Assembly: GCA_038065955.1 (NCBI GenBank)
Contig: JBBTPY010000003.1
Location: forward strand, 39,624-103,623
Direction: 5' to 3'
DNA: 64,000 bases
Origin: Patescibacteria group bacterium
GTDB taxonomy: Bacteria > Patescibacteriota > Minisyncoccia > UBA6257 > UBA9933
The translations under genes and the position numbers were made by a program. The notes under the pieces are model-generated. The model saw only the letters and a list, made by a program, of their open reading frames with translations, did not search any database and was not told where the DNA came from. This document shows, one piece after another, positions 1 to 64,000 of this stretch. Numbering within the stretch: position 1 is the stretch's first letter; every line of letters starts with the position of its first letter.

Positions 1-33
1 ATAATGGGGCTAAATACCTCATTTTTTATTGAA

Positions 34-651
34 ATGGCTTTTATTTTAGGAAAAAAATTGAAAATGACGCAGTTTTGGAAGGGCAATAAAGTTGTGCCGG
101 CGACGCTTATCGCGGCCGGGCCGATTACGATTATTCAAATTAGAACGAAAGAAAATGATGGTTATGAAGCGGCTCAAGTCGGATTCGGAACAAAAAAATC
201 GAAAAATATAAATAAGCCGCAATTGGGCCAGTTCAAAAATTTAGGCAATTTTCAATATGTTCGGGAATTCAAGTCGAAAATCAATAATCAGCAGCCAATG
301 AATTATAAAGTAGGCGATGTTTTGGATGTAAGCCAATTTCAAGAAGGCGAAAAAGTGAAAGTAAGCGGATTAAATAAGGGCCGCGGTTTTCAAGGAGTGG
401 TAAAAAGGCACGGATTTGCCGGCGGACCGAAAACGCACGGCCAGAAAAATCGTTTGCGGGCGCCCGGTTCCATCGGCGCGACCGCGCCGCAAAGGGTAAT
501 GAAAGGAAGGAAGATGGCCGGACGAATGGGGCAAGAGCGGATTACCGTGAAAAATCTTGAAATCGCCGGCATTGATAAAGAAAAAAACATTCTTATTATT
601 AAGGGCGCTGTTCCCGGAATGAAAGGAACATTGTTGGAAATAAGGGGATAA
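34..651 (+). CDS. rplC: 50S ribosomal protein L3
   Basis: ORF 4..651; canonical L3 N-terminus ILGKKLKMTQ begins at the ATG at 34; first gene of the conserved L3-L4-L23-L2 order. Confidence 0.9.
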   Translation: MAFILGKKLKMTQFWKGNKVVPATLIAAGPITIIQIRTKENDGYEAAQVGFGTKKSKNINKPQLGQFKNLGNFQYVREFKSKINNQQPMNYKVGDVLDVSQFQEGEKVKVSGLNKGRGFQGVVKRHGFAGGPKTHGQKNRLRAPGSIGATAPQRVMKGRKMAGRMGQERITVKNLEIAGIDKEKNILIIKGAVPGMKGTLLEIRG

Positions 652-655
652 GATT

Positions 656-1279
656 ATGACTGTTGATATTTTTGATAAACAAAATAATAAAGCGGGTACG
701 GTTGATTTGCCGGATAGAATATTTGGGGTAAAATGGAATCCCGATTTGGTTCATCAGATTTTAACGGCGCAAACGGCCAATCGCCGCGAGCCTTGGGCGC
801 ATACTAAAACCAGGGGCGAAGTTTCCGGCGGCGGCAAAAAGCCGTGGAAACAGAAGGGCACGGGCCGGGCGCGACACGGTTCAACCCGTTCGCCTTTATG
901 GGTAGGCGGCGGCGTGACTTTCGGGCCGAGAAAAGAAAGGAATTATACCAAAAAAATCAATAAAAAGATGAACCGGCTGGCGATTTTCAGCGCGCTTTCC
1001 AAGAAATTAAAAGAAAATGAATTAAAAATAATTGATAAATTTGACGCGGCTTCAAACAAGACGAAAGAATGGAATAAAATTTTGAAAAACTTGTTAGGTT
1101 TAAAATTGTCGGTTTTAATGATTTCAGCGGCCAAAAATAATATTCATCGGGCAATAGGCAATATTCCGAAAACGGACGCAATCAGTTCCCACTCTTTAAA
1201 CGTTTATGACTTGTTAAAGCGCAAAAATATTTTGATTGAAAAAGAGGCGATTGAAGAAATTGAAAAACATTATGAATAA
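656..1279 (+). CDS. rplD: 50S ribosomal protein L4
   Basis: 207-aa ORF following rplC; L4-like sequence and operon position. Confidence 0.9.
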   Translation: MTVDIFDKQNNKAGTVDLPDRIFGVKWNPDLVHQILTAQTANRREPWAHTKTRGEVSGGGKKPWKQKGTGRARHGSTRSPLWVGGGVTFGPRKERNYTKKINKKMNRLAIFSALSKKLKENELKIIDKFDAASNKTKEWNKILKNLLGLKLSVLMISAAKNNIHRAIGNIPKTDAISSHSLNVYDLLKRKNILIEKEAIEEIEKHYE

Positions 1280-1559
1280 ATCAAAATCGCAAATATTGAA
1301 GCAAAATTGGATTACCGAAAAATCAACCGCTTTGGCAAATTTCGGGAAGTATGTTTTTTTAGTGGACAAAAAAGCGAATAAGCCGGAAACGGCCAAGCTT
1401 ATTGAAGAGATTTACAAAGTGAAAGTAAAAGACATAAATATGATAAATACGAAAAGTAAAACCAGGCGGCTCGGCAGGAGCGTCGGCAGAGTTCCCGGTT
1501 TTAAAAAAGCGATTGTGACGCTAAAAGAAGGACATAAAATTGACGCAATGCCGGCATGA
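1272..1559 (+). CDS. rplW: 50S ribosomal protein L23
   Basis: ORF 1236..1559; the in-frame ATG at 1272 overlaps the rplD stop by 8 nt; L23-like; operon position. Confidence 0.85.
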   Translation: MNKSKSQILKQNWITEKSTALANFGKYVFLVDKKANKPETAKLIEEIYKVKVKDINMINTKSKTRRLGRSVGRVPGFKKAIVTLKEGHKIDAMPA

Positions 1560-2380
1560 TAAAACAATACAAACCTACAACTCCATCAAGAAGATCTATG
1601 ACCGTTGTTGATTACGGCGTATTAACTGCGGTTAAACCTCATAAAAAATTATTGACGAAATTGAAAAAACGCGGCGGCCGCAATAATTCCGGCAGAATCA
1701 CAATGCGTCATCAGGGAGGAGAAAATAAAAAGCTTTATCGGTTAGTGGATTTTAAGCAGGATAAATTGGACATTCCCGCGAAGATTGAGACGATAGAATA
1801 CGACCCGTATCGGACGGCTTTTATCGCTTTGGTTTTATATTCCGACGGCGAGAGGCGTTATATTCTCGCTTCAAAAAATATGAAAGTCGGCGATGAAATT
1901 ATTACTTCCGAGAATGCGCCCATAAAAGAAGGCAATCGTTCGGCTTTAAAAAATATTCCAGTCGGCTATTTTGTTTATAATATTGAAATGAATAGAGGCG
2001 GCGGCGGAAAACTGGCGAGATCGGCCGGCGCTTCTTGCCAGATAATGGCTCAGGAAAAAAGTTGGACGCAATTAAAGCTTTCTTCCGGAGAAGTAAGGAA
2101 AATTAATCGGGAAAATTTCGCTTCTCTTGGACAACTTTCAAATCCGGATTATATTTTAACGACAATCGGCAAGGCCGGCCGTTCGCGTTGGCTCGGCATC
2201 AGGCCGACGGTAAGAGGTTCAGCAATGAATCCGCGCGACCATCCTTACGGAGGCGGCGAAGGCCGGGCCGTGCGCGGCACGAAGCGTCCGAAAACAAAAT
2301 GGGGAAAAATTACAGGAGGTCGAAAAACTAGAAAGAAAAAGAAATGGAGCAATAAGATGATTATTAAAAGAAGAAAATAA
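1556..2380 (+). CDS. rplB: 50S ribosomal protein L2
   Basis: 274-aa protein with the characteristic Gly/Arg-rich L2 C-terminus (HPYGGGEGR). Confidence 0.95.
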
Positions 2381-2385
2381 ATATT

Positions 2386-2685
2386 ATGTCGCGAAGTTCA
2401 AAAAAAGGTCCTTATATTGACCAAAAATTATTAAAAAAAATATCAAAGTTGAAACCCGATGATAAGACGGTAATTAATACTTGGTCGCGGGACAGCGAAA
2501 TTTCTCCTGAGATGATAGGGTTTATTTTCGGCGTTCATAACGGGAAAATTTTTATTCCGGTTAAAGTGACGGAAGATATGATTGGCCATCGTTTCGGCGA
2601 ATTCTCATTGACGAGAAAATTTGTCAGACACGGAGGAAAGATGCAGAAGGAATTGGAGAAAAAAGCGGTAGAACCGAAAAAATAA
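2386..2685 (+). CDS. rpsS: 30S ribosomal protein S19
   Basis: 99 aa, S19 motifs (GPYID, NGK.F.PV), operon position. Confidence 0.95.
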
Positions 2686-2686
2686 T

Positions 2687-3199
2687 ATGAAAATTCAAAT
2701 CGCAAAATTAAATTATCTTCATATGGCTCCGCGCAAGGTGCGGTTGATTGCCAATATCATAAAAGGCCTTTCGGTTAATGAAGCGGAGGCTCAATTGATG
2801 GTTAACCCGCAAAAAGCGGGCGGCCCTATTTTAAAATTATTGCGTTCGGCGGTTGCCAACGGCAAGCAGAAAGAATTAAAACCGGAAAATCTTATTGTTA
2901 AAGATATTAAAGTTGACCAGGGTCCGGTTTCAAAGCGTCATATGCCGAGAGCTCAAGGCAGAGCGACTTTAATTTTAAAAAGAAGCAGTCATATTACTTT
3001 AATTTTAGCCGAATCTCAAAATCCGAAAATTTCAAGATTTAAAATAATAAAACCACAAAGAGTTTCAAAGAGAGTTAAGGCTGGGATGGCAAGTAAAGAA
3101 GCGGGAATGGAAAAAATTGGCGGAAAAGAACCGGCGAAACCGGCAATAAAAGAAAAAGAAGGATTTATGAAAAAAATGTTCAGACGCAAAGTAGTTTAA
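2687..3199 (+). CDS. rplV: 50S ribosomal protein L22 (with K/E-rich C-terminal extension)
   Basis: L22-like core followed by a basic C-terminal tail; operon position. Confidence 0.9.
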   Translation: MKIQIAKLNYLHMAPRKVRLIANIIKGLSVNEAEAQLMVNPQKAGGPILKLLRSAVANGKQKELKPENLIVKDIKVDQGPVSKRHMPRAQGRATLILKRSSHITLILAESQNPKISRFKIIKPQRVSKRVKAGMASKEAGMEKIGGKEPAKPAIKEKEGFMKKMFRRKVV

Positions 3200-3217
3200 T
3201 GAATAATTAATAAAATT

Positions 3218-3901
3218 ATGGGGAAAAAAATCAGACCAAATTCATTTAGATTAGGAATAACAAAAGATTGGAGCTCTCGCTGGTTTCCGAAGGACAATAA
3301 TTTTAAATCTTATTTGGAAGAGGATGTTTTGTTGCGGAAAATAATCGGGGAAAAAATCGGCAGCGCCGGCATTGATAAAATAGACATAGAACGAGTCGGT
3401 AATAAATGCAGAATTTTAATAAAAGCCAGTCGGCCGGGATTAATTATCGGTCGAGGCGGCAAAGGGATTGAGGAGTTGACCAAAGCGCTTGAATCCGCTT
3501 TGAAAAAGCTTAGATTGAAAAAAGGCGTGAAAGAATCGCCGATTTTGAGCGTTAACATAGAAGAATTAAAGCGCTCGGATGTTTCGGCCAATGTTACGGC
3601 GCAGAATATCGCATGGGATATAGAAAGAAGAATGCCGTTTCGCCGAACGATAAAAAAATATCTTACTTCCATTTTACAAAATAAAGAAATTCAAGGGGCA
3701 AAAATTGAAATTGCCGGCAGATTGGACGGAAATGAAATTGCCCGGACGGAGCATTTGATAAAAGGACGCTTGCCGCTTCAGAAATTAAGGGCTAATATAG
3801 ACTACGGTCAAGCTACCGCTTTTACCACATATGGAACCGTTGGAGTAAAAGTATGGGTGTATAAAGGCGATATATTTGAAAAATCGGATAATAATAATTG
3901 A
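3218..3901 (+). CDS. rpsC: 30S ribosomal protein S3
   Basis: 227 aa, KH-domain S3 signature ([12 protein letters not shown]). Confidence 0.95.
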
Positions 3902-4317
3902 TTATGTTATTGCCTAAAAAAGTAAAACATAGAAAATGGCATAAAGGAAAATCGCGTTATCGGCAAGTTGAGACGCGGGGGATTTTTTTGAGCTTCGGTT
4001 CTTTCGGATTACAGTCTTTGGGAAGTTGCTGGATTAATTCCAGACAAATTGAAGCCGCCAGAAAATCCATTACTCATTACACTAAACGAGGCGGGAAAAT
4101 TTGGATAAGAATTTTTCCGGATAAGCCGGTTACCAAAAGGCCGCCGGAAACAACAATGGGCGGCGGCAAAGGAGCGGTTGACCATTATGTTTTTCCGGTA
4201 AAGCCCGGAAGGATTTTATTTGAAATAGACGGCGTAAGCGATGAAATAGCGAGAGAAGCTTTGCGGAGAGCCAGTCATAAATTACCGGTAAAAACAAGAG
4301 TAATCGCGAAAATATGA
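3898..4317 (+). CDS. rplP: 50S ribosomal protein L16
   Basis: 139 aa, L16-like; 4-nt overlap with rpsC. Confidence 0.95.
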
Positions 4318-4505
4318 AGAAATCTGAAATTCAACAATTAAAAAATAAGCCATTAGCTGAACTTCAAAAACAGCTGGTTTTGGCGTACGATCGGTTAAGA
4401 AAGTTGAAATTTGATTTAAGCCAGGGCAAAGTAAAGAATATTAAAAGCATTAAAGAGGCGAAAAAATTGATTGCGAGAATATTAACGATAATTAATAATT
4501 TATGA
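4314..4505 (+). CDS. rpmC: 50S ribosomal protein L29
   Basis: 63 aa, helical, operon position between L16 and S17. Confidence 0.85.
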
Positions 4506-4732
4506 AACGAACACTGCAAGGAATAATTGTTTCGGATAAAATGGATAAGACCTGCGTGGTTGAGATTTCGCGTCTTAAAAAACATCCGCTTTATAAAAAA
4601 TATTATAAAGCGACGCGGAAATTTAAAGCGCATGACGAAAAGAATGAATATAAATCCGGCGATAAAGTAATTATTGAAGAAACAAGGCCGTTATCTAAAG
4701 ATAAAAGGTGGAGAATAGTGTCTAAAATATGA
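4502..4732 (+). CDS. rpsQ: 30S ribosomal protein S17
   Basis: 76 aa, S17-like ([11 protein letters not shown]), operon position. Confidence 0.9.
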
Positions 4733-5097
4733 TACAAGAAAGAAGTGTATTAAAAGTGGCTGATAATTCCGGAGCGAAAATAATTCGCTGTTTTCGGGTT
4801 TTAGGAGGAAGCCGGCGCCGTTACGCCGGTATAGGCGATATTATCGTGGCTTCCGTTCAAAAAGCTGAACCGCGAAAAGCGGTTAAAAAGAAAGAGGTGG
4901 TTAAAGCGGTAATCGTTAGGACTAAAAATGTCCGTCGGCGGCCGGATGGTTCGTATGTAAGATTTGACGACAATGCGGCGGTTTTAATTGATGCCAAACT
5001 TGAACCGCGAGGAACTAGGATTTTTGGTCCGATTCCGCGGGAAATGAAAGAAAAAGGTTTCGAAAAAATAGCCACTATGGCCGATGAAATAGTATGA
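4729..5097 (+). CDS. rplN: 50S ribosomal protein L14
   Basis: 122 aa, L14 signature ([13 protein letters not shown]). Confidence 0.95.
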
Positions 5098-5399
5098 AAA
5101 TTCGCAAAAACGACAAAGTTAAAATAATCGCCGGAAAAGATAAAGGAAAAACCGGAAAAGTAATAAAAATTTTATCGCAAAGCGGAAGAATTTTAGTTGA
5201 AGGATTGAATTTGTATAAAAAACATGTCCGGCCGAAAAAACAAGGAGAAAAAGGCGAAACGGTTTTAACGCCCCGGTCCATTCAGGCGTCAAACGCGATG
5301 ATTATTTGTTCATCTTGCGCCCGAGCCGTTAAGGTTGGCCATTCAATAGAAGGCGACATTAAGACAAGAATATGTAAAAAATGCGGAGTTAAAATATGA
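5094..5399 (+). CDS. rplX: 50S ribosomal protein L24
   Basis: 101 aa, KOW-type L24 ([18 protein letters not shown]). Confidence 0.9.
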
Positions 5400-5953
5400 A
5401 GCAAATAAATTTAAAAGAAAAATATAATCAGGAAGTGATTCCGAAAATGAAAGAAAAATTCAATTACAAAAATGATTTGGCGGTTCCGAGATTGGGAAAA
5501 ATCGTGATTAACGTAAGCGCGGGAAGATTATCCCAGCAAGCAGGTTTTGAAGATAAAATTTTACCAGAAATAATGAAAAGTTTGGCGATTATTTCCGGGC
5601 AAAAACCGATTACCACGGTTGCTAAAAAATCTATTGCCGGATTTAAGACCAGGGAAGGACAAATTGTCGGTTTAAAAATCACTTTGCGCCGGCGGAGAAT
5701 GTATGATTTTTTGGAAAGATTAGTGAGAATTGTTTTGCCGCGCGTAAAAGATTTTAAAGGAATAGAACTTAAAAATATTGACCAAGGCGGAAATTTAAAT
5801 ATCGGAATCAGAGAACAGGCGGTGTTTCCTGAAATAATTTCGGAGACGCTGAAAGTTGACTTTGGATTGGAAATTAGTATTGTAAGTAATGCCAAAAGTC
5901 GAGATGAGGCAATTGAATTATATCGGCAACTGGGGTTGCCGCTAAAGAAATAA
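5396..5953 (+). CDS. rplE: 50S ribosomal protein L5
   Basis: 185 aa, L5-like, operon position. Confidence 0.95.
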   Translation: MKQINLKEKYNQEVIPKMKEKFNYKNDLAVPRLGKIVINVSAGRLSQQAGFEDKILPEIMKSLAIISGQKPITTVAKKSIAGFKTREGQIVGLKITLRRRRMYDFLERLVRIVLPRVKDFKGIELKNIDQGGNLNIGIREQAVFPEIISETLKVDFGLEISIVSNAKSRDEAIELYRQLGLPLKK

Positions 5954-6139
5954 ATGGCAAAAACATCTGTTATCGCGCGAGCTTTAAAATCACCGAAATA
6001 TTCAACGCGAATCGTTCTCCGATGTTTTCGTTGCGGCCGCAAAAGAAGCTATATAAGGGATTTCGGACTTTGTCGGATTTGTTTCAGGGAGATGGCGTCC
6101 CGCGGAGAAATACCCGGGATAAAAAAAGCGTCATGGTAA
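5954..6139 (+). CDS. rpsN: 30S ribosomal protein S14 type Z (zinc-binding)
   Basis: 61 aa with a CxxC...CxxC zinc ribbon (CFRCGR...CRIC). Confidence 0.9.
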
Positions 6140-6148
6140 AATAAAAAT

Positions 6149-6529
6149 ATGTATACGGATTTATTAACAAAAATTAAAAACGCTCAAGCGGTAAAGAAGG
6201 AAAATATTAAGGTTTTTCATTCTAAAACAGACGAAAAAATCGTTGAAGTTTTGACGGCCAATAATTATTTGGAAAAATTTGAAAAAAAGGGCAGGGGAGT
6301 GAAGAAAATTTTAGATATAAAGTTGAAATATAACGATGGCAATGGAGCGATTGACGGGTTTAAATTTATCAGCAAACCGTCTCGCCGAATTTATATCGGT
6401 TATGATGAAATAAGACCGGTGAGACAGGGTTATGGTTTAATGATAGTTTCCACGCCAAAAGGAATTATGACCGGAAAAGAGGCTAAAAAATTAAAAGTCG
6501 GCGGAGAAGCGTTGTTTCAAATATGGTAA
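6149..6529 (+). CDS. rpsH: 30S ribosomal protein S8
   Basis: 126 aa, S8-like, operon position. Confidence 0.95.
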   Translation: MYTDLLTKIKNAQAVKKENIKVFHSKTDEKIVEVLTANNYLEKFEKKGRGVKKILDIKLKYNDGNGAIDGFKFISKPSRRIYIGYDEIRPVRQGYGLMIVSTPKGIMTGKEAKKLKVGGEALFQIW

Positions 6530-6530
6530 T

Positions 6531-7076
6531 ATGAGTAAAATAGGCAAAAAACCAATAATTATTCCGGAAGGAGTTGAGGTTAAAATTGACGACGGAATTT
6601 TGAAAATTAAAGGGAAAAAAGGAGAATTATCTCTTCTAATTTTACCTTTTATTAAAATTAATTTAAATGAGAAAGCGATTTCTTTCGGCGCCGAAGGCGA
6701 TTTTAAGCAAGCGCGATCCAATTGGGGCACGATGAGAGCGTTGGCGAACAATGCCGTTATCGGCGTAAGTGATGGATTTTCCAAGGCGTTGGAGATAGGA
6801 GGAGTCGGCTATAGGGCTTCATTGGAAGGAAATAATCTTGTTTTAAATATCGGTTTTACCAATCCGGTTAAGATTATTCCGCCGGAAGGGATTATTATTT
6901 CAGTTGAAAAAAACGTCATTAAAGTTTCCGGAAACGACAAAGCGCTGGTCGGCAAGACGGCGGCGGAGATTAGGGCAAAGAAGAAACCGGAGCCGTATAA
7001 GGGAAAGGGAATTAAATATCAAGGAGAAATAATCAGAAGAAAAGAAGGTAAAAAAGCGGCGGCGGCGGCGAAATAA
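6531..7076 (+). CDS. rplF: 50S ribosomal protein L6
   Basis: 181 aa, L6-like duplicated-domain protein. Confidence 0.95.
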   Translation: MSKIGKKPIIIPEGVEVKIDDGILKIKGKKGELSLLILPFIKINLNEKAISFGAEGDFKQARSNWGTMRALANNAVIGVSDGFSKALEIGGVGYRASLEGNNLVLNIGFTNPVKIIPPEGIIISVEKNVIKVSGNDKALVGKTAAEIRAKKKPEPYKGKGIKYQGEIIRRKEGKKAAAAAK

Positions 7077-7092
7077 ATTATAATTTAAATTT

Positions 7093-7425
7093 ATGAATAA
7101 AGTAAAAATTTTAAATAAAACTAGGATTAGGCGTAAAAATCGGACGCGCGCAAAAATATTCGGCACTTTGGAGCGTCCTCGTCTTTCTGTTTTCCGCAGT
7201 AATCGTCAAAGTTATGTTCAGCTGATTAATGATGAAAAAGGAGAGACTTTAGCCGGCGCTTCGACTAATAAATTAATAACCGAGGAAAAATTGGGCGAGT
7301 TGATTGCCGAGAAAGCGGTTAAAAAAGAGATTAAAAAAATTATTTTTGACCGAAGGGGATATAAATATCACGGTCGAGTGAAAGCAATCGCCGAAGGAGC
7401 GAGAAAAAGAGGATTGAAATTTTAA
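7093..7425 (+). CDS. rplR: 50S ribosomal protein L18
   Basis: 110 aa, L18-like, operon position. Confidence 0.9.
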
Positions 7426-7427
7426 TT

Positions 7428-7919
7428 ATGGCGGAACAAAGAGAAAGAAAAATATTTAATAGGGGAAGAGGCGATAAAAAAGTTTCTGAATTTAAAGAAA
7501 AAGTATTGGATTTACGACGGGTAACCAGGGTGGTTGCCGGCGGCAAGCGCATGCGTTTTAGGGTAACGATAGTTGTCGGCGATGAAAAAGGAAGAGTCGG
7601 CCTTGGTATTGGTAAAGGATTGGATGTGGCTCAAGCGGTTGATAAAGCCAAAGCCAATGCCAAAAAAAATATAATCACTGTAAAACTTAAGGGAAAAACC
7701 ATTCCTCATGAAACAGAGGCGAAATTCAGCGCGGCTCATATAATAATAAAACCGGCGAAAGCCGGACACGGATTAAAAGCGGGCGGAGCGGCGCGGCAGG
7801 TTTTGCTTTTATCCGGTATTCGGGACGCCACGGCTAAATGTTTAGGGGGAACTAAAAATAAATTAACAAACGCGATGGCGGCGGTAGAAGCGTTAAAGAA
7901 GTTAAAAGTTAAAAGTTAA
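7428..7919 (+). CDS. rpsE: 30S ribosomal protein S5
   Basis: 163 aa, S5 dsRBD plus C-terminal domain; the 3' end carries a GTTAAAA heptamer tract. Confidence 0.95.
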   Translation: MAEQRERKIFNRGRGDKKVSEFKEKVLDLRRVTRVVAGGKRMRFRVTIVVGDEKGRVGLGIGKGLDVAQAVDKAKANAKKNIITVKLKGKTIPHETEAKFSAAHIIIKPAKAGHGLKAGGAARQVLLLSGIRDATAKCLGGTKNKLTNAMAAVEALKKLKVKS

Positions 7920-7924
7920 AAAGT
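7893..7924 (+). repeat. heptamer tandem repeat GTTAAAA x4 spanning the rpsE stop
   Basis: gttaaag aa gttaaaa gttaaaa gttaaaa agtt. Confidence 0.85.
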
Positions 7925-7925
7925 T

Positions 7926-8345
7926 ATGCAACTTCATCAATTAAAACCAAAAATTAAATTAAAAAATAAAAAGCGCGTTGGCCGCGGCGGCAAGCGCGGT
8001 TCTTTTTCCGGTAAAGGAATAAAAGGACAGAAAGCGCATGCCGGCCGGAAAATAAAATCGCAGATAATGGAGCTTATCCAAAGACTTCCGAAACTTAGAG
8101 GTTTTAAAAATAAATCTTTTTTTCCGAAGGCGATTGCCGTAAATGTCGGTGATTTGGATAAAAAGATAACGGTGAATATAATAAATAAAGAGGCGCTTTT
8201 TAAAGCGGGATTGATTAAAAAAATTGACAGTCCGGTAAAAATTTTAAGTGAAGGAGAAATCAAGCGCTCGCTTCAAATTGAAGGATTGAAAGTTTCAAAA
8301 ACCGCGAAAGAAAAGATTGAAGCCGCCGGCGGCAGTATAAAGTAA
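7926..8345 (+). CDS. rplO: 50S ribosomal protein L15 (rpsE is followed directly by rplO; no L30 gene)
   Basis: 139 aa, Gly/Arg-rich L15 N-terminus (KRVGRGGKRGSFSGKG). Confidence 0.9.
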   Translation: MQLHQLKPKIKLKNKKRVGRGGKRGSFSGKGIKGQKAHAGRKIKSQIMELIQRLPKLRGFKNKSFFPKAIAVNVGDLDKKITVNIINKEALFKAGLIKKIDSPVKILSEGEIKRSLQIEGLKVSKTAKEKIEAAGGSIK

Positions 8346-8383
8346 TAAGTAATAAGTAATAAGTAATAAGTAGTAAGGCAGTA
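8342..8383 (+). repeat. heptamer tandem repeat GTAATAA x4 plus degenerate units, between rplO and secY
   Basis: gtaataa x4, gtagtaa, ggcagta. Confidence 0.9.
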
Positions 8384-8393
8384 GGCGTGGAAT

Positions 8394-9662
8394 ATGAACA
8401 AACTTATTCAGCTTTTTAAAATTAAAGATTTGCGCGATAAAATCCTGAAAGTGGTTTTTTTGCTGGTTTGTTTTCGGGTATTGGCGGTTATTCCCATTCC
8501 TAATATTGATCTTGAAAGATTAAGGGAATTTTTGACTTCCAACCAGCTTTTCGGGCTTTTGAGTATTTTTTCCGGCGGCGCTTTGCAGAATCTTTCAATT
8601 GTGATGCTCGGCGTCGCTCCTTATATTACGGCGACTATTATCATGCAGCTTTTGACGATGATTTTTCCGCAATTGAAAGAAATGTATTATGAAGAAGGCG
8701 CGGCCGGCAAAGCGAAGTTCAACCGCTATTCGCGTTATTTGACCGTTCCTTTGGCCGCTTTGCAGTCTTACGGATTTTTAAATATTTTAATTTCTCAAAA
8801 TATTTTGCCTCGCGTCGGCTTGTTTGAAACAATGACGAATGTCGTTTTAATCACGGCCGGCTCAATGATTTTGGTCTGGATCGGCGAACTTATCAGCGAA
8901 CAGAAAATCAGCAACGGAATTTCTTTGATTATTTTTGCCGGCATTGTCAGTCAGTTGCCGGCGGTTATTCAAAATATTATTTTTTCTTATAATCCTGGCG
9001 ATCTAATGAATTATGCCGTTTTCGCGCTGATTTCAATTATTGTAATCGCCGGCGTCGTTTTTATGCAGGAGGGCGAAAGAAAAATTCCCATTGCTTACGC
9101 TAAGCGCGTGAGAGGAATGAAAATGTACGGCGGCGCCGCCACTTATTTGCCGCTTAAAGTCAATTCCGCGGGCGTGATTCCGATTATTTTCGCCATTTCA
9201 GTTTTGTTGTTCCCTCAATTTATCGCTCAAGCCTCTTCAATAATTTCCGCCGATTTATCGATAAAAATTAACGAGTTCGTAAGCCGTTTTTTTAACAATC
9301 AATATATTCACAGTTTGATTTATTTTTCATTAGTGGTGATTTTTACGTATTTTTATACGGCTGTTACTTTTGACCCGAAAGAAATTTCCAAAAATCTTCA
9401 GCGCGCCGGCGCTTTTATCACGGGTATTCGTCCGGGCGAATCAACGACTTTGGTTTTGTCGAAAATCGTCAATCGTCTTACATTAAGCGGCGCCGTTTTT
9501 CTGGGATTAATAGCGGTTTTGCCGAATGTTACTCAAATAATTACGGGAATTTCTGTTTTAACTATCGGTGGCACAGCGCTTTTAATCGTCGTTTCCGTGG
9601 CTCTGGAAACAATGAAACAAATTAACTCTCAACTGGTAATGAGAGAATATGAAGAAATTTAA
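8394..9662 (+). CDS. secY: preprotein translocase subunit SecY
   Basis: 422 aa, 10-TM SecY topology and motifs. Confidence 0.95.
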   Translation: MNKLIQLFKIKDLRDKILKVVFLLVCFRVLAVIPIPNIDLERLREFLTSNQLFGLLSIFSGGALQNLSIVMLGVAPYITATIIMQLLTMIFPQLKEMYYEEGAAGKAKFNRYSRYLTVPLAALQSYGFLNILISQNILPRVGLFETMTNVVLITAGSMILVWIGELISEQKISNGISLIIFAGIVSQLPAVIQNIIFSYNPGDLMNYAVFALISIIVIAGVVFMQEGERKIPIAYAKRVRGMKMYGGAATYLPLKVNSAGVIPIIFAISVLLFPQFIAQASSIISADLSIKINEFVSRFFNNQYIHSLIYFSLVVIFTYFYTAVTFDPKEISKNLQRAGAFITGIRPGESTTLVLSKIVNRLTLSGAVFLGLIAVLPNVTQIITGISVLTIGGTALLIVVSVALETMKQINSQLVMREYEEI

Positions 9663-9668
9663 TTTATT

Positions 9669-10355
9669 ATGATTGCAGTCATAATTTACGGTCCTCCCGG
9701 TTCCGGCAAAGGCACGCAAGCTCAGCTTTTGGCCGAAAAATTTGATTTAATTCATCTTGATTCCGGCCGCTATCTTCGGGAAATTCTTTATAATCCGAAA
9801 TTTAAAAAAAATAAAATTATTCAGCGAGAAAGAAAAATAAACGAAGCCGGCAAACTGAATACTCCTTCGTGGGTTTTGAAAATAATCGGCGAGCGGGTGG
9901 AAAAAATAGGCAAATTGAATAAAGGCATTGTTTTTAGCGGTTCGCCGCGAACTCTTTATGAGACGGTAAGCGTTCAAAAGCGAAAAGGAATAATTGAGCT
10001 TCTGGAAAAAATTTACAAAAAGAAAAATATTTTCATTTTTAAAATTAATGTTTCAGAGGAACAAACCATTAAAAGAAATGGCAATCGTTTAGTTTGTTCG
10101 GTTTGCCGAAATCCTGTTTTGGGGCAAAAATCAATCATCGGCTGCAAATTGTCAAAGTGTCCGCTTTGCGGCGCGAAATTGGAACATCGTTTTGATGACA
10201 AAAAAGAAGTGATTTCAATAAGATTAAAAGAATATCGAGAAAGAACTTTGCCGATTATTCTGTTTCTAAAAAAAAGAGGCTATAAAATAGCGGAAATTGA
10301 CGGCAGTCCGTTGCCTTATAAAATTCATAATAATATTTTGACAAAATTAAAATAA
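9669..10355 (+). CDS. adk: adenylate kinase (zinc-finger LID variant)
   Basis: P-loop GPPGSGKGTQ; CxxC...CxxC LID; conserved position after secY. Confidence 0.9.
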   Translation: MIAVIIYGPPGSGKGTQAQLLAEKFDLIHLDSGRYLREILYNPKFKKNKIIQRERKINEAGKLNTPSWVLKIIGERVEKIGKLNKGIVFSGSPRTLYETVSVQKRKGIIELLEKIYKKKNIFIFKINVSEEQTIKRNGNRLVCSVCRNPVLGQKSIIGCKLSKCPLCGAKLEHRFDDKKEVISIRLKEYRERTLPIILFLKKRGYKIAEIDGSPLPYKIHNNILTKLK

Positions 10356-10358
10356 ATA

Positions 10359-11120
10359 ATGACGATTAAATTGAAAAGTTCTCGGGAAATTGAAATAATT
10401 GCCGTTTCCGGAAAGATATTGGCGCAAGTTTTTAAGGCAGTTATTAAAGAGGCGAAAATCGGCGCCAGTTTGAAAAATTTGGACGAATTGGCTTATAAAC
10501 TTATTAAAAAGGCAGGCGCTCAACCGGCCTTTTTAGGTTATCGGCCGGAAGGCGCCAAACATCCTTATAACGCTTCAATTTGCGCTTCGGTTAATGACGT
10601 GATTGTTCATGGTTTTCCGACGGATTATAAGCTTAAAGACGGCGATGTTTTAAAACTTGATTTTGGAGTGAAATATCAGGATTTTTATTCCGACGCGGCC
10701 GCGACTTTGGAAATCGGCGCGATTTCCAATCAAGCCGTTCAATTGATTAAAGCGACAAAAGAAGCGCTGGAAGAAGCCGTTAAGGCGGCGCGAGCCGGCA
10801 ATCATCTCGGCGATATCGGATTCGTGGTTTCAAAAATCGCCAAAAAATACGGTTTTAAGCCGATTAAGGGTTTAACCGGCCATGGTATTGGCAAAGAACT
10901 TCACGAAGAGCCAACGATTTATAATTACGGTAAAAAAGGCGAGGGGATTGAATTAAAACCAGGAATGGTTTTAGCTATTGAGCCGATGCTTTCAGCTGGC
11001 GCGGATGAAATTATTCAGAAACCCGATGAAAGTTGGGCTACGGCAGACGGTTCTTTGTCGGCTCATTTTGAGCATACGGTGGCGATTACGGAAAAAGAGC
11101 CATTAGTTTTAACTAAATAA
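10359..11120 (+). CDS. map: type I methionine aminopeptidase
   Basis: 253 aa, MetAP pita-bread fold motifs; follows adk. Confidence 0.9.
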   Translation: MTIKLKSSREIEIIAVSGKILAQVFKAVIKEAKIGASLKNLDELAYKLIKKAGAQPAFLGYRPEGAKHPYNASICASVNDVIVHGFPTDYKLKDGDVLKLDFGVKYQDFYSDAAATLEIGAISNQAVQLIKATKEALEEAVKAARAGNHLGDIGFVVSKIAKKYGFKPIKGLTGHGIGKELHEEPTIYNYGKKGEGIELKPGMVLAIEPMLSAGADEIIQKPDESWATADGSLSAHFEHTVAITEKEPLVLTK

Positions 11121-11170
11121 TTAAATTGCTTTATTTTTTTGATAACGTATAATGAATAAAATTTAAAATT

Positions 11171-11914
11171 ATGAAACCTTATCTTTCGGTTATAATTCCC
11201 GCTTACAATGAAGCCAAGCGTTTATCTTTGACGCTAATTGACATTAACAAACATCTTTCGCGAGTTGATTTTTCTTATGAAATTATTGTGATTGACAATA
11301 ATTCATCTGATGCGACCAAAGAAATCGCCGAAAGATTTTCCCGCTTGTTCAAAAATTTAAGAGTGATAGAATGTTTTACTCGCGGGAAAGGAGCGGCGGT
11401 AAAATACGGAATGTTGGAAGCGAAAGGAGAAATAAGATTGTTTATGGATGCCGATAATTCCACTTCCATTGACCAATTTAATAAAATGATACCTTATTTT
11501 AATAGCGGTTATTCGGTTGTTATCGGTTCGCGCGATATTGAAGGAGCCGAACTTGTGCCGCCTCAACCGTGGCATAAAAGAATTGCCGGCAATCTCGGCA
11601 ATCTGTTTATTCAATTTATGCTTTTACCGGGGATTTGGGATACGCAGTGCGGTTTTAAGGCGTTTACGGAAGAAGCGGCGGAGAAAATTTTTCCGCTTAT
11701 TAAAATTAGTCATTGGGGATTTGACGTTGAAATTTTGGCTTTGGCGAATAAAATGGGTTATAAAATAAAAGAAATTCCGGTTTTTTGGGTTAACAATCCG
11801 TTTTCTCTCGTAAGTTCTTTCGCCTATATTCAGGTTTTATGGGAAGTGGTAAAAATAAAATGGTGGATAATTACAAATAAATATGCAATATCATCTTACA
11901 AAAGAACGTTTTGA
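11171..11914 (+). CDS. family 2 glycosyltransferase (dolichyl-phosphate glucosyl/mannosyl-transferase-like)
   Basis: N-terminal SVIIPAYNE and DxD (MDADN) GT-A motifs. Confidence 0.75.
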   Translation: MKPYLSVIIPAYNEAKRLSLTLIDINKHLSRVDFSYEIIVIDNNSSDATKEIAERFSRLFKNLRVIECFTRGKGAAVKYGMLEAKGEIRLFMDADNSTSIDQFNKMIPYFNSGYSVVIGSRDIEGAELVPPQPWHKRIAGNLGNLFIQFMLLPGIWDTQCGFKAFTEEAAEKIFPLIKISHWGFDVEILALANKMGYKIKEIPVFWVNNPFSLVSSFAYIQVLWEVVKIKWWIITNKYAISSYKRTF

Positions 11915-12338
11915 GGAATTAAAAATAGAATTGGAGCGGCTTAAAAAAGAAGTTCGCGCCGAAATCAGGGAGCGGCTTCGCCGGGCCAAGGAATACGGCG
12001 ACCTTTCGGAGAACGCCGAATATTCCGAAGCTAAAGACGAACAGGCAAAAGTTGAGGGCCGTATTTTTGAATTGGAAAATATTTTAAAAAACGCTTCAAT
12101 AATCAGGAAAACAAGCGGCAAGGACAGCGTTACGATAGGAGCAACGGTTGAAGTCAGGCGGGGCGGAAAAGTTTTTAAATATACGATTGTCGGTTCCAAT
12201 GAAGCGCGGCCGGAAGCGAATTTGATTTCCAATGAATCGCCTTTGGGCGGCGCTTTTTTAGGCAAGAAATCCGGCGATGTCGTTGAAATAAGCGTTCCCG
12301 GCGGAAAAGCGAAATATGAGATAATAAAAATAGGGTAA
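11883..12338 (+). CDS. greA: transcription elongation factor GreA
   Basis: 151 aa; coiled-coil N-domain plus FKBP-like C-domain (GDLSENAEY). Confidence 0.9.
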   Translation: MQYHLTKERFEELKIELERLKKEVRAEIRERLRRAKEYGDLSENAEYSEAKDEQAKVEGRIFELENILKNASIIRKTSGKDSVTIGATVEVRRGGKVFKYTIVGSNEARPEANLISNESPLGGAFLGKKSGDVVEISVPGGKAKYEIIKIG

Positions 12339-12346
12339 AGCAAATT

Positions 12347-13684
12347 ATGCTAGATGATATTATTCAAGAACGTCGGCGAAAATTAAATAATTTTATTAAA
12401 GAAGGCATTGATCTTTATCCTTCAAAAATTAAGCGGACGCTTACAATAGCCGTTGCCTTAAAAAATTTCACCGAGCTTTCGCGCGCCTCTAAAAACATTT
12501 TTCTTGTCGGTCGGCTTATGGCTTTAAGGGACCAAGGCAATTTGATTTTTCTTGATTTAAAAGACGAATCCGGGAAAATTCAAGTTGTTTTTAAAAAAGA
12601 CAGCCTTAAAAATTATAAAATCTTAAAACAAAATTTGGACATCGGCGATTTTTTGGAAATTGGCGGTTTGCTTTTTAAAACTAAAAAGGGAGAGAAAAGC
12701 ATATTGGCGAAAACCGCGCGAATTATCGTTAAGTCAATTATGCCTTTGCCGGTTCAATGGTATGGTTTAAAAGATGTTGAAGAAAGATTTCGCAAGCGCT
12801 ATCTGGATATTATTTTAAATCCGGAAATTAAGGAGAAATTCATTAAACGTTTTGAGGCGCTAGTTTATTTGCGCGCTAAATTGATTGAAGAAGGTTTTTT
12901 GGAGGTGGAAACGCCGATGCTTCAGGCGATTCCCGGCGGAGCCAAAGCACGGCCGTTTATCACTCATCACAACGCTTTTGATGTTGATTTTTATCTGAGA
13001 ATCGCGCCGGAACTTTATCTTAAAAGACTGCTCGTCGCCGGTTTTGAAAAAATTTTTGAAATTGGACGGGTTTTCAGAAATGAGGGCATTGATAGGGACC
13101 ACAATCCGGAATTTACCATGTTGGAACTTTATTGGGCTTATCAGGATTGGGAAGGGTTGATGAGTTTTACCGAAAAATTGCTTAAAAAATTTCTCGGCGG
13201 GAAAAAATGGCCGAGAATAGGTTTTTCCGAAGCGTTTAAAAAATACGCTCTCATTGATATAAATAAACTTAAAAGCGATGAACTCGACGAAATTTTCAAA
13301 AAACAAGTAAGGCCGAAAATTATTAAACCGACTTTTATCACTCATTATCCGAAATCAATTTCTCCCTTGGCGAAATCATGCGCTGACAATCCCGATTTAA
13401 CCGAACGATTTCAATTAATTGTTGACGGCACGGAAATCGTTAATGGATTTTCCGAATTAAATAATCCGATTGAACAAAGAAACAGAATGGAAGAACAGGA
13501 AAAAATGTATCGCGGCGGCGATATTGAGGCTTCGCGTTTGGATGAAGATTTTTTGGAGGCCTTGGAATATGGTATGCCGCCGGCCGCCGGATTCGGCATC
13601 GGCATTGACCGGCTTGCGGCGTTTATTACTAAAAGCCATAATATAAAAGAAGTAATAATATTTCCGACGTTAAAACCGAAATAA
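12347..13684 (+). CDS. lysS: lysine--tRNA ligase (class II)
   Basis: 445 aa, OB anticodon-binding domain plus class II motifs (FRNEG, GxGxDR). Confidence 0.9.
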   Translation: MLDDIIQERRRKLNNFIKEGIDLYPSKIKRTLTIAVALKNFTELSRASKNIFLVGRLMALRDQGNLIFLDLKDESGKIQVVFKKDSLKNYKILKQNLDIGDFLEIGGLLFKTKKGEKSILAKTARIIVKSIMPLPVQWYGLKDVEERFRKRYLDIILNPEIKEKFIKRFEALVYLRAKLIEEGFLEVETPMLQAIPGGAKARPFITHHNAFDVDFYLRIAPELYLKRLLVAGFEKIFEIGRVFRNEGIDRDHNPEFTMLELYWAYQDWEGLMSFTEKLLKKFLGGKKWPRIGFSEAFKKYALIDINKLKSDELDEIFKKQVRPKIIKPTFITHYPKSISPLAKSCADNPDLTERFQLIVDGTEIVNGFSELNNPIEQRNRMEEQEKMYRGGDIEASRLDEDFLEALEYGMPPAAGFGIGIDRLAAFITKSHNIKEVIIFPTLKPK

Positions 13685-13686
13685 AT

Positions 13687-14946
13687 ATGTTAGATATTAA
13701 TTTAATCCGGCAAAATCCGGAAAAAATTAAAAAAGGGATGGTGGCTAAAAATGTCAGTTCAAAATTAGTGGACGATTTTTTGGCGCTTGACGAAGGGTGG
13801 AGAAAATTAACCAAAGAAATTGATGATTTAAGGGCGGAACAGAAAAAACTTTCCGAAGTCCGTAAGATTGAAGAAGCTAAAAAAAATAAGGAAAAAATAA
13901 AAAATGCGGAAATAGAATTAAATGAAACGGAAAAACGGCGGGAAGAAATTTTGCGCGGCTTGCCGAATTTGCCGTTTGACGACGCGCCGGTTGGCAAAAA
14001 TGAAAGCGGCAATGTTGTTTTAAGAGAAATTGGCGAAAAATCGAAATTCGGCTTTGAGCCGAAAGACTATTTGGAAATTGTCGAAAAATTGGATTTAATT
14101 GACACAGAGCGGGCGGCTAAAGTTTCGGGCAGCCGTTTCGGTTATATTAAAGGCCAATTGGTTCTTTTGGAATTCGCTTTGGTCAAACTCGCATTAGATA
14201 CGGCGGTAAAAAAAGGATTTATTCCAATAATTCCGCCGGTGATAATTAAAGAAGAGATGATGCGGGCGATGGGGTACATTGACAGCCATAAGGACCGCGA
14301 AGAAACTTATTTTTTGGAAAAAGACAATTCGTATTTGGTGGCCACTTCGGAACAGTCAATCGGTCCTATGCATAGCGGCGAAATTTTTAACGAAAACGAA
14401 TTGCCGAAAAGATATATCGGTTTTTCAACTTGTTTTCGGCGCGAGGCTGGTTCTTATGGTAAAGACACTAAGGGAATTTTAAGAGTTCATCAGTTTGATA
14501 AAGCGGAAATGTTCAGTTTTTGCGAACCGGAGAAATCTAAAGAAGAACACGAATTACTGCTTTCAATAGAAGAAGATTTAATGAAATTATTAAAAATTCC
14601 TTATCGTGTTCTTAATATCTGTACCGGTGATTTAGGCGGTCCGGCCGCGAAAAAATACGATATTGAAGCGTGGCTGCCGGGGCAAAACGGCGGAAAAGGA
14701 GAATATCGCGAAACCCATTCCACTTCCAATTGTACTGATTTTCAGGCGCGGAGATTAAACATTAAATATAGGTCAAGTGTCAGAGGTCAAATGTCAAAGG
14801 TTGATTTTGTTCATACTCTCAATGGCACAGCTTTCGCTATTGGCCGAATGCTTATCGCTATTATTGAAAACTGCCAACAAAAAGACGGTTCAATTTTAAT
14901 GCCGGAAGTTTTGCGGGGATATTTGGGATTTAAGGAAATTAGATAA
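13687..14946 (+). CDS. serS: serine--tRNA ligase
   Basis: 419 aa; coiled-coil N-arm; class II core (TLNGTA..R); the loop before FVHTLNG is encoded by a GTCA-heptamer tract. Confidence 0.9.
   Translation: MLDINLIRQNPEKIKKGMVAKNVSSKLVDDFLALDEGWRKLTKEIDDLRAEQKKLSEVRKIEEAKKNKEKIKNAEIELNETEKRREEILRGLPNLPFDDAPVGKNESGNVVLREIGEKSKFGFEPKDYLEIVEKLDLIDTERAAKVSGSRFGYIKGQLVLLEFALVKLALDTAVKKGFIPIIPPVIIKEEMMRAMGYIDSHKDREETYFLEKDNSYLVATSEQSIGPMHSGEIFNENELPKRYIGFSTCFRREAGSYGKDTKGILRVHQFDKAEMFSFCEPEKSKEEHELLLSIEEDLMKLLKIPYRVLNICTGDLGGPAAKKYDIEAWLPGQNGGKGEYRETHSTSNCTDFQARRLNIKYRSSVRGQMSKVDFVHTLNGTAFAIGRMLIAIIENCQQKDGSILMPEVLRGYLGFKEIR
14771..14798 (+). repeat. GTCA-core heptamer tract inside serS
   Basis: gtcaagt gtcagag gtcaaat gtcaaag; encodes SVRGQMSKV. 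Confidence 0.75.
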
Positions 14947-14958
14947 TAAACAGAACAG

Positions 14959-15738
14959 ATGGGTAATGTATATTTTGATGAAAAACAAAGAAAAAAAAGA
15001 CGTTGGATTCTGAAATTAAAAATTTACGGCTCGCTGTCGGTTTTTTTTATTTTAATAATTGGCGCCGGCTATTTAATTGTTTATTCACCATTATTTCGGA
15101 TTAAAAATATTTTAATATTAGGGACGTCGAACGTCCCTAAATTAGAAGAAAACATTAAAGTTTTTTTCGCCAATCAATCAAAAATCGACAAGTTTTTTGG
15201 AGCGAATAATATTTTAATTTGGAAACAAGAAAAAATAGGGGAGTTTCTAAAAAACGAGCCGCAAATCGCCGAATTAACGATTAAAAAGGATTATTTTAAG
15301 CGGCTGATAAAAATAGAAGTTAAAGAAAGGGAAAAATTCGGTATTTGGTGCGCCAACAATTGTTTTTGGTTTGATAAAAAGGGCGTTGTTTTTTTAGAGT
15401 CGCCGTCAACGGAAGGCAGTTTAATTAATAAAATAGACGATTTTTCCGATAGGTCGTTTAATCTTGGAGATAAAATTCTCGAAGAAAAATTTTTATCAAA
15501 CTTGATTAAAATTTTTGAAATTCTTGAAAAATCCGGCTTGAAAATAAAATCGTTGAAATTGGAAGATATTGCGCTTCAGGAAATAATTACCGATTCATCG
15601 CCTAAAATTTATTTCAGCTTGCGGATAGAGCCGAATTTCGCTTTGGCGGCGCTTCAATCGTTGGAAAATATCGGTTTTGAAAAGATGGAATATATTGATT
15701 TGCGGGTGGAAAATCGGGCGTATTATAAAATGAAGTAG
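14959..15738 (+). CDS. FtsQ/DivIB-like POTRA-domain cell-division protein (putative)
   Basis: basic N-terminus, a single TM, then a POTRA-like segment (FRIKNILILGTSNV); called from topology and motif only. Confidence 0.45.
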   Translation: MGNVYFDEKQRKKRRWILKLKIYGSLSVFFILIIGAGYLIVYSPLFRIKNILILGTSNVPKLEENIKVFFANQSKIDKFFGANNILIWKQEKIGEFLKNEPQIAELTIKKDYFKRLIKIEVKEREKFGIWCANNCFWFDKKGVVFLESPSTEGSLINKIDDFSDRSFNLGDKILEEKFLSNLIKIFEILEKSGLKIKSLKLEDIALQEIITDSSPKIYFSLRIEPNFALAALQSLENIGFEKMEYIDLRVENRAYYKMK

Positions 15739-15744
15739 ATTATT

Positions 15745-17565
15745 TTATAGTTTGTAAATAAATATGGAAGTTCCCGCTTTATAATCCGGTTCATAAGGAT
15801 TTTTTATTTCTTTCAGCCATTGATATTCGTCTTCGGGATTTCGCTGTTGGCCCGGGTGAAGTTTGCCTAAAGCGCCTTGCAGATTGTTTATTGAAATCGC
15901 CAGCCATTCAATATTATAATCTTTCGGATTGCCTTTTGACGATTGCCACTGTTCAAACTTATCGTTTAAATAATATTTCGGACTGCCGCCGCCGAAATAA
16001 TCAATGGCAATTTTATTAATTTTTTCGCCGGCGGGCGGATTTTCAACAAAATTTTTAAGCCGTTTCAAATCTTGCCCCCAATCGTAATTGGAATCAGTTA
16101 CGTATTTATAGCCGTTTTCAACGCCGCCGCTAATTTGGTTAAAGTAAGAAAGATAATAAGGAGCGCTTAAAAATGTTTCCGCTAAATACCAGATTATCAA
16201 AATAGCGATAACGGCAGATTTAAATATGACTTTTGAATTATAGTTTATCCATTTTTTGAGCGCTGAAGCGGCGAGAATATAAATAAACGGCATTGTTGGC
16301 ATTAAGTGTCTAATGCCGATGTTAAGCGGGCTTTTAATGCTGTAAAGCCAGTAGAAAATCGCGAATGACAGCATTGAAAATTCGGCAAAATGGTTGCCGA
16401 GATAGTCCATAAAAGTTTGTAGTTTGTAGTTTGTGGTTTGTAGTTTTCTGATAATACCCCAAACGCTTAAAAAAAGCGCGATAAAAATTAGAATTAACGA
16501 TGGAACGGGTTCTTTTAAAATAAAAACAATTGGGAAATAATACCACCAGCCGCCGGCCGACACTTCGCCTAAGAAATATCCGGTGTTTCCGCCGGAAGAG
16601 CGTTGAAGCACCATTAAAACTCCTAAAAGATATTGGCCGAGCGGCCTTAAAATTTTATTTCCGGCCATCCAGATATTTATTTCCGCCGGAGCGCCGGAAA
16701 AAGAAGTTAAAATAAATTTTGTGTCGGCGACTTGTTTTTCAATCGGATAATTTATAGTAAATAAAAAATAAATCGCATAGATTAAAATATAACCGATAAT
16801 AAAGATGGCTGAAATTGATTTAAAATAGCGCAGTCCTCGGATGGAAAATCGTTTTAATCGCGCCGAAGGAGCGGTTTGTCGCCAGTCGTGATAGATTTTC
16901 CATATTAAAAAAACAGTAATTAAAAATATAAAAAATGGAATAAGTAAAAAGGCGGAAAATTTCATCGACTGGGCGATGCCGAAAGCCAATCCAGCGAATA
17001 TTAAATGCCGGCGCGACTGTCCAAAAAGGAATTTTACGAAATAATAAGTGGCGATAAATATTCCTAAAGCCGCGCCAATGTCTGTGGTTACATAATGACC
17101 GTGAGTCAAGACTGTCGGCGAAAAAGCGAATAAAAATGTCGGAAATAATGCCCACCAGCGGCCAATCAGTTCTTTTGACCAGATATAAATGAAAATTATT
17201 AAAATTAACGTAAGGAGCATCGGGCCGAGCCGCGACCATTGAATGATTGTGTCGGCATTATTGCCTGATTCGTAAAGAAATTGCGCGCCGGCGGCCCATT
17301 GGCCGTTGATATCCGTTTGCCAAGGCGATTTGTCGGTTGGAAAGTTTAATTTTTGAAATAACAGCGGAAAAGCGGCTAAAGCTTTTACTAATGGCGGATG
17401 TTCGGGGTTTAAGCGAAAATCCAGGTATTTGACATAACCATAGCCGGCCGGAATATGGGCAAGCTCATCCATTGTGGCGGACTCTTGAAAAGACGCATTA
17501 AGCATTAAAGCAAATGAAACGGCGGCGATTAAATAAAGAAACAATAAAGAAAGATGTTTAGACAT
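15745..17565 (-). CDS. GT-C superfamily membrane glycosyltransferase (GT39/PMT/ArnT-like)
   Basis: 606 aa polytopic protein with DE motif in the first loop (ATMDELAH); internal AGTTTGT x5 tract. Confidence 0.7.
   Translation of the reverse strand: MSKHLSLLFLYLIAAVSFALMLNASFQESATMDELAHIPAGYGYVKYLDFRLNPEHPPLVKALAAFPLLFQKLNFPTDKSPWQTDINGQWAAGAQFLYESGNNADTIIQWSRLGPMLLTLILIIFIYIWSKELIGRWWALFPTFLFAFSPTVLTHGHYVTTDIGAALGIFIATYYFVKFLFGQSRRHLIFAGLAFGIAQSMKFSAFLLIPFFIFLITVFLIWKIYHDWRQTAPSARLKRFSIRGLRYFKSISAIFIIGYILIYAIYFLFTINYPIEKQVADTKFILTSFSGAPAEINIWMAGNKILRPLGQYLLGVLMVLQRSSGGNTGYFLGEVSAGGWWYYFPIVFILKEPVPSLILIFIALFLSVWGIIRKLQTTNYKLQTFMDYLGNHFAEFSMLSFAIFYWLYSIKSPLNIGIRHLMPTMPFIYILAASALKKWINYNSKVIFKSAVIAILIIWYLAETFLSAPYYLSYFNQISGGVENGYKYVTDSNYDWGQDLKRLKNFVENPPAGEKINKIAIDYFGGGSPKYYLNDKFEQWQSSKGNPKDYNIEWLAISINNLQGALGKLHPGQQRNPEDEYQWLKEIKNPYEPDYKAGTSIFIYKL
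16414..16448. repeat. heptamer tandem repeat AGTTTGT x5 inside the GT-C gene
   Basis: agtttgt agtttgt agtttgt ggtttgt agttttc. Confidence 0.9.
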
Positions 17566-17588
17566 ATAAATTCGTATATAATTATAAT

Positions 17589-17951
17589 ATGTTTTTTATC
17601 CATAAATCCAGCGCAAAAATTCATTGGACAAATCATGTTAAAATAAAGATGCGATTTTATAAATTATCCGAGCAAAGAGTAAGGCGGATTTTAAATTCTC
17701 CGAAAAGAACGGAAGAAGGAATAGCGCCGAATACCGTGGCGCTTATGCAGGTTGCCGGCAGTGAAAAACATCCGTACGAAATTTGGGTAATGCTTCAAAA
17801 AATAAATCAGAAATCAGACATCAAGAGTCAGATGTTAAAAGTGATAAGCGCCTGGAAATATCCCGGCAGAACTAAACCTCGCGGCGAAATTGCGTTTAAT
17901 TTTATTCAGCAAGAATTTGCCGAATATAAAAATGAAGAAAAATCCGTTTAA
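17589..17951 (+). CDS. hypothetical protein
   Basis: 120-aa ORF; no motif recognised. Confidence 0.4.
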   Translation: MFFIHKSSAKIHWTNHVKIKMRFYKLSEQRVRRILNSPKRTEEGIAPNTVALMQVAGSEKHPYEIWVMLQKINQKSDIKSQMLKVISAWKYPGRTKPRGEIAFNFIQQEFAEYKNEEKSV

Positions 17952-17965
17952 CGGTTTAACGACGG

Positions 17966-18214
17966 TCAGGCGGCTTTTTTCATTTCTTCATATTCTTCTC
18001 TAAGAGGAATACTGCCGTCCGGCGACATTTTTTTCCCTAAAATTTTCGGCCATTGCGGGACATAAGGCTCTTTTTTGTCTTTTAGCTTTTCGTCTTCGTT
18101 TTTTTCACGGCTCTCACAACTTTCACAGCTTTCGCCCTTATCCATTTCCTCGCTTTCTTTTTTAATTTTTTTCGTTGACTGGGAATTTAAAAAATCAGAT
18201 ATTTTTTCAAACAT
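17966..18214 (-). CDS. hypothetical small acidic protein
   Basis: 82-aa ORF convergent with the previous gene; CESCES motif. Confidence 0.35.
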   Translation of the reverse strand: MFEKISDFLNSQSTKKIKKESEEMDKGESCESCESREKNEDEKLKDKKEPYVPQWPKILGKKMSPDGSIPLREEYEEMKKAA

Positions 18215-18302
18215 TGGAATTTTTATATTTTAAATATTTTTTATAATTAAACGACCTTTATTTTTAAAAATTATACTATAAAAATAAATAGAAATATATG
18301 GT

Positions 18303-18344
18303 CTTACTAAACCATTCTGACGGCCGTCAGAATGGTTTAGTAAG
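18303..18344. repeat. perfect 42-bp palindrome (cttactaaaccattctgacgg|ccgtcagaatggtttagtaag)
   Basis: read directly; in a divergent intergenic region. Confidence 0.9.
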
Positions 18345-18399
18345 TTAGTAAGATTAGAAGAAGATTATAAAATATATCGTCGAATAAATTATATCATAT

Positions 18400-18441
18400 C
18401 AATTTCGGTTATTTCAACGATCGTTGAAATAACCGAAATTG
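18400..18441. repeat. second perfect 42-bp palindrome (caatttcggttatttcaacga|tcgttgaaataaccgaaattg)
   Basis: read directly; 55 bp downstream of the first palindrome. Confidence 0.9.
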
Positions 18442-18697
18442 GCTGAAACATTAAATGTTCTCCTATAAAATTAATAAATGATTATACTATTTTAAAAACC
18501 GAATCTCACAAAACCGCTCACGATTGACAAATATAAAGAAAGTATGTTATTTTTAAAAATCATTTATATGTCTGTTTTTCGGTTTATTCCAACATTAACT
18601 CGGCCCGCTTAAATTTCTGCAATAAGGCAGGATAAAAAGCGACGCCACAATCGCCTCCGCTAATTTAATTAGCGGTTGGCAAAAAGGAGGACTTGTT

Positions 18698-19228
18698 ATG
18701 AAAGACGCACCACTTCCGCTGCTTCTTAAGCCTGTGGGTACCATTTATATACCTGCGACTATCGAAAAATTTGTGGTTCGGGAAAAGTTTGTGGTTCGGG
18801 AAAAGTTTGTGGTCAACACCAGCAGTAAATACGCGAAAATTTCTTATATTGGATATCTTTTTTCGAAATGGTTTCTCAATAAAATTGAGGAACCGAAGCC
18901 GGAAACGCATCTCCAGTATGCTGATTTACTGAGAGCGTCTTCGGGTAATCATATTCTCGCCGAGCTTGGCGAGAAAAAAGAAACAACCCTTGCCGAAATC
19001 TTTGATTTGATGATAATCCAACCGACTGGCGAGGACGACGTGTTGTTCACTAATGATTATAATAATAATATTTTTTGTGTCCGCGATGTTAATAATGAGC
19101 TTCGTGGTGTGAGAGTTTGGAATGTTTGGAATAATGACAGTTGGAGTAGAAGTATTAGTTGGCGTGTAGGCGCGTTTTTAGTTAATAATATGTGGCCTGA
19201 TGGTATCCGCGTCTTCTCTCGTGGTTAA
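18698..19228 (+). CDS. hypothetical protein with tandem KFVVRE repeats
   Basis: 176-aa ORF with a strong SD (aaaggagga) 8 nt upstream; internal 18-bp tandem repeat; higher GC than its neighbours. Confidence 0.5.
   Translation: MKDAPLPLLLKPVGTIYIPATIEKFVVREKFVVREKFVVNTSSKYAKISYIGYLFSKWFLNKIEEPKPETHLQYADLLRASSGNHILAELGEKKETTLAEIFDLMIIQPTGEDDVLFTNDYNNNIFCVRDVNNELRGVRVWNVWNNDSWSRSISWRVGAFLVNNMWPDGIRVFSRG
18770..18814 (+). repeat. 18-bp tandem repeat (tttgtggttcgggaaaag) x2.5
   Basis: direct reading; encodes (E)KFVVRE repeats. Confidence 0.9.
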
Positions 19229-19248
19229 TAAAACACTTAAATCTCTTA

Positions 19249-19287
19249 GCTCCTTGGTTCGGTTATTTCCGAACCAAGGAGCTTTTT
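19249..19287 (+). terminator. rho-independent terminator
   Basis: gctccttggttcggttatttccgaaccaaggagc followed by TTTTT. Confidence 0.8.
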
Positions 19288-19395
19288 ATTTATAATAATT
19301 TTTAGTCATTTACTCGCATGTGCGAGTAAATGACTAAAATGACTAAAAAGTTGTTTTCTTAAATTTTCTTAAAATTTAAAATAGCGGCAATAATT

Positions 19396-19404
19396 TGGTA
19401 TAAT
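19396..19404 (+). promoter_or_regulatory. extended -10 promoter element (TGgTATAAT) upstream of ychF
   Basis: tggtataat about 90 nt upstream of the ychF ATG. Confidence 0.35.
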
Positions 19405-19495
19405 TTCTTTAAAAGATTGCTAAAAAATATAAATTTCAATATGGATAATTTGATTAAAAACTGAAATTAAAATAAGATATTACGAAACTTTCAAA

Positions 19496-20506
19496 ATGAA
19501 ATTATCAATCGGCATCGTGGGTTTGCCCAATGTTGGCAAATCAATGCTTTTTAAAATTTTAACCAAACAGGATATCAATATCGCCAATTATCCCTTCGCC
19601 ACTATTGACCCGAATGTCGGGATTGTTTCTGTTCCGGACGAACGGTTGGACAAACTGACGAAATTAAGCGCTTCAAAAAAAATCGTTTCGGCCATCGTGG
19701 AATTTTACGACATCGCCGGCTTGGTCAAGGGCGCGAACAAGGGCGAAGGTTTGGGAAATAAGTTTTTGTCGCACATCCGCGAAACAAATGCCATTGTCCA
19801 TATTGTCCGCTGTTTTAAAGACCCCGAAATTATCCATGTGGAAACGGAAGTCAATCCGTTGAGAGATTTGGAAATTATCAATACGGAGCTGATTTTGAAA
19901 GATTTGGAAACGGTTGAAAAGCGGCTTGTTAGTATAGAAAAAGAAGCCAGAGGAGACAAGAAAAAAATAAAGGATTTGGAAATTCTTAAAAAAGTTCGGG
20001 AGAATTTAAGCAACGGTATTTTGGTTTTTAACTGCGGCGAGGAAATCGCCAATGAGTCTGTGATAAAAGAATTAAATCTTTTAACCGCTAAACCGCAAAT
20101 TTATCTTTTAAATGGCGAGTCCAGAGACGTAAGCGAAGAATTGAAAAACAAGATAAAATTTTTGAATGCAGATTATTTAATCATTAATCTCTCGGCGGTC
20201 GACGCCGCTGTCATCGGAGAGTTGATAAAAAAATCTTACGAAATTTTGGGATTAATCAGTTTTTTCACGACCGGCGAAGACGAAACAAAAGCGTGGACGA
20301 TTAAAAATGGCGCCAAAGCGCCGCAAGCAGCCGGCGAGATTCATACCGATTTTGAAAAGAAATTCATCAAAGCAGAAGTTATTAATTGGCAAAAATTAAT
20401 TGAAGCCGGTTTTTGGGCAAGCGCCAAACAAAAAGGTTTGGTTCGTTTAGAGGGTAAAGAATATATTGTCCAAGACGGCGATGTAATGATTATTAAACAT
20501 GGTTAA
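19496..20506 (+). CDS. ychF: ribosome-binding ATPase YchF (Obg-family GTPase)
   Basis: G1 motif GIVGLPNVGKS; TGS C-terminal domain. Confidence 0.9.
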   Translation: MKLSIGIVGLPNVGKSMLFKILTKQDINIANYPFATIDPNVGIVSVPDERLDKLTKLSASKKIVSAIVEFYDIAGLVKGANKGEGLGNKFLSHIRETNAIVHIVRCFKDPEIIHVETEVNPLRDLEIINTELILKDLETVEKRLVSIEKEARGDKKKIKDLEILKKVRENLSNGILVFNCGEEIANESVIKELNLLTAKPQIYLLNGESRDVSEELKNKIKFLNADYLIINLSAVDAAVIGELIKKSYEILGLISFFTTGEDETKAWTIKNGAKAPQAAGEIHTDFEKKFIKAEVINWQKLIEAGFWASAKQKGLVRLEGKEYIVQDGDVMIIKHG

Positions 20507-21911
20507 AAAAACAAAAATTGTTGCCACCATCGGGCCGGTGACGGAAAATAAAAAAACGATAGAAAAAATGATTGAAGCCGGAACAAATGTTTTTCGGTTG
20601 AATTTCAGTCACGGCAATTACGAAGAACATTTAAACAGAATAAAACTGGTAAGGGCGGCGGCCAAGAAATTTGAAAAACCGACGGCGATTTTACAGGACC
20701 TTTGCGGGCCGAAAATAAGAATAGGGGATTTTTATAAAGAAAGCGTCGTTTTGAAAAACGGCCAGACGTTTATTTTAACGACGAAAAAATGCGTTGGCGA
20801 TGAAGGGCGGGCTTTTATTAATTACAAAAATTTGCCGAAAGAAATTGAAAAAGGAGCTAAAATAATGCTCAATGACGGAAAGAACGAATTGGTCGTTGAA
20901 AAAATTGCGGGCGATGAAATTTTTTGCCGTGTTCTTGTCGGCGGAGAAATAAAAGGGAGAAGGGGCGCGAATTTTCCGGGAACTTCCTTAAAAATCAACT
21001 CGCTGACTTCTAAAGACAAAAAAGACATTAAATTCGGCGTTAAATATAAAGTTGATTTTATGGCGATTTCGTTCGTGCGGACGGCGGACGACGTTTTGGA
21101 ATTGAAAGACATATTAAAACGGGCGAAAGCGAACATAAAAATAATCGCGAAAATTGAAACGCAGGAAGCGATTGAAAATATTGACGAAATTATCGCGGCG
21201 GCCGACGGAATTTTGGTGGCGCGCGGCGATTTGGCGGTTGAAGGCCCTCTGGAACACGTGCCGACGCTTCAAAAAATGATTATTAAAAAATCAAACGCCG
21301 CGGGTAAACCGGTGATTACCGCCACCCAGATGCTTGAATCAATGATTAAAAATCCATTGCCGACGAGAGCCGAAGTCAACGACGTGGCTAACGCCATCAT
21401 TGACGGCACGGATGCCGTAATGCTTTCGGAAGAAACGACGCTCGGCGCTTATCCGGTGAAAGCGGTTGAAGTGATGAGCCGCATTGCCCGCCATACGGAA
21501 GAAAAATTGGATTATGAGGAAATTTTGAAACATAACCATCTTTTACCGAAATCAATAAGCGATTCAATAAGTTTCGCCATCGTTAACACCGCCCATAATA
21601 TCGACGCCAAAGGAATCGTGGCGCTGACGGAAACCGGTTTTACCGCCCGCGTTATTTCCCGTTATCGGCCCAAACAGCCAATTTTGGTTTTGACGCCGAA
21701 CGCCAAAACGTTTAATCAGCTGGCCGTCAGTTTCGGCTGTAATCCGTGGATGGTGAAAAAATTCAACAATGTTTCCGAAGTGATTGAGATGGCGAAAAAA
21801 ATGTCGGTGAAGCATAAAATCGCCGAGAAAGGAGATAAAATCGTCATCGCCGCCGGCATTCCTTTTGGTAAAGCCGGCGCCACGAATTTATTGATTGTTC
21901 AAGTAGTGTAA
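20499..21911 (+). CDS. pyk: pyruvate kinase
   Basis: 470 aa; PK barrel motifs (KIVATIGP, MVARGDLAVE). Confidence 0.9.
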   Translation: MVKKTKIVATIGPVTENKKTIEKMIEAGTNVFRLNFSHGNYEEHLNRIKLVRAAAKKFEKPTAILQDLCGPKIRIGDFYKESVVLKNGQTFILTTKKCVGDEGRAFINYKNLPKEIEKGAKIMLNDGKNELVVEKIAGDEIFCRVLVGGEIKGRRGANFPGTSLKINSLTSKDKKDIKFGVKYKVDFMAISFVRTADDVLELKDILKRAKANIKIIAKIETQEAIENIDEIIAAADGILVARGDLAVEGPLEHVPTLQKMIIKKSNAAGKPVITATQMLESMIKNPLPTRAEVNDVANAIIDGTDAVMLSEETTLGAYPVKAVEVMSRIARHTEEKLDYEEILKHNHLLPKSISDSISFAIVNTAHNIDAKGIVALTETGFTARVISRYRPKQPILVLTPNAKTFNQLAVSFGCNPWMVKKFNNVSEVIEMAKKMSVKHKIAEKGDKIVIAAGIPFGKAGATNLLIVQVV

Positions 21912-21916
21912 ACGGA

Positions 21917-23425
21917 TTATTTTATAATTACTGTATAACCGTTTTCCGGAATTTGGTTTTTCTGTTCCGGTAAGACGTAATAAATATTTTTCTCTTTTTG
22001 TTTTTCCGGCGTGAATGTGTCAGTGATAAACATCACGGTTTGCGCCGGCATCGGAATGCCTCTCACTAAAACGCCGCCGGTTTCAACAACCACGTATTTC
22101 GGCAATTCTTTCGGCAGAGCGTTCAGTTCGCGGCCGATATCAACGTAATTTTGATTAAAAGCTCCGGCAGTGTGTTCGCCTTTGCCCCACTTAATGAAAT
22201 AAGTATGATAGGCTTCAAATATTAAAAATGTTAAAAATATCGCCGCTGAAACGTTTAAAATTATTAATTTTATCTTGCTATCATTGATAATAGCAAGATT
22301 TTTTATTAAATTATAAATCCAGACGCCGCCGAATCCCGCCAAAATGAATATTGCCGGAGCCATTAAGATGGCGCGCAAGGCGTGTGGCAGGCCTTCATTG
22401 GAAACAACAACGGGTAAAGCGGCCGCTGAAAGCCATGCGAATAAAATTCCGAAAAGTTTTTTCTCGTTGGAATTATTTGTAAAAAATTTAATAATACCCA
22501 AAATGATTCCTGTTAAAAATAATATGCCGACCGGCAATAAAAGTTCCGGCTTGCTCGCGTAATTGTGCCGCCAATTATAATCGCCGCTAAAATTAAACAT
22601 ACCAGCGGTTTTTATAATATTAAGAGTTAAATCTTTAAGAGGAGCAGGGGAGCTGAAAATTGAAACTTGTGCGGTACGTCCCATAAAATCTTTAGGATTT
22701 TCAATGAAATAATAGCTAAGCGGAGCAAAGGCAATTAAAAAAATCGCCGCGGCCCAGATGAAAATTTTAACAAGCGATTTTCGTCGTGATGGATTTTTAA
22801 ACCAATCAATCGCAAAGATAATTAAAATTAAAATCGGTAATCCGCGGAAAGCGATATAAGAATGAAATCCCAGGCCGAAAAATAAACCGGCCAGCATTCC
22901 GGAGCCGAGGGAATAATTTTTATTTAAGGCTCTGAAAAGAAAATAAAGAGCGAATGTTATGAAAAAAGGCGCCATAATTGCCCGAAAACCGATGCGCGAA
23001 AAATTAATGTGCCAAAAACTCACGGCAAGAAAAAAACTGCTCAATAAGGCAATTTTAATTTTCGTATTTTCATATAATTTCGTAATTTCGTAAGAGAATA
23101 ATTCTTTAGTTAAAAGATATATGCTCAAGACCGTTAAAATTCCGAAAATCGCGCTTACTCCGCGGAGCGCCCATGGTTCATTGCCGAAAATATAAATAGA
23201 AAGCGCCTGAATATTTATAAACAGGCCTTCTCGGCCGTTGTTCTCCGGATAGAACCATTTAAAATGCCCGTCTGGCGATAAAGCTTCCAGCGCGTTATTG
23301 CCGTTCATGGCTTCGTCCGGATAAAGTCCTGGCGGCAATTCGGCAATATTGTAGAGTCTTAAAAAAGAGGCTATTATTATAATAATAGTTAGTAGTAGGT
23401 ATTTAACGATCAGTATTTTATTCAT
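21917..23425 (-). CDS. GT-C family membrane glycosyltransferase (GT39/ArnT-like)
   Basis: 502 aa polytopic protein; DE motif (YPDEAMN) in the first periplasmic loop. Confidence 0.75.
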   Translation of the reverse strand: MNKILIVKYLLLTIIIIIASFLRLYNIAELPPGLYPDEAMNGNNALEALSPDGHFKWFYPENNGREGLFINIQALSIYIFGNEPWALRGVSAIFGILTVLSIYLLTKELFSYEITKLYENTKIKIALLSSFFLAVSFWHINFSRIGFRAIMAPFFITFALYFLFRALNKNYSLGSGMLAGLFFGLGFHSYIAFRGLPILILIIFAIDWFKNPSRRKSLVKIFIWAAAIFLIAFAPLSYYFIENPKDFMGRTAQVSIFSSPAPLKDLTLNIIKTAGMFNFSGDYNWRHNYASKPELLLPVGILFLTGIILGIIKFFTNNSNEKKLFGILFAWLSAAALPVVVSNEGLPHALRAILMAPAIFILAGFGGVWIYNLIKNLAIINDSKIKLIILNVSAAIFLTFLIFEAYHTYFIKWGKGEHTAGAFNQNYVDIGRELNALPKELPKYVVVETGGVLVRGIPMPAQTVMFITDTFTPEKQKEKNIYYVLPEQKNQIPENGYTVIIK

Positions 23426-23444
23426 ATAAATTTATTTTAGCATT

Positions 23445-23870
23445 ATGGAAATAAATCCACAAAATTTTGAACACAGCGCTTTGGAAGCGGATATTGAACG
23501 TTTAAGCAGAGAAATCGCCGAGAAAAAAAATTTACTTGAACATAGAAATTTGTCCGCCAAAGAACTAGTGAAAGAATCGCTTGAGCCGATGTTTAGGCAA
23601 AATATCGGACAGCCGAATGTCGGACAGCCGGTTCAGTCCGTTGTAGTTAATCAACAAACATCTCAAAGCCGGATTTTGCCGGATTATCTTCAGAATGTTT
23701 CGTCTGAAATTAAACTTCGCGTGGAAGAATTAGTTGATTCGCTTTTTCATCAGGGGATTGAAAAAGTTATAAGCCGCGCCCGGCGCGCCAGCCCGTTTAT
23801 TTTGGACGCTTTTCACGACGCTTTGACCGACAAGCTTCACGAAGAACTAAAAAAAAGAAAATTGATATAA
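23445..23870 (+). CDS. hypothetical protein
   Basis: 141-aa ORF immediately upstream of the ATPase and probably co-transcribed with it. Confidence 0.45.
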   Translation: MEINPQNFEHSALEADIERLSREIAEKKNLLEHRNLSAKELVKESLEPMFRQNIGQPNVGQPVQSVVVNQQTSQSRILPDYLQNVSSEIKLRVEELVDSLFHQGIEKVISRARRASPFILDAFHDALTDKLHEELKKRKLI

Positions 23871-26255
23871 ATGGAATTTTATTTAATTTTATCAATACCG
23901 CTTACTATTGCCGTCGCCGGCGTTATTTCTTTTTTTATTTTAAAAATTGCGCGCCGCCGGCGCTTGTCAGACGCTCTTAATTTGAAACTTCTTTTAATCC
24001 GTTTGCCGCAAAAAAGCCAAAAAGATTTTTCCGCCGAAGGCGGACCAGCCTCTGACTGGAAAGACGAACTTAATCTTTCGGCTCAATTGTTTGGAATTTT
24101 AGCAAGTTTGAAATCGCCGTTCGGATTTGAAGCCGGAGTTCATCATATTGGCGAAGAAATTCATTTTTACGCGGCCGTGCCGAGAGAATCAATTGAATTT
24201 GTCTGTCGGCAAATAGAAGGTTTATGGAAAGAAGCGCAAGTGGAGCCGGTTGACGATTATAATATCTTTAATCCGGCCGGCAATTCGTCCGGAATTTATT
24301 TGAGGCAAAAATTTTCTTACGCTTTGCCGATAAGGACTTACGCCGAGGCTAACATTGACACTTTCAGCCCTATTTTAAGCGGGCTTTCAAAAATAAGCGA
24401 GGCCGGCGAAGGCGCGGCGATTCAGATATTAGTCAGGCCGGCGCCGGCATCGGCAAAAAAATCCGTTGTGCAAATAATTGAAAATTTAAAAAAAGGCGGC
24501 AAATTGGAAAATGTTTTGAAAGGCGGCGATTTTAAAATCAACTTAAAAGACATTCAAAAAGCCATAAATCCGGAAAAAGAAGAAGAAAAAAAGGAAAAAA
24601 TAATTGACGAGGAAGCGATTAAAGCTTTGGAATCAAAAATTTCCAAGCCGTTATTATCGGCGAATGTCAGGGTTTTCGTTTCGGCTCAGAATCAGCTTCA
24701 GGCGGACGCGATTTTAGAAAGCATTGCCGGCGGTTTTTCGCAGTTTGGCGCGCCGAAAAGGCAGGAATTAAAAATTATCAAGCCGCGCGATATTAAAAAA
24801 CTCGTTTATCAATTTTCTTTTCGCGAGTTTGACGATAATCAGGCGATAATTTTAAACACCGAGGAATTGGCTTCAATATTTCATTTGCCGGCTTTTTCCA
24901 GCGACGTGCCGAAAATAAACTGGCTTAAATCCAAAGAAGCGGCCGCGCCGACCAATTTGCCGAAATCCGGCACGCTTATCGGCAAAACTTCTTTTCGCGG
25001 CCAGAGCCAGCCGGTTTATATTGCCGAAGACGACCGGCGCCGCCATATTTACATTATCGGCCAGACCGGCACCGGCAAAACGACATTAATCGCCAATATG
25101 GCGGTTGAAGACATCAGAAACGGCAAGGGAGTTTCCATTATTGACCCGCACGGCGAATTAATTGAAAAAATATTAGGGCAAATACCAAAAGAACGGATTG
25201 ACGATGTGATTGTTTTTGACCCGGGAGATTTATTAAGGCCGCTTGGGATGAATATGTTGGAGTATGATATTGATAAGCCGGAACAGAAAACTTTTATCGT
25301 TAACGAATTGTTTAATATTCTGGATAAACTTTACGATATGAAGACCGTCGGCGGGCCGATGTTTGAACAATATATGAAAAACGCCATATTGCTTTTAATG
25401 GAAGATATGGCGAATGAGCCCGCGACTTTAATGGAATTACAGAAATTGTTCACGGACAATGATTACCGTAATCGCAAACTTGCCAGAATTAAGAATCCGG
25501 TGGTGATTGATTTTTGGGAAAAAGAAGCGGCCAAAGCCACCGGTGATTGGTCGTTGGCCAATATGGGCCTGTATGTTAATTCAAAATTTAACAATTTCAC
25601 CGCCAATGATTATATGCGGCCGATTATCGGCCAGCCAAAATCCGCTTTTAATTTTCGCCAAGCGATGGATGAGGGAAAAATTTTATTGATTAATTTATCC
25701 AAAGGCAAAATAGGGGACTTAAACGCCAATCTGTTGGGCCTGGTGATTGTCGGGAAAATTTTAATGGCCGCGTTGAGCCGCGTTGATATCATTGATGAAT
25801 ATCGGCGCCGCGATTTCTATCTTTATATCGACGAGTTTCAGAATTTCGCCACGGATTCAATTTCAACTATTTTGTCGGAAGCGAGAAAATATCGCTTGAA
25901 TTTAACTATGGCGCATCAGTTTATCGCCCAATTGACGGAAAAAATCAGAGACGCGGTTTTCGGAAACGTCGGCGCGATTATTTCTTTAAGAGTCGGCGCG
26001 ACGGACGCCGAGTTTTTGGTCAAACAATTTGAACCGGTTTTTAATGAAAATGATTTGATTAATATAGACAATTTTAACGCTTACGCGAAAATTTTGATAA
26101 ACGGTCAGACGGCTAAGCCGTTTAACATAAAAATTATTCCGCCCGAACGAAGCGGCGGGGAATTAGCCGTTCAAATAAAAGAAATTTCCCGCCTTAAATA
26201 CGGCCGCGACCGGCAGGAAGTAGAAGAAGAAATTTTGAAAAGGTTGCGCCAATAG
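23871..26255 (+). CDS. membrane-anchored T4SS coupling-protein-like ATPase (VirD4/TraD/DUF87 HerA-FtsK superfamily)
   Basis: N-terminal TM; Walker A (IIGQTGTGKTT); Walker B (LYIDEFQNF); 794 aa. Confidence 0.7.
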   Translation: MEFYLILSIPLTIAVAGVISFFILKIARRRRLSDALNLKLLLIRLPQKSQKDFSAEGGPASDWKDELNLSAQLFGILASLKSPFGFEAGVHHIGEEIHFYAAVPRESIEFVCRQIEGLWKEAQVEPVDDYNIFNPAGNSSGIYLRQKFSYALPIRTYAEANIDTFSPILSGLSKISEAGEGAAIQILVRPAPASAKKSVVQIIENLKKGGKLENVLKGGDFKINLKDIQKAINPEKEEEKKEKIIDEEAIKALESKISKPLLSANVRVFVSAQNQLQADAILESIAGGFSQFGAPKRQELKIIKPRDIKKLVYQFSFREFDDNQAIILNTEELASIFHLPAFSSDVPKINWLKSKEAAAPTNLPKSGTLIGKTSFRGQSQPVYIAEDDRRRHIYIIGQTGTGKTTLIANMAVEDIRNGKGVSIIDPHGELIEKILGQIPKERIDDVIVFDPGDLLRPLGMNMLEYDIDKPEQKTFIVNELFNILDKLYDMKTVGGPMFEQYMKNAILLLMEDMANEPATLMELQKLFTDNDYRNRKLARIKNPVVIDFWEKEAAKATGDWSLANMGLYVNSKFNNFTANDYMRPIIGQPKSAFNFRQAMDEGKILLINLSKGKIGDLNANLLGLVIVGKILMAALSRVDIIDEYRRRDFYLYIDEFQNFATDSISTILSEARKYRLNLTMAHQFIAQLTEKIRDAVFGNVGAIISLRVGATDAEFLVKQFEPVFNENDLINIDNFNAYAKILINGQTAKPFNIKIIPPERSGGELAVQIKEISRLKYGRDRQEVEEEILKRLRQ

Positions 26256-26289
26256 CGTTTTCTCATTATTATAATGAAGCCGTTAAAAA

Positions 26290-26365
26290 GCCACCTTAGC
26301 TCAGTTGGCAGAGCAGTGCTTTCGTAAAGCAAAGGTCCCGAGTTCGAATCTCGGAGGTGGCTCCA
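26290..26365 (+). tRNA. tRNA-Thr (anticodon CGT), CCA encoded
   Basis: cloverleaf folded by hand: acceptor GCCACCT/AGGTGGC; D arm GCTC..GAGC; anticodon loop TTCGTAA; T arm CCGAG-TTCGAAT-CTCGG; 76 nt. Confidence 0.85.
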
Positions 26366-26399
26366 GTTTTGTATAAAAAGACACGGAAGACCCCAGAGC

Positions 26400-26424
26400 G
26401 TGGGACGCGCTTCGCGCGTCCCAC
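26400..26424 (+). terminator. GC-rich hairpin downstream of tRNA-Thr
   Basis: gtgggacgcgc-ttc-gcgcgtcccac; weak T-tract follows. Confidence 0.5.
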
Positions 26425-26459
26425 CAAAAAGTCGGTCTTTTGTCTGAAAGTCTGATTCT

Positions 26460-26514
26460 GGAGTGTCTTTACGACTTCGCTCGAACTTACTTTATCAAAA
26501 ATTCGTAATGATGG
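26460..26514. repeat. left inverted repeat of the island (reverse complement of 29120..29170, about 90% identity)
   Basis: ggagtgtctttacgacttcgctcgaacttactttatcaaaaattcgtaatgatgg compared with the reverse complement of catcacgaatttttgctaaagtaagttcgagcgaagtcgtaaagacactcc. Confidence 0.85.
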
Positions 26515-26568
26515 CTAATCGCACGCGCGGAGCGCGTGGTGAAGCGAAACTAAATCGTACGCTCCACA

Positions 26569-26753
26569 AAAGCCCCGCCACACTGCCTGAATACTTGGAA
26601 GGTTGAACCCAAAAAGAAAAATGTTCTTTCCATTTTAGAAAAATCCACCCCCGCGCAAAATCAGAAAAGCAAGGAGTGTTTTCTTTCGGGGTTGCCGAGT
26701 GGAGCGAGGCGGTGGCGGGGCTTTTGTTCATCACGAATTTTTGCTAAAGTAAG
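26569..26753 (+). repeat. about 185-bp direct repeat, copy A (upstream of the foreign ORF)
   Basis: near-identical to 28959..29144; its ends form a 13-bp stem aaagccccgccac / gtggcggggcttt. Confidence 0.85.
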
Positions 26754-26756
26754 GTC

Positions 26757-28682
26757 ATGGAAAAGCATCCGTTACATCTCAAAAATCCCGAATTGCAGAC
26801 CTCTCCCGAAGTAGAGCGGGCGGTTGAACATGAGGAGGAGATATCGGGTGAAAAAGTGCCTAACGACCCAGCCGAGCGCATTGAGGCCTATTTGAAGCGG
26901 CTCGAAAATCTGGTTCTTGATCCCAAGAAAGAGCAGAAAAGGAAAGATATGCGCGATGTAGAACATACTGGGCGTCCTCGCGCACTGTCACTTTTACGCG
27001 AGATGGTGCTAAACGAGTATGTTCGACCAAATAAAGAACAAATGGCGCAATGTGCCGCCCGCATAGAACAACGCGCCGCACGCCAAATGGGCATTCAGGC
27101 GGAATATAATGACGAAACACTTGAACAGCGAGGCGAGATTGCCGTCGGCGATCTCGAAAGCTCGCTTGACCAGTGGATTAACTACCTTTCCGATCCCAAT
27201 GAACCCTATCCGACATGGTTTCGATACTATGCGTTTAGAAATATCCTGAATCTGGGAGAATACGACAAAGATAAACATGAATTCCCAAAGCGGTCAAAAG
27301 GCACATTCAAGCTCTTTCCCGATATTGATCGTGGTGCCTTGGCCTATGTTGAGGAGATTATGACCGCAGCGCAGGACGATGCTGTTCTTGCTCGCGTGCG
27401 CGAATCTCAAAAAGAATTCGGTACCCCAGAAGCTGATATGTGGACACCACAAAAAGCGCGAGCCTTTGTGAGTATGTCTTTCGCAAAACAGTATGCGAAA
27501 GGTATCGAAGCCCAAGGCACAATTACTCCAGAACTCCGTGCGGAAACGCGAGGTGAATGGGCGCAGTATCGCCAAAACGACGACCCAAAAGAACTTTGGA
27601 AATCATTGCAGAATAAAGGCACTGCATGGTGTACGAGAGGATATCCCACAGCGAAAACACAACTTAAGGGCGGAGATTTTTATGTCTATTACACTCTCAA
27701 TGCAATAGGCAAGCCAACTATCCCGCGCATTGCCATTCGGATGGAAGGCCAAAACAAAATTGCCGAGCCGCCACGTGGCGTATTCGACTCACAACAAAAT
27801 CTCGAACCGAACATGATAGATATTCTTGATGAAAAACTGAAAGAATTTGGAGGAGAGGCGGACGCTTATCGCAAGAAGAGCGAGGATATGCGAATGCTCA
27901 CCGCCCTTGAGAAAAAAAGAGAAAATGAGGAACCGTTCACCAAAGACGATCTTATTTTGTTGTACGAAATCAACGGCACCATCGAAGGCTTCGGCTATCA
28001 GAAAGACCCGCGCATCGTTGAACTCCGACAAGGAAGAAATGCCGAGGAAGACATACTCGTCATCTTTGAATGCACGAGAGACGAGATTGCTCACGTGCCG
28101 AGCCAAATAAACGAAAATACAAAGGCCTATGTCGGCCAGCTTGAACCGGGCATATTTCAAAAACTGCCGGAAAATCTTGAGCATGTGTATACGTCATTTC
28201 CCGATAAGAAAATCCGCAGAGAAAATGTCGAGATAGGAGGCAAGTCCGCAGAGCAACTCATCTCCGAAATGGAAGCGGCCGGTATTAACATTTCCAACTA
28301 CGCAAAGTCGATGCTCAAGAATAGAGAGTTCGTGCCGGGTAAAAGTCCGGAGGAAGCCACTCTCATTCGTTTGACCGTCGCCGATCTTGGATTTAAGAGC
28401 AGTGCCACGACCGACCAAATTTATGAGCGTGCTCAAATCCTCGGTTTGGAACTGTGTCCGGCTGATACCGGTCCCAACTATCGTTTGAAGTATCGAAACC
28501 AACCCTTAAATGAATGGATTTATATGGGCATGAAGCAAATCACCGACTCTGACGGCAACCCGCACGTCTTCAAGCTGGCACGCCACGACGACGGTTTGTG
28601 GCTGCACGACCATTGGGCGCTACCCGACAACGAGTGGAATCCGGACAACAAGTTCGTGTTCCGTCTCCGCAAGCCTGCCTGA
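26757..28682 (+). CDS. hypothetical protein (compositionally foreign, about 50% GC)
   Basis: 641-aa ORF with no TM and no recognised motif; codon usage unlike the neighbouring genes; flanked by direct and inverted repeats. Confidence 0.6.
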   Translation: MEKHPLHLKNPELQTSPEVERAVEHEEEISGEKVPNDPAERIEAYLKRLENLVLDPKKEQKRKDMRDVEHTGRPRALSLLREMVLNEYVRPNKEQMAQCAARIEQRAARQMGIQAEYNDETLEQRGEIAVGDLESSLDQWINYLSDPNEPYPTWFRYYAFRNILNLGEYDKDKHEFPKRSKGTFKLFPDIDRGALAYVEEIMTAAQDDAVLARVRESQKEFGTPEADMWTPQKARAFVSMSFAKQYAKGIEAQGTITPELRAETRGEWAQYRQNDDPKELWKSLQNKGTAWCTRGYPTAKTQLKGGDFYVYYTLNAIGKPTIPRIAIRMEGQNKIAEPPRGVFDSQQNLEPNMIDILDEKLKEFGGEADAYRKKSEDMRMLTALEKKRENEEPFTKDDLILLYEINGTIEGFGYQKDPRIVELRQGRNAEEDILVIFECTRDEIAHVPSQINENTKAYVGQLEPGIFQKLPENLEHVYTSFPDKKIRRENVEIGGKSAEQLISEMEAAGINISNYAKSMLKNREFVPGKSPEEATLIRLTVADLGFKSSATTDQIYERAQILGLELCPADTGPNYRLKYRNQPLNEWIYMGMKQITDSDGNPHVFKLARHDDGLWLHDHWALPDNEWNPDNKFVFRLRKPA

Positions 28683-28958
28683 CGGTAGGCAGGTCTGAAT
28701 CTTAAATCTTTTGTTTCTTTATAATTCTTGACCCTTTGGCTCTTGGACTCTTTGATCCTTTGCATTCGCTTGCGGAGCAAGCTCGTAAAAATTTTTAGTT
28801 TGAGAATCTCTCTTAGACTCAAAATTTCCGCCGAAAAAATCCGAAACAGAAGCCCGCGCGGATTCCTCCCCAGACCCCTCCTCCGCGCGGGAAATTAGCA
28901 GAGGTTTTGCCAAATTCTTTTCTCCAGAAAATAGTTTTGGCAAAACCGAGTCCGCATT

Positions 28959-29144
28959 GAAGCCCCGCCACACTGCCCGAATACTTGGAAGGCAGAACCC
29001 CGAAAGAAAACACCCTTTCCTTTTTCAGAAAAAATCCACCCCCGCGCAAAATCAGAAAAGCAAGGAGTGTTTTCTTTCGGGGTTGCCGAGCGGAGCAAGG
29101 CGGTGGCGGGGCTTTCGTTCATCACGAATTTTTGCTAAAGTAAG
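28959..29144 (+). repeat. about 185-bp direct repeat, copy B (downstream of the foreign ORF)
   Basis: aligns to 26569..26753; identical 60-bp core aaaatccacccccgcgcaaaatcagaaaagcaaggagtgttttctttcggggttgccgag. Confidence 0.85.
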
Positions 29145-29170
29145 TTCGAGCGAAGTCGTAAAGACACTCC
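29120..29170. repeat. right inverted repeat of the island
   Basis: see the left IR; continuous with direct-repeat copy B. Confidence 0.85.
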
Positions 29171-29191
29171 AAAAAGAGCGGGGATAATAAG

Positions 29192-29236
29192 TTGACATTG
29201 TATGTTATGTACGCTATTATGTACATAAAGTATAAT
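29192..29236 (+). promoter_or_regulatory. sigma70-like promoter overlapping operator-like repeats, upstream of the TA operon
   Basis: -35 TTGACA (29192-29197), 17-nt spacer, -10 TATTAT (29215-29220); TTATGTAC direct repeats and the ATGTACAT palindrome overlap the -10. Confidence 0.5.
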
Positions 29237-29249
29237 GTAATTTAAATCT

Positions 29250-29612
29250 ATGGATACTAAAACAACTTTGCCAATATCGGAGGCGAGAAAAAAAATATTT
29301 AAAATCGCGGAAGACGTGCAAGAACCTAGCCGGCATTACACTTTGACTGAAAAAGGACGTCCTAAAGCCGTAATTATATCCGCGGACGAATTTGAATCCT
29401 GGCAAGAAACTTTGGAGATAATGCGAGAATTTCCGGACCTTAAAAAAGATATTAAAGAAACAGACAGAGCTGTTAAAACCGGCGAATATAAAAAATGGAC
29501 AACATTAGAGGAACTTTTAAGAAAGGAAGGTTTTTTCATTGCCGATAAATCCGCTAAAAAATATGAATTATCAGGTAAAATTAAAACCAAGCGCCGAAAA
29601 GGAATTAAGTAA
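29250..29612 (+). CDS. type II antitoxin, Phd/YefM family
   Basis: N-terminus TLPISEARKK...AVIISADEFESWQETLEIM is typical of Phd/YefM. Confidence 0.7.
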   Translation: MDTKTTLPISEARKKIFKIAEDVQEPSRHYTLTEKGRPKAVIISADEFESWQETLEIMREFPDLKKDIKETDRAVKTGEYKKWTTLEELLRKEGFFIADKSAKKYELSGKIKTKRRKGIK

Positions 29613-29817
29613 ATTTTCTCAAAAAGATTATTATAGGATTATGGCGACTTTGACAGGTTTGGCGGTTAATCCTTTTATCGGAAAAAAATTAGAGGGCAAA
29701 TACAAGGGTTATTATTCAATCCGCGTTTGGCCGCATAGAATTATTTATCAAATTTACAAAAAAGAACTTTTAATTTTTATCATTTGCATTGGTCACCGCC
29801 GGGGAGTTTATAAATAA
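29563..29817 (+). CDS. type II toxin, RelE/ParE family
   Basis: ORF 29539..29817; the ATG at 29563 gives MNYQVKLKPSAEKELSKF...YYSIRVWPHRIIYQIYKKELLIFIICIGHRR. Confidence 0.75.
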   Translation: MNYQVKLKPSAEKELSKFSQKDYYRIMATLTGLAVNPFIGKKLEGKYKGYYSIRVWPHRIIYQIYKKELLIFIICIGHRRGVYK

Positions 29818-29852
29818 AAATGGTTTTTTTGTAAAAGTATGTTATTATACTA

Positions 29853-30891
29853 ATTATAGACGATTTAAAGCAACAATTTAAAGAACTTCAAAATGAAGCC
29901 CGGCTAATGGCCGGGCGGTTTTGACATTGCGTCAAAGCGCAATCGCGTTAAAGAAATTGAGTTTGAACTTTCCGACCCGGACTTTTGGAAAAATCGGGAA
30001 ATTGCCGACGCCAAAATAAAAGAACTCGGCGAATTAAACAGTTTAATAAAAAGATTTGACGATATAGAACAAGGATTGGCGCGGATTGAAACGCTTATTG
30101 ATTTAAAAGACGGCGAAAAGTTATTAAAAGAAATTCGAAATAAAATTCGCCAATTGGAAATTGAAAGGCTTTTTACCGGCAAATATGATAAACAATCGGC
30201 GATTGTTTCTGTTTTTGCCGGCGCCGGCGGAGAAGATGCGGAAGATTGGGCAAATATACTTTATAAAATGTATGCGAAATTCTCAGAAAAACGCGGTTGG
30301 AAAATAAAAATAATTGATGAAAATCCAATTACTTTTGAAATAAAAGGGGATTATGCTTACGGTTATTTAAAAAAAGAAGCCGGCGTTCATCGTTTAGTGA
30401 GAATTTCGCCGTTTTCGCCCGAGCAAAAAAGGCACACTTCTTTCGCCTTAGTGGAAGTTCTTCCCGATTTACCGGAAATTGACGAAAAGAAATTTGAAAT
30501 TCCTCAAGAAGACATAAAAGTTGAATTTTCTCGCGCCGGCGGACCCGGCGGCCAGAATGTCAATAAAGTGGAAACCGCCGTCAGGATTATTCATTTACCG
30601 ACGGGCATCAGTGTTGGTTCGCGGGTGGAGCGGTCGCAGGCTCAAAATCGCGTTCGAGCGATGAAAACGCTTAAAACAAAACTGTTTAAATTAATGGAAG
30701 AAAAACAAACTAAAGAATTGGGGCAGTTGCGGACCAAAGTAAAGCCGGAATGGGGAAATCAAATCCGTTCTTATGTTTTAAATCCTTATAAAATGGTTAA
30801 AGACCATAGAACGGGCATAGAAACCAGCCAGGCGGAAAAAGTATTGGAAGGAGAATTGGATTTATTTATTGAAAGCGATATAATTAAGTAA
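29853..30891 (+). CDS. prfB: peptide chain release factor 2, requires a +1 programmed frameshift at 29919-29925 (5' start uncertain)
   Basis: frame-0 leader ...[21 protein letters not shown]-stop (cgg ttt tga c), then the +1 frame continues DIASKRNR...; GGQ motif ([10 protein letters not shown]); no canonical ATG in the leader frame. Confidence 0.8.
29913..29925 (+). promoter_or_regulatory. prfB autoregulatory +1 frameshift site (SD-like GGGCGG then UUU UGA C)
   Basis: ggg cgg ttt tga c; in-frame UGA with a slippery UUU_U, analogous to the E. coli CUU UGA C site. Confidence 0.8.
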
Positions 30892-30895
30892 AGCG

Positions 30896-31585
30896 ATGAT
30901 TACTTTTCAAAATGTTTCTAAAATTTATAAAAATAACAGCCACGAAATGGTTGCTTTGGACGATGCTAATTTTACAATTGAATCAAAAGAGTTTATTTCA
31001 ATTGTCGGAAAATCGGGCGCCGGCAAGTCAACGATTATTAAACTTTTAATCGGCGAAGAAAAACCGACTAAAGGGCGCGTGATTGTCAGTTCTTACGATG
31101 TCAATAAATTGAAATCGCGGGAACTTCCGAAGTTGCGCCGCCATATAGGCGTTATTTTTCAGGATTTTCGGCTTTTGCCGAATAAAACCGCTTTTGAAAA
31201 TGTCGCTTTCGCTTTGGAGGTGGCCGGCCGGTTGCAGGCGGAAATAAATGAATTCGTGCCTCAGGCCTTTAAGATGGTCGGATTAGAAAATAAAATGGCT
31301 AATTTTCCAAAAGAACTTTCCGGCGGCGAAAAACAAAGAGTGGCGATTGCCCGGGCGATGATTAATAATCCCGATGTTCTTATTGCCGACGAACCGACTG
31401 GAAATTTAGACCCATTAAACACGGCTGAAATTATTAATCTGCTTTTGAAAATCAATGAATTGGGAACGATTGTTATTTTAGCCACTCATAATAAAGAAAT
31501 AGTTGATGATTTAAATCGGAGAGTGATAAGTTTGGAAAACGGAAAGATTTTTAGAGACGAAGAAAAAGGAAAATATATATGTTAA
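30896..31585 (+). CDS. ftsE: cell-division ABC transporter ATP-binding protein FtsE
   Basis: Walker A GKSGAGKST; ABC signature LSGGEKQR; followed by ftsX. Confidence 0.85.
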   Translation: MITFQNVSKIYKNNSHEMVALDDANFTIESKEFISIVGKSGAGKSTIIKLLIGEEKPTKGRVIVSSYDVNKLKSRELPKLRRHIGVIFQDFRLLPNKTAFENVAFALEVAGRLQAEINEFVPQAFKMVGLENKMANFPKELSGGEKQRVAIARAMINNPDVLIADEPTGNLDPLNTAEIINLLLKINELGTIVILATHNKEIVDDLNRRVISLENGKIFRDEEKGKYIC

Positions 31586-32487
31586 CCGCGTTATCCCGAA
31601 TAATTAAATACGGCATTCTTGGTTTTTGGAGAAACGGTTGGCTTTCAACGGCCACTATCGCCATAATGATTTTAGCGTTGGTTGTTTTTGAAGGCTTGAT
31701 TATTTTTAACGTTTTAACGGAAACAGCGCTTCAGTCGCTTCAAGATAAAATTGATATCAGTGTTTATTTTAAAATTGATTCGGCCGAAGATGAAATTTTA
31801 AAAATAAAGAAATCCTTAGAAACGCTCGGCGAAGTAAAGCGCGTTGAATATATTTCTCGGGATAAAGCGTTGGAAATTTTTCGCGCTCGGCATCAAGGTG
31901 AAGAAACAATTAATCAGGCCCTGGAAACTCTTGAAACCAATCCTCTTTCCACGTCTTTAAGGATTCAGGCTTATAATTCCAAAGATTACGCCGTTATAGA
32001 CGCTTATCTGAAAAATGAATCGTTCAAGCCGCTGATTGATAAAATATCATACAGCAAAAATTCCACAGTCATTGAACGGTTGAATAAAATCATTGAAACC
32101 GTTAAGCAATCGGGAATGTTTTTAACGGCGCTTTTTTCTTTTGTCGCCGTTTTAATAACTTTCAACACAATCAGATTGGCAATTTATTCCAATCGCGAAG
32201 AAATCGGCATTATGAGGCTCGTCGGCGCTTCCAATATTTTTATTCGCGGCCCTTATGCCGTGGAAGGAGTTATTTACGGCGTGATTGCCGGCGTTTTGAG
32301 TTTTGTCTTATTCGCGCCGGTTATTTATTATATTAACCCTTACGTAAAAATATTTATTCCGGAAATGGAAATTTGGTCTTATATAGCGTCAAATTCCGTA
32401 AAACTTATCGGTTATCAGATATTTTTCGGCGTTATTTTGGGATTAATTTCTTCAAGTATTGCCATTAGAAAATATTTAAGAATTTAA
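31579..32487 (+). CDS. ftsX: FtsX-like permease
   Basis: 4-TM FtsX topology with a periplasmic loop; paired with ftsE. Confidence 0.8.
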   Translation: MLTALSRIIKYGILGFWRNGWLSTATIAIMILALVVFEGLIIFNVLTETALQSLQDKIDISVYFKIDSAEDEILKIKKSLETLGEVKRVEYISRDKALEIFRARHQGEETINQALETLETNPLSTSLRIQAYNSKDYAVIDAYLKNESFKPLIDKISYSKNSTVIERLNKIIETVKQSGMFLTALFSFVAVLITFNTIRLAIYSNREEIGIMRLVGASNIFIRGPYAVEGVIYGVIAGVLSFVLFAPVIYYINPYVKIFIPEMEIWSYIASNSVKLIGYQIFFGVILGLISSSIAIRKYLRI

Positions 32488-32900
32488 TGGATTGTATTTT
32501 TTGTAAAATAATTAATAAGGAAATTCCGGCAAATATTATTCTTGAAGACGAATCGGCCTTGGTAATGTTGGATATTAATCCGAGAAGCCGGGGACACGCG
32601 ATAGTTTTGCCGAAAACGCATATTCAAAATATTTTAGAGCTGGCGGATAAAGACATTGAAGGAGTTTTTAAAATGGTTAAAAAGGCGACCGGTTTATTGG
32701 ATAAATCATTAAAGCCCGATGGCTTTACAATTGGAATTAACCATGGTAAAGTGAGCGGACAAACGGTTGCTCATCTGCATATTCATGTTATGCCGAGATG
32801 GTATTCTGACGGCGGCGGTTCAATTCATTCGGCGGTAAACAATCCGCCGAAAGAGTCAATTCAAGAAACAGCCGTAAAAATTTTAAATCCTAAATCCTAA
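32487..32900 (+). CDS. HIT-family (histidine triad) hydrolase
   Basis: HLHIHVMPR histidine triad; the 3' end carries a CCTAAAT/TAAATCC heptamer tract. Confidence 0.85.
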   Translation: MDCIFCKIINKEIPANIILEDESALVMLDINPRSRGHAIVLPKTHIQNILELADKDIEGVFKMVKKATGLLDKSLKPDGFTIGINHGKVSGQTVAHLHIHVMPRWYSDGGGSIHSAVNNPPKESIQETAVKILNPKS

Positions 32901-32918
32901 ATCCTAAATCCTAAATTA
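32884..32918 (+). repeat. heptamer tandem repeat TAAATCC x4-5 spanning the HIT stop codon
   Basis: taaatcc x4 then taaatta. Confidence 0.9.
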
Positions 32919-32924
32919 TTTATT

Positions 32925-33134
32925 ATGATTGAACTTAATCGTCGCAAAGGCGAATCAGTAACCGCGTTTCTGCATCGGTTCAGCACGCGAATTAAGCAGA
33001 GCGGAGTTTTGCGCGAAGCTAAAAAACGCCGCTATTACAGCCGGCCGATTAATAAAGCCAAAAGGCGGGCCGCGGCTTTGTATCGCGCCGCGAAAAAGAA
33101 AGAGTTTGAGAAAAAGAGAAAAAGCGGTAGATAA
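32925..33134 (+). CDS. rpsU: 30S ribosomal protein S21
   Basis: 69 aa, basic S21-like sequence (RYYSRPINKAKRRA). Confidence 0.9.
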   Translation: MIELNRRKGESVTAFLHRFSTRIKQSGVLREAKKRRYYSRPINKAKRRAAALYRAAKKKEFEKKRKSGR

Positions 33135-33328
33135 AAAATGTCTTTATAGACCTCTTACACAATAACCTTTTCTACTACAATTATGCTTTTTCGGCTACAA
33201 ACAACTCATCGCTCGTCAATGAATACTTTGTATTCATTTCCTCGCGCTTCGTTGTTTTCGCTCGCCCTCACACCAAAAATTTTGGCGTGAGGGCTCAAAA
33301 AATCATAATTTCGCTACGAAAAATTATT

Positions 33329-33796
33329 ATGCAAGAGGTCTTAAAGCAAACAATTTCCGATGATTTGAAAAATGCCTTAAAATCCGGCGACAGTTTCAAG
33401 GTTGGAATTTTGCGTTTGCTCTTATCGGCGCTTCATAATAAAGAGATTGAAAAACGCGGCAAAGGAGAAAAATCGGAGCTTTCAGAAGAAGAAATAATTG
33501 AAGTTTTAATGAAAGAGTCAAAAAAACGGAAAGAGGCGATTGAAATTTATTCAAAAGGCGGCCGTCAAGATTTGGCCGCTCAAGAAGCCAAAGAATCGGA
33601 AATTATAAAAATTTATTTGCCCGAACAATTAAGCGAAGCGGAAGTTGAAAAAATGGCGTTAAAAGCGATTGAAAAAATTGGCGCGAAAAATCAAAAAGAT
33701 TTCGGCAAAGCGATGGCAGAAGCGATGAAAGAATTAAAAGGAAAAACAGACGCTTCAAAAGTAAGCGAAATAATTAAAAAGAAACTTAATTCTTAA
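33329..33796 (+). CDS. GatB/YqeY-domain protein
   Basis: ORF 33287..33796; the likely start is the MQEVLKQ ATG at 33329; YqeY-like helical sequence. Confidence 0.7.
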   Translation: MQEVLKQTISDDLKNALKSGDSFKVGILRLLLSALHNKEIEKRGKGEKSELSEEEIIEVLMKESKKRKEAIEIYSKGGRQDLAAQEAKESEIIKIYLPEQLSEAEVEKMALKAIEKIGAKNQKDFGKAMAEAMKELKGKTDASKVSEIIKKKLNS

Positions 33797-33839
33797 TGGG
33801 TCTTGACAAGTTTTTTTGCGTTCCCTATAATTCTTATTT

Positions 33840-34127
33840 ATGAATATAAAACCTCTTTCTAATCATGTTTTTATTGAACCGTTAAAAGAAGAGCAAACAA
33901 CCAAAAGCGGTATTTTTTTGCCGGAAACGATGGAAAATAAACCGATTAAAGGTAAGGTTTTTGCCGTTGGTTTGGGTAAAATTAACGAAAAAGGCGAGCA
34001 AATTCCGATGTCGGTTAAAATCGGCGATACGGTTTTGTTTAAAAAATACGGTCCGGATGAAATTGAAATAGACGGTAAAAAATATCTGGTCGGAGATGAA
34101 GATGATATACTTGCGATTTTAGAATAA
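33840..34127 (+). CDS. groES: co-chaperonin GroES
   Basis: 95 aa; mobile-loop and GroES motifs; precedes groEL. Confidence 0.95.
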   Translation: MNIKPLSNHVFIEPLKEEQTTKSGIFLPETMENKPIKGKVFAVGLGKINEKGEQIPMSVKIGDTVLFKKYGPDEIEIDGKKYLVGDEDDILAILE

Positions 34128-36279
<2,152 letters not shown>

Positions 36280-36311
36280 ATAGTTAAATTATATTATAAA
36301 TTCGTTGATTT

Positions 36312-36878
36312 ATGAAATCCTTTCTTTATTCTCTTTGGGAAATTATTGAAATTACTTTAGTGGCAGTGGTTGCAGTTTTGATAATTCGCTATTTTCTCGT
36401 CCAGCCGTTTTTGGTAAACGGCGCTTCCATGGAGCCAAATTTTTCAAACGGCGATTATTTATTGATTGACGAAATCACTTATCGTTTCAGAGAGCCATTG
36501 CGCGGCGAAGCGATTGTATTTCATTATCCCCGCGACGAAAAATTTTATTACATTAAAAGAATTATCGGTTTGCCGGGCGAAGAACTGGAAATTAAAAACG
36601 GAAAAGTTTTTATTTTTAATAAAGAATATCCTAAAGGGTTTGTTTTAGATGAAAATTATCTTCCTTCGGGATTAGAAACCGTCGGCAAAGAAGGACGCGT
36701 TGTTTTGACTGAAAACGAATATTTCGCTTTCGGCGATAATCGCGGTTTTAGTTCTGATTCCCGTTTTTGGGGGTCCGTTAAATATGATAATATCGTCGGA
36801 TTGGTTCGTTTAAGGCTTTGGCCATTAAATAAAGTAATGGCGTTCGGATTTAATGAAAACTACCAAGCGTCAAAATAA
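36312..36878 (+). CDS. lepB: signal peptidase I
   Basis: catalytic Ser and Lys boxes (GASMEPNF, RGEAIVF, GDNRGFSSDSR). Confidence 0.85.
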   Translation: MKSFLYSLWEIIEITLVAVVAVLIIRYFLVQPFLVNGASMEPNFSNGDYLLIDEITYRFREPLRGEAIVFHYPRDEKFYYIKRIIGLPGEELEIKNGKVFIFNKEYPKGFVLDENYLPSGLETVGKEGRVVLTENEYFAFGDNRGFSSDSRFWGSVKYDNIVGLVRLRLWPLNKVMAFGFNENYQASK

Positions 36879-38172
36879 AAAATCCGCCGGCAGAAAGATT
36901 TTTTTTCAGTCTCCGAAAGGAATGCGCGACATTCTTCCGGAAGACCAGTTTATATGGGAAAAAATCAGGGACGAAGCCGTTAAAATTGCCGGCGAATATG
37001 GTTATCTGCGCATCGATACGCCGATTTTAGAATCGGCGGATATTTTTGAGCGCACCGGCGAGGGGACAGATATTGTGGAAAAGCAGATGTATTTTATTAA
37101 AGACAAGAAAGACGGCAGTTTAGTTTTAAGGCCGGAAGGAACGGCGCCGATAATGAGAGCTTACATTCAGAACGGTTTAAATAAAATTGCTCAGCCGTTG
37201 AAGCTTTTTTATATTGGTCCGATGTTTCGCCATGAATCTCCTCAAGCGGGGCGTTATAGGCAGTTTTATCAGGCGGGTTTTGAAATTATCGGCGCCGACG
37301 GCGACCCGATTTACGATGCTCAAATAATTTTGGCTTCTTTGCGCCTGCTGGAAGAATTAAAAATTAAAAATCTTGTTATTCAAATTAACAGTATCGGTTG
37401 CAAGCATTGCCGTTTGGCTTATCAAAGAAAGCTTCAGCAATATTACAAGAATCATCAAAATAAAATTTGTAAAGATTGCCGCGAGCGTTTACAGCCAAGG
37501 CCTTTGCGTCTCTTGGATTGCAAGGATGAAAAATGCGCTCCGATAAAAGCCAAGGCGCCGATTATTCTTGACCAGCTTTGCGGGCAATGTAAAAAACATT
37601 TTAAAAATGTTTTAGAATATTTAGATGAGCTTTCGCTTTCTTATAATTTGAATCCGCATTTAGTTAGGGGATTGGATTATTATAATCGGACGGTTTTTGA
37701 AATTTTTTCGGATATGCCGCAGTTTTCCGGATTGGCTTTGGCCAGCGGCGGCCGTTACGACCATCTTTCGGAAATGATTTCTCATAAACAAATTTGCGCC
37801 GTCGGAAGCGCCGTTGGCATGGATAGGGTGGCGGAATTATTGAAATCTTCGGAAATTAAACATTTGCCGCTGAAGGAACAAAAAGTTTTTTTGATTCATA
37901 TCGGCGATGAAGCGAAAAAAAAGGGATTGTCGCTTTTTGAAGAATTAAGAAAGGCGGGCGTTAAAGCGGTTGAATCTTTCGGCCGCGAATCGCTGAAATC
38001 GCAGTTAAAGGCGGCGGATAAATCGCGGGCTCGGTTGAGTTTAATTCTCGGCCAAAAGGAAGTTTTTGAAGAAGTAATTATTATCCGCGATATGAAAAGC
38101 GGCGCTCAAGAAACCGCGCCGCTTAAAAAAATGGTTGAAGAAGTGAAAAAAATGATGAAAGCGCCGCTTTAA
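36853..38172 (+). CDS. hisS: histidine--tRNA ligase
   Basis: 439 aa; class II motifs plus a HisRS anticodon-binding domain; GMRDILP N-terminal box. Confidence 0.9.
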   Translation: MKTTKRQNKKSAGRKIFFQSPKGMRDILPEDQFIWEKIRDEAVKIAGEYGYLRIDTPILESADIFERTGEGTDIVEKQMYFIKDKKDGSLVLRPEGTAPIMRAYIQNGLNKIAQPLKLFYIGPMFRHESPQAGRYRQFYQAGFEIIGADGDPIYDAQIILASLRLLEELKIKNLVIQINSIGCKHCRLAYQRKLQQYYKNHQNKICKDCRERLQPRPLRLLDCKDEKCAPIKAKAPIILDQLCGQCKKHFKNVLEYLDELSLSYNLNPHLVRGLDYYNRTVFEIFSDMPQFSGLALASGGRYDHLSEMISHKQICAVGSAVGMDRVAELLKSSEIKHLPLKEQKVFLIHIGDEAKKKGLSLFEELRKAGVKAVESFGRESLKSQLKAADKSRARLSLILGQKEVFEEVIIIRDMKSGAQETAPLKKMVEEVKKMMKAPL

Positions 38173-39863
38173 ATATGGTTTATTTTTCTCATCAATTCCA
38201 AATCTTTATTTCTTAATTGTTCCAAAATTTTCATTTCAGGGTCAATGGCGATAGTCTTCCCTAAATATTGGCCGGCGGTGAAATGAGGAAGTAAAACATA
38301 ATCGGCTCTTTCGCCGGCCGGTGGATTATACAAAATTTCCGCTTCTTTTTCGGTTCGGGCTCTTAAAACGACTTTAAGATTTTTTCGGTTCGGCAGGGCG
38401 CTTAATTGGCTTAAAAGCGTCAAATTATCTTCTAAATCGGGACTGGTGGAAATTGCCAATCGGGCTTGATTAAAATTGGCTTTTTCAAAAATTTCCCGGT
38501 CAGCGATATCGCCAAAAATATACTCATAACCGCGTTTTTTTAATTGAGCGATGATTTCCGGGTCAAAATCAATAATCAATAAATCTTCTTTCGGCAGGTT
38601 AAAAGCGATGCTTTGGCCGGTTCGGTGGGAGCCGATTAAAATAATCGGTTTATTGAATTCTTTTGCATGAAATTCGTCTTCTTTGAGATTTTTGCGTTCA
38701 AAGAATTTTAAGTATGGCGAAAGCCGCCTGAAAATGGAATCGGCGTAAATAATCATATAACTTGATAGGGCGATTGTGATTACGCCGATCGCGGTAATTA
38801 AGGAAACGGTATCTTTATTAATATGTCCGAGCTTGAATCCTAAGGCGGCTAAAACCAGACTGAATTCTGAAATTTGAGCTACGGTTAAGCCGGTAAGGAA
38901 ACTCGTTCTTTTGCGATAACCTAAGAGCCACATAATTATTAAAACAATTAATGGATTGCCGATTAAAACAAAAACAGAAAGAACGGCTATTGGCAGAATT
39001 AATTCGTTAATGCCGGAAAAAATAAATGAAGACCCTAAAATCGCGAAGAAAATTAAAATAAAAAAATCTCTTAACGGTTTAACGCGGCTGGAAATTTCAA
39101 AATGTTCGGCGGAATTAGCGAGAGCCAAACCGGCCAGAAAACCGCCGATTTCCAGAGAAAAACCGATTTTTTCAATAACGGCGGCAATCGCGAAAACCCA
39201 TGCCAAACTGATTAAAAATAATAATTCTTGAGAGCGGGCGGCTTTGTCAAAAATCAGGGGAAAAATTTTTCGGCCAAGATATAACATTAAAACAAACAAA
39301 ACTCCGCCCTTAACGACGGTTAAAAAAATATCCGCGAAAATCAATCCTTTGCCGGCTTCAATGCCGGCTAAAAATATCAAAAGCAGAATTGCCACAAAAT
39401 CCTGGACAAGAAGAAGGCCGACGCTAAGTTTTCCATATAAGCTGTTTAAGTCCTTTTTTTCCGATAAAAGTTTGACGACGATAATAGTGCTGGAAAAAGT
39501 CAGGGCAATGGCGATATAAGCGCTTGTAAGATTGTTAAAACCGAAAAATAAAGCGATTAAAAAACCGATAATAAAAGTAAAAACAAGCTGGCCAAGTCCG
39601 ATGATTAAAGCGGGTTTTCCCACCAATCTTAAAGAAGTATAATTGATTTCCAAGCCGACTAAAAACAGCAAAAACATTATGCCCAAGCTTGAAAATAGCT
39701 GGAAAGTTTCTTTATCGGCCAGATTAAAAAATCCGAAATAGCCGATTAAAAGGCCGGTCGCCAGATATGCCAGAATAATCGGCTGTTTTAATAATTTCGC
39801 CACGACGCCGAGCCCCGCGGCGATTACGATAACGATTGCCAGTTCCAAAATTCCGGAAGCCAT
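38169..39863 (-). CDS. CPA2 monovalent cation:proton antiporter (Kef-type) with C-terminal TrkA-N/RCK domain
   Basis: 564 aa; 12-13 TM; C-terminal Rossmann-like segment (IILIGSHRTGQ). Confidence 0.8.
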   Translation of the reverse strand: MASGILELAIVIVIAAGLGVVAKLLKQPIILAYLATGLLIGYFGFFNLADKETFQLFSSLGIMFLLFLVGLEINYTSLRLVGKPALIIGLGQLVFTFIIGFLIALFFGFNNLTSAYIAIALTFSSTIIVVKLLSEKKDLNSLYGKLSVGLLLVQDFVAILLLIFLAGIEAGKGLIFADIFLTVVKGGVLFVLMLYLGRKIFPLIFDKAARSQELLFLISLAWVFAIAAVIEKIGFSLEIGGFLAGLALANSAEHFEISSRVKPLRDFFILIFFAILGSSFIFSGINELILPIAVLSVFVLIGNPLIVLIIMWLLGYRKRTSFLTGLTVAQISEFSLVLAALGFKLGHINKDTVSLITAIGVITIALSSYMIIYADSIFRRLSPYLKFFERKNLKEDEFHAKEFNKPIILIGSHRTGQSIAFNLPKEDLLIIDFDPEIIAQLKKRGYEYIFGDIADREIFEKANFNQARLAISTSPDLEDNLTLLSQLSALPNRKNLKVVLRARTEKEAEILYNPPAGERADYVLLPHFTAGQYLGKTIAIDPEMKILEQLRNKDLELMRKINHI

Positions 39864-39966
39864 ATTTTAAATTATACAACATTTTGATTATTCATTCATT
39901 AATGTTATCCACATATTGAAAGATAAAAAAAAATTAAAAATGGTATGATTTACAATAATAATTGTA

Positions 39967-40116
39967 ATGTCCAAAACAAAATTTGTAAGAAAATTTTTTA
40001 AATTTTTCGCGATATTTTCATTAATCGCGGTTTTGGGGTTTTCCGATATTATTTCTTTTTTGCCGCAGATTTTGCAAAACAACAAATTGGCGGAAAATTT
40101 GAAAACCAAAATTTAA
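39967..40116 (+). pseudogene. duplicated 5' fragment (signal-anchor region) of the downstream 1271-aa surface protein gene
   Basis: MSKTKFVRKFFKFFAIFSLIAVLGFSDIISFLPQILQNNKLAENL...; about 100 bp are near-identical to 40536..40640. Confidence 0.55.
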
Positions 40117-40140
40117 TTTTAAAAAATAAAACGAATTTAT

Positions 40141-40368
40141 GAAAACTTTGGCCTTTATTGACGCTTCCAATCTTTTTTATGGCGGTGAGAAAAGTTTAGG
40201 TTGGAAGATTGACTATAAAAAGCTGCTGGATTATTTAAAAAATAAATAGAGGTGATTATTTTGGCAAGGGGTCCGAGGACGGTGAGAGAAATAAGGCAGT
40301 TCGCGGGAGCTAATTTCAGAGATTTTGAGTATTTGAAATATTTGTTAAAGATGGATGAAAAGTAATGA
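40141..40368 (+). pseudogene. NYN/LabA-like domain gene remnant (frameshifted)
   Basis: MKTLAFIDASNLFYGGEK... stops after 36 aa; a NYN-like continuation (IILARGPRTVREIRQFAG...) resumes in another frame. Confidence 0.45.
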
Positions 40369-40394
40369 GGCGGACTCATATAGAATCCGCCTCA
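40366..40394 (+). terminator. hairpin terminator-like element
   Basis: tgaggcgga-(11 nt)-tccgcctca, then a T-rich tract. Confidence 0.45.
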
Positions 40395-40508
40395 CGTTTA
40401 GTATTTAAAATATATGTCTGATATTGAATAATGTCAATAGTAAAATTGGGTATAACTAAAAATTAAAAAAAGAGTAAAAATAACAAAATTGTATTATAAT
40501 AAATAAAG

Positions 40509-43500
40509 ATGTCTAAGGCTTTCAGAAAATTTCTGAAATTTTTCGCGATATTTTCATTAATCGCGGTTTTGGGGTTTTCCGATATTATTTCTTTTTTGCC
40601 GCAGATTTTGCAAAACAACAAATTGGCGGAAAATTTGGAAGTTAAAGAGGCGCAAGCGGCGGCGTCAATCCGCGCCACAGGAACATATGTGAACGGCACG
40701 GCCAACTTAACGCCCGTTATTCCGGCTGGCGCGGTTGCGGGCGACATGATGCTACTCGCATACGGCACAAAGCCGTATAACGACGCACCGACAATAACCG
40801 CAGGGTGGACAAGCATCGGCTCCGCCACAGACGGCACAGTGGCCGCGGGTACTGATGTCGGGTCAATGCAGACAAGAATTTATTATAAAGAACACGACGG
40901 TTCTGAAACTAATCCTACTGTTACTAATACCACTAATAACGTATCCGGCGCCGTCATCATCGTATTTCAAAAAGGAGCGACTGAAACATGGGCAACTCCT
41001 GTTGGCGCGGGCGGTGGAGACAATTCAGCAGGCACGGGGTTTTCTGTCACTGCGGCTTCTGACCCCGGGATAACTATTGGCGATATGATCGTCGGTTATG
41101 CGGCTATTAGGTCAGACGCGGGCACGCAAACGGGCATTGGCATAACAGCCACAGGAGCTACAATTGGAGCTTTTACAGAAAGTCCTGCGGCTGATTTGGC
41201 TACTACTGCCGGTGGAGATATGGCGATGTCTGGAGGGTACAGTTTGGTGACAGCCGGCACAGCTTCAGCCGCGCCGGTTTACGCTTCTACTTTGGCGGCT
41301 TCGCATACTGGCTCGGCTTTTATCGTTAGATTACGACCAATTCCGAATGCTTCACCTACTTTGACTGTCACTCAGCCGGACGGCACGGGCGATACAGTAA
41401 CTGCCGGTGATTTATACAATATTACCTATGATTTAGCAGATACCGATAATGTTGTCACTGCCGCGATGTATTACGACACTGATGCAACCGGTTTGAATGG
41501 CACGGCGATTACCGGCGCTTGCGCCACGGCGGCCGAAGGAACGGGCGCGACTTGTTCTTGGGACACGACCGGCATGACGCCTAACAGTTATTATGTTTAC
41601 GGCACAAGCACTGACGGCATTAATCCACAAGTCAGCGATTATTCGTCGGGAGTGATTACGATAAACGCGCCAGCCAATAATTTAACCATCGGCGTTACCG
41701 CCGGTTCAAAAACAACAACTGTCAATTCCGGAGACATCTCGGTTTATGCCAATGACATTTCTTGTTCCGCGTCCTCAACTTGCGCGGCGCTGACTTTAAA
41801 TGTTTCCAATACTTCGGTAACGGTTTCTTCCATAAAAATAACGGAAATCGGAACGGCGAATGCCACTGCTGATTTGTCGCAACTGGCGCTTTTCTACGAC
41901 ACTGACGGCAATTATTCCAATGGCGTAACCGGCCAATACGGCGCCACGGTGGCGAGTTTTACATCCGAGGCCGCGACTGTAAGCGGTTCTTTGGCTTTGA
42001 CTGCGGCAACCACTTATTATTTTTACGCCCGTTTCAACGCCTCCAGCACCGCGCCCAGTTATCCCAAAGGCGGGCAGACCGTTGATTTTCAGATTGCCGC
42101 CAACGCCGACGTAACTTTATCAAGCGGCACAGCGACCATTTCCGGCGCGCCGGTTTCTCTGGCCGGCACGACCGCAATTTTACCAAGATTAACTTCTGTT
42201 ACTTATGGCACTGGATTAAGCGACGGAGCGCGGAGCAGCGAAGCAATTACTATTTCCGGTTATGGGTTTGGAGTGGTTCCCGGAGGTTCGCGGGCGAATT
42301 GCGCCGGAGCTGTTGACACCGGTTGCGTGAGGTTTATTGTCGGTGGCAATGATACGGTAGCAGACGCGAGTGTGACTGCGTGGTCTAATACTTCCATTGG
42401 CTGGACGGTTTCCTCAACTTTGGCGACTTTGGGCGGCGCTTCTTCTTTGGAAGTGGTTTCCGGAAGCCAGGGCACGGGAACTGACACGACTTATTATATT
42501 TATCCACGAGTAAATGGTATGACAACTTGTTCAGCCGGCGGCGACCGAGACAATGCCTGCGGCACCAACCAGTCGCAGGAATACGCGGCCGCGGATACTT
42601 TTGGTTTGATTAGATTAAACGGTGATCATTTCGGCGCTTCAGCCGGAACGATTACTTTTACCGGCGGCATTACTTTTACGATTCATAATACTGCCGAGGG
42701 AGCTTGCGCTGTTGCTGGTTGGGCAACGGATGGCACAAGCGTTTGCGCGGAGGTCAGTACTGCTATTGCCAGTTCAACTAATAGCGGAACAATTACCCTT
42801 AACAGAACCGATTCAAAAACAGACACTATTGCCTTAGAACTTTTGCCGCGTATCACTTCAGCGACGCCGACGAGCGGAGTAGTTGGAGACGTAATTACCA
42901 TAGACGGCGACCATTTTTGTCAGTCAGCCGGCGGTTGTCCGGCTTCGCCGCCAACAACTGATTATAAAGTTTTATTCGGCAACACCGAAGCGATTGCCGC
43001 TGATTTCACAGCTACCGGCAATTGCGCGGCTCAAGGAATTTCTTGGTCTGATAGCAGAATTTGCGTTAAGGTTCCTTCGGGCACGCCAGTTGGAACGCAA
43101 AAAATTAAAGTTGTTAAAAAGGCAACCCCTAATCAAGAATCGGAAAGAGAGAATTTTACCGTAAATTCAACCGTGCCGAATACTCCGACTAATCTTGAGC
43201 AGAAAAAAACGGACATTATCACCGCAATAGACGTTAATACCGGCACAAATCAAAGTTCGGTTGTTTTTGAGGGCGATATTTCCGCCGGCGTTTCCGTTAC
43301 AATGTGGCTGGAAGTTGAAGTTAGGGCCACCAGCACGGCGTTTGACGGAACGGTGACGGCTTCCAGTTCAGCTTTTACAGGCGCGAGTTTTGCCAATGTT
43401 ACCAGCACGGTTTCCGGATTGACTAACGGCGCGGAATATCATTGGCGGGCCAGAACAAAAAACAGCGTCGGCGAATCCTCGGCCTGGACGGCGTTCGGCA

Positions 43501-44324
43501 ATAATCCTTCGGGCGACGGAACCGGCGACGGCTCGCCGGCCAACAGAGATTTTTACATTGACACTTCGGCGCCGACGATTTCAATAGGCACGCCGCCTTC
43601 TTCGTGCACCGCCCACAGCGCCGTAACCGACCAAACCGCCACAATCAGCTGGACGGCCGGCGGAGAAATTTTAAATACCGCTTTAACGACGAACCAAACG
43701 CGTTATGGAACGGATTCAACATTAGTAAGCGGCAACACGGTTTCCGCCAGCGCCGGTTTAAGCCCGAGCGCGAATTTAACCGGTTTAAACGCCGGCACTC
43801 CTTATTATTATTGGGTAAAATCAACCGACGCGGTCGGCAATTTCACTCAAAATCCGTCAGGTTCGCCGTTTTGTTCTTTTACCACTTCGGCGGCGGTAAC
43901 CAGAATAATGAAATCCGTTGATTATTTTATTGTTCAACGCGACCAGATTACGGATACCCAAACAAGCTCTTCAACATTTACGCTTTATATCGCGGAAACT
44001 TCGTCAACGCTCAAGAACGCTTATGTTGAAATTGACGGGGTGATTATCGGCACCGGCGGAAGCGTTCCCACGTTTCAAGTCGGAGTCAACGGCCAAACTT
44101 CCTTGACCGTTGATTTGCCGAATACGACTTCGCCCCAGCCGTTTAAGATTCATTATAATCTTCCCTCTTTAACTTTAAATTGTTCTTCGCCGGTTGAAAG
44201 TCAAAACGGCATTTGCGCCAACGGAACCGGCGCCAATAAAATACTGTTTACTTTCGGAGGAGGATTTTCCAAAGCTTCGCTTGTTAACGCTAAAATGGTT
44301 ATCACTTATTTTTACACGCCGTAA
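40509..44324 (+). CDS. giant secreted/cell-surface protein, Thr/Gly/Ala/Ser-rich, with TIG/IPT-like and FN3-like domains
   Basis: 1271 aa; N-terminal signal anchor; FN3-like segment (YHWRARTKNSVGESSAW); TIG-like segments (PRITSATPTSGVVGDVITIDG); C-terminal module shared with 44912..46192. Confidence 0.75.
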   Translation: MSKAFRKFLKFFAIFSLIAVLGFSDIISFLPQILQNNKLAENLEVKEAQAAASIRATGTYVNGTANLTPVIPAGAVAGDMMLLAYGTKPYNDAPTITAGWTSIGSATDGTVAAGTDVGSMQTRIYYKEHDGSETNPTVTNTTNNVSGAVIIVFQKGATETWATPVGAGGGDNSAGTGFSVTAASDPGITIGDMIVGYAAIRSDAGTQTGIGITATGATIGAFTESPAADLATTAGGDMAMSGGYSLVTAGTASAAPVYASTLAASHTGSAFIVRLRPIPNASPTLTVTQPDGTGDTVTAGDLYNITYDLADTDNVVTAAMYYDTDATGLNGTAITGACATAAEGTGATCSWDTTGMTPNSYYVYGTSTDGINPQVSDYSSGVITINAPANNLTIGVTAGSKTTTVNSGDISVYANDISCSASSTCAALTLNVSNTSVTVSSIKITEIGTANATADLSQLALFYDTDGNYSNGVTGQYGATVASFTSEAATVSGSLALTAATTYYFYARFNASSTAPSYPKGGQTVDFQIAANADVTLSSGTATISGAPVSLAGTTAILPRLTSVTYGTGLSDGARSSEAITISGYGFGVVPGGSRANCAGAVDTGCVRFIVGGNDTVADASVTAWSNTSIGWTVSSTLATLGGASSLEVVSGSQGTGTDTTYYIYPRVNGMTTCSAGGDRDNACGTNQSQEYAAADTFGLIRLNGDHFGASAGTITFTGGITFTIHNTAEGACAVAGWATDGTSVCAEVSTAIASSTNSGTITLNRTDSKTDTIALELLPRITSATPTSGVVGDVITIDGDHFCQSAGGCPASPPTTDYKVLFGNTEAIAADFTATGNCAAQGISWSDSRICVKVPSGTPVGTQKIKVVKKATPNQESERENFTVNSTVPNTPTNLEQKKTDIITAIDVNTGTNQSSVVFEGDISAGVSVTMWLEVEVRATSTAFDGTVTASSSAFTGASFANVTSTVSGLTNGAEYHWRARTKNSVGESSAWTAFGNNPSGDGTGDGSPANRDFYIDTSAPTISIGTPPSSCTAHSAVTDQTATISWTAGGEILNTALTTNQTRYGTDSTLVSGNTVSASAGLSPSANLTGLNAGTPYYYWVKSTDAVGNFTQNPSGSPFCSFTTSAAVTRIMKSVDYFIVQRDQITDTQTSSSTFTLYIAETSSTLKNAYVEIDGVIIGTGGSVPTFQVGVNGQTSLTVDLPNTTSPQPFKIHYNLPSLTLNCSSPVESQNGICANGTGANKILFTFGGGFSKASLVNAKMVITYFYTP

Positions 44325-44334
44325 TACGGGTAAA

Positions 44335-44877
44335 ATGATTGAGCAAAATCAAAAAAAATTAATAAAATGGCTGAGCGGCGTTGTTATCGCGGCCGCGGTT
44401 TTAAGCGTTTTAATTTTTACCGGCGTTTTGAATCCCGCGAAAATAAAAAAACTTTTCATGATCGAGCCGGACAGCCATTTGATGACTAACCGCAACGCTT
44501 ATGATATCGCTTTACTCGAAGCACAGAAATGGCAGCCGGATGCCAAACTGGCATTTATGGATTCTGGTTCAATTAGCGAAAGGGGTCGTTCCAATACGTG
44601 GAAAGCTATTTTTATCTCTTCAAAAGTTAAAGCAAAAGGATTTTCAATTGAAATTGAAGATTATAAAATAATTTTATTGGCTGAAATTATTTATAACGGT
44701 GTCGGCGCCGATTTTCCAACTAATATTATTTCTTCCGAAGACGCTATCAAGATGGTTCGCGCGACTAAAGGATATGAAGATGCGGAAATTTATGGAGCGG
44801 AAGTAATTTATATGGGTAATTTATGGTATTGGGGTGTAAAAACTTCCAAAGGAGTGGTAAGTGTGAAAGGAAAATAG
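44335..44877 (+). CDS. hypothetical membrane-anchored protein
   Basis: ORF 44194..44877 overlaps the upstream gene; the ATG at 44335 gives MIEQNQKK... with one N-terminal TM. Confidence 0.45.
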   Translation: MIEQNQKKLIKWLSGVVIAAAVLSVLIFTGVLNPAKIKKLFMIEPDSHLMTNRNAYDIALLEAQKWQPDAKLAFMDSGSISERGRSNTWKAIFISSKVKAKGFSIEIEDYKIILLAEIIYNGVGADFPTNIISSEDAIKMVRATKGYEDAEIYGAEVIYMGNLWYWGVKTSKGVVSVKGK

Positions 44878-44911
44878 TTTTATAATATACAATTTCACGT
44901 AATCAAGGGTT

Positions 44912-46192
44912 ATGAAAATGAAAATCGGGATATTTTTAATTTTTGCCGCTGTTTGCGGTTTTGCCGCGTTTTTATTTTTAGGCGGCGCGTTTTTTTCTCG
45001 GGTTGAACCGGTTGAAGCGGCGGAAGAAATGAAAACGCTTTCTTTTTTTGTCGGTCAGCAAACCAGCGCCGCTTCATCAGTCAGCTGGCCTTTCACTTTT
45101 TACGTCGGCGACGATATTTCCACTTCCACCAAAAGCGCGTTTTTTGAAATCAGCGGCATCAGTCCGTCAACGGCGAATTTAATTGCCACAACCACTTTAA
45201 GCGGCGGCAGCGGCAGTTGTTCCCTAAACAGAACTTTAGACAATAACGGCCGTTTAAATAAATTTAAAATTGTTTATGATGCCACGAATTGTATTGACGT
45301 TTCGGCAAAAGGCGAATATTCCAGAACTTTAAACGTTGTTTTTAACAATCCGGTTGACGCTCTTTCGGCGAAATTCGCCATTACTTACCGTTTTACCGCG
45401 CCGACCAGCAACGGTTCAACCGCCATAAAAACAATTTCTTATTCCGCCAATGAGGGAACCGCCAGTTCTTCCGTCCCGGCCGGCCAAAATATTGTTTTAA
45501 ATTTCAGCCCTTACATCGGCGATGAAATTTCCACTTCCACTAAAAGCGCGTTTTTTGAAATCAGCGGCGTCAGTTTGGCCGCCGGCGCTTCGGCGATTGA
45601 TTTATCTTTAGGCGGCGGCAGCGGCAGTTGTTCCGTAAATCGGACGCTGGATACGACCGGATTTATCAATAAATTTCACATTTTGTACAACGTCAACGAT
45701 TGTATTAATATTTTTTCAAAAGGGGAATACAGCCGTTCTTTGACGATTAACGCCAGCGGCGCGGCGGTTTACATTTATTCGGCGAAATTGGTTTTAACTT
45801 ATCAATTCACGCCGCCTTCGGCCGGCGGCTACTGGGCAACCGGCACTTTTTATTCGCCGATTTTTGACACGGGCGCCATCAACGGCGCGTCTTATAATTG
45901 GATTATGTGGAAAGGGACGCTTAACGGCGGGAACGGGAAAATAAGATTACAACTGGCGACTTCCAATTCTTCCGGAGGGCCGTGGACTTATATCGGAGAA
46001 ACGCCGGGTTGTGATTCTTCGGTTTATTTTGAACCGCTTACGGACATTTCCAAGGAAATAAAATGTTTTTCAAGCCATAATAATAAAAGATATTTCCGTT
46101 ATAAATTGATTATTTGCTCTTCCAGCGATTGTTCAGCGGCTGGAACTAATACGCCGCAAGTGAACGACATGATTGTGAATTGGAGCCCATAA
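44912..46192 (+). CDS. secreted protein with two tandem ~145-aa domain repeats (paralogous to the C-terminal module of the 1271-aa protein)
   Basis: signal peptide; repeats DDISTSTKSAFFEISG...ITYRFTAP and DEISTSTKSAFFEISG...LTYQFTPP. Confidence 0.6.
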   Translation: MKMKIGIFLIFAAVCGFAAFLFLGGAFFSRVEPVEAAEEMKTLSFFVGQQTSAASSVSWPFTFYVGDDISTSTKSAFFEISGISPSTANLIATTTLSGGSGSCSLNRTLDNNGRLNKFKIVYDATNCIDVSAKGEYSRTLNVVFNNPVDALSAKFAITYRFTAPTSNGSTAIKTISYSANEGTASSSVPAGQNIVLNFSPYIGDEISTSTKSAFFEISGVSLAAGASAIDLSLGGGSGSCSVNRTLDTTGFINKFHILYNVNDCINIFSKGEYSRSLTINASGAAVYIYSAKLVLTYQFTPPSAGGYWATGTFYSPIFDTGAINGASYNWIMWKGTLNGGNGKIRLQLATSNSSGGPWTYIGETPGCDSSVYFEPLTDISKEIKCFSSHNNKRYFRYKLIICSSSDCSAAGTNTPQVNDMIVNWSP

Positions 46193-46198
46193 ACGACA

Positions 46199-46258
46199 AC
46201 TGACATATGACATTTGACAATTGACAGATTGATAACAAATGACAACTGACATATGAAC
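46199..46258 (+). repeat. heptamer tract NNNTGAC x~8 (ATCTGAC-family orientation)
   Basis: aactgac atatgac atttgac aattgac agattga ... tgacaac tgacata. Confidence 0.8.
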
Positions 46259-46468
46259 AATTTTAATAAAATATTTAGATTTCGGGAATTTCAAGTTTAT
46301 AAAGATTCAAGGAAATTCAGCAATGAATTAAAGAATTTTTCCAAAAAAAAATTTCCAAGTGAAGAGAGGTTTTGTCTTTTATCTCAATTTTGGCGAGCGC
46401 TTGATTCTATAATTTTAAATATCGCCGAAGGAACCGACATTATTATCCCGTCAATTAACGGCTTTTAG
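46253..46468 (+). pseudogene. four-helix-bundle (23S rRNA IVS-type) protein gene, 3'-truncated
   Basis: FREFQVYKDSRKF...KKFPSEERFCLLSQFWRALDSIILNIAEG matches the 4HB family consensus but stops after NIAEG (about 70 of the expected about 120 aa). Confidence 0.5.
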
Positions 46469-46482
46469 AAAAAAATTATTAA

Positions 46483-47040
46483 ATGAACAAAATAAATAAA
46501 AGTAAAAGGTCAGATGTCAGATGTCAGATGTCAGATGTCAATTGTCAGATGTCTGGCTTTTCCCTGTTGGAACTCATTATCTACATCGCCATTTTTGGGA
46601 CTGTGGTTTTGGCGACGACGAGCGTTTTGGTGACGGTTTTTGAAGGACGCGATTCAACGAATTCGCGCTATGAAGTTTTACAAAATATCCGTTTCTCTTC
46701 GGAAAAAATCAGGCAATTGGTTTATGACGCTTCGTCTTTTGCTGTTTCCGGCGCCTGTCCGTTTAATATTTTGGAAACGACAATCGGTTCGGCGACAACG
46801 AGCGTGGCCATTAATAGCGGTATTTTAACGCTTACTTCCGGCGGAAGCAGTACGCCGCTTATCGCCGAAAGCGTAACCGCCACCAGCACTTCCGGCAATT
46901 GTTTGTTCGCGAAAATTTCCAATCCCGCTCCAGCCAAATCCACGCTTCAAATGCGGTTCACAATCAGTTATAATGATAACGGAAACCAGCAATTGAAATT
47001 TTCCGATGAAATCAAAACGACAATCAGCCAGAGACAATGA
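46483..47040 (+). CDS. type IV pilin-like protein (prepilin) with an unusually long repeat-encoded leader
   Basis: class III signal G|FSLLELIIYIAIFG; the 25-aa leader MNKINKSKRSDVRCQMSDVNCQMSG is encoded by (GTCAGAT)n. Confidence 0.75.
   Translation: MNKINKSKRSDVRCQMSDVNCQMSGFSLLELIIYIAIFGTVVLATTSVLVTVFEGRDSTNSRYEVLQNIRFSSEKIRQLVYDASSFAVSGACPFNILETTIGSATTSVAINSGILTLTSGGSSTPLIAESVTATSTSGNCLFAKISNPAPAKSTLQMRFTISYNDNGNQQLKFSDEIKTTISQRQ
46509..46557 (+). repeat. heptamer tandem repeat GTCAGAT x7 (4 perfect units, then 3 degenerate) inside the pilin leader coding sequence
   Basis: gtcagat x4, gtcaatt, gtcagat, gtctggc. Confidence 0.95.
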
Positions 47041-47043
47041 AAC

Positions 47044-47115
47044 AACTGACAACTGACATCTGACCGCTTAAATGTCATATGTCATATGTTAAATCACATG
47101 TTAAATGTCAAATAT
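47044..47115 (+). repeat. heptamer tracts that switch orientation (AACTGAC/ATCTGAC then ATGTCAT/GTCAAAT) across the start of ORF 47086
   Basis: aactgac aactgac atctgac cgcttaa atgtcat atgtcat atgttaa atcacat gttaaat gtcaaat. Confidence 0.85.
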
Positions 47116-47499
47116 CAAAAGGGCGTAATCGCTTTGCCTTCAATAATAATGATTTCATTTTTGGTTTTAATCGCCGGCATCGGCATCGCTTCCAGCGGAT
47201 TTTTTGAAAATATGATGAGTTACGGCGACGTTAATTCCAAAAAAGCCCTTGTTTACGCCGAAGCCGGCGCCGAAGACGCGTTTGAACGGCTGGTAAAAAA
47301 CAAAAATTGCTCCTGCTCTTCTTATTCTTTAAGTTTCAGCGACGGTTCCGCCGCGATTGCGGTTTCCGGCGGAGCGAGCAGTAAAACCGTCGTTTCCGAA
47401 GGGACGGTAAACGGCAAAAAAAGAAAGGTTCAGGTGACGGTTTCTTTTGATGCCAATGATGAAGCGACGCAAACCGGCTGGCAGGAGATTGTTGATTAA
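47086..47499 (+). CDS. hypothetical membrane protein in the pilus locus (possible minor pilin/assembly factor)
   Basis: 137-aa ORF with an N-terminal hydrophobic segment; the start lies inside a heptamer tract. Confidence 0.4.
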   Translation: MLNHMLNVKYQKGVIALPSIIMISFLVLIAGIGIASSGFFENMMSYGDVNSKKALVYAEAGAEDAFERLVKNKNCSCSSYSLSFSDGSAAIAVSGGASSKTVVSEGTVNGKKRKVQVTVSFDANDEATQTGWQEIVD

Positions 47500-47505
47500 A
47501 TTAAT

Positions 47506-49011
47506 ATGTTAAATACTTTTAAAAAATTGTTAAACCGTTTTAAGAATATTGATTTAAGCGGCTTATTGCATCACGAGGAAAAAATTGGCGGCTTGGCAAT
47601 TGACGAAAACGGCGTTTTTTTAACTTATCTTGTCAAAAATAAAGACGGGAAAGAAGAGGAAATATTTAAAAAAGAAATTTCTTTGCCTATCGGAACGATT
47701 GAAAATGGGATTTTGAAAAATCCGGAAGCGTTTTTGGCCGGGCTTAAGGAACTGCAAAAAAATAAACCGCCTTCAAAATCAATTATCGTTTCTTTGCCTT
47801 CGGCGAGCGTCCAGCCGTTTATTTTTGAATTTTTTCCTAATTTAAAACAAGAAGAAATCAATAACGCCGTTTCTTTGATAATTAATTCTTCTTTGCCTTT
47901 GCCGCCGGAAAAAATTTACGCCGATTGGGAAGAAATTAAAGACGAAAACCTTCAAAAGAAAAAAGTTTTATTGGGAATGGGGTTAAAAGAATTGATTGTT
48001 CCGTATTTGGAAGTCATTAAAAAAGCCGATTTCGCGCCGGTGGCTTTAGAAACCCACGGTTGGAGTTTGGGACGGCTGCTTGATAAAAATGAACAATCAA
48101 TGGCGCTTAATTTTGAATCCGGCGGCGCGGTTTTCAGCGTTTTTTCCGGCGGTTCGCCGGTTTTTCAATTTTATTTGCCGGATGCGGATAAAAATTTTCT
48201 GGAAAAAGCCGCCGTTTTCGCCGAGCGGATTATGTATTTTTTGGCTTCCGACAATGAATACGGCTTTAAAATTAAAAATTTTCTGCTTTTAGGAGCCAAT
48301 GAAATACAAAATGAATTTAAAAACATATTTCAAAAACGTTTGTCGTTGAAATTCAATAAAGAAGAAATGGCGTTTAGCGGCGGCGAATCGCCGAAAGCGC
48401 GAATTTTTTCCGCCGGCGCCGCCAAAAGGGGACTTTTGCCCAGATACCAGGACGCCATTTGCAGTTTAATGCCTATCGGCACGGAATCGGCTTACGAACG
48501 CCAGCGTTTTGTTTCGTTTCTTGATTTTTTTCAAAAATTCGCCATTGCTTTCGGAGGATTTTTTATTATTTTGTTTTTAGGAACTTTCCTTTTAATCAAT
48601 GTTGTTTCCCGCAATGCCGCCAAATCTTTAATTGAAGAACAGACGATTGTTTTGCCGGAATTGGCGGTCATTAAAGAAACCGCCGCGCTTTTTAACGAAA
48701 AAATGGAACAATTTTCGGCGATTGCCGCCAAATCTCCAAAATGGGAAAATTTATTCAACGAAATTGATAAACTGAACAATCCCGGGATGATAATCGGCAA
48801 TTTATCCGTTGCCGTCGCTCAACCGGTAACAATCAGCGGCGCGGCGCGGGACAGAGACAGCCTGCTTCAATTAAAATCAACTTTGGAAAATTCACCGGTT
48901 TTTACCGCGCCGCCTTTGCCGCTTTCCGCTTTAATCGACAAGGAAAATATCGCCTTTTCGTTTAATTTGGGGTTAAAAGACGGTGGATTATTGATATATA
49001 ATAGAGATTAG
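47506..49011 (+). CDS. pilM: type IV pilus assembly protein PilM fused to a PilN-like membrane segment
   Basis: N-terminal actin-like PilM region (GLAIDENGVFLTYL...); a TM (FAIAFGGFFIILFLGTFLLI) about 340 aa in, then a periplasmic domain. Confidence 0.65.
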   Translation: MLNTFKKLLNRFKNIDLSGLLHHEEKIGGLAIDENGVFLTYLVKNKDGKEEEIFKKEISLPIGTIENGILKNPEAFLAGLKELQKNKPPSKSIIVSLPSASVQPFIFEFFPNLKQEEINNAVSLIINSSLPLPPEKIYADWEEIKDENLQKKKVLLGMGLKELIVPYLEVIKKADFAPVALETHGWSLGRLLDKNEQSMALNFESGGAVFSVFSGGSPVFQFYLPDADKNFLEKAAVFAERIMYFLASDNEYGFKIKNFLLLGANEIQNEFKNIFQKRLSLKFNKEEMAFSGGESPKARIFSAGAAKRGLLPRYQDAICSLMPIGTESAYERQRFVSFLDFFQKFAIAFGGFFIILFLGTFLLINVVSRNAAKSLIEEQTIVLPELAVIKETAALFNEKMEQFSAIAAKSPKWENLFNEIDKLNNPGMIIGNLSVAVAQPVTISGAARDRDSLLQLKSTLENSPVFTAPPLPLSALIDKENIAFSFNLGLKDGGLLIYNRD

Positions 49012-49023
49012 AGTTTAAAATTT

Positions 49024-49563
49024 ATGGACGACAAGATTATTTTTAGAAAAAAAATTATCAAATCGCTGATTATTACGGCGGCGATTTTAGCGTTGGAAGT
49101 CGGTATTTTAATTTTTGTTATAGACGTTATTTCCAAAAAAACGGCGGAAATAAAAGAAAGAAAAATACTGGCGATTTCTTTTGAGCGGGAAGCGGCCGAT
49201 TTTGAAGATTTGAAAAAAGATTATGAAAAAATCAAGCCGTATCTGGGAACGATTGACAGCGCCATACCCAATGAAGAAAATTTATTCAGAATACTTGAAG
49301 CGATTGAAAACGTCGGATTAAAATCGGGTATTCGGATTTCTTTGAGATTGGAAAGCCAGTCAGCCTTGCCGAGCGAAATCAGCGGCGTCAATTACGTGCC
49401 TTTTTCCGCTTCTTTTGAGGCCAATTATGATATTTTGCGGAATTATTTAAAAGCGCTTAATGATTCGCCGATTTTTGTAAGTGTTGATTCCGTCAGTATC
49501 GGCGGCGGTTCAATTTTCAATAACAGCGCGATTAGATTAAGCGGTAAAATTTACACAAAATAA
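49024..49563 (+). CDS. PilO-like pilus assembly protein (putative)
   Basis: 179 aa; N-terminal TM then a coiled-coil/periplasmic domain; sits after pilMN. Confidence 0.45.
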   Translation: MDDKIIFRKKIIKSLIITAAILALEVGILIFVIDVISKKTAEIKERKILAISFEREAADFEDLKKDYEKIKPYLGTIDSAIPNEENLFRILEAIENVGLKSGIRISLRLESQSALPSEISGVNYVPFSASFEANYDILRNYLKALNDSPIFVSVDSVSIGGGSIFNNSAIRLSGKIYTK

Positions 49564-50156
49564 TGATGGAGAAAATTTTGAAATATTTTAAATCAAAACC
49601 GGCGCAAAGTTTTTTTTACGCGGCCATTTTGATTATTTTTTCCGTTACGGCCGTTATTTTATTCGTTTGGTCGTTAATTTTTATTGTTAGACTGATTAAT
49701 TCAATTGTTATTACCGAAGATGAAGAATTACCGGTTTTGGCGTTTAATTTTACAGACTCCATCGTTTTATCGCGAAAATTGGGCATTATTTTTCCGGCGG
49801 AAATTTTAAATTCAACGGAAATTTTGAAAGAAACGGTTTCTTCAACTTCTTCGGCGGAAATCGTTCCGACGCTTTCTGAAATTTCCGTTCAAGTTTTGAA
49901 TGGCACCGACACAAAAGGATTGGCGAAATCCTGGGGAGAAAAATTTAAAGCAGCCGGTTTTTTGAAAATAGAAACCGGAAACGCCGACAAAAAAAATGAA
50001 CAGGGAATACAAATCGGCTATAAGCCGTCAAAAAAAGAAGCGCTGGATTCGGTTAAAAACGTTTTAATTTCCAATAATATTGAAGCGTCTTCAATAGCGG
50101 AAAAAGAGAGCGCGGAAAGTGAAAATTTTGACTTTACGATTATAATCGGAAAATAA
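49563..50156 (+). CDS. membrane protein with C-terminal LytR_C-like domain
   Basis: N-terminal TM; C-terminal VQVLNGTDTKGLA...GNADKK motif typical of LytR_C. Confidence 0.45.
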   Translation: MMEKILKYFKSKPAQSFFYAAILIIFSVTAVILFVWSLIFIVRLINSIVITEDEELPVLAFNFTDSIVLSRKLGIIFPAEILNSTEILKETVSSTSSAEIVPTLSEISVQVLNGTDTKGLAKSWGEKFKAAGFLKIETGNADKKNEQGIQIGYKPSKKEALDSVKNVLISNNIEASSIAEKESAESENFDFTIIIGK

Positions 50157-50165
50157 TCCGCGTGA

Positions 50166-51872
50166 TTACTCCGAGGAGACGCGTAAAATTTCTTCAATGG
50201 ACGTGAAGCCGGCGGAGATTTTTTCCAGTCCGTCTTCAAAGAGCGTTTTCATTCCTTCTTCGCGCGCTTTCTTGCGAATAACGTGGGCGGGCGAGTTTTT
50301 AAGAATTAAGTCTTTAACGGCGTCGTTGATGAAAATAATTTCAAATATTCCGATTTGCCCCCGATAGCCGCTGAAGCCGCAGACGGAACATCCCTTGGAG
50401 GCGTAAATAATTTTTGGCAGATTTTCTATTTTTAAATTAAGAGTTTTGGCTTGTTTGTTCAGCAATTTTTTGTTTTGTTCGTCTATTTCTTTGGAAGAAA
50501 TGCAAACCGCGCAGAGCCGACGAACCAATCGCTGGGCAATGGCGATATTAAGGGTGGACGCCAACAGAAACGGCTGGATGCCGAGTTCAATCAGGCGCGG
50601 CACGGTCGTCGGCGCGTCGTTGGTGTGTAGGGTGGACAAAAGCAAATGGCCGGTCATAGCGGCGTTAATGGCAATATCGGCGGTTTCCTCGTCTCTGATT
50701 TCGCCGATCATAATAATGTCCGGATTTTGGCGCATCAGGGACCGAAGGCCGGTGGCGAAAGTAATGCCGCCTTTAACATTGACCTGGGTCTGGTTTACCC
50801 GCGGAATATCGTATTCTATCGGGTCTTCAATGGTCGTAATATTCACTTTTGGCGTGTTTAAGATTTCTAAAATCGCGTAAAGAGTGGTGGTTTTGCCGGA
50901 GCCGGTCGGGCCGGTGACTAAAACCAAGCCGTGCGGTTTTTTGACGGCTTCGTTCAGTTTTTCCAGATTTTGGCGGGAAAATCCGAGCTCGGTTAAAGAC
51001 AGCGGCCGGAGAGAGCCTTTTAACAGCCGCATTTCGGCTTTTTCGCCGTGAAAAGTCGGGATTACCGAAACCCGGATATCAATAAATTGGTCTTCCAGTG
51101 GAAAACGAAAACGGCCGTCCTGAGGAGCGTTATGAATGTCTATTTGAAGATTGGAAACGACTTTGATTCTGGCAATTAAAATAGGGGAGATTTCTTTCGG
51201 CAAAGAAAGAATTTCCTGAAGAATTCCGTCCAGGCGGTAGCGGACCAAAAGTTTGTCCCTGAACGGTTCAAAATGAATATCCGAAGCGCCCAATGAGGCG
51301 GCGTGTTCAATGACGCTGTCTAAAATCCTGATAATAGGCACGGCTTCAACGATTTTGGAAATGTTGCCGGTTTCTTTAAGGCCGACGGTCGCTTTGATAT
51401 TTTCTTCAATAATTTTGTTAAAATCTTCGCCGATTTTTCTTTTATACGATTTTAAAGCGTATTTCAGACTTGCCGAGGTGGCCAGATAAACGTTCAGCCA
51501 AGCGTTTAATTTTAAACGAAGATAATTTATGGTTTCAAAATCGTTCGGGTCAGCCATCGCCAAAGAGCCGATTTTTTTCTCGGCGTCAAATTCAAAAAGA
51601 ATGACGCCGCGGCTTTTGGCGTATGATTCCGGAATAAGTTCAATAATGTCGGAATTGAGATTCAGCCGTTCCAATTTAACGCTCGGAACTTCCAAAAAAT
51701 CGGCAAGGGAATCCGTAAGGTTTTGTTCGGAAATGGCGCCGCGGCCTATTAAGACTTCGGTAATCGGCCGGTTGGAGCGCAGAGATTCGTTTTCGGCGGC
51801 AATTAATTCTTCTTCCGCCACAACGCCGGAATCAATAATGATTTTTTTAATATCGTCTTTGGCGAGATGCAT
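50166..51872 (-). CDS. pilB: type IV pilus assembly ATPase PilB (GspE family)
   Basis: Walker A GPTGSGKTTT; Asp and His boxes; N-terminal GSPII domains; ORF extends to a TTG at 51923, but the ATG at 51872 (MHLAKDD) is the likely start. Confidence 0.9.
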   Translation of the reverse strand: MHLAKDDIKKIIIDSGVVAEEELIAAENESLRSNRPITEVLIGRGAISEQNLTDSLADFLEVPSVKLERLNLNSDIIELIPESYAKSRGVILFEFDAEKKIGSLAMADPNDFETINYLRLKLNAWLNVYLATSASLKYALKSYKRKIGEDFNKIIEENIKATVGLKETGNISKIVEAVPIIRILDSVIEHAASLGASDIHFEPFRDKLLVRYRLDGILQEILSLPKEISPILIARIKVVSNLQIDIHNAPQDGRFRFPLEDQFIDIRVSVIPTFHGEKAEMRLLKGSLRPLSLTELGFSRQNLEKLNEAVKKPHGLVLVTGPTGSGKTTTLYAILEILNTPKVNITTIEDPIEYDIPRVNQTQVNVKGGITFATGLRSLMRQNPDIIMIGEIRDEETADIAINAAMTGHLLLSTLHTNDAPTTVPRLIELGIQPFLLASTLNIAIAQRLVRRLCAVCISSKEIDEQNKKLLNKQAKTLNLKIENLPKIIYASKGCSVCGFSGYRGQIGIFEIIFINDAVKDLILKNSPAHVIRKKAREEGMKTLFEDGLEKISAGFTSIEEILRVSSE

Positions 51873-51921
51873 GTTGATAACAAATAACTTATTTATATAA
51901 TAACATAACCGGATTAAAAAC

Positions 51922-51955
51922 AAAAACTCCGGTTATCTTATAATCCGGAGTTTTT
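51922..51955 (-). terminator. bidirectional rho-independent terminator/attenuator between the major pilin gene and pilB
   Basis: aaaaactccgg-ttatcttataat-ccggagttttt. Confidence 0.75.
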
Positions 51956-51974
51956 GTTGATGTTTTATTTGATT

Positions 51975-52679
51975 TTAATGTTGATTAGCAGATGCTTGTC
52001 CGCCACCCATAATTGTCAATTTTGTGCCAACTTCATATAAAGAGCTGTTATTGCCGCCGTCTTTCGTCATTTTAGCTCCAATAGAAGAACTTTCCAGTCT
52101 GGCATTAATTTCAAAAGTAAGATCGCTGGAATAACAAGTATAGCGATAAAAAAGATCAGTATATCGAACATCGGAAACTGAGCCATCAACAAAAGAGTTT
52201 GTCGGGTCAAGCGGCATATCGGAAATCGGCGAACCGCCGACTAAACTTGAAAGGTTAACCGGAATCCAACCTGTGCCGTCAACCAAACTTGAACTGGCTA
52301 CCGTTCTTTGGGTTGAAGTTGGGTATGATGTTGCGCTATCAAGTGTTGCATCTGTAATCGCTGCGCCCGGGCTGTCTGATGGATAACTATAATTAATTCC
52401 ATCGCCGCTTGCCCATGATGCGGAATCTTTACAAGTCGTATTGCTTCCGCTATTACCTAAATATATTGTGCTTGTAGTTTTAGTGATATAAAGCGCGATG
52501 GCGGTTTTCATGGTCGCTAAATCCGAAACTCTTTGGGCGTCCCGCGTTTCTCTTAATGTTTCGGCCGGGTTAAGGACGAAAATAGCCACTGCGGCTAAAA
52601 TAGCCATAATGGCGATAACGATTAAAAGCTCAAGTAATGTGAAACCTTTTTTGGGCGATATTGAATTATTGTTAGTCAT
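51975..52679 (-). CDS. type IV pilin (likely major pilin)
   Basis: canonical prepilin signal KKG|FTLLELLIVIAIMAILA; 234 aa; followed by an attenuator hairpin. Confidence 0.85.
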   Translation of the reverse strand: MTNNNSISPKKGFTLLELLIVIAIMAILAAVAIFVLNPAETLRETRDAQRVSDLATMKTAIALYITKTTSTIYLGNSGSNTTCKDSASWASGDGINYSYPSDSPGAAITDATLDSATSYPTSTQRTVASSSLVDGTGWIPVNLSSLVGGSPISDMPLDPTNSFVDGSVSDVRYTDLFYRYTCYSSDLTFEINARLESSSIGAKMTKDGGNNSSLYEVGTKLTIMGGGQASANQH

Positions 52680-52740
52680 ATATTTATTTTACAAGAAATT
52701 GAACAAAATACAAAATTAAATCTGTGGATAACTTTAGTGG

Positions 52741-53115
52741 TTATTTTATATATTTCAGCGCTTTGGCGATGACGTCGTCAATTCTGGTGTCGGCTTTTAT
52801 TAAATAATCTTTTACGCCAAGATTTTTAGCTCTTTCCATATCCGCTTCCTGGCTTAAATTGGAAAGAATAATCACTGGAACGTTTTGCCATTTTTTATTT
52901 TTTCTCATTGTTTCCAGTATTTCAAATCCCGAGACGAAAGGGAGCATTAAATCCAAAAGCGCGACTGCCGGCGGTTCGTTATTTTCCCCGATAAATTTAA
53001 CCGCTTCATTGCCGTCGCTTACGGATTTTATTTCAACGCCGGCTTTGGCGAATTTCATCTGGTAAGCTTTTTGCGCCAAAAGGTCGTCTTCAATTATTAA
53101 GACATAATTTTTCAT
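52741..53115 (-). CDS. single-domain response regulator (CheY-like receiver)
   Basis: 124 aa; Asp pocket (DD...D...K). Confidence 0.85.
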   Translation of the reverse strand: MKNYVLIIEDDLLAQKAYQMKFAKAGVEIKSVSDGNEAVKFIGENNEPPAVALLDLMLPFVSGFEILETMRKNKKWQNVPVIILSNLSQEADMERAKNLGVKDYLIKADTRIDDVIAKALKYIK

Positions 53116-53525
53116 ATATGCTTCGTCACGCGGCTAATGATTTCATCAAGTTTATATTCGCTTTTGACGAGGTAATCGGTTATGCCTAATTTTTCCGCTT
53201 TTTCTTTTATTTCTTCTCCGCCGGAAACGGAAACAATGACGACTTTTTTATCCTTAAATCGCGAATCGTTTCTTAATATCTTTAAAAAATCCAAACCATG
53301 CATTTTAGGCAAGCGCAAATCAAGCCAAATCAAATCAATATCGTTCTTTTTCATAATTTCCAACGCTTCCTCGGCCGATGGAACGGCGGAAACGTTAAAA
53401 TCAAGCTTCGCCAATTTCAATTTAACGGCTTCGGCCAAAGGTTTTTCGTCTTCAACCACTAAAATAGTTTTTGTCATAATGGTATAGTGAAATAAAATGC
53501 CGTTCCTTTTTTTTCTTTGCCCCAA
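53112..53525 (-). CDS. single-domain response regulator (receiver)
   Basis: 137 aa; receiver motifs; translationally coupled to neighbours. Confidence 0.8.
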   Translation of the reverse strand: MGQRKKRNGILFHYTIMTKTILVVEDEKPLAEAVKLKLAKLDFNVSAVPSAEEALEIMKKNDIDLIWLDLRLPKMHGLDFLKILRNDSRFKDKKVVIVSVSGGEEIKEKAEKLGITDYLVKSEYKLDEIISRVTKHI

Positions 53526-55084
53526 TCGGCCGGCGATTCAAACCAAATTTTTCCTTTCCATAATTCTACCAGATTTTTAACCAGATACAAACCGAGGCCG
53601 TTTCCGTCCGGCGCTTTCAAGACCGCGTTTTCGGCCCGGAAAAATCTTTCAAAAAGACGGGCTTGCTCTTCCGGCGGAACGCCGATGCCGTTATCTTTGA
53701 CGGAATAAAGTATTTCATTTTCCCGGCGCCCGATTTTAATTTCTATTTTTCCTTTTTCGTCAGAATAACGGATGGAATTCGTTAGCAGATTGGAAATTAC
53801 CTGATTAATCATCAGAGAATCAAGCGTGATTTCCGGCAATTGATTTTCCGCGACGATTTCAATTTTAATATTTTTCGGTTTAATCAGCGGTTCCAAATCT
53901 TTTATTATTCCTTCAGTAAAATTATGAAGATTGATTTTCAATGGATTGAGTTTGAGAAGGCCGCTTTCAATCCGGGCGAGCGCCAAAAGCATATTCAAAG
54001 TGCCGGCAAGCCGCAAAACGGCGCTGTAAATTTCATTAAGAAAACTCTTTTGGTTTTTATTGAGTTTGCCGACGTCTTCCGATTCAAGCATTTCCGTGTA
54101 CCATCTGATGGTCGTTAAAGGAGTGCGCAATTGATGGGAAGCGATTGAAATAAAATTAGTTTTAGATTCGTCAAGTTTTTTCTCATTAGTAATATCGCGG
54201 AAAATAATAATGGCGCCGATTGTTTCATTTCCCCTTTTAAGGGGAGTGTCAACAAGAGTAATGGGAAATTTTTTGCCGGAAGGAAGCGAATAATAAAAAT
54301 CGTCTTCTATTCCTATTTTTATGGTTTGACCGGTTTTTAACATTTTTGCCGCTGGCAAGTCATCACCGGATATTTCTTGTTTCCCTTTATAAAGTGATAA
54401 AATTTCTTTTCTGTTTTTGCCGAGCGCTTTTTCCGCCGAGATTTCAAGCATTTGAGCGGCCGCGTCGTTGATTAAAACAACGCGCAGATTGTTATCAAGG
54501 ACAAAAAGCCCCTCGCCCATTGAAGAAATAATCGTGTTTAATTTATCGCGTTCATTTTTTAAAACATCCCGATTTTTCTCAATGTCTTCAAGAATATTAT
54601 AAAGGGCGATTTTTATGTTTTCCAAATTTTTGACTTTTTGGACGATTTCTTCGGTTTTTTCTTTCACTTTTCGCTCCAATCCGCCGTAAGATTCTTTTAA
54701 TTTCGCCGACATTTCATCAAATGATTTTGCCAATTGGTCAATTTCGTTTTCCGGCTGAATTTCCGTTTTGTCGCGGACTTTATAATTCAGATTTCCATCG
54801 GCTATTATTTCCGCGCCTTGATGAAGTTTTTTCAGAGGATTAATAATAGTCCTTTTTAAACTGAAATAAATCGCGGTTATTAAAATTAAAATTAAAACAA
54901 TAAGAATCGCGGTAAGGAAAATTACGTTTTGTTCAATTATTTTAGCCGTTAAATCGGCTGAGATTTCCGATTTCGTTAGAACGCCTTTGAAAAATTTAAT
55001 AAAAACGGCGCCTCCGACAAAAAGCGCGAAAGCGACCGTAGCCGCGATATCAAATATAATTTTTACGATGATTGACCTTTTCAT
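53474..55084 (-). CDS. sensor histidine kinase (TM-HAMP-PAS-HisKA-HATPase)
   Basis: H box SHQLRTPLTTI; N and G boxes (DNGIGV, GNGLGL); HAMP after TM2. Confidence 0.85.
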   Translation of the reverse strand: MKRSIIVKIIFDIAATVAFALFVGGAVFIKFFKGVLTKSEISADLTAKIIEQNVIFLTAILIVLILILITAIYFSLKRTIINPLKKLHQGAEIIADGNLNYKVRDKTEIQPENEIDQLAKSFDEMSAKLKESYGGLERKVKEKTEEIVQKVKNLENIKIALYNILEDIEKNRDVLKNERDKLNTIISSMGEGLFVLDNNLRVVLINDAAAQMLEISAEKALGKNRKEILSLYKGKQEISGDDLPAAKMLKTGQTIKIGIEDDFYYSLPSGKKFPITLVDTPLKRGNETIGAIIIFRDITNEKKLDESKTNFISIASHQLRTPLTTIRWYTEMLESEDVGKLNKNQKSFLNEIYSAVLRLAGTLNMLLALARIESGLLKLNPLKINLHNFTEGIIKDLEPLIKPKNIKIEIVAENQLPEITLDSLMINQVISNLLTNSIRYSDEKGKIEIKIGRRENEILYSVKDNGIGVPPEEQARLFERFFRAENAVLKAPDGNGLGLYLVKNLVELWKGKIWFESPADWGKEKKGTAFYFTIPL

Positions 55085-56077
55085 TTACGCGATTATCAGC
55101 CAATAACCCAATATAAAAACGGCTATCGCTCCCAGCCAAATGAGAAGACCAAGAATCAGCGGTCTGAATAAATCTTTTAATAATCCCTTTATGTCTATGG
55201 TCAAGCCGATGCTTGCCATCGCCAATGTCCAGAGAATCGCGGAATAAGGTTTAAGCGTTTTGGCGTACGCCGTCAATTCCGGAACAAAAGAAAATAAAAT
55301 TCCCGTTATAACAAAGCCCGCCAACGCCCAGTAAATCAGAAACGGCGATTGATTTTCTTCAGATTGTTGTTGCTCTTTCCGAAAAATAAAAACTAAAACA
55401 GCGAGAATCGGGATTATCAAAGCGGTTCTCGCCAGTTTTATTGACAAGGCGAACGCTTCAATATTTTTGCCTAAAAATAAAACCGCGGTTTTGACGGTGC
55501 CGGTGGTGTGCAGAGTGGTAGCGGCGAACAAAGCGTAAATGTCTTCCGGCATCGCTAAAAATTTCTGGACAAAAGGATAAAGAAACGCGCCGATTATTCC
55601 CCAAAAAACTACGACTAAAATCGCTTTGCTTACGTCTTTTTTTTCGGCTTTTATCGCCGGACCGGCCATCATTACCGCTGAAGCGCCGCAAATGGCCGTG
55701 CCGATTGCCGTTAAAACGCCGGTTTTTTCGCTTACTTTAAGCCATCGTCCGAGAAAATCCGCCAGCCAAAAAATAATCACAATGCCAACCAGCATTTGAA
55801 GCCACGCCATCGGCATTACTTTTGAAAGTTTCTGAAATTCCAGGTTTACGCCGTACAGAACGATGCCAACGGGAATAATCAAACGCGGAGTAAGTCCCAA
55901 GCCCGGCGAAAACAAAGGTCTGGCGCCGATTATTAATCTGACCAAGAGCCCAAGTAAAATTCCGTTGACCAGCGGGTCAAACAAAATATGAAATTGGGAT
56001 AAATAATAAGCGGCCGAGCCGATAATGACGCTAAAAATTAAACCGGGTAAGAACCGCAAAATTTTATTATTCATCAT
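55085..56077 (-). CDS. YeiH/UPF0324-family membrane protein (putative sulfate exporter family)
   Basis: 330 aa, about 10 TM; motifs FLPGLIF, IGTAICGASAV and KAEKKDV parallel E. coli YeiH. Confidence 0.6.
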   Translation of the reverse strand: MMNNKILRFLPGLIFSVIIGSAAYYLSQFHILFDPLVNGILLGLLVRLIIGARPLFSPGLGLTPRLIIPVGIVLYGVNLEFQKLSKVMPMAWLQMLVGIVIIFWLADFLGRWLKVSEKTGVLTAIGTAICGASAVMMAGPAIKAEKKDVSKAILVVVFWGIIGAFLYPFVQKFLAMPEDIYALFAATTLHTTGTVKTAVLFLGKNIEAFALSIKLARTALIIPILAVLVFIFRKEQQQSEENQSPFLIYWALAGFVITGILFSFVPELTAYAKTLKPYSAILWTLAMASIGLTIDIKGLLKDLFRPLILGLLIWLGAIAVFILGYWLIIA

Positions 56078-57369
56078 AAATTTTTCTTTAATTCTTCAAG
56101 TTCTTTTTTTAATTCTATCATTTTTAATTCTCTGCCAATAGTGAGATTTTTGAATTTTTCAAGCTCCGCCAGTTTTTCTTCTATTTTCACGTCTTTTTCT
56201 TTTAATTCTTTCTGGTTTTTTTCAATATTATTAAGCATTTCGTTGAAAATTTCGCCGAGAGAACCGATTTCGTCTTTGGATTTTATGTTTGTTCGGGCGC
56301 TGAAATTATTTTCGGAAATTTTTTTCGCGATTTCGGCGATTGACGTCAGGCCTTTTAAAAGCCAATTACTCAATAAGGCGATGCCGGCAATAGTTAAAAT
56401 TAAAATAAAAATTCCGCCAAAAATAATCCGCTCTTGAATTTTTTTAAGCAGAGACAAAATTTCCGCCGATTGAGCTTCCACTATTAAAACAATCTCGTCT
56501 TTTTCAATACACATTGACGCTCCTAAAACCTTTTTGCCGTCATAATTCAAATATTCGCCGGCCATTTCCAGATTATTTTCAAAACAGGCGCTAACCGGCT
56601 CAGTGTCAACTTTATGTTTTAAAATATTGTATTCAATAAAGCGGGATTGGGTAATCATCAGCCGGTCTTTGTTTACCAGATAAATTTCCGCGGTTTGATA
56701 TTCGTCAAAAAAGGCGGCGCCGGTAAGCGCTCCTTTTTCTTTTTGCCATTTGCCGCTTAAGAGAGCGCTTAATCTGTCGGTGTTTACGAAATGGAGCAGC
56801 ATTACGGCGTCAAGGGGAACGAATTTTTTGTCCGCGGATTCTTTGGTTGAAAAAATTCTGGCGGAAATGTGAATCATTGGTTCGGAGCTTTCATATTCTT
56901 CGTAAACTACCGGAGCCACGAGCGCTTCTCCGAATCCGGCGGCAATGGCTTCATGAAATCTTATGTTTTCGTCGCTTTCGTCTTCGCCGATTCTGTCGGC
57001 CAAAGAAGAAGATATGACAATTCCGTCTTTATTTAGTATGTCAATAATAACCACTTCCGGGTCGTAAATAATCTTTTTTTCTTTCAGATAAAAATTCAGA
57101 TTTTTAACGGATTCTTTTTTGCCCGATAAAATCTCTTCAACGGCGTTTCGGATATAACCGTCCGAAGACCAGTCAATGGTTCTTGTTTTTAGCGATTCAA
57201 TAAAAGAAAAATAAGAGCCTTCGCTGGTTTCCGCCAAAAGTTGAAAATTATCAATCGTTCGAGCTTTGAAATAATTTTTTAAGTAAGCGTTTAAATAAAA
57301 AGTCAGGCCGGCAATCATTAAAACAATAACGCCGGAAAAAAATAAAATAAATTTTATTCGGAGATTCAT
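56074..57369 (-). CDS. HAMP-domain membrane sensor protein (no kinase domain)
   Basis: N-terminal TM, periplasmic Cache-like region, second TM, HAMP (EIGSLGEIFNEM), coiled coil. Confidence 0.55.
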   Translation of the reverse strand: MNLRIKFILFFSGVIVLMIAGLTFYLNAYLKNYFKARTIDNFQLLAETSEGSYFSFIESLKTRTIDWSSDGYIRNAVEEILSGKKESVKNLNFYLKEKKIIYDPEVVIIDILNKDGIVISSSLADRIGEDESDENIRFHEAIAAGFGEALVAPVVYEEYESSEPMIHISARIFSTKESADKKFVPLDAVMLLHFVNTDRLSALLSGKWQKEKGALTGAAFFDEYQTAEIYLVNKDRLMITQSRFIEYNILKHKVDTEPVSACFENNLEMAGEYLNYDGKKVLGASMCIEKDEIVLIVEAQSAEILSLLKKIQERIIFGGIFILILTIAGIALLSNWLLKGLTSIAEIAKKISENNFSARTNIKSKDEIGSLGEIFNEMLNNIEKNQKELKEKDVKIEEKLAELEKFKNLTIGRELKMIELKKELEELKKNL

Positions 57370-57427
57370 AATTTAAGCGTCAAATATCGGCTGTTTATTT
57401 TTTATAATATTATTATATAATAATATT

Positions 57428-58657
57428 ATGCCGCTGTATAGTTATAAAGCCGTTGATAAAAATGGTTCGCCGACATCGGGAGAAATTTTGGCGGACAGCC
57501 GCGAAGAAGCGGTGGAAAATCTTTCGCGCGACGGATTATTGCCGATTATCGTTGAAGAAAAATCCGTCGGCAAGCTTTCGCAGTTTTCCGATTTGGCGCA
57601 ATTTTTTCCGTTTTTTCAGAAAATCGGCGCCATTGACAAAATTCTCTTAACCCGTTATTTGGCCGCGATTTTGAAAGCCGGCATCGGGTTGGCGGAAGCT
57701 TTGGAAATTATTTTAAACGACGCGAAAAAACCTTTGATTAGAAAAATTCTTCTGGAAATTAAAGCCGGCGTGGAAAGAGGGGAACCGCTTTCATCAATGT
57801 TCGCCGATTATCCGCGATATTTTTCCCCGATTTTTGTCGGGATGATAAAAGCCGGCGAACTTTCGGGCAGTTTGGAAAGCGCTCTGGAAAATCTTTCCGG
57901 CCAATTAATAAGGGATTACGACTTGTTAAAAAGGGTGAGAATGGCGATGATTTATCCGCTGATTCTTTTAATCGGTTCCGCCGGCATTATCGTGCTGATG
58001 ATGACTTTTGTTTTGCCGCGGATGGCGAAAGCTTTCAAAGGCATGCTCGCCGAATTGCCCCTGATTACGAGATTTTTTATCGCTTTAAGCGATTATTTAA
58101 GCAGAAGCCCGATTTTAACGATTTCCGTTTTTTTTATTTTAATCGCCGCGGGCTTTTATTTTTCCCGTTCGGTTTTCGGCAAAAAAATCATTTTCCGCGT
58201 TTTTGAAAAATTGCCGGTCGCTTCGGAACTTGTCAAGAAATTGGCACTGGCGCGTTTCAGCCGAACTTTCAAAAATCTTTTGGGAAGCGGCGTTTCGGCT
58301 ATTGAAGCGATTGAAATGAGCGCTTTAACGGTCGGCAATCCGACTTATCAGAAGTCGTTTTTGAATATTATGGAAGAATTAAAAAAGGGGTCAAATTTTT
58401 CCGCGGTTTTCAAATCGCGTCCCGCTCTTTACCCGAGTTTTTTTGCCAATATCATCGCCATCGGCGAACGAACCGGCACTTTGGAAAAATCGCTGGAAAC
58501 TTTAAGCGCGTTTTACGAAGAAGAAGTGGACGGACTTTTGAAAAATCTGGTTTCGCTTTTGGAACCGCTGCTGATTTTTGCAATGGGTATAATTGTGGCA
58601 ATGGTGGCTTTGTCCGTGCTTTTGCCGATATTCCGAATGGTCAGAATGTTTCAGTGA
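57428..58657 (+). CDS. pilC: type IV pilus/T2SS platform protein PilC (GspF family)
   Basis: 409 aa; duplicated GspF domains; 3 TM. Confidence 0.85.
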   Translation: MPLYSYKAVDKNGSPTSGEILADSREEAVENLSRDGLLPIIVEEKSVGKLSQFSDLAQFFPFFQKIGAIDKILLTRYLAAILKAGIGLAEALEIILNDAKKPLIRKILLEIKAGVERGEPLSSMFADYPRYFSPIFVGMIKAGELSGSLESALENLSGQLIRDYDLLKRVRMAMIYPLILLIGSAGIIVLMMTFVLPRMAKAFKGMLAELPLITRFFIALSDYLSRSPILTISVFFILIAAGFYFSRSVFGKKIIFRVFEKLPVASELVKKLALARFSRTFKNLLGSGVSAIEAIEMSALTVGNPTYQKSFLNIMEELKKGSNFSAVFKSRPALYPSFFANIIAIGERTGTLEKSLETLSAFYEEEVDGLLKNLVSLLEPLLIFAMGIIVAMVALSVLLPIFRMVRMFQ

Positions 58658-58666
58658 GGGTAAATT

Positions 58667-58695
58667 GACATCTAACATCTGACAACTGACATATT
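58667..58695 (+). repeat. heptamer tract AATTGAC ATCTAAC ATCTGAC AACTGAC upstream of a pilin gene
   Basis: direct reading; reverse-complement family of GTCAGAT. Confidence 0.85.
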
Positions 58696-58715
58696 AATAA
58701 TTTTAATAAAATATA

Positions 58716-59237
58716 ATGAATCAGATAAATAAATGTCAAAAGTCAGATGTCAGATGTCGTGTCAGCTGTCAGTTGTCTGGCTTCTCTCTTTTAGAATTGA
58801 TTTTGGTAATCGGAATTCTGGTTATTATCAGCGGTGTTGTTTCGCCATTTTTATTCGGCGGCAAAACTTCAATTGAAGTGGAGGAAGAAGCGAAAAAAAT
58901 AGCCGGCGTTTTGCGGCTGGCGCAAAATAAGGCGATGAGCCGCGAAGATGGATTAAGCTGGGGAGTTCATTTTGACAACATTACTTCAACGGAGCCGTTT
59001 TATGATTTTTTTCAGGGGAACAGCTATACGGCCGGCACTTCTACGGAACGATATTATTTATCCGGCGTCGTTGTTTTTCAAACGCCGGCAAGCGGCACTT
59101 CAACCGACATAATTTTTATTAAGCGCAGCGGCAGTTTGGCAAACGGAACGACTACGACTATTGCCGTAAAATCGCTTTCGCCGGAAATTATTAAAAATGT
59201 CATTATTTATCCAAACGGCAGGGTTAACGCGCAGTAA
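58716..59237 (+). CDS. type IV pilin-like protein with long repeat-encoded leader
   Basis: G|FSLLELILVIGILVI; 22-aa leader MNQINKCQKSDVRCRVSCQLSG; paralogous to 46483. Confidence 0.75.
   Translation: MNQINKCQKSDVRCRVSCQLSGFSLLELILVIGILVIISGVVSPFLFGGKTSIEVEEEAKKIAGVLRLAQNKAMSREDGLSWGVHFDNITSTEPFYDFFQGNSYTAGTSTERYYLSGVVVFQTPASGTSTDIIFIKRSGSLANGTTTTIAVKSLSPEIIKNVIIYPNGRVNAQ
58742..58781 (+). repeat. degenerate GTCAGAT heptamer repeat inside the pilin leader coding sequence
   Basis: gtcagat gtcagat gtcgt gtcagct gtcagtt gtctggc. Confidence 0.9.
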
Positions 59238-59239
59238 TC

Positions 59240-59917
59240 ATGAAAAATAAAGGCCAAATTTTGTCGGAACTTTTAATCGCCATTGCCGTCGGCGTGGTTT
59301 TAGCCGTTGTCGGGGCCCAGCTTATAATCGTCAGTTTGACTTCAACTAAAACTTCCAAAGAAAAAAGCGAGGCAATCGGTTTGGCGCAGGAAGGAATGGA
59401 GGCGACAAGGGCTATTATCCGCGGCAATGACGCGACATCGCAGGGTTGGAACAGAATTTATTTGCCGCCGGACGGAACGGGCAACGCTTCAACTTCAAAA
59501 GGAACCAACAGCCCTTGGCATCCGGAAATTATCGGCAATGTCTGGCAATTGGTTTCAAGCACCGAAACCATAGTTTTGGCGGGAGAGACATACACGAGAA
59601 AAATTATCATTGAAAATGTCTGCCGCAACGATACCGACGGAACGATAAGCGGCATTTCTCCTTGTACCGGAGGAAATTCGGACGACCCGACCACTCAAAA
59701 AATCACCGTCAGCGTTTCCAAAACGGACGCGCCGGACGTAAACTTAATCGCTTATATGAGCCGTTATATAAATGAATCAATGCTCCAAACCGGCTGGAAC
59801 GGGGGATTAAACGACGGGCCGTTTTCCGCCACTTCCACGACTAACACCAATTACGGCGCCAATACCGAAACAACTAAACTCGATTTAATAACAGAAATTA
59901 AATTAAAAACGCAGTAA
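59240..59917 (+). CDS. pseudopilin/minor pilin (prepilin-type N-terminal domain)
   Basis: MKNKGQILSELLIAIAVGVVLAV is a prepilin-like N-terminus; 225 aa. Confidence 0.7.
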   Translation: MKNKGQILSELLIAIAVGVVLAVVGAQLIIVSLTSTKTSKEKSEAIGLAQEGMEATRAIIRGNDATSQGWNRIYLPPDGTGNASTSKGTNSPWHPEIIGNVWQLVSSTETIVLAGETYTRKIIIENVCRNDTDGTISGISPCTGGNSDDPTTQKITVSVSKTDAPDVNLIAYMSRYINESMLQTGWNGGLNDGPFSATSTTNTNYGANTETTKLDLITEIKLKTQ

Positions 59918-59924
59918 AATTTAA

Positions 59925-59941
59925 CTGCGGGACTTGGATTC
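59925..59941. repeat. 17-bp direct duplicate of the tRNA-Gln 3' end (att-like)
   Basis: ctgcgggacttggattc is identical to 60293..60309. Confidence 0.8.
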
Positions 59942-60021
59942 TCTTCGGCCTTCGGCTCGCATTGAGCTCGCCGAAATGCTCAGAGCAAGTCATCCAAGCC
60001 CACAATAAATCGTCAAACTCA

Positions 60022-60276
60022 TTACAAGCTATTATGTATTAAGGCAAATTTCTTCTTCCTACTCCATCCTTTAAGTTGCCGCTCTCGTTTTGCGGCTTCT
60101 GTTTTTGAATTAAATTGCTCTTTATAAACCATTTCCAATTTAGAAAACTTTTTTGTAAAAAATGATTTCTTATTTCTGTGCTCTATAAATCTAGACTCTA
60201 AATCATTTGTCATACCGACGTAAAAAGTTTTCTTATCGCAATTTAATATATAGATATACCACATAATAGCTTGCAC
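60022..60276 (-). CDS. GIY-YIG nuclease family protein
   Basis: 84 aa: YIYILNCDKKTFYVGMTNDLESRFIEHRN...ALIHNSL matches the GIY-YIG fold motifs. Confidence 0.8.
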   Translation of the reverse strand: MQAIMWYIYILNCDKKTFYVGMTNDLESRFIEHRNKKSFFTKKFSKLEMVYKEQFNSKTEAAKRERQLKGWSRKKKFALIHNSL

Positions 60277-60292
60277 TGAGCTTGTCGAAGTG

Positions 60293-60363
60293 CTGCGGGA
60301 CTTGGATTCGAACCAAGATAGATGCCTTCAAAGGGCACAGTCCTACCGTTAGACGATCCCGCA
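60293..60363 (-). tRNA. tRNA-Gln (anticodon TTG), U1-A72, G73, no encoded CCA
   Basis: reverse complement folds as acceptor TGCGGGA/TCCCGCA, anticodon stem GTGCC/GGCAT with loop CTTTGAA, T arm CTTGG-TTCGAAT-CCAAG. Confidence 0.8.
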
Positions 60364-60368
60364 AAAAT

Positions 60369-60396
60369 AAATACCGACTAGTGATAGTCGGTATTT
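60369..60396. terminator. bidirectional hairpin terminator
   Basis: aaataccgacta-gtga-tagtcggtattt flanked by A-runs and T-runs. Confidence 0.7.
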
Positions 60397-60441
60397 ATTT
60401 TACTCGTTTTTTTATATTCCGTAAATCCCTAACACCATATT

Positions 60442-61224
60442 TTAATTTGCCCAGATAACAAAAGTGAAAAGTTTTTCTCCTCTCCCTAAATCGCGTCCAA
60501 ATAGAGAGTGATTTTCCCGACTATCTTTGCGAAGACTCTTACCCCAAGCGGACGGATTGTCTAAATCAACATTATCACCGTTGCCTTTTGGAAGCGCCGC
60601 CCCGCCAGCAAGCTTACTAGCAAGAGTGGTAGTCCCGTCAAGATGGGTGTAAATTAACTCAAGCTGGTCGTAATCGTGCTGATTTGGATGCTGATTAGTT
60701 GACGGGTCGTTGGTGTAATCCATGCAAGTGCCGAGATTTGGATTATCAAAATTTTCGTCCTGATGGTCAAGCCCGAGCGTGTGGCCGACTTCCTGACACA
60801 TAACCAAATTTTTCCAAGCTTCGGTGTTATAGGTTGGCGTATTGAAATAAGTATCGTTTACTTTAACGGCGCCTTTAGTAATATGATCGCCGCTTACCCA
60901 AATTTGAGCTACGCCTAACCAACCGTTTCTGCCGTATTTTTTATTGCACACTTCTACGCGGCCGTTAACGGGTTTGCAGTTTTTTAAATACGCTCCGGAA
61001 ACAATTGCCGTGTCTAAAACCGAAGACACGCTCCAATCGCCGGAAGTAGTGGAAAGATAAGCGTCCCAATCAGAAGAAAGATTGTCTCCCAATTTCAATG
61101 TAAGGGGATTACTAGTTCGCGCCCAGTGATAATTGCCCCAGGAATGGATAGCGTTTACGATTGACGCGGAAAGAATAACGACAGCCGCCAATACTCCAAA
61201 AATTACCGAATATTTTTTAATCAT
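60442..61224 (-). CDS. secreted metzincin-like protein with a variant zinc motif (QExxHxxGxxH plus Met-turn)
   Basis: signal peptide; CQEVGHTLGLDHQ...GTCMDYT. Confidence 0.5.
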   Translation of the reverse strand: MIKKYSVIFGVLAAVVILSASIVNAIHSWGNYHWARTSNPLTLKLGDNLSSDWDAYLSTTSGDWSVSSVLDTAIVSGAYLKNCKPVNGRVEVCNKKYGRNGWLGVAQIWVSGDHITKGAVKVNDTYFNTPTYNTEAWKNLVMCQEVGHTLGLDHQDENFDNPNLGTCMDYTNDPSTNQHPNQHDYDQLELIYTHLDGTTTLASKLAGGAALPKGNGDNVDLDNPSAWGKSLRKDSRENHSLFGRDLGRGEKLFTFVIWAN

Positions 61225-61290
61225 ATTTAATATTTAATTTATGCGACCTTTTTATTTTTATTTCCTTAAATTTTCAATCTTTCGACAAGC

Positions 61291-62394
61291 TCAAGATTTC
61301 AGGTTTTCAATTATCGCCACTTCCAGAGGGACAATGGGAAAAGGGGAGTAGCGCATTTCCGTGTAAGCCCGGATTAGCGATTTAATCAAGTTGATTGTTT
61401 TTTGTTCATCAATTAACCGGCTGTGTTCTTTGATTTTTCCGAGTTCCATTTCAGTCAATTCTTTTTTAAATTCGTTTTCCAAAGCCGGGGCGAATTTCAG
61501 GGCCAAAACGCGGCGGAAATAATGTATTAAGTCTTTATTAAATTGCGTCAGATTATAACCGGCTTCGTTTATTTTAGAAAGATAATTTAAAGCGATTTCC
61601 GTATTGTTTTTAAGCAGAGCTTCCGCCATTTGGCTTGTTTTGGAAAAACTTACCCGGCCGAGAATCGTTTCCACGCTTTCAAGGGTGATTTCTTCTTCAA
61701 GCGACGCTATTTGGTCCAAAAGCGATTCGGCGTCGCGGAAACTGCCTTCGGCCGAGGCGGCGATAAGTTCCAGCGCCTCTTCGTTCGCGGAAATTTTTTC
61801 CGCTTTAGCGATGGATTTTAATTTTTCAACCAAAATCATCAGCGGCAGGCGTTTAAAATGAAATCTTTGCGTTCGCGAAAGAATCGTTGCCGGCATTTTT
61901 TCGTATTCGGTGGTGGCCAAAATGAAAATGGCGTGAGCCGGCGGCTCTTCCAAAGTTTTAAGCAGGGCGTTAAAAGCGTCTTTGGTAAGCTGGTGGGCTT
62001 CGTCAATAATATAAATTTTGTATTTTGAGGAAGCGGGGGAGACGCGAACGCTTTCTTTAAGGTTTCTGATTTCATCAATACCGCGATTGGAAGCGGCGTC
62101 TATTTCAATCACGTCCAAATTGCGGCCGTTATCAATATCTTGGCAAGTTCGGCATTCATTACAAGGTTCGCCGACAGTCTTAAATTTTTTGTCGTTTTGC
62201 CGTTTTTCGCAGTTGGCGATTTTGGCGAGCAATCGCGCCGTGGTGGTTTTACCGCTGCCGCGCGGGCCGAAAAACAAATAAGCGTGCGCCAGGCGGTCAA
62301 GCTTGGCGGCGTTTTTCAAAATCTCAACAATGGTATTTTGGCCGAGCAAATCATTTAAACTTTTAGGCCGATATTTGCGATATAAAGCAAGCAT
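61291..62394 (-). CDS. dnaX: DNA polymerase III subunit gamma/tau (short form)
   Basis: YRPKSLNDLLGQ; Walker A GPRGSGKTT; zinc module CxxC; 367 aa. Confidence 0.9.
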   Translation of the reverse strand: MLALYRKYRPKSLNDLLGQNTIVEILKNAAKLDRLAHAYLFFGPRGSGKTTTARLLAKIANCEKRQNDKKFKTVGEPCNECRTCQDIDNGRNLDVIEIDAASNRGIDEIRNLKESVRVSPASSKYKIYIIDEAHQLTKDAFNALLKTLEEPPAHAIFILATTEYEKMPATILSRTQRFHFKRLPLMILVEKLKSIAKAEKISANEEALELIAASAEGSFRDAESLLDQIASLEEEITLESVETILGRVSFSKTSQMAEALLKNNTEIALNYLSKINEAGYNLTQFNKDLIHYFRRVLALKFAPALENEFKKELTEMELGKIKEHSRLIDEQKTINLIKSLIRAYTEMRYSPFPIVPLEVAIIENLKS

Positions 62395-62480
62395 ATATTT
62401 TCATTTTACCAAATTTTCTTTATTTTGGCTAATTTATTAAACATTTACAACTGTTATTTTATGATTTAACATTAAGCAAA

Positions 62481-63797
62481 ATGCGGTATTATGTCTTCGG
62501 TTTTTTATTTTTAACGGTCGCGGCGGGCGCCTCTTTTTTTGTTTTGACGAAAAATAATAATATTGAAATTATTACAGATATTGTTGATTTTACCGGTAAG
62601 GTTAATAGTTCTTCAACCGTAAATAATACCAATAACGAATCGGTTGTTAAAAATATTGATATTGAAAATCAAAAGCCGTTAAGCAATCCGCCAGAAACTA
62701 TTAAGGCGATTTATTTGACCGGCTGGTCGGCTGGCAGTTCCAAAAAAATAGATTATCTCGTGAATCTGGCGAAAGAAACAGAAATAAACGCCGTGGTCAT
62801 TGACATTAAAGATTACTCCGGCTACATCGCTTATGACATAGATAACGAAGAAATTGAAAAATACAAAGCCAAAAAAATAATGATTCCGAAAATAAACGCT
62901 TTGATTAAAAAACTTCACGATGAAGGCATTTATGTTATTGCCAGAATCACGGTTTTTCAGGACCCTGTTTTGGCGAAAGCCCGACCGGATTTGGCAATTC
63001 ACTCCAAAGCAAAGTGTCAAGTGTCAGGTGTCAAGTGTCAGGTGTCGCCGTCAACTCTTTGGCTTGACAATAAAAAACTCGCCTGGATTGACCCGGCCGC
63101 CGAAGAAGCGTGGAATTATAATATTACCATCGCCAAAGACGCGGCAAGCAGGGGATTTGACGAAATAAATTTTGATTATATCCGTTTCGCTTCGGACGGC
63201 GATTTGAAAGATATGATTTTTCCATCAACACAGATAGACACAGATAAAACGCAGATAAACACAGATAATAATTATAACTCGGTAGCTTTAAGAAGAAAAG
63301 TTATCAAAAGTTTTTTTAAATATTTAAGAGAACAATTGCCGAATATAAAAATTTCAGCGGATTTATTCGGTTTAGTCACCGTAAATAAAGACGATATGGG
63401 AATCGGCCAGATTATTGAAGACGCTTATGAATATTTTGATTATGTTTCTCCAATGGTTTACCCGTCGCATTACGCCAAAGGATTTATCGGTTATCAAAAT
63501 CCGGCGAAATATCCGTATGAAGTGATAAAATATTCAATGGATAGCGCTCTGTCGCGACTAACGACTCACAACTTACGACTTACAACAGCGACTTCCACAA
63601 CTATATCTACAACTACTTCGTCGTTGGTCAAACTCCGTCCCTGGCTTCAGGATTTCAATTTAGGGGCGAAATATGACGCAAAAATGGTAAAAGAGCAAAT
63701 TCAGGCGGTTTATGATGCCGCTTCAAGCACTCCGGAACTGGCAAACGGATGGATGTTGTGGAATCCGGCGAATAATTATACGCGCGACGCGCTTTAA
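62481..63797 (+). CDS. putative secreted glycoside-hydrolase-like TIM-barrel protein (YngK/DUF4015-like)
   Basis: signal anchor; IKAIYLTGWSAG...INAVVIDIKDYSGYIAYD motif; three internal tandem-repeat tracts. Confidence 0.45.
   Translation: MRYYVFGFLFLTVAAGASFFVLTKNNNIEIITDIVDFTGKVNSSSTVNNTNNESVVKNIDIENQKPLSNPPETIKAIYLTGWSAGSSKKIDYLVNLAKETEINAVVIDIKDYSGYIAYDIDNEEIEKYKAKKIMIPKINALIKKLHDEGIYVIARITVFQDPVLAKARPDLAIHSKAKCQVSGVKCQVSPSTLWLDNKKLAWIDPAAEEAWNYNITIAKDAASRGFDEINFDYIRFASDGDLKDMIFPSTQIDTDKTQINTDNNYNSVALRRKVIKSFFKYLREQLPNIKISADLFGLVTVNKDDMGIGQIIEDAYEYFDYVSPMVYPSHYAKGFIGYQNPAKYPYEVIKYSMDSALSRLTTHNLRLTTATSTTISTTTSSLVKLRPWLQDFNLGAKYDAKMVKEQIQAVYDAASSTPELANGWMLWNPANNYTRDAL
63014..63055 (+). repeat. 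heptamer tandem repeat GTGTCAA/GTGTCAG x6 inside the coding sequence
   Basis: gtgtcaa gtgtcag gtgtcaa gtgtcag gtgtcgc cgtcaac; encodes KCQVSGVKCQVSPS. Confidence 0.9.
63229..63270 (+). repeat. about 10-bp tandem repeat (cagata-rich) inside the coding sequence
   Basis: cagatagaca cagataaaac gcagataaac acagataata; encodes QIDTDKTQINTDNN. Confidence 0.8.
63555..63620 (+). repeat. about 12-bp tandem repeat (tacgact-tacaac-like) inside the coding sequence
   Basis: cgactaacgactcacaacttacgacttacaacagcgacttccacaactatatctacaactacttcg; encodes RLTTHNLRLTTATSTTISTTTSS. Confidence 0.8.
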
Positions 63798-63809
63798 GCG
63801 ACACTAAAA

Positions 63810-64000
63810 ATGCGAATACACACGAATGACACAAATAAAATTATATATCCTGAGTTATCTTATAAGATAACCGGTTTATGTTATAAAGTTCAAAATGAAT
63901 TAGAAAGATTTTGTAGAGAGAAACAATATTCTGATGCGCTGGAAATAAAATTAAAACAAAATAATATTAAATATGAGCGAGAGAAAATAATTATAAATGA
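63810..64000 (+). CDS. GxxExxY family protein (partial, runs off the window end)
   Basis: MRIHTNDTNKIIYPELSYKITGLCYKVQNELERFCREKQYSDALEIKLKQNNIKYEREKII matches the family N-terminal pattern. Confidence 0.6.
   Translation, partial: MRIHTNDTNKIIYPELSYKITGLCYKVQNELERFCREKQYSDALEIKLKQNNIKYEREKIIIN

Follow-up and report, generated by a model that had tools for sequence, protein, structure and literature searches.

Inverted heptamer arrays at the starts of three pilin-type genes of a Patescibacteria bacterium are probably the arms of decaying IVS-type cassettes

The window analysed here, a stretch of 64,000 nucleotides from a Patescibacteria group bacterium, holds a type IV pilus locus in which three genes carry heptamer arrays around their start (Table 1). 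The arrays lie in each case between protein-coding neighbours: a 426-aa protein and pilin 1 at locus 1, pilin 1 and a pilin-like ORF at locus 2, PilC and pilin 2 at locus 3. Both pilins have the Gly-ended leader, the hydrophobic N-methylation segment and the Glu at +5 of type IV prepilins; pilin 1 bears the NCBI name 'prepilin-type N-terminal cleavage/methylation domain-containing protein', and pilin 2 (G/FSLLEL) has orthologues that match N_methyl.

Six heptamer tracts had been pointed out at these genes by an earlier, sequence-only reading. We found all of them at the places that it had named, with NNNTGAC-type tracts upstream and GTCANNN-type tracts downstream, and well above the chance level: when up to two mismatches are allowed, GTCAGATGTCA has 34 matches in the window against 4.5 ± 2.0 in shuffled sequences, a count that none of 100 shuffles equalled. 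The two tract types are reverse complements of each other and form inverted repeats (arm complementarity of 84-94% across the window loci), for which folding predicts strong long-range pairing, as had been proposed. At locus 1 the MFE fold (-89 kcal/mol, z = -4.3) contains a long-range stem between 46195-46250 and 46509-46555, and at locus 3 the MFE is -36.3 kcal/mol (z = -5.7); none of 100 and 200 shuffled controls, respectively, was as stable. Locus 2 folds less strongly (z = -2.3), and 5 of 200 shuffles are as stable.

Table 1. Arms, gene relics and pilus genes in the window (slash, predicted leader cleavage site)
Feature	Position	Strand	Support
Cassette 1 5' arm, NNNTGAC heptamers (GACAACT, GACATAT, GACATTT, GACAATT, GACAGAT ...)	46194..46252	+	Pairs with 46509-46555 in MFE fold
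PF05635 four-helix-bundle (23S rRNA IVS protein) pseudogene, N-terminal part	46253..46468	+	Pfam E = 1.4e-10
Same pseudogene, C-terminal fragment in other frame (ending LLSRQLTAFRKKLLNEQNK, then stop)	46419..46499	+	hmmsearch E = 6e-4, alignment
Type IV pilin 1, 185 aa, leader MNKINKSKRSDVRCQMSDVNCQMSG/FSLLELIIY	46483..47040	+	N_methyl motif above cut-off
Cassette 1 3' arm, seven GTCAGAT-type units, last codon Gly(-1)	46509..46557	+	Sequence, fold
Hairpin 2 5' arm (ACAACTG ACAACTG ACATCTG AC)	47042..47064	+	Sequence, fold
Hairpin 2 3' arm, degenerate ATGTCAT/ATGTTAA/ATGTCAA units	47070..47119	+	Sequence, fold
Pilin-like ORF, leader MLNHMLNVKYQKG/VIALPSIIMISFLVLIAG	47086..47499	+	N-terminus and synteny
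Pilin-type gene, short leader MTNNNSISPKKG/FTLLEL	51975-52679	-	No heptamers
PilC (T2SSF), gene upstream of cassette 3	57428..58657	+	Pfam E = 2.6e-52
Cassette remnant 3 5' arm (TGACATC TAACATC TGACAAC TGACAT)	58665..58692	+	Stem in MFE fold
Relic of four-helix-bundle ORF 5' end (ATTAATAATTTTAATAAAATAT, ATG to ATT)	58693..58715	+	35/39 identical to 46236-46274
Type IV pilin 2, 173 aa, leader MNQINKCQKSDVRCRVSCQLSG/FSLLELILV	58716..59237	+	Sequence, orthologues
Cassette remnant 3 3' arm (GTCAAAA GTCAGAT GTCAGAT GTCGT GTCAGCT GTCAGTT GTCTGGC)	58733..58781	+	Sequence, fold
Pilin-type gene, short leader	59240-59917		No heptamers

The tracts of the first pair are as the sequence-only reading described them, but the 71-codon ORF that they enclose had been overlooked. 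This ORF matches PF05635 above the curated cut-off, over profile positions 1-50 of 106, the gene being truncated. It keeps its original frame only to about codon 62; an internal deletion of 140 nt, visible in the alignment to homologues, then shifts the frame, and the C-terminal part of the protein is found in another frame. Identity to the full-length homologues of 120-125 aa is 79-81%. The 5' arm begins 2 nt past the stop codon of the upstream 426-aa gene. The 3' end of the pseudogene overlaps the pilin 1 start codon, an overlap shared with the intact orthologue L171, and translation of the 3' arm gives the prepilin leader residues SDVRCQMSDVNCQMSG.

At locus 3, the arms are 26 nt long, 40 nt apart and 85% complementary. 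The relic of the 5' end of the same ORF is joined straight to its last 17 nt or so, which overlap the start of pilin 2 and align with locus 1. The 3' arm is again read as the pilin leader, its last codon being Gly(-1). Pilins 1 and 2 resemble each other only in residues 1-30, and therefore the leader comes from the cassette and not from a duplication of the pilin gene.

Locus 2 consists of arms only. Its 5' arm begins 1 nt past the pilin 1 stop codon and its 3' arm holds two candidate start codons of the next gene, 47086 and 47098; the start is ambiguous, since gene callers choose 47098 or 47134. Because this ORF (G/VIALP) lacks Glu5 and has no Pfam match, we call it only pilin-like, as its N-terminus and synteny suggest. 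In L171, the corresponding position holds what is left of a further four-helix-bundle N-terminus, in fusion with the gene.

Such arrays are not restricted to the pilus locus, nor do all of its pilin-type genes have them. In-frame GTCANNN arrays also occur inside the seryl-tRNA synthetase gene (14770-14801), a 116-aa ORF (17804-17837) and a DUF4015 gene (63012-63046), and two further pilin-type genes of the locus have ordinary short leaders without heptamers. Other heptamer families are seen in the window at 7892, 8340, 16414 and 32884. The window also includes the start of a small PF13366 (GxxExxY / PDDEXK_3) gene at 63807-63998.

Homologous loci show the same pattern, and so do further pilin genes of Patescibacteria. 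Period-7 arrays are present on both flanks in 79 of 79 metagenome loci encoding this four-helix-bundle subfamily, the top 7-mers being GTCAAAT/GTCAATT downstream and their complements upstream. The flank-flank duplex energy averages -54.9 kcal/mol versus -34.4 for shuffled flanks, and arms of the same locus pair better than arms taken from different loci (-42.8 versus -37.9, p = 1e-4); inverted repeats able to form a stem around the ORF are general over 67-68 distinct related loci. The gene is intact in the orthologues L171 and L180; L171 has the order 429-aa gene, 5' arm, 128-aa four-helix-bundle gene and pilin, with the pilin ATG overlapping the end of the cassette gene. Immediately downstream of the cassette, 25 of 70 genes are type IV pilins, in which the 3' arm is translated as prepilin leader, and 30 of 70 are pilins or PilC. 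The same kind of arms flanks the cassette gene in non-pilin settings (peptidase S24 / IMS or DnaE, for example), and DnaE, fmt and MreB are among the genes preceded by cassette stems. Arrays of GTCAGAT x3 are widespread as orphans beside housekeeping genes in many phyla; of 138 ORFs neighbouring them, only 1 is PF05635, and therefore the array is not always a marker of the cassette.

Such a repeated position directly upstream of pilins could point to a dedicated regulator, that is, a four-helix-bundle protein which binds the heptamers, in RNA or in DNA, and regulates the pilins, protein and arrays together making up a pilin control module; relatives of PF05635 (Avd, from diversity-generating retroelements) are nucleic-acid-binding pentamers (PMC10053308). 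We nevertheless consider this role highly improbable, given that the pilin ORFs are intact although locus 1 has only a pseudogene and loci 2 and 3 have lost the gene, that the same cassette lies beside unrelated genes and that the same junction may carry a different cassette or none. As to a diversity-generating retroelement context, no reverse transcriptase match was obtained among the ORFs scanned around the arrays.

The PilC-pilin junction indeed exists in four states among the relatives and the window. In L217 it is empty, with a 7-nt gap and the leader MKA/F; in L218 the arms alone form a hairpin without ORF; the window has the arms and relics of both gene ends; and L216 has the remnant of a different cassette, which also supplies the pilin leader and is of PF13366 type by a similarity of about 16 residues only. 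Close orthologues of pilin 2 have plain leaders, for example MKA/F or MKG/Y, with neither array nor hairpin.

The stems are predicted to be strong and place the pilin ATG within or close to the loop, which raises the question of a function in the RNA. Whatever its origin, the arm stem may act in the pilus operon mRNA, where it could be an RNase III site separating the pilin transcript from that of the genes upstream or could limit ribosome access to the start. This co-option is compatible with the cassette explanation, to which it would add, and we hold it as a tentative and rather unlikely proposal. It is favoured by the better complementarity of same-locus arms, by the share of pilins or PilC among downstream genes, by the cutting of the equivalent Coxiella IVS stem by RNase III (PMC4990558) and by the RNase III-targeted 5'-UTR structures that act with repeat tracts in H. 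influenzae (PMC12721329). Moreover, loci 2 and 3 and L218 keep their arms after the ORF has gone, and the persistence of the non-coding 5' arms there may be due to selection on the hairpin instead of slow decay. On the other hand, if RNase III cut within the 3' arm, the pilin message would lose its conserved upstream ATG. In addition, DnaE, fmt and MreB, among others, have like stems in front of them, the hairpin is absent from close orthologues of pilin 2, and no Rfam family matches it. Within the 64,000-nt window, no RNase III signature motif is encoded.

Each GTCAGAT unit holds an ATG and a start codon is offered in all frames, as the sequence-only reading had noted and as we observed both in the sequence and by simulation. 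On the sense strand, the 3' array is also free of stops in all three frames (sequence and simulation), and therefore the downstream gene is still translatable, which would explain how the host gene survives; in the 5' arm, every frame contains TGA. These properties bear on the switch that had been proposed, namely slipped-strand phase variation, in which the 3' array gains or loses a 7-bp unit and the resulting frameshift toggles the surface pilins. The placement is suitable, since the unit is not a multiple of 3 and lies after the annotated ATG and ahead of the mature pilin; moreover, unit numbers differ between species-level orthologues and between Coxiella strains (2 versus 3; PMC4990558), and heptanucleotide tracts drive phase variation of the HMW adhesins in H. 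influenzae (PMC8262952). However, unit numbers proved identical in about ten independent assemblies compared at the consensus level (L001-L008, L214 and L215, from several samples and including SNP-bearing variants and one 695-kb contig), so that the predicted copy-number heterogeneity did not appear between them. No long, near-perfect, slippage-prone tract exists at the window loci, where perfect consecutive units reach at most 4 at locus 1 and 2 at locus 3, and TRF gives 71-89% matches. When one or two units were added or removed in simulation, no clean OFF state resulted because another in-frame start (ATG, TTG in one case) always stayed inside the array. In 7 of 7 clade members the conserved upstream ATG is in frame, hence 'ON', despite differing array lengths. 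Like arrays beside non-surface genes and within housekeeping coding sequences, and the existence of orthologous pilins free of arrays, also speak against phase variation, which we regard as very unlikely here.

Among simple-sequence-repeat contingency loci, the H. influenzae hmw1A/hmw2A tracts (PMC8262952, PMC12721329) resemble the window arrays: in both systems a gene for a surface adhesin or pilus carries a 7-bp tandem unit at its 5' end, and RNA structure or RNase III may take part. The hmw tracts are long, perfect, polymorphic between and within strains and located in the promoter or 5' UTR, whereas the window arrays are short, degenerate, arranged as paired inverted arms, invariant across assemblies and buffered by an ATG in every frame.

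Inverted repeats that enclose a short segment with the pilin start codon could also be recombination sites, the flipped segment turning the pilin on or off. A single orientation was found in all assemblies, and not the heterogeneity which such a switch implies. Among the 79 related loci, the pilin motif occurs in 25 cases, always on the strand of the cassette gene and downstream of it, and in none of the three other configurations; the ORFs scanned from 40.5 to 62.4 kb have no match to a recombinase family. A DNA inversion switch is largely refuted by these data and appears extremely improbable. Constant unit number, imperfect arrays, in-frame ATG and fixed orientation therefore leave both phase variation and inversion unsupported.

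The arrangement had been thought to be without described counterpart, but inverted heptamer arms around a PF05635 ORF are known from the 23S rRNA IVS of Coxiella (PMC4990558). There, the 28-bp terminal stem is cut by RNase III, 2-3 GACAGAT heptamers stand upstream of the ORF, and the ORF itself is reportedly undergoing reductive evolution (PMC4990558). In CPR (Patescibacteria) bacteria, too, rRNA insertions with PF05635 ORFs have been described (PMC11270868). The window cassettes share with the 23S rRNA IVSs of Coxiella burnetii and Leptospira the PF05635 ORF between long-stem terminal inverted repeats (PMC4990558), and with that of Coxiella the GACAnnT-core heptamers on the 5' side of the ORF in the same orientation (in the window they run up to the ORF start), a repeat number that depends on the lineage, and an ORF that decays while its flanks persist. 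They differ in that they lie in a type IV pilus operon and not in helix 45 or 25 of 23S rRNA, that their arms are tandem heptamers throughout and that the 3' arm is translated as prepilin leader. An Rfam gathering scan of the window found no rRNA and no family matching the hairpins. With protein-coding flanks and no rRNA in the window, these elements are not rRNA IVSs but would be IVS-like in their working.

In being dispersed over many phyla, the GTCAGAT x3 arrays resemble the dispersed STRR (short tandemly repeated repetitive) repeats of heterocystous cyanobacteria, tandem heptanucleotides that occur many times per genome, chiefly between genes, and whose function is unexplained; their unit sequences are different, and to our knowledge no link of STRR to PF05635 cassettes or to inverted pairing has been reported. 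REP/BIME elements and their RAYT transposase genes likewise combine a small gene between inverted repeats with ORF-less hairpins scattered elsewhere, but the window repeats are tandem heptamers and not single palindromes, any mobility is putative, and we know of no catalytic activity of the four-helix-bundle protein. The PF13366 (GxxExxY / PDDEXK_3) cassettes are also a small ORF family with flanking inverted repeats, of another protein fold and with a repeat unit of CGAAT type.

Taken together, the inverted heptamer arrays are likely to be the two arms of small IVS-type cassettes that are decaying at pilin-gene starts and now encode leaders. The unit comprises a 5' arm (NNNTGAC)n, a PF05635 four-helix-bundle gene of about 120 aa and a 3' arm (GTCANNN)n; at three pilin-type genes it sits after the stop codon of the gene upstream and ahead of the cleavage site, Gly(-1)/Phe(+1). 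Its decay has reached different stages, with both arms and a gene crippled by the frameshifting deletion at locus 1, both arms and about 20 nt of each gene end at locus 3, and the bare arms at locus 2. The 3' arm and the last codons of the cassette gene would then have become the prepilin start codon and leader, the upstream ATG being probably the start in use. The prepilin peptidase presumably removes the leader, so that insertions would be tolerated in this region. The cassettes may be selfish or near-neutral, with an arm stem that would form in the operon mRNA and, as happens to rRNA IVSs, undergo processing by RNase III. We know of no mobility enzyme for them; recombination between arms is a putative means of movement. 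The enrichment beside pilins (25/70) is unlike that of a randomly inserting neutral element and leaves room for a site preference or a function in pilin expression. While the cassette type is already known from ribosomal RNA genes, what is new is its position, beside type IV pilins with the 3' arm serving as prepilin leader.

The heptamer tracts lie at three sites of the type IV pilus locus: pilin 1 (46483-47040, locus 1), a pilin-like ORF (47086-47499, locus 2) and the junction of PilC (57428-58657) with pilin 2 (58716-59237, locus 3). Each site has a 5' arm, (NNNTGAC)n, and a 3' arm, (GTCANNN)n. The six tracts reported by the sequence-only reading were located directly and were recovered by Tandem Repeats Finder and by a period-7 scan; the motif GTCAGATGTCA, with at most two mismatches, matches the window 34 times compared with 4.5 ± 2.0 times in shuffles, none of 100 shuffles reaching 34. 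The six-tract pattern is real and non-random. The paired tracts are 84-94% complementary and, as had been suggested for the mRNA, they form long stems in predicted RNA folds, with an MFE of -36.3 kcal/mol at locus 3 (z = -5.7, equalled by 0/200 shuffles), -89 kcal/mol at locus 1 (z = -4.3, 0/100) and -15.5 kcal/mol at locus 2 (z = -2.3, 5/200). Reading the arms in all three frames, we found TGA in each frame of the 5' arm, and ATG in each frame but no stop in any frame of the 3' arm, which confirms that a GTCAGAT-type array offers a start codon in every frame. The apparent rule that arrays inside ORFs lie on the strand of the ORF is trivial, since ATCTGAC has TGA in every frame.

Positions of the arms, cassette remnants and other repeat features (window coordinates unless a related contig is named; a slash follows the leader)
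Feature	Position	Strand	Description
5'-arm-type tracts (NNNTGAC), loci 1, 2, 3	46194-46252, 47042-47064, 58665-58692		heptamers
3'-arm-type tracts (GTCANNN), loci 1, 2, 3	46509-46557, 47070-47119, 58733-58781		heptamers
71-codon ORF, locus 1	46253-46468		between the first pair of arms; overlooked by the sequence-only reading
C-terminal end of cassette gene, locus 1	46419-46499		other frame; ends ..LLSRQLTAFRKKLLNEQNK (stop)
PilC-pilin 2 junction, window (locus 3)			arms and relics of both cassette-gene ends
PilC-pilin 2 junction, contig L217			pilin 82% identical; empty: PilC stop, 7 nt, then ATG AAA GCA TTT TCT CTT
PilC-pilin 2 junction, contig L218			no ORF: 5' arm, 12-nt spacer, ATG, 3' arm
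PilC-pilin 2 junction, contig L216 (GCA_017973895.1, JAEMOI010020926.1)	2430-2565		leader MKNKVIEKELSYKLVDSHRVKG/F between inverted CCGATGCGAAT and ATTCGCATCGG repeats
GxxExxY/PDDEXK_3 (PF13366) small ORF start	63807-64000 (ORF to 63998)	+	E = 1.9e-6; cut by window end
DUF4015 array 1	63012-63046	+	GTCAAGT/GTCAGGT heptamers, read as KCQVSGVKCQVS
DUF4015 array 2	63227-63268	+	10-mer ACACAGATAA x4, read as TQIDTDKTQINTD
DUF4015 array 3	63555-63603	+	CGACTTA-type heptamers, read as LTTHNLRLTT
Perfect/near-perfect heptamer array, unrelated unit	7892-7926		GTTAAAA
Perfect/near-perfect heptamer array, unrelated unit	8340-8377		AAGTAAT x5
Perfect/near-perfect heptamer array, unrelated unit	16414-16446		AGTTTGT x4.7
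Perfect/near-perfect heptamer array, unrelated unit	32884-32916		TAAATCC x4.7

The nearest relatives of the 71-codon ORF of locus 1 are "four helix bundle proteins" of 120-125 aa, with 79-81% identity across the first ~57 residues. Alignment with intact orthologues on the related contigs L171 and L180 revealed a 140-nt internal deletion that shifts the frame, so this cassette gene is a pseudogene. At locus 3, positions 58676-58714 are identical to 46236-46274 of locus 1 at 35 of 39 nucleotides; they hold the last arm units and the first 19 nt of the cassette ORF, with its ATG mutated to ATT. This 5'-end relic abuts the last ~17 nt of the cassette ORF; the pilin start codon overlaps this stretch, and locus 3 retains the two ends of the gene only. 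Locus 2 has no ORF, the arms being separated by 5 nt. At the locus 2 position of L171 (2410-2928), another four-helix-bundle N-terminus relic (TSYRDLIVWQKSKRLVENLY; MKTTSYRDLIVWQKSKRLVENLY) is fused to the next pilin-like ORF, in the order relic, CTACTCG-type repeats and hydrophobic segment. These comparisons demonstrate that the heptamer arrays are arms of PF05635 cassettes of the 23S rRNA intervening sequence (IVS) type, the three sites being successive stages of decay. Upstream of pilin 1 (40509-46192, plus strand) two proteins are encoded, one of 1271 aa with fn3-like domains and one of 426 aa that matches nothing in Pfam; the L171 orthologue of the latter has a long internal duplication. 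The two may be pilus-associated surface proteins.

In Coxiella burnetii, the 23S rRNA IVS contains a PF05635 ORF, reported in reductive evolution, between terminal inverted repeats that form a 28-bp stem, which RNase III cuts, with two or three GACAGAT heptamers, depending on the strain, just upstream of the ORF (PMC4990558). PF05635 ORFs were also reported within rRNA insertions of CPR (Patescibacteria) bacteria (PMC11270868). The element of the window would work like an rRNA IVS and has the same gene, arms and heptamers, but is not inserted in rRNA; since this defining feature fails, we consider it as a variant of the IVS and not as a member.

When an alignment of full-length cassette proteins was used to scan metagenome contigs, 405 relatives were obtained; 79 loci were kept, and period-7 arrays were present on both flanks in 79/79. 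The top downstream 7-mers are GTCAAAT and GTCAATT, and the upstream ones are their complements. The flank-to-flank duplex energy averages -54.9 kcal/mol versus -34.4 kcal/mol with a shuffled flank; arms of the same locus pair better than arms of different loci (-42.8 versus -37.9 kcal/mol, p = 1e-4), the own pair outdoing all 8 cross pairs in 16/68 loci. Away from pilins, too, the gene is enclosed by these arms, as between peptidase S24 and an IMS polymerase or ahead of DnaE, fmt, MreB and further genes. Contig L134 (1950-2420) has a more remote four-helix-bundle gene whose arms are inverted tandem repeats of another unit (AGAACTAAAAAAC / GTTTCTCAGTTTCTT); the arm-gene-arm plan is thus not tied to one repeat sequence.

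Among 70 genes directly downstream of cassettes, the prepilin N_methyl motif is present in 25, and five encode PilC/T2SSF. In the pilin cases 0-3 codons separate the 3' arm from the Gly(-1) cleavage position, and the arm can be read through in the pilin frame. The sequence-only reading had advised a search for heptamer-encoded leaders in other Patescibacteria pilins, and such leaders were indeed found, for example MSMVKCQWSNVKNG/FTLIEL, MSRRSESVKCQMSNVKCQSG/FTLLEL, MNRINKQNQMSDVRCQMSG/VSLLEL and, in Peregrinibacteria, MPKVKSQISTVNCQMSKVKCANG/FSLVEL. In a rough NJ tree, pilin-linked and non-pilin cassettes are interspersed. Pilins 1 and 2 are alike in residues 1-30 only (67% identity); as their mature parts are unrelated, the shared leader stems from the cassette and is not explained by a duplicated pilin gene. 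In 7/7 members of the window clade the ATG overlapping the cassette-gene end (M-N/S-x-x-N-K) shares the reading frame of the mature pilin, despite different array lengths.

Orthologues of pilin 2 were sought with the mature part alone as query. Most have ordinary short leaders (e.g. MKA/F, MKG/Y, MKRFKTG/Y and MLTKNG/F). The mature pilin of L216 is more than 90% identical to pilin 2, with a completely different leader that resembles the N-terminus of a GxxExxY/PDDEXK_3 cassette; the likeness spans about 16 residues only, and from sequence this junction looks like the remnant of a GxxExxY-type cassette. PF13366 ORFs are a second family of small repeat-flanked cassettes; the one at 63807 is preceded by CGAAT-containing repeats (ATGCGAATACACACGAATGACACAAAT). 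Since one and the same junction is empty, arms-only, relic-bearing or replaced, the heptamer leader is a derived insertion state and not a conserved device of pilin control.

The sequence-only reading had proposed that slipped-strand mispairing in the arrays switches the pilins on and off, and expected heterogeneity of copy number or orientation. At the level of assemblies, unit numbers at loci 1 and 3 are the same as in the window in ten contigs (L001-L008, which are eight independent contigs, L214 and the 695-kb L215), among them variants with SNPs inside the region. A 170-aa form of pilin 1 was rejected as a copy-number allele, the DNA being identical and the start codon called elsewhere. 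The tracts are short and imperfect, with at most four perfect units. When slippage was simulated as ±1 or 2 units, the upstream ATG was disconnected, but an in-frame ATG (or TTG) within the array always remained, and no clean OFF state arose. Concerning orientation, in 25 cases the pilin motif follows the cassette gene and shares its strand, while it occurs in none of the three other configurations (79 loci), and no recombinase family was matched among the ORFs scanned around the arrays (40.5-62.4 kb). The loci resemble H. influenzae HMW phase variation in their 7-bp unit and adhesin context, but differ from it in three of the four features compared (tract quality, polymorphism and OFF state). 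The proposed switch is not supported, and these arrays give no evidence of a new phase-variation mechanism.

The arms were also considered as promoters, the general heptamer unit ATTTGACA including TTGACA, which is the -35 promoter hexamer. This idea was rejected: at locus 1 a consensus scan gave no excess of promoter-like sites (4 versus 3.5 expected), at locus 3 the excess is partly antisense, and in the relatives the arms adjoin the cassette ATG, so that a -10 box would not fit. A search for known RNA families gave no match, only sub-threshold hairpin-like miRNA hits.

How would such a cassette be tolerated? At the 5' end of a gene it would stop upstream translation and leave the downstream gene translatable, because TGA is present in all frames of the 5' arm and ATG without stop in the 3' arm. 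The prepilin leader would be a tolerant site for insertion, as cleavage removes it. In the operon transcript the arm stem would form and may, by analogy with rRNA IVSs, be cut by RNase III; recombination between generic arms is one possible route of cassette movement. We tentatively suggest, giving it a rather low probability, that the arms are an evolved "do-no-harm" adaptor letting PF05635 and GxxExxY cassettes enter gene 5' ends, preferentially at the prepilin leader position in Patescibacteria, where they would give a start codon and leader, and that RNase III-type processing of the stem may also uncouple or tune the pilin message. Retention of the non-coding 5' arms and the enrichment at pilins (25/70) would also fit a hairpin co-opted for processing or translation of the pilin mRNA, which we likewise hold to be rather improbable. 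If the adaptor reading with RNase III-type processing is true, an rRNA-style intervening sequence works in mRNAs.

Heptamer arrays extend beyond the cassettes. An exact GTCAGAT x3 array is present in at least 120 reference-genome stretches, the hosts among the matches listed being Acidobacteriota, Bacteroidota, Planctomycetota, several Patescibacteria classes, Synechococcus and Proteobacteria. Most of the listed arrays adjoin ordinary housekeeping genes without a PF05635 gene, and thus orphan arrays are common; about 20 of the 120 listed have a strict inverted partner nearby. The idea that a PF05635 gene stands beside every such array was rejected (narrow HMM, 2/120 listed loci; Pfam, 1/138 neighbouring ORFs). 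As the arrays are widespread and mostly orphan, the heptamers form a repeat class of wide distribution, and the cassettes are one of its carriers.

Within the window, the seryl-tRNA synthetase gene (13687-14946, plus strand) contains GTCAAGT GTCAGAG GTCAAAT GTCAAAG at 14770-14801, read in frame as SSVRGQMSKV; it was rejected as a clean 21-nt insertion, as it sits in a variable loop that exceeds that of the Aquifex enzyme (PDB 2dq3) by 3 residues. A glycosyl-hydrolase-like DUF4015 gene (62481-63797, plus strand) has three different in-frame tandem arrays, and a 116-aa ORF (17601-17951, plus strand), for which Pfam gave no match, reads AAATCAG and GTCAGAT-like heptamers in frame at 17804-17837 (INQKSDIKSQMLK). 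It seems that short tandem repeats within coding sequence are tolerated unusually well in this genome. The arrays of unrelated units lie at gene boundaries: around two genes that, from their sequence, are presumably rplO and secY, in the N-terminal part of a membrane protein on the minus strand, and where a HIT-like gene ends. An intergenic element of about 190 nt (33148-33340, plus strand), single-copy within the window, has terminal inverted repeats TAGACCTCTTACACAATAA ... TTATTATGCAAGAGGTCTTA around two internal hairpins, with an RNA MFE of -61.7 kcal/mol versus -27.9 ± 3.3 kcal/mol in shuffles (z = -10.2) and no Rfam family at gathering score; it may represent an insertion that lacks an ORF, or else a structured RNA not described so far.

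In the literature searched, neither PF05635 cassettes at the starts of pilins nor prepilin leaders encoded by heptamers turned up; what is new here is an IVS-type element relocated to pilin leaders, in a natural series of empty, filled, decayed and replaced sites. To our knowledge, this type of element had until now been studied in rRNA genes only. It also resides in protein-coding operons, where its repeat arms are read as protein. The long odd leaders of many Patescibacteria pilins (e.g. "SDVRCQMS", "VKCQMSN") are cassette arms and not a special signal, and the small genes next to pilins that are named "four helix bundle protein" are passengers of the IVS type. A single junction found in these four states is a rare natural series on the spread and decay of enzyme-less cassettes. 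Type IV pili serve episymbiotic Patescibacteria in host contact and in the uptake of DNA; if the arm stem is indeed processed in mRNA, type IV pilus expression would be affected in these episymbionts.

Follow-up and report, generated by a model that had tools for sequence, protein, structure and literature searches.

The window, by which we mean the whole 64,000-nt stretch of DNA that was analyzed, has a G+C content of 40%, and its closest protein relatives are found within CPR/Patescibacteria. A contig from well H52 of the Hainich aquifer matches it. It contains pilus machinery in the form of a PilB-like ATPase (50166–51923), PilC (T2SSF, 57428–58657) and PilM/PilN (47506–49011), with PilO downstream. 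A motif search found no PilD-like ORF with GxGDxK in the window, and cleavage of the leaders described below is presumed. The features of interest are listed here, with 4HB standing for four-helix bundle and a bar marking the prepilin cleavage site:

46194–46251, plus strand: upstream arm of predicted cassette 1, (TGACANN)n, with TGA stops in all three frames
46253–46468, plus strand: truncated 4HB gene, N-terminal half only (profile positions 1–50 of 106)
46447–46499, plus strand: relic of the 4HB 3' end (...TAFRKKLLNEQNK*), out of frame with the N-terminal half, recognized by comparison with L017 and local alignment
46483–46557, plus strand: putative 25-aa prepilin leader of pilin 1, ending at the Gly(-1) codon 46555–46557
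46483–47040, plus strand: minor pilin 1, longest ORF, 185 aa, GspJ/ComGE-like N-terminus, orthologs P0016–P0025
46509–46553, plus strand: downstream arm of cassette 1, (GTCAGAT)x6.4, three frames open, an ATG every 7 nt
47042–47119, plus strand: hairpin without a 4HB gene, (TGACAAC)n at 47042–47065 and (ATGTCAN)n at 47070–47119, the second arm encoding the start of gene 3
47086 or 47098 to 47499, plus strand: pilin-like gene 3 (MLNHMLNVKYQKG|VIALPS; ...KYQKG|VIALPS), its start encoded by the heptamer array
51975–52679, minus strand: major pilin, starting MTNNNSISPKKG|FTLLEL, 12-aa leader
58666–58692, plus strand: upstream arm of predicted cassette 2, TGACATC/TAACATC/TGACAAC, directly 3' of the PilC stop
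58693–58732, plus strand: loop of cassette 2, 40 nt, with the first ~8 and last ~6 4HB codons and the ATG at 58716
58716–59237, plus strand: minor pilin 2, GspH-like, following cassette 2
58733–58778, plus strand: downstream arm of cassette 2, a degenerate TGTCANN array with an in-frame TTG at 58773

The ORFs beginning at 46483 and 58716 both encode type IV pilin-like proteins, as seen from their PF07963/N_methyl and GspH/GspJ/ComG-type matches. Pilin 1 matches PF07963 (N_methyl) with an E-value of 1.4e-4, and pilin 2 matches TIGR02532 (0.0074, just below the cut-off) and GspH (2.5e-7), none of them at the curated cut-off. Their translations read MNKINKSKRSDVRCQMSDVNCQMSG|FSLLEL and MNQINKCQKSDVRCRVSCQLSG|FSLLEL, respectively, and each G|FSLLEL site has the Gly(-1), hydrophobic helix and Glu at +5 of a class III prepilin. 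The mature parts are 151–160 aa long, carry F at +1 and are GspH/GspJ/ComG-like.

Leaders of 25 aa (pilin 1) and 22 aa (pilin 2) running through a heptamer tract had been described for these two ORFs, and both translation and TRF confirmed them. TRF found (GTCAGAT)x6.4 with 89% matches in pilin 1 and a degenerate array at 58733–58777 in pilin 2. The earlier note had the leaders encoded entirely by the repeats. The array does encode most codons (16 of 25 and 16 of 22), but the first residues, MNKINKSKR and MNQINK, derive from the relic of the 4HB gene 3' end. SDVR and CQMSDVNCQMSG are examples of the leader peptides predicted from the arrays.

The suggestion that these leaders form an unusual prepilin class was not supported, as 22–25 aa lies inside the type IVb range of ~15–30 aa (PMC3927602); only by the measure of type IVa pilins do they count as long. 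With the type IVb prepilins TcpA, BfpA and CofA they share a 22–25-aa leader, the Gly at -1, a positive N-terminus and presumed removal by the peptidase. The two proteins are nevertheless not type IVb pilins, since only the leader length fits, and only if the distal ATG (46483 or 58716) is used. Unlike type IVb pilins, whose mature forms have 180–200 or 40–50 aa (PMC3927602), the mature proteins resemble type IVa or minor pseudopilins (F at +1, E5, ~150–160 aa, GspH/GspJ-like), and the leader is a recent, repeat-derived one that close orthologs lack.

The arrays are not a product of chance or an artefact. If one mismatch is allowed, the window has 19 matches to TGTCANNTGTCANNTGTCA, a pattern of three TGTCANN units in phase, and 100 dinucleotide shuffles gave none; independent assemblies also have the identical sequence. 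Each TGTCA array pairs with a (TGACANN)n array of opposite orientation upstream: 46194–46251 with 46508–46554, 58666–58692 with 58733–58758, and 47042–47065 with 47070–47091 ahead of the third pilin-like gene. This gene, with its array-encoded start, and the inverted partner upstream of every array had both escaped the earlier note. The two orientations differ in coding capacity. Every TGACA unit contains a TGA, which closes all three frames, whereas the TGTCA orientation (often ...CAGATGTCA...) leaves all frames open, and GTCAGAT units give one ATG per 7 nt. Solo forward arrays are also found at gene junctions (7892–7926, 8340–8377 and 32884–32916), and arrays in the open orientation lie inside the SerRS, a DUF4015 hydrolase and a membrane protein of the window.

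RNA folding of 46180–46575 paired the two arms at -93.3 kcal/mol (z -4.4). The cassette 2 hairpin, whose loop holds the ATG at 58716, gave -39.7 kcal/mol (z -4.5), and the bare hairpin -21.2 kcal/mol (z -2.4), all three being much more stable than shuffled sequence. The arms are 84–85% complementary, which is barely over the level given by the shared 5-nt core, and no covariation was found between the two free bases of units that face each other. The complementarity is thus largely a consequence of the shared core, and we do not claim that RNA pairing is selected. Other roles for the arrays were also considered. A promoter or terminator role was rejected on consensus scans against shuffles: matches at 44800–47600 were not above shuffles, and those at 57300–60100 were promoter-like sites modestly above shuffles and mostly on the minus strand. 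TTGACA within the units resembles a -35 box, with poor spacing to any -10 box, and two short terminator-like stems in the downstream arms are explained by the array itself. A known RNA family was likewise rejected, as Rfam gave only two tRNAs in the window and no rRNA.

What lies between the arms of cassette 1 gives a clue to their origin. The ORF at 46253–46468 matches Pfam PF05635 (E 1.4e-10) and NCBIfam TIGR02436 (E 2.8e-8), the four-helix-bundle "23S rRNA IVS protein" family. Against intact relatives, 46253–46499 reads as one 4HB gene with an internal frame-breaking deletion, and by this comparison the ORF is a pseudogene, with its intact 128-aa counterpart at the orthologous site of L017/L018. 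The counterpart of the 3'-end relic in L017 ends in ...LTAFRKKLLNEPNK*. The start codon of pilin 1 at 46483 sits as A-ATG-A across the Asn-Glu codons of the 4HB tail, within the last codons AAA TTA TTA AAT GAA CAA AAT AAA TAA. In cassette 2 only the ends of the 4HB gene appear to be left. The loop is identical to the window's own 4HB gene at 33 of 35 positions at the 5' end, the 3' end is also matched, and the 4HB ATG is mutated to ATT. Read in this way, the three copies in the window are a decay series, with one internally deleted, one nearly deleted and one reduced to a bare hairpin.

Related genomes contain both filled and empty versions of these sites. L017/L018 and L106 carry an intact cassette at the orthologous pilin-1 site, with a TGACA array, a 128-aa 4HB gene (MNNFNKIFRFREF...LTAFRKKLLNEPNK*) and a TGTCA array in this order; what comes next is G|VSLLEL in L017/L018 and G|TSLLEL in L106. 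An intact 4HB cassette also precedes a pilin-1-like gene in L107. Empty sites are found in L012, where 7 nt separate the PilC stop from ATGAAAGCA|TTT, and in L019 (MKG|F); the L019 ortholog of pilin-like gene 3 also has an empty site (MNFIRSQRG|VMALPS). Most pilin orthologs have conventional leaders (MRKYQKG|F, MKG|F, MKKQKG|F, MKNKQKG|F, MKHKNYKSEG|F, MKA|F, MKRFKTG|Y, MSKQRG|V and MRG|F), with lengths of 3–12 aa in P0017-21, P0002 and P0006-11. The question of whether the long leader is lineage-specific can therefore be answered with yes, as close orthologs start with MKG|F, MKA|F, MRKYQKG|F or MKKQKG|F.

In relatives, the same pilin sites also hold other cassettes. A second type has a different 4HB gene (MKTQTYKDLIVWQK...) between CGAGTAG/CTACTCG arrays (L009, L011, L015 and L107), and a third type in L106 has yet another 4HB gene with TAACTKA arrays. 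Through these two types, four different minor pilins have leaders of the kind STRYSLNSKFSxKG|. Taken together, comparison of these sequences indicates that the heptamer tract is one arm of the inverted array pair of a degenerate 4HB cassette and not a feature of the pilin. Our confidence in this explanation, with the GTCAGAT tract as the former downstream arm of a decayed 4HB cassette and now coding for the leader, is roughly 0.7.

In-frame inner starts are present, as the earlier note had pointed out for the MSG leader: pilin 1 has ATG 46528 (10-aa leader) and ATG 46549 (MSG|F, 3-aa leader), and in pilin 2 the TTG gives MSG|F. The SD-like sequences that were to be looked for turned out to be essentially absent from this genome, with Shine-Dalgarno motifs at 2 of 36 long ORFs. 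Start codons in this genome lie in a context with an AT fraction of 0.79 +/- 0.13 and an unpaired fraction of 0.47 +/- 0.11. The distal ATGs at 46483 and 58716 have values of 0.95–1.00 and 0.67–0.86 (0.95 and 0.78–0.86 for 46483 alone), while the inner starts at 46528, 46549 and 58773 have 0.45–0.60 and 0.17–0.44, with 0.17–0.33 unpaired for the inner ATGs of pilin 1.

The ATG in the 4HB tail is in frame with the pilin at all eight TGTCA-type loci, giving leaders of 19–26 aa with ATG-to-Gly distances of 54, 54, 63, 69, 72, 72, 75 and 75 nt. This corresponds to p = 1.5e-4 if the eight loci are independent; they are partly orthologous, so the true value is less extreme. A metagenome census for 4HB-tail-to-pilin junctions with AATGAAYNNNATAAATAAN{25,55}TGTCNGGNTTY, a pattern that proved too narrow, returned the same Hainich population and three chance matches, two of them identical, and added no usable loci to the test. 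In L107 the distal ATG is the sole possible in-frame start. Remnants of 4HB genes with internal deletions also keep the frame into the pilin, with leaders of 44 aa in L015 and 35 aa in pilin 3 of L107. The long leaders are thus probably translated from the distal ATG, as the frame in 8/8 loci, the AU-rich unpaired context and L107 with no alternative start suggest, and they would be real but incidental. They may be tolerated because the prepilin peptidase removes them.

Translation could instead begin at ATG 46549 or TTG 58773 (MSG|F). The array and everything upstream would then be 5'-UTR, for instance a structured leader or an RNase III site, and the long leader an ORF-calling artefact of an array that is open in all frames. 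Orthologs starting with MKG|F, MKA|F and MRG|F show that 3-aa leaders work in this lineage, an in-frame ATG or TTG at -3 is retained in six of the eight TGTCA-type loci (MSG|F), and an RNase III cut as in rRNA IVS (PMC4990558) would by analogy strip the distal ATG from the pilin mRNA. We nevertheless consider a proximal start unlikely. L107 has no in-frame start past the distal ATG, and the CTACTCG-type arrays contain no ATG, so that the pilins of L009, L011 and L015 and pilin 3 of L107 are readable only from upstream. The distal ATG is in frame in every one of the eight loci, and the proximal starts are GC-richer (AT 0.45–0.60) and predicted to be paired in the full-hairpin fold (unpaired 0.19–0.32).

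A 7-nt unit, which is not a multiple of three, in genes for a surface structure also brings phase variation to mind. Slipped-strand changes in copy number would then switch or tune the minor pilins, as for the 7-nt SSR of Haemophilus influenzae hmw. There is precedent in a heptamer SSR that folds into a hairpin in a 5'-UTR and undergoes RNase III processing (PMC12721329), and two Logan contigs terminate within the array. The earlier note had gone further and let the start, and with it the leader length, depend on copy number. The arrays do not support this. Every complete copy from another sample or well (L001–L006, L101 and L105) has the tract of the window at both sites, with the same copy number and with SNPs as the only differences, so that the copy-number polymorphism of a contingency locus is absent at the assembly level. 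The arrays are moreover imperfect and made of mixed units, which suppresses slippage; the ATG in every frame means that a gain or loss of one unit would not silence the gene; only in-frame lengths occur among relatives; and such arrays are also found before or inside the housekeeping genes fmt, tsf and SerRS. We rejected phase variation on the missing length polymorphism across complete assembly copies and regard it as very improbable. Even less credible is a sequence-specific role for the SDVRCQMS-type leader, e.g., as a Cys-containing recognition or regulatory peptide. The motif recurs in two paralogs and several relatives, but conservation is at the nucleotide level, where the TGTCA core is kept and two positions are free. 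One leader reads the array in all three frames, other cassette types at the same sites give the unrelated STRYSLNSKFSxKG|, LNSKSYILNS and NLKPKTLNLKP, and close orthologs have no such motif at all.

The origin of the tract as an arm of a 4HB cassette gains from the distribution of such cassettes. More than 1000 homologs are known for the 4HB protein of L017. Among the best 120, identity is 66–91% and the named sources are several CPR phyla and one Ignavibacteria. We surveyed the flanks of 72 genomic loci encoding relatives of this protein, including 25 from CPR and 42 from Bacteroidota. Period-7 arrays on both flanks were found at 19 of the 25 CPR loci and 18 of the 42 Bacteroidota loci, while the rate in single control segments was 4%. 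The two arms can pair with a duplex z below -3 at 14 of the 25 CPR loci, and about half of the loci overall have complementary arms. In 17 of the 25 CPR loci the upstream arm closes three frames. The host sites are co-directional gene junctions, such as pilC-pilin (6/29), pilB-pilC (7/29) and def-fmt, and the starts of dnaE, tsf, glmS, atpD, pyrH and rplK. As a rule, the ORF that follows stays open when traced back across the array.

In some relatives the 4HB gene itself is joined to the pilin. P0004 (291 aa) and P0005 (296 aa) are uninterrupted 4HB-linker-pilin ORFs, and a full-library search with P0004 gave 37 more proteins of >200 aa with an N-terminal 4HB among the best 150 matches. Counting these 37 together with P0004, P0005 and P0022 (n = 40), 23 have a linker of low complexity, similar to the arrays, that leads into a canonical G|F.L.E pilin site (20 of them among the best 150). 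In about eight others the site is pilin-like or degenerate, among them the pilin-3 type, and in about seven the 4HB precedes another TM or signal segment. The linker is usually without Met. Dozens of protein clusters contain an in-frame 4HB-linker-pilin fusion. No fusion to a recognizable cytoplasmic enzyme was seen among the 40, and this restriction to pilin, TM and signal types fits a tolerance of additions at cleavable or TM N-termini. It is possible, though we hold it only tentatively, that many CPR 4HB genes have lost their stop and become fused in frame to a pilin, and that the prepilin peptidase, if these ORFs are translated as written, acts as a polyprotein-processing enzyme. If true, a ~130–150-aa cytoplasmic 4HB protein and a mature pilin would be released 1:1 from a prepilin whose leader is ~10 times longer than any described, and a selfish gene would have found a new expression route.

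One of the closest known parallels is the intervening sequence (IVS) of rRNA, in which S23p/4HB ORFs lie inside RNase III-cleaved terminal stems (Coxiella, Leptospira and Xanthomonas; PMC4990558). In the cassette as in the 23S rRNA IVS, terminal inverted repeats form a long stem (z -4.4 and -4.5 for the two window copies) with a PF05635 ORF in its loop, and both elements are sporadic, apparently horizontally spread and equipped with an ORF that is prone to decay (PMC4990558); 23S_rRNA_IVP ORFs occur in CPR rRNA insertions too. Unlike the IVS with its place in rRNA helices, the cassette lies at gene junctions of protein-coding operons. Each of its arms is a tandem heptamer array, stop-rich on one side and open on the other, and the downstream arm codes for part of the next gene.

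The TAACTGA intergenic heptamer direct repeats of Beggiatoaceae, Cyanobacteria and Bacteroidetes (MacGregor, 2015; PMC4679880) resemble the arrays in other ways. They too are tandem 7-mers a few nt from start codons where canonical RBS are rare, with stops in all frames in the forward direction and a reverse that is translatable and sometimes found inside ORFs (PMC4679880). The same combination of tandem 7-mers, all-frame stops and closeness to starts was found for the TGACANN upstream arms and the solo arrays of the window, with a unit that differs from TAACTGA, and in L106 a 4HB gene is flanked by TAACTKA arrays. The TAACTGA repeats are direct, with only one indirect (inverted) case, and a term search of the paper found neither "23S" nor "four helix", nor a link to pilins (PMC4679880); here the arrays stand in inverted orientation on either side of a gene, and leader codons come from the reverse arm. 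With the hmw 5'-UTR SSR the arrays share a 7-nt repeat as one side of a long RNA hairpin that directly precedes the gene for a surface protein (PMC12721329). The hmw repeat is perfect, hypervariable and non-coding, with its hairpin processed by RNase III (PMC12721329), whereas the window array is imperfect, invariant in the population, accompanied by an inverted partner and inside an ORF. In the open-access PMC and bioRxiv literature we found no description of inverted heptamer arrays that bracket PF05635 genes or become pilin leaders.

We propose the following course of events. A cassette consisting of a ~125-aa PF05635 gene between two inverted heptamer arrays would have landed several times in a CPR lineage, each time exactly between the stop of the preceding gene and the sequence around Gly(-1) in a minor type IV pilin gene, and replaced the ancestral leader of 3–12 aa. 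The pilin would then be translated from an ATG in the last 4HB codons, which is AU-rich and unpaired in the hairpin loop, and the ribosome would pass through the open array. The prepilin peptidase would cut the 22–25-aa leader at G|F and leave the mature pilin unchanged, and for this reason pilin 5' ends might be tolerant landing sites. The arms of the transcript may pair, by analogy with the terminal stem of the RNase III-cut rRNA IVS that encodes a 4HB protein. No recombinase is present, and we count this against insertion; gene conversion between the 5' ends of paralogous pilins could also have spread the arrays.

Heptamer arrays by start codons and PF05635 "IVS" proteins thus appear to be parts of one junction-colonizing cassette in CPR and Bacteroidota, and its arms follow a clear coding logic, with stops in all frames upstream and open frames with ATGs downstream. 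Such a cassette would explain a recurrent annotation problem, namely odd repeat-encoded N-termini, 4HB fusions and contig breaks at arrays. It also suggests that cleavable N-terminal leaders may serve as safe harbours for such insertions, and it offers a test case for the tolerance of the prepilin peptidase towards long or even domain-sized leaders. The hypothesis that the IVS is a mobile element would in this way become testable outside rRNA.

Three solo heptamer arrays in the ‘forward’ orientation, that of the stop-rich upstream arm of cassettes in which a four-helix-bundle (4HB) gene lies between inverted arrays, are located exactly at junctions of co-directional ORFs in the window:

7892–7926, GTTAAAA array
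8340–8377, AAGTAAT/AAGGCAG/TAGGCGT array
32884–32916, TAAATCC array

All three have TAA or TAG in every frame. The preceding ORF terminates within the array in each case, with the next ATG ~0–16 nt past it. The array at 8340–8377 is similar to the one that forms the upstream arm of a CGAGTAG-type cassette in one of the compared DNA sequences, L009.

Other arrays are found within coding genes of the window, including three distinct short tandem arrays inside a single DUF4015 glycosyl-hydrolase-like ORF (62481–63797):

14770–14801, TGTCA-orientation heptamer array within the seryl-tRNA synthetase ORF (13687–14946)
16414–16446, (AGTTTGT)x4.7 in the minus-strand ORF of a 606-aa membrane protein (15745–17565), coding for ...LQTTNYKLQT...
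63012–63046, (AAGTGTC)x5 in the DUF4015 ORF, coding for KCQVSGVKCQVS
63227–63268, tandem array of 10-nt units in the DUF4015 ORF, coding for TQIDTDKTQINTD
63557–63603, tandem array of 7/14-nt units in the DUF4015 ORF, coding for LTTHNLRLTT

The synthetase array gives the peptide ...YRSSVRGQMSKVDF..., which immediately precedes the conserved motif FVHTLNG; it resembles an array that was inserted in frame into a loop. The Logan contigs L007 and L008 both terminate within the GTCAGAT array, evidence that arrays of this type break short-read assemblies.

Heptamer elements were also seen at orthologs of pilin 3, the third pilin-like gene, in relatives. The ortholog in L106 directly follows that sequence's second 4HB gene, which encodes 120 aa with a weak match to bAvd. 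TAACTTA/TAACTCA/TAACTGA arrays and their inverse (1365–1435 and 1800–1850) bracket this gene, an arrangement that links 4HB cassettes with the TAACTGA repeats known from the literature. The L015 ortholog carries a 27-nt in-frame ATTCGCC/AAATTCT heptamer insertion in its leader (L015 2231–2300 vs. L019 3004–3040), giving MYFIR(HSPNSKFSG)QRG/V (insert in brackets, slash at the predicted cleavage site) compared with MNFIRSQRG/V in L019; this insertion is without an inverted partner upstream.

PilM-like and PilN-like domains are joined in a single 501-aa ORF in the window (47506–49011), and this region is divided into ORFs of 112 and 377 aa in the strain variant L006 (5595–7096). One further small ORF adjoins a tRNA gene (60293–60363):

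60022–60276, minus strand, 84-aa ORF

It appears GIY-YIG-like by eye only (...WYIYILNCDKKTFYVGMTNDLESRFIEH...) and may be a small mobile or homing element.

Finally, seven proteins (P0216, P0217, P0227, P0232, P0258, P0259, and P0262) are 4HB-linker fusions to partner proteins of 417–691 aa. The partners have a hydrophobic signal-like start (...YILNPS..A.A), after which comes a large region that looks extracellular, and they represent a non-pilin class of 4HB fusion partners.

Follow-up and report, generated by a model that had tools for sequence, protein, structure and literature searches.

A GIY-YIG nuclease cassette behind a tRNA-Gln gene as a probable miniature mobile element of Patescibacteria

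The locus, analyzed within a 64-kb stretch of DNA (the window), is composed of a tRNA-Gln(UUG) gene, a small GIY-YIG nuclease gene, and a second copy of the tRNA 3′ end, all on one strand (Table 1). The motif CTGCGGGACTTGGATTC is exact at both repeat positions, with a start-to-start distance of 368 nt, confirming the duplication of the tRNA-Gln 3′ end claimed in the original prediction, and the bracketed small GIY-YIG gene is likewise present, encoding 80 aa. A search for other copies, proposed at the same time, revealed no third site in the window even with up to two mismatches; shuffled sequences contain a mean of 0.01 matches, and none of 100 shuffles reaches two. Because ARAGORN places the tRNA at 60292-60363, the proximal 17-mer corresponds to tRNA nt 57-73, spanning the 3′ part of the T-loop, the 3′ strands of the T-stem and the acceptor stem, and the discriminator. 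The Rfam tRNA match (60293-60363, 59.2 bits, E=1.9e-11) is the sole match between 58000 and 62000 at a permissive E-value threshold, and with nothing but the tRNA returned, a described intron (group I or group II) or a known structured RNA was rejected as the identity of the cassette. The window contains one copy of the cassette, and the GxxExxY gene noted 3.4 kb downstream has no bearing on it.

Table 1. Features of the tRNA-Gln locus, in window positions
Feature	Position	Strand	Basis
Sigma-70-like promoter TTTACG-17-TAAAAT upstream of the tRNA	60397..60425	-	consensus match only
tRNA-Gln(UUG), complete, CCA not encoded; host/target gene	60292..60363	-	ARAGORN
Proximal 17-mer, tRNA sense GAATCCAAGTCCCGCAG = tRNA nt 57-73	60293..60309	-	
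Left terminal inverted repeat, CAC + TTCGACAAGCTCAGTGCAAGC; 1 mismatch to the family consensus TTCGGCAAGCTCAGTGCAAGC	60269..60292	-	
GIY-YIG nuclease gene, 80 aa, minimal stand-alone UPF0213 / Slx1-like type	60022..60264	-	Pfam, family alignment
Inner right-end repeat GCTTGTAATGAGTTTGACGA, inverted left-repeat copy over the stop codon	60010..60029	-	
Anti-repeat TGTGGGCTTGGAT, complementary to the 17-mer	59992..60004	-	
Outer right terminal inverted repeat region ACTTGCTCTGAGC...GCCGAAGGCCGAAGA with additional internal hairpin	59942..59991	-	
Distal 17-mer	59925..59941	-	
Terminator-like hairpin with T-run	59910..59929	-	

The open frame at 60022-60276 on the minus strand matches the Pfam GIY-YIG family (PF01541) over residues 5-76 (E=3.5e-16, 59.7 bits, cut-off 22.6). 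Alignment with 37 homologues places the true start at the ATG at 60264, giving an 80-aa protein beginning MWYIYIL. The catalytic residues Tyr5, Tyr15, Gly17, Arg25, His29, and Glu61, whose retention was to be checked, are all present and are invariant or at least 90% conserved across 38 sequences including the window protein; from its sequence, the protein is a predicted GIY-YIG nuclease with its catalytic residues kept. A Pfam scan of the 80 aa revealed no further domain, a separate DNA-binding module (NUMOD, IENR1, or HTH) being absent, and the NCBIfam model grpIintron_endo scores 22 bits, below its cut-off of 56. The closest solved relatives by sequence are the UPF0213 proteins BH0048 (1ZG2, E=7e-11) and EF2693 (1YWL, E=4e-10). 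Across the family, the cassette ORF is under purifying selection (dN/dS 0.06-0.25), with synonymous sites close to saturation, and the Patescibacteria clade is characterized by identities of at least about 50% and the motif SFFTKKFS. Longer homologous "proteins" were rejected as real products, being gene-caller read-through of the tRNA and the terminal inverted repeat (TIR). No transposase of a known class (DDE, HUH, serine, tyrosine, or Cas1) is encoded in the cassette, where the GIY-YIG domain forms the only ORF.

The original prediction described the repeats and the gene correctly and missed the conserved TIRs that define the element. The family left inverted repeat, ACTTCGGCAAGCTCAGTGCAAGC, is conserved over 21-23 nt, and its motif occurs with zero or one mismatch in 56 of 77 related loci, even though synonymous positions of the ORF are nearly saturated. 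The right-end family consensus, G(C/T)TT(A/G)CCCTGAG(C/T)TT(A/G)CCGAAGG, is the reverse complement of the left TIR. In the window, the inner right-end repeat is contained in a 39-nt inverted repeat (59999-60037 and 60261-60299, 77% complementary) and, in long-form homologues, codes for the C-terminal tail ACTEFAEAL, while a degenerate copy of the left-TIR motif lies at 59955-59975, inside the outer right TIR region. The resulting element, ~310-450 bp in length, comprises a left TIR, one GIY-YIG gene of 80-100 aa, and one or two inverted TIR copies at the right. One distant relative (L147) carries both hairpin arms upstream of the ORF, so the repeats are not always terminal.

The promoter upstream of the tRNA, identified by its sequence, is presumed to drive the whole tRNA-cassette transcription unit, and the interval separating tRNA and ORF showed no promoter-like site. 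A cassette without its own promoter would be transcribed from that of the tRNA, through the original tRNA terminator that now lies past the distal copy. With its final 5 nt, the distal 17-mer supplies the 5′ stem arm of this terminator, making the distal junction consistent with a native junction of tRNA 3′ end and terminator. The spacer described earlier as hairpin-rich is indeed highly folded, with the 91-nt 3′ region at z=-4.9 and the whole 456-nt unit at z=-7.9. Within it, the anti-repeat resembles the 5′ strands of acceptor stem and T-stem combined and is predicted to pair with the distal 17-mer into a minihelix resembling the top half of a tRNA. The duplication could then act at the RNA level, under any DNA-level model: at the 3′ end of the co-transcript, RNase P, RNase Z, and the CCA-adding enzyme would act on the minihelix, releasing or stabilizing the nuclease mRNA with the host tRNA unharmed. 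The 13-bp stem and strong fold in the window, the shared promoter, the terminator placed after the distal copy, and anti-repeats that follow lineage-specific 18-mer differences (GGAT/GGAC; L027, L046) are in keeping with such a role. Anti-repeats pair more strongly with their own repeat than with those of other loci (mean -14.5 versus -11.7 kcal/mol; in the best 10% in 16 of 39 loci), but an ungapped test is barely above its control (369 versus 350 Watson-Crick pairs). The covariation being significant by duplex energy but weak when ungapped, the anti-repeat is regarded here as characteristic of a subset of loci. A clear anti-repeat is found in only about a quarter of them, and pairing explains neither the identity at unpaired T-loop positions nor the constant start of the copy at nt 57. 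An RNA-level explanation of the repeat is very improbable.

A census of 160 related loci, 77 of which carry a left TIR and enough flank to be judged, revealed the same arrangement behind many tRNA genes. A same-strand tRNA 3′ end adjoins the cassette in 48 of these 77, and 36 of the 48 repeat nt 57-74 of their own tRNA exactly (at least 16 nt) after the right inverted repeat. The element begins directly after tRNA nt 74 on the same strand and is followed by the second copy of nt 57-74, leaving the host tRNA complete. A genome scan gave a matching picture: in ~50 of 80 loci a same-strand tRNA precedes the GIY-YIG gene by 28-150 nt, and an exact repeat of the tRNA end (last 16-19 nt) begins 12-80 nt past the stop codon; control stretches, 400 nt upstream of each tRNA, yielded matches of at most 8 nt with a single 11-nt exception. 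The hosts cover 12 anticodons, Gln(UUG, CUG), Asn, Tyr, Ser(GCU, GGA, UGA), Glu(UUC, CUC), Lys, His, and Asp, across which the duplication boundaries at nt 57 and 74 are identical; the distal match of the His host is partial (11 nt). Genes for tRNAs with group I introns also serve as hosts, the introns lying inside the tRNA and outside the cassette. As a negative control, the TIR is absent in 72 of the 160 loci, mostly homologues of at most 50% identity, and such homologues mostly lack a tRNA as well. Several species pairs share a segment consisting of the tRNA and the element only, with the elements located at synteny breakpoints.

These recurring boundaries bear out the proposed miniature mobile element with an att-like duplication of a tRNA 3′ end. 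The alternative offered with it, a decayed element, does not hold: the locus contains no remnant of an integrase-type island and no room for an integrase, and its ORF is under selection. Tyrosine-integrase islands do leave partial duplications of tRNA 3′ ends, and the window holds a single copy, as expected for an attL/attR scar of a decayed island in tRNA-Gln with the GIY-YIG gene as leftover cargo, or for a chance repeat beside an ordinary gene. However, repeat spacing in ~40 loci from different species is confined to 310-450 bp for a single cassette and to ~720 bp at most for two in tandem. No integrase lies between the repeats in any of these loci or in the 368 bp of the window, which hold the 80-aa ORF alone. 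TIRs adjoin the repeats, purifying selection acts on the ORF, independent decay would not converge on one architecture at 12 tRNA types, and the chance expectation is 0.01. Both versions are effectively refuted and retain scarcely any credibility.

Derivatives of the element include tandem copies (L003, identical; L014, with a partial second copy; and L027), minis without an ORF (L101 and L025), and copies with frameshifted ORFs (L073-L078). Nested minis are present within the left TIR, and in each case the 12-14 nt lying 5′ of the insertion point are duplicated so as to flank the mini.

In all likelihood, these loci represent a family of mobile GIY-YIG cassettes specific for tRNA 3′ ends. The window locus itself is probably one copy of this Patescibacteria miniature mobile element family, with SegB-like tRNA targeting and duplication at insertion. 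Like the T4 GIY-YIG homing endonuclease SegB, the nuclease would recognize the part of tRNA genes that extends from the TΨC loop to the 3′ end, with recognition or nicking depending on the GGTTCGAATCC box, and would cut at or near the edges of this segment, 56/57 and 74/75. Joining of the element, with the TIRs as its cis-acting ends, would place the 17-18-bp segment on both sides as a target-site duplication. The direct repeats could later allow clean loss that restores an intact tRNA gene, with a predicted empty junction joining GGTTCGAATCCAAGTCCCGCAG to TTAAATTTTACTGCG. SegB is much larger than 80-100 aa and, like Seg/I-TevI-type enzymes, should possess a separate DNA-binding module; an 80-aa protein without such a domain counts against the preferred reading. 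A specific staggered cut as the origin of the duplication is a tentative proposal to which we give somewhat less than even weight; known GIY-YIG homing endonucleases such as SegB leave 2-nt 3′ overhangs (PMC2330249) and not an 18-nt stagger.

Spread by double-strand-break repair would dispense with transposition. An intact tRNA gene would be cut and repaired from the filled allele, with tRNA nt 1-56 as the left homology arm and the 18-nt distal copy, inherited from the donor, kept as the right. The protein tree, which groups by tRNA type (a same-type nearest neighbour in 21 of 37 cases versus 7.5 expected; maximum of 18 in 2,000 permutations), accords with such homing, as do switches of tRNA type that occur mostly between similar tRNAs (Gln UUG/CUG, Glu/Lys, and Ser/Tyr). 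One pair of loci (L030 and L041) retains the distal copy at 18 of 18 positions despite a dS of 0.73 and diverged flanks; this exceeds neutral expectation and points to constraint or regeneration, not a neutral scar, again as homing would have it. SegB provides a precedent, and a minimal nuclease would need no transposase chemistry. However, homing alone cannot create a matched duplication at a new tRNA species, and the 12 anticodon types carry their own exact 18-mers. Cutting at 56/57 should give a donor-derived proximal copy, hence chimeric tRNAs, and cutting at 74/75 a permanently foreign distal copy, while the classical form assigns no role to the strongly conserved TIRs or to the 12-14-nt duplications around nested minis. 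We judge homing an unlikely account of the family.

Duplication at insertion, the reading we prefer, meets its main exceptions among 29 of the 77 TIR-bearing copies. These "orphans" have no tRNA on the left, where the match is limited to the last 4-9 nt, and carry instead left modules of 40-110 nt that are conserved between unrelated contexts, yet a perfect tRNA-like 18-mer follows their right TIR, which a pure target-site-duplication model does not predict. At other loci (L186-L190 and L121), the distal 18-mer is not that of the host tRNA but that of another tRNA-Gln, as though carried along. Both groups would fit a cut-and-paste movement of the element together with its distal 18-mer, in which cuts after nt 74 at both copies are followed by ligation behind another ...AGC end, the distal copy travelling as cargo. 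SegB cleavage directly past the tRNA 3′ end is compatible with this route, which would also yield clean excision and a restored tRNA gene. However, each jump should leave an old-type distal copy, whereas exact agreement with the local tRNA is seen at Ser, Tyr, Glu, Lys, Asp, and most Asn hosts. In addition, the repeat pair is matched in each of five closely related elements whose tRNA-Gln hosts differ in the 18-mer. Plain end-joining likewise does not predict conserved left modules in unrelated contexts, and the probability of this route is low.

Several candidate explanations of individual orphans were rejected. The convergent gene at one orphan (L058), taken at first as a minus-strand gene interrupted by the element, has its own stop 8 nt past the repeat, and an apparent likeness to the C-terminus of a 364-aa protein (L021) was attributed to chance, tblastn having given no other matches. 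Short reverse-strand ORFs of the orphans gave no Pfam match, and an extended inverted duplication of the right end was not found as a source of their left modules.

Empty sites in relatives, a check suggested with the original prediction, indicate that the cassette is not universal. Two closely related loci (L097 and L098) retain the order dnaX-protein-tRNA-Gln(UUG), with the neighbouring protein 91% identical and the tRNA 3′ half identical, and lack the cassette behind the tRNA. The downstream flank of L097 differs, so this site is not a clean pre-insertion allele. The "CAC" following its tRNA was rejected as an excision footprint, as element-free tRNA genes there commonly continue with C-A. 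ENA and Logan contigs of the same strain are filled wherever they span the site. Several Logan contigs stop exactly at the repeat edges, which would fit mixed alleles but does not prove them; such ends have more than one cause, because other breaks fall close to a strain-level compensatory SNP pair within the anticodon stem. JGI metagenome contigs were also searched for exact matches to the distal junction, a query able to detect filled and empty alleles alike; no hit was obtained, and the search was uninformative.

A literature search that included the raw motif strings found no description of this tRNA-targeting element family. If our preferred reading is correct, tRNA genes across the Patescibacteria, a very large and uncultured radiation, are routinely colonized by ~0.35-kb selfish cassettes that spare the tRNA through a second copy of its last 18 nt. 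Many annotations as "GIY-YIG nuclease family protein" would thereby be explained, as would many spurious N- or C-terminal extensions such as ...EHFGKLSASQ... and ...ACTEFAEAL..., and the uncharacterized UPF0213 / Slx1-like minimal nucleases would acquire a function together with a natural substrate in the 3′ end of tRNA genes. It would also offer a compact, directly testable nuclease-plus-site system whose specificity is a universal tRNA feature. The elements can, in addition, break metagenome assemblies at tRNA genes.

A bolder reading, which we regard as rather unlikely while worth stating, takes the 80-100-residue nuclease as the sole protein of an autonomous class of TIR transposons that make target duplications and are accompanied by ORF-less minis. 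The enzyme would read the T-arm and acceptor region of the tRNA by DNA structure or sequence and nick at 56/57 and 74/75, and the 18-nt segment would serve as an att site that needs no integrase, in insertion as well as in clean excision. If true, prokaryotic transposases would gain a new catalytic class, and the element could be the smallest known DNA to move autonomously. Related minimal GIY-YIG genes that are flanked by TIRs in other phyla would be further branches of this transposon class, and a mirror-image family at tRNA 5′ ends would be another.

Among known systems, T4 SegB shares with the cassette a GIY-YIG catalytic domain and the status of a free-standing selfish gene among tRNA genes, in its case the T4 tRNA gene cluster. 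The SegB recognition site centres on GGTTCRANTCC, the universal TΨC box, and the enzyme often cleaves right at the tRNA 3′ end (PMC2330249). This recognition segment is the segment duplicated here (nt 57-74). In contrast, SegB belongs to a phage, spreads through homologous repair during co-infection, and has neither TIRs nor a tRNA-end duplication, whereas the cassette protein is a bare catalytic domain of 80-100 aa, belongs to the UPF0213 / Slx1-like branch, and resides in bacterial chromosomes.

Islands and prophages with tyrosine integrases also insert at tRNA 3′ ends, leave the tRNA intact, and are flanked on both sides by direct repeats of the tRNA 3′ end. The cassette differs in lacking an integrase, in its size (~0.35 kb versus >5 kb), in repeat edges fixed at nt 57 and 74 for any tRNA, and in ends formed by inverted repeats around a nuclease as the only gene. 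With insertion sequences and MITEs it shares TIRs, a flanking direct duplication, a single small ORF, ORF-less minis, and nested and tandem insertions, whereas its 17-18-bp duplication is longer than usual and its target is one structural position of tRNA genes. To our knowledge, no described IS family uses a GIY-YIG transposase, the known classes being DDE, DEDD, HUH, serine, tyrosine, and Cas1.

Free-standing homing endonuclease ORFs of fungal mitochondria, such as the GIY-YIG ORF behind atp6 in Allomyces, bring a replacement gene end and displace the resident one, and spread of the cassette by double-strand-break repair would resemble them. As in the cassette, a nuclease gene lies at the 3′ end of an essential gene, that end is present twice, and the host remains functional; the mitochondrial cases differ in their protein-coding hosts, in-frame fusion, mitochondrial genomes, and absence of TIRs.

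GIY-YIG ORFs are also present in non-intron insertions, neither group I nor group II, of CPR rRNA genes (Tsurumaki et al. 2024; PMC11270868). Both cases concern GIY-YIG genes in insertions at structured-RNA genes of the same bacterial group (Candidate Phyla Radiation = Patescibacteria), although the rRNA insertions lie inside the genes at scattered sites, and "tRNA" occurs 0 times in the text of PMC11270868. The minimal domain itself, free of accessory domains, is that of UPF0213 / COG2827, the prokaryotic "Slx1-like" cluster (Dunin-Horkawicz et al. 2006; PMC1564403), represented by 1ZG2 and 1YWL. Known members of this cluster have no assigned function or mobile context, whereas the Patescibacteria clade, unlike distant members, is linked to TIRs and tRNA 3′ ends.

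The 17-nt sequence CTGCGGGACTTGGATTC has two exact copies in the 64-kb window, as originally noted, spaced 368 nt apart from start to start, against a chance expectation of 0.01; no further copy is present in the window, even with two mismatches allowed. In tRNA sense, it reads GAATCCAAGTCCCGCAG and corresponds to nt 57-73 of tRNA-Gln(UUG), comprising the second half of the T-loop, the 3' strands of the T-stem and acceptor, and the discriminator. The stretch that the two copies enclose holds a single real gene, oriented like tRNA-Gln, which encodes the noted GIY-YIG domain protein (Pfam, E=3.5e-16). Comparison with 37 homologues places the true start at the ATG at 60264, giving an 80-aa protein that retains all catalytic positions. 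Judging from its sequence, this protein is a minimal stand-alone GIY-YIG superfamily member of the UPF0213/Slx1-like branch; among solved structures, 1ZG2 and 1YWL, neither of known function, are the closest to it. More than 160 homologues were found, all named ones from Patescibacteria. The ORF has a dN/dS of 0.06-0.25, indicating purifying selection, with synonymous sites near saturation.

The cassette follows the tRNA with no promoter-like site between tRNA-Gln and the ORF, and ATT separates the left repeat from the ORF. The inner inverted motif copy belongs to a 39-nt, 77% inverted repeat that flanks the ORF on both sides. Compared with shuffled sequence, the unit as a whole is much more strongly folded (z=-7.9), and its 3' part folds with the anti-repeat, the segment complementary to the 17-mer, paired to the distal 17-mer (z=-4.9), forming a predicted stem that resembles the acceptor/T-arm "top half" of a tRNA. 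The neighbouring genes encode a platform protein of the T2SS/T4P type (T2SSF), a pair of pilin-like proteins, of which one shows an N-terminal methylation motif that is weak and below threshold, and a conserved 260-aa protein that is secreted-looking, carries an HTLGLDH metalloprotease-like motif, has no Pfam family and has >8000 Patescibacteria homologues.

Features of the window copy and of related loci fetched for comparison (L numbers)
Feature	Locus	Position	Strand	Remark
Promoter-like site	window	60425-60397	minus	upstream of tRNA-Gln
Perfect 17-bp inverted repeat, 4-nt loop	window	60364-60401		between 260-aa gene and tRNA-Gln promoter region; terminator-like on plus strand
tRNA-Gln(UUG), complete	window	60292-60363	minus	contains right-hand 17-mer copy
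Proximal 17-mer	window	60293-60309		
CAC + motif TTCGACAAGCTCAGTGCAAGC (left repeat)	window	60292-60269	minus	directly 3' of discriminator
GIY-YIG ORF	window	60264-60022	minus	
Inner inverted copy of left motif	window	60029-60010	minus	overlaps stop codon
Anti-repeat TGTGGGCTTGGAT	window	60004-59992	minus	complementary to 17-mer
Second, outer inverted motif copy and extra hairpin	window	59991-59942	minus	
Degenerate motif copy	window	59955-59975		inside outer inverted repeat region
Distal 17-mer	window	59941-59925	minus	after outer inverted copy
Terminator-like hairpin	window	59929-59910	minus	stem includes last 5 nt of distal copy
Neighbouring genes	window	57428-59917, 60442-61224		
ORF-less minis / solo left repeats	L101	1778-1818, 1916-1949		
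ORF-less minis / solo left repeats	L025	~5232	minus	reverse-strand numbering
ORF-less minis / solo left repeats	L006	4040-4070		
ORF-less minis / solo left repeats	L035	~3340-3470		
Nested hairpin insert	L018	2805-2980		
Intron-bearing host tRNAs	L028, L029, L032, L036	about 2500-2906		
Two different cassettes in tandem	L053	1557-2370		
Upstream GIY-YIG family	L001	2600-2916		
Upstream GIY-YIG family	L010	2583-2884		
Upstream GIY-YIG family	L045	2447-2766		
Upstream GIY-YIG family	L057	1-259		
Upstream GIY-YIG family	L066	356-716		
Orphans (include)	L005, L011, L019, L020, L022, L031, L033, L035, L038, L039, L043, L047			
Orphans (include)	L058, L076, L106, L108, L109, L111, L113, L116-L118, L130, L185			

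A scan of species-representative genomes for homologues yielded 80 loci, to which 80 metagenome loci were later added. A same-strand tRNA gene lies 28-150 nt upstream in ~50 of the 80 genome-scan loci, and ~40 of these ~50 carry, 12-80 nt past the stop codon, an exact second copy of that tRNA's final 16-19 nt; the 400 nt upstream of each tRNA match ≤8 nt, with one 11-nt exception. The repeat boundaries, T-loop nt 57/58 on one side and nt 73/74 on the other, are always the same whatever the tRNA. Hosts are tRNA-Gln(UUG, CUG), Asn, Tyr, Ser(GCU, GGA, UGA), Glu(UUC, CUC), Lys, His and Asp, together with tRNAs whose genes are split by group I introns (Rfam RF00028, 61-90 bits; tabulated loci and L056, L075, L078, L080, L114 and L120) and were missed by ARAGORN for that reason. 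The left end of the element is nearly invariant (ACTTCGGCAAGCTCAGTGCAAGC), and the right end, G(C/T)TT(A/G)CCCTGAG(C/T)TT(A/G)CCGAAGG, is its reverse complement and adjoins the distal repeat. Among the 160 loci, 77 have a left repeat and sufficient flank for judging: in 56 of them this repeat shows 0-1 mismatch, and a tRNA 3' end adjoins it in 48, 36 of which carry an exact repeat of ≥16 nt. Another 72 loci lack the left repeat and act as a negative control; most are homologues of ≤50% identity, a group mostly without a tRNA.

Investigation of related genomes revealed a close relative from the same aquifer in which the order dnaX-protein-tRNA-Gln(UUG) is kept and the cassette is absent; the flanking protein is 91% identical, the tRNA 3' half is identical, and a terminator directly follows the tRNA. 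Tandem full or partial copies occur at three loci (L003, L014 and L027). ORF-less derivatives, consisting of left and right repeat ends (30-100 nt) or solo left repeats, lie directly behind tRNA-Ile and tRNA-Tyr (both in L101) or tRNA-Lys (L025), or in intergenic regions, and some are missing the distal tRNA copy. Small hairpin inserts are nested in the left repeat before the ATG at five loci (L018, L071, L044, L032 and L026), each flanked by a 12-14-nt duplication (CTCAGTGCAAGC) of the sequence 5' of the insertion point; the L018 insert comprises three tandem 59-nt units. ORFs are frameshifted in L073-L078, and in several species pairs homology is confined to tRNA and element, with both flanks differing. 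In the window's own strain, every contig spanning the site is filled. Some Logan contigs end exactly where the proximal copy has its outer edge or the distal copy its inner edge, a pattern expected of a filled/empty mixture in a de Bruijn graph, though not proof of one. Two loci of this strain (L083/L091) show two strain-level compensatory SNPs that turn a U-A pair of the tRNA-Gln anticodon stem into C-G (window ~60323 and ~60337); in some assemblies, scaffold gaps and contig ends fall at this place. A single tRNA-Ser(GGA) in L053 is followed by two different GIY-YIG cassettes in tandem, the first of which differs at its left end (TCCTTCGCTAAAGCTAC...), and a tRNA 3'-end copy follows each.

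The evidence points to a living selfish element, not a scar. Of the original reading as a miniature mobile or decayed element, the mobile part is supported, given the cassette-free relative, tandems and minis, and purifying selection on the ORF speaks against the decayed scar. An integrase scar is excluded by the spacing, 310-450 bp for single cassettes and at most ~720 bp for tandem pairs; no integrase is ever present between the repeats (~40 loci with the repeat).

The element lies directly after tRNA nt 74, flanked by its host's own nt 57-74, and leaves the tRNA intact; its ends are inverted repeats, and it is the distal copy that has the native terminator context. The cassette would be co-transcribed from the tRNA promoter. 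Its nuclease may target the tRNA-gene segment from the TΨC loop to the 3' end, by precedent of T4 SegB. This GIY-YIG homing endonuclease requires the TΨC box GGTTCRANTCC for recognition, and its cleavage is often right at the tRNA 3' end (PMC2330249). The duplication would be generated at insertion, like a target-site duplication, and the direct repeats could permit clean loss. We prefer duplication at insertion because 12 anticodon types each have their own exact repeat with identical boundaries, and because a group of five closely related elements, at tRNA-Gln genes that differ in their 3' ends, shows a matched repeat pair in every case. Models of an inherited or carried copy alone cannot yield such host-matched pairs.

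Three rivals stay alive because of orphan copies, foreign distal copies, a conserved distal copy and clustering by tRNA type. Orphans, 29 of the 77 copies, have no tRNA on the left, where the match is limited to the last 4-9 nt (e.g. GGAGCAC), and still have a canonical tRNA-like 18-mer after the right end; one (L185) belongs to the window's own clade (81% identity). Their left modules (40-110 nt) are conserved in related groups in unrelated genomic contexts. On the reverse strand, the repeat-encoded "ACTELAE" frame runs on for 16-49 codons, giving short ORFs (e.g. VLAKWDDFR... or VLRxxDxVRTYF) without a Pfam match. Five independent assemblies (L186-L190), whose protein shares 85% identity with that of the window, have a host tRNA-Gln(CUG) ending in GAGTCCTAGTCCCGCAGC and, ~75 nt after the stop codon, the distal copy GAGTCCAAGCCCCGCAGC, which exactly matches the 18-mer of L004's host, tRNA-Gln(UUG); L121 likewise has a distal 18-mer unlike its host's and equal to that of L054. 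Thus, on occasion, the distal copy can move along with the element, or it can remain as a relic of an earlier host sequence. These foreign copies and the orphans favor cut-and-paste of the element with its distal copy, which we nonetheless consider improbable. In the protein tree, the nearest neighbor has the same tRNA type in 21 of 37 cases versus 7.5 expected, and switches are mainly between similar tRNAs. This clustering suggests a homology-dependent component and favors homing by break repair with homology arms inside the tRNA, in our view an unlikely but not negligible route. In the pair L030/L041, element and downstream gene diverged in parallel (89-90% amino-acid identity, dS 0.73) and the adjacent flank diverged, yet the distal 18-mer is 18/18 in both, implying constraint or regeneration. 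An RNA-level role for the distal minihelix seems very improbable. Matched duplications at new tRNA species and the conserved terminal repeats are left unexplained by cut-and-paste, break-repair homing and the minihelix alike; duplication at insertion remains our preferred reading.

Related designs were also observed. Just upstream of the same tRNA genes, and in the same orientation, is another minimal GIY-YIG family, divergent in sequence (31-44% identity to the window protein), whose stop codon overlaps or almost touches tRNA nt 1. A partial tRNA 5' copy on its outer side (nt 1-12, hairpin and nt 12-23 in L001; nt 9-52 in L066) makes it a mirror image of the 3'-end element. Higher-GC, more distant homologues outside this clade (39-50% identity; among L122-L184, e.g. 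L150, L141, L144, L152 and L154) have long inverted repeats, GTCATCCTGAGC...CGAAGGA upstream and TCCTTCGAC...GCTCAGGATGAC downstream. Because these share core motifs with the Patescibacteria repeats, minimal GIY-YIG genes flanked by terminal inverted repeats may be widespread beyond Patescibacteria. L147 has tRNA-Gln and an exact 18-nt repeat, yet both hairpin arms lie upstream of the ORF.

Text and motif-string searches, with partial literature coverage, found no published description of a tRNA-tail GIY-YIG element. GIY-YIG ORFs also occur in CPR rRNA insertions other than group I and group II introns, in a report that makes no mention of tRNA genes (PMC11270868). We rate the element as a free-standing GIY-YIG selfish gene, a kind already known; that it represents a new class of transposon is less likely but a serious prospect. 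In behavior it comes nearest to SegB by its target, the tRNA gene 3' end, but its protein lacks a DNA-binding module. Like tRNA-integrating islands, it has an att-like duplication that preserves the tRNA, but it has no integrase; like IS/MITE elements, it has inverted repeats, a duplication and minis, but no transposase of a known class.
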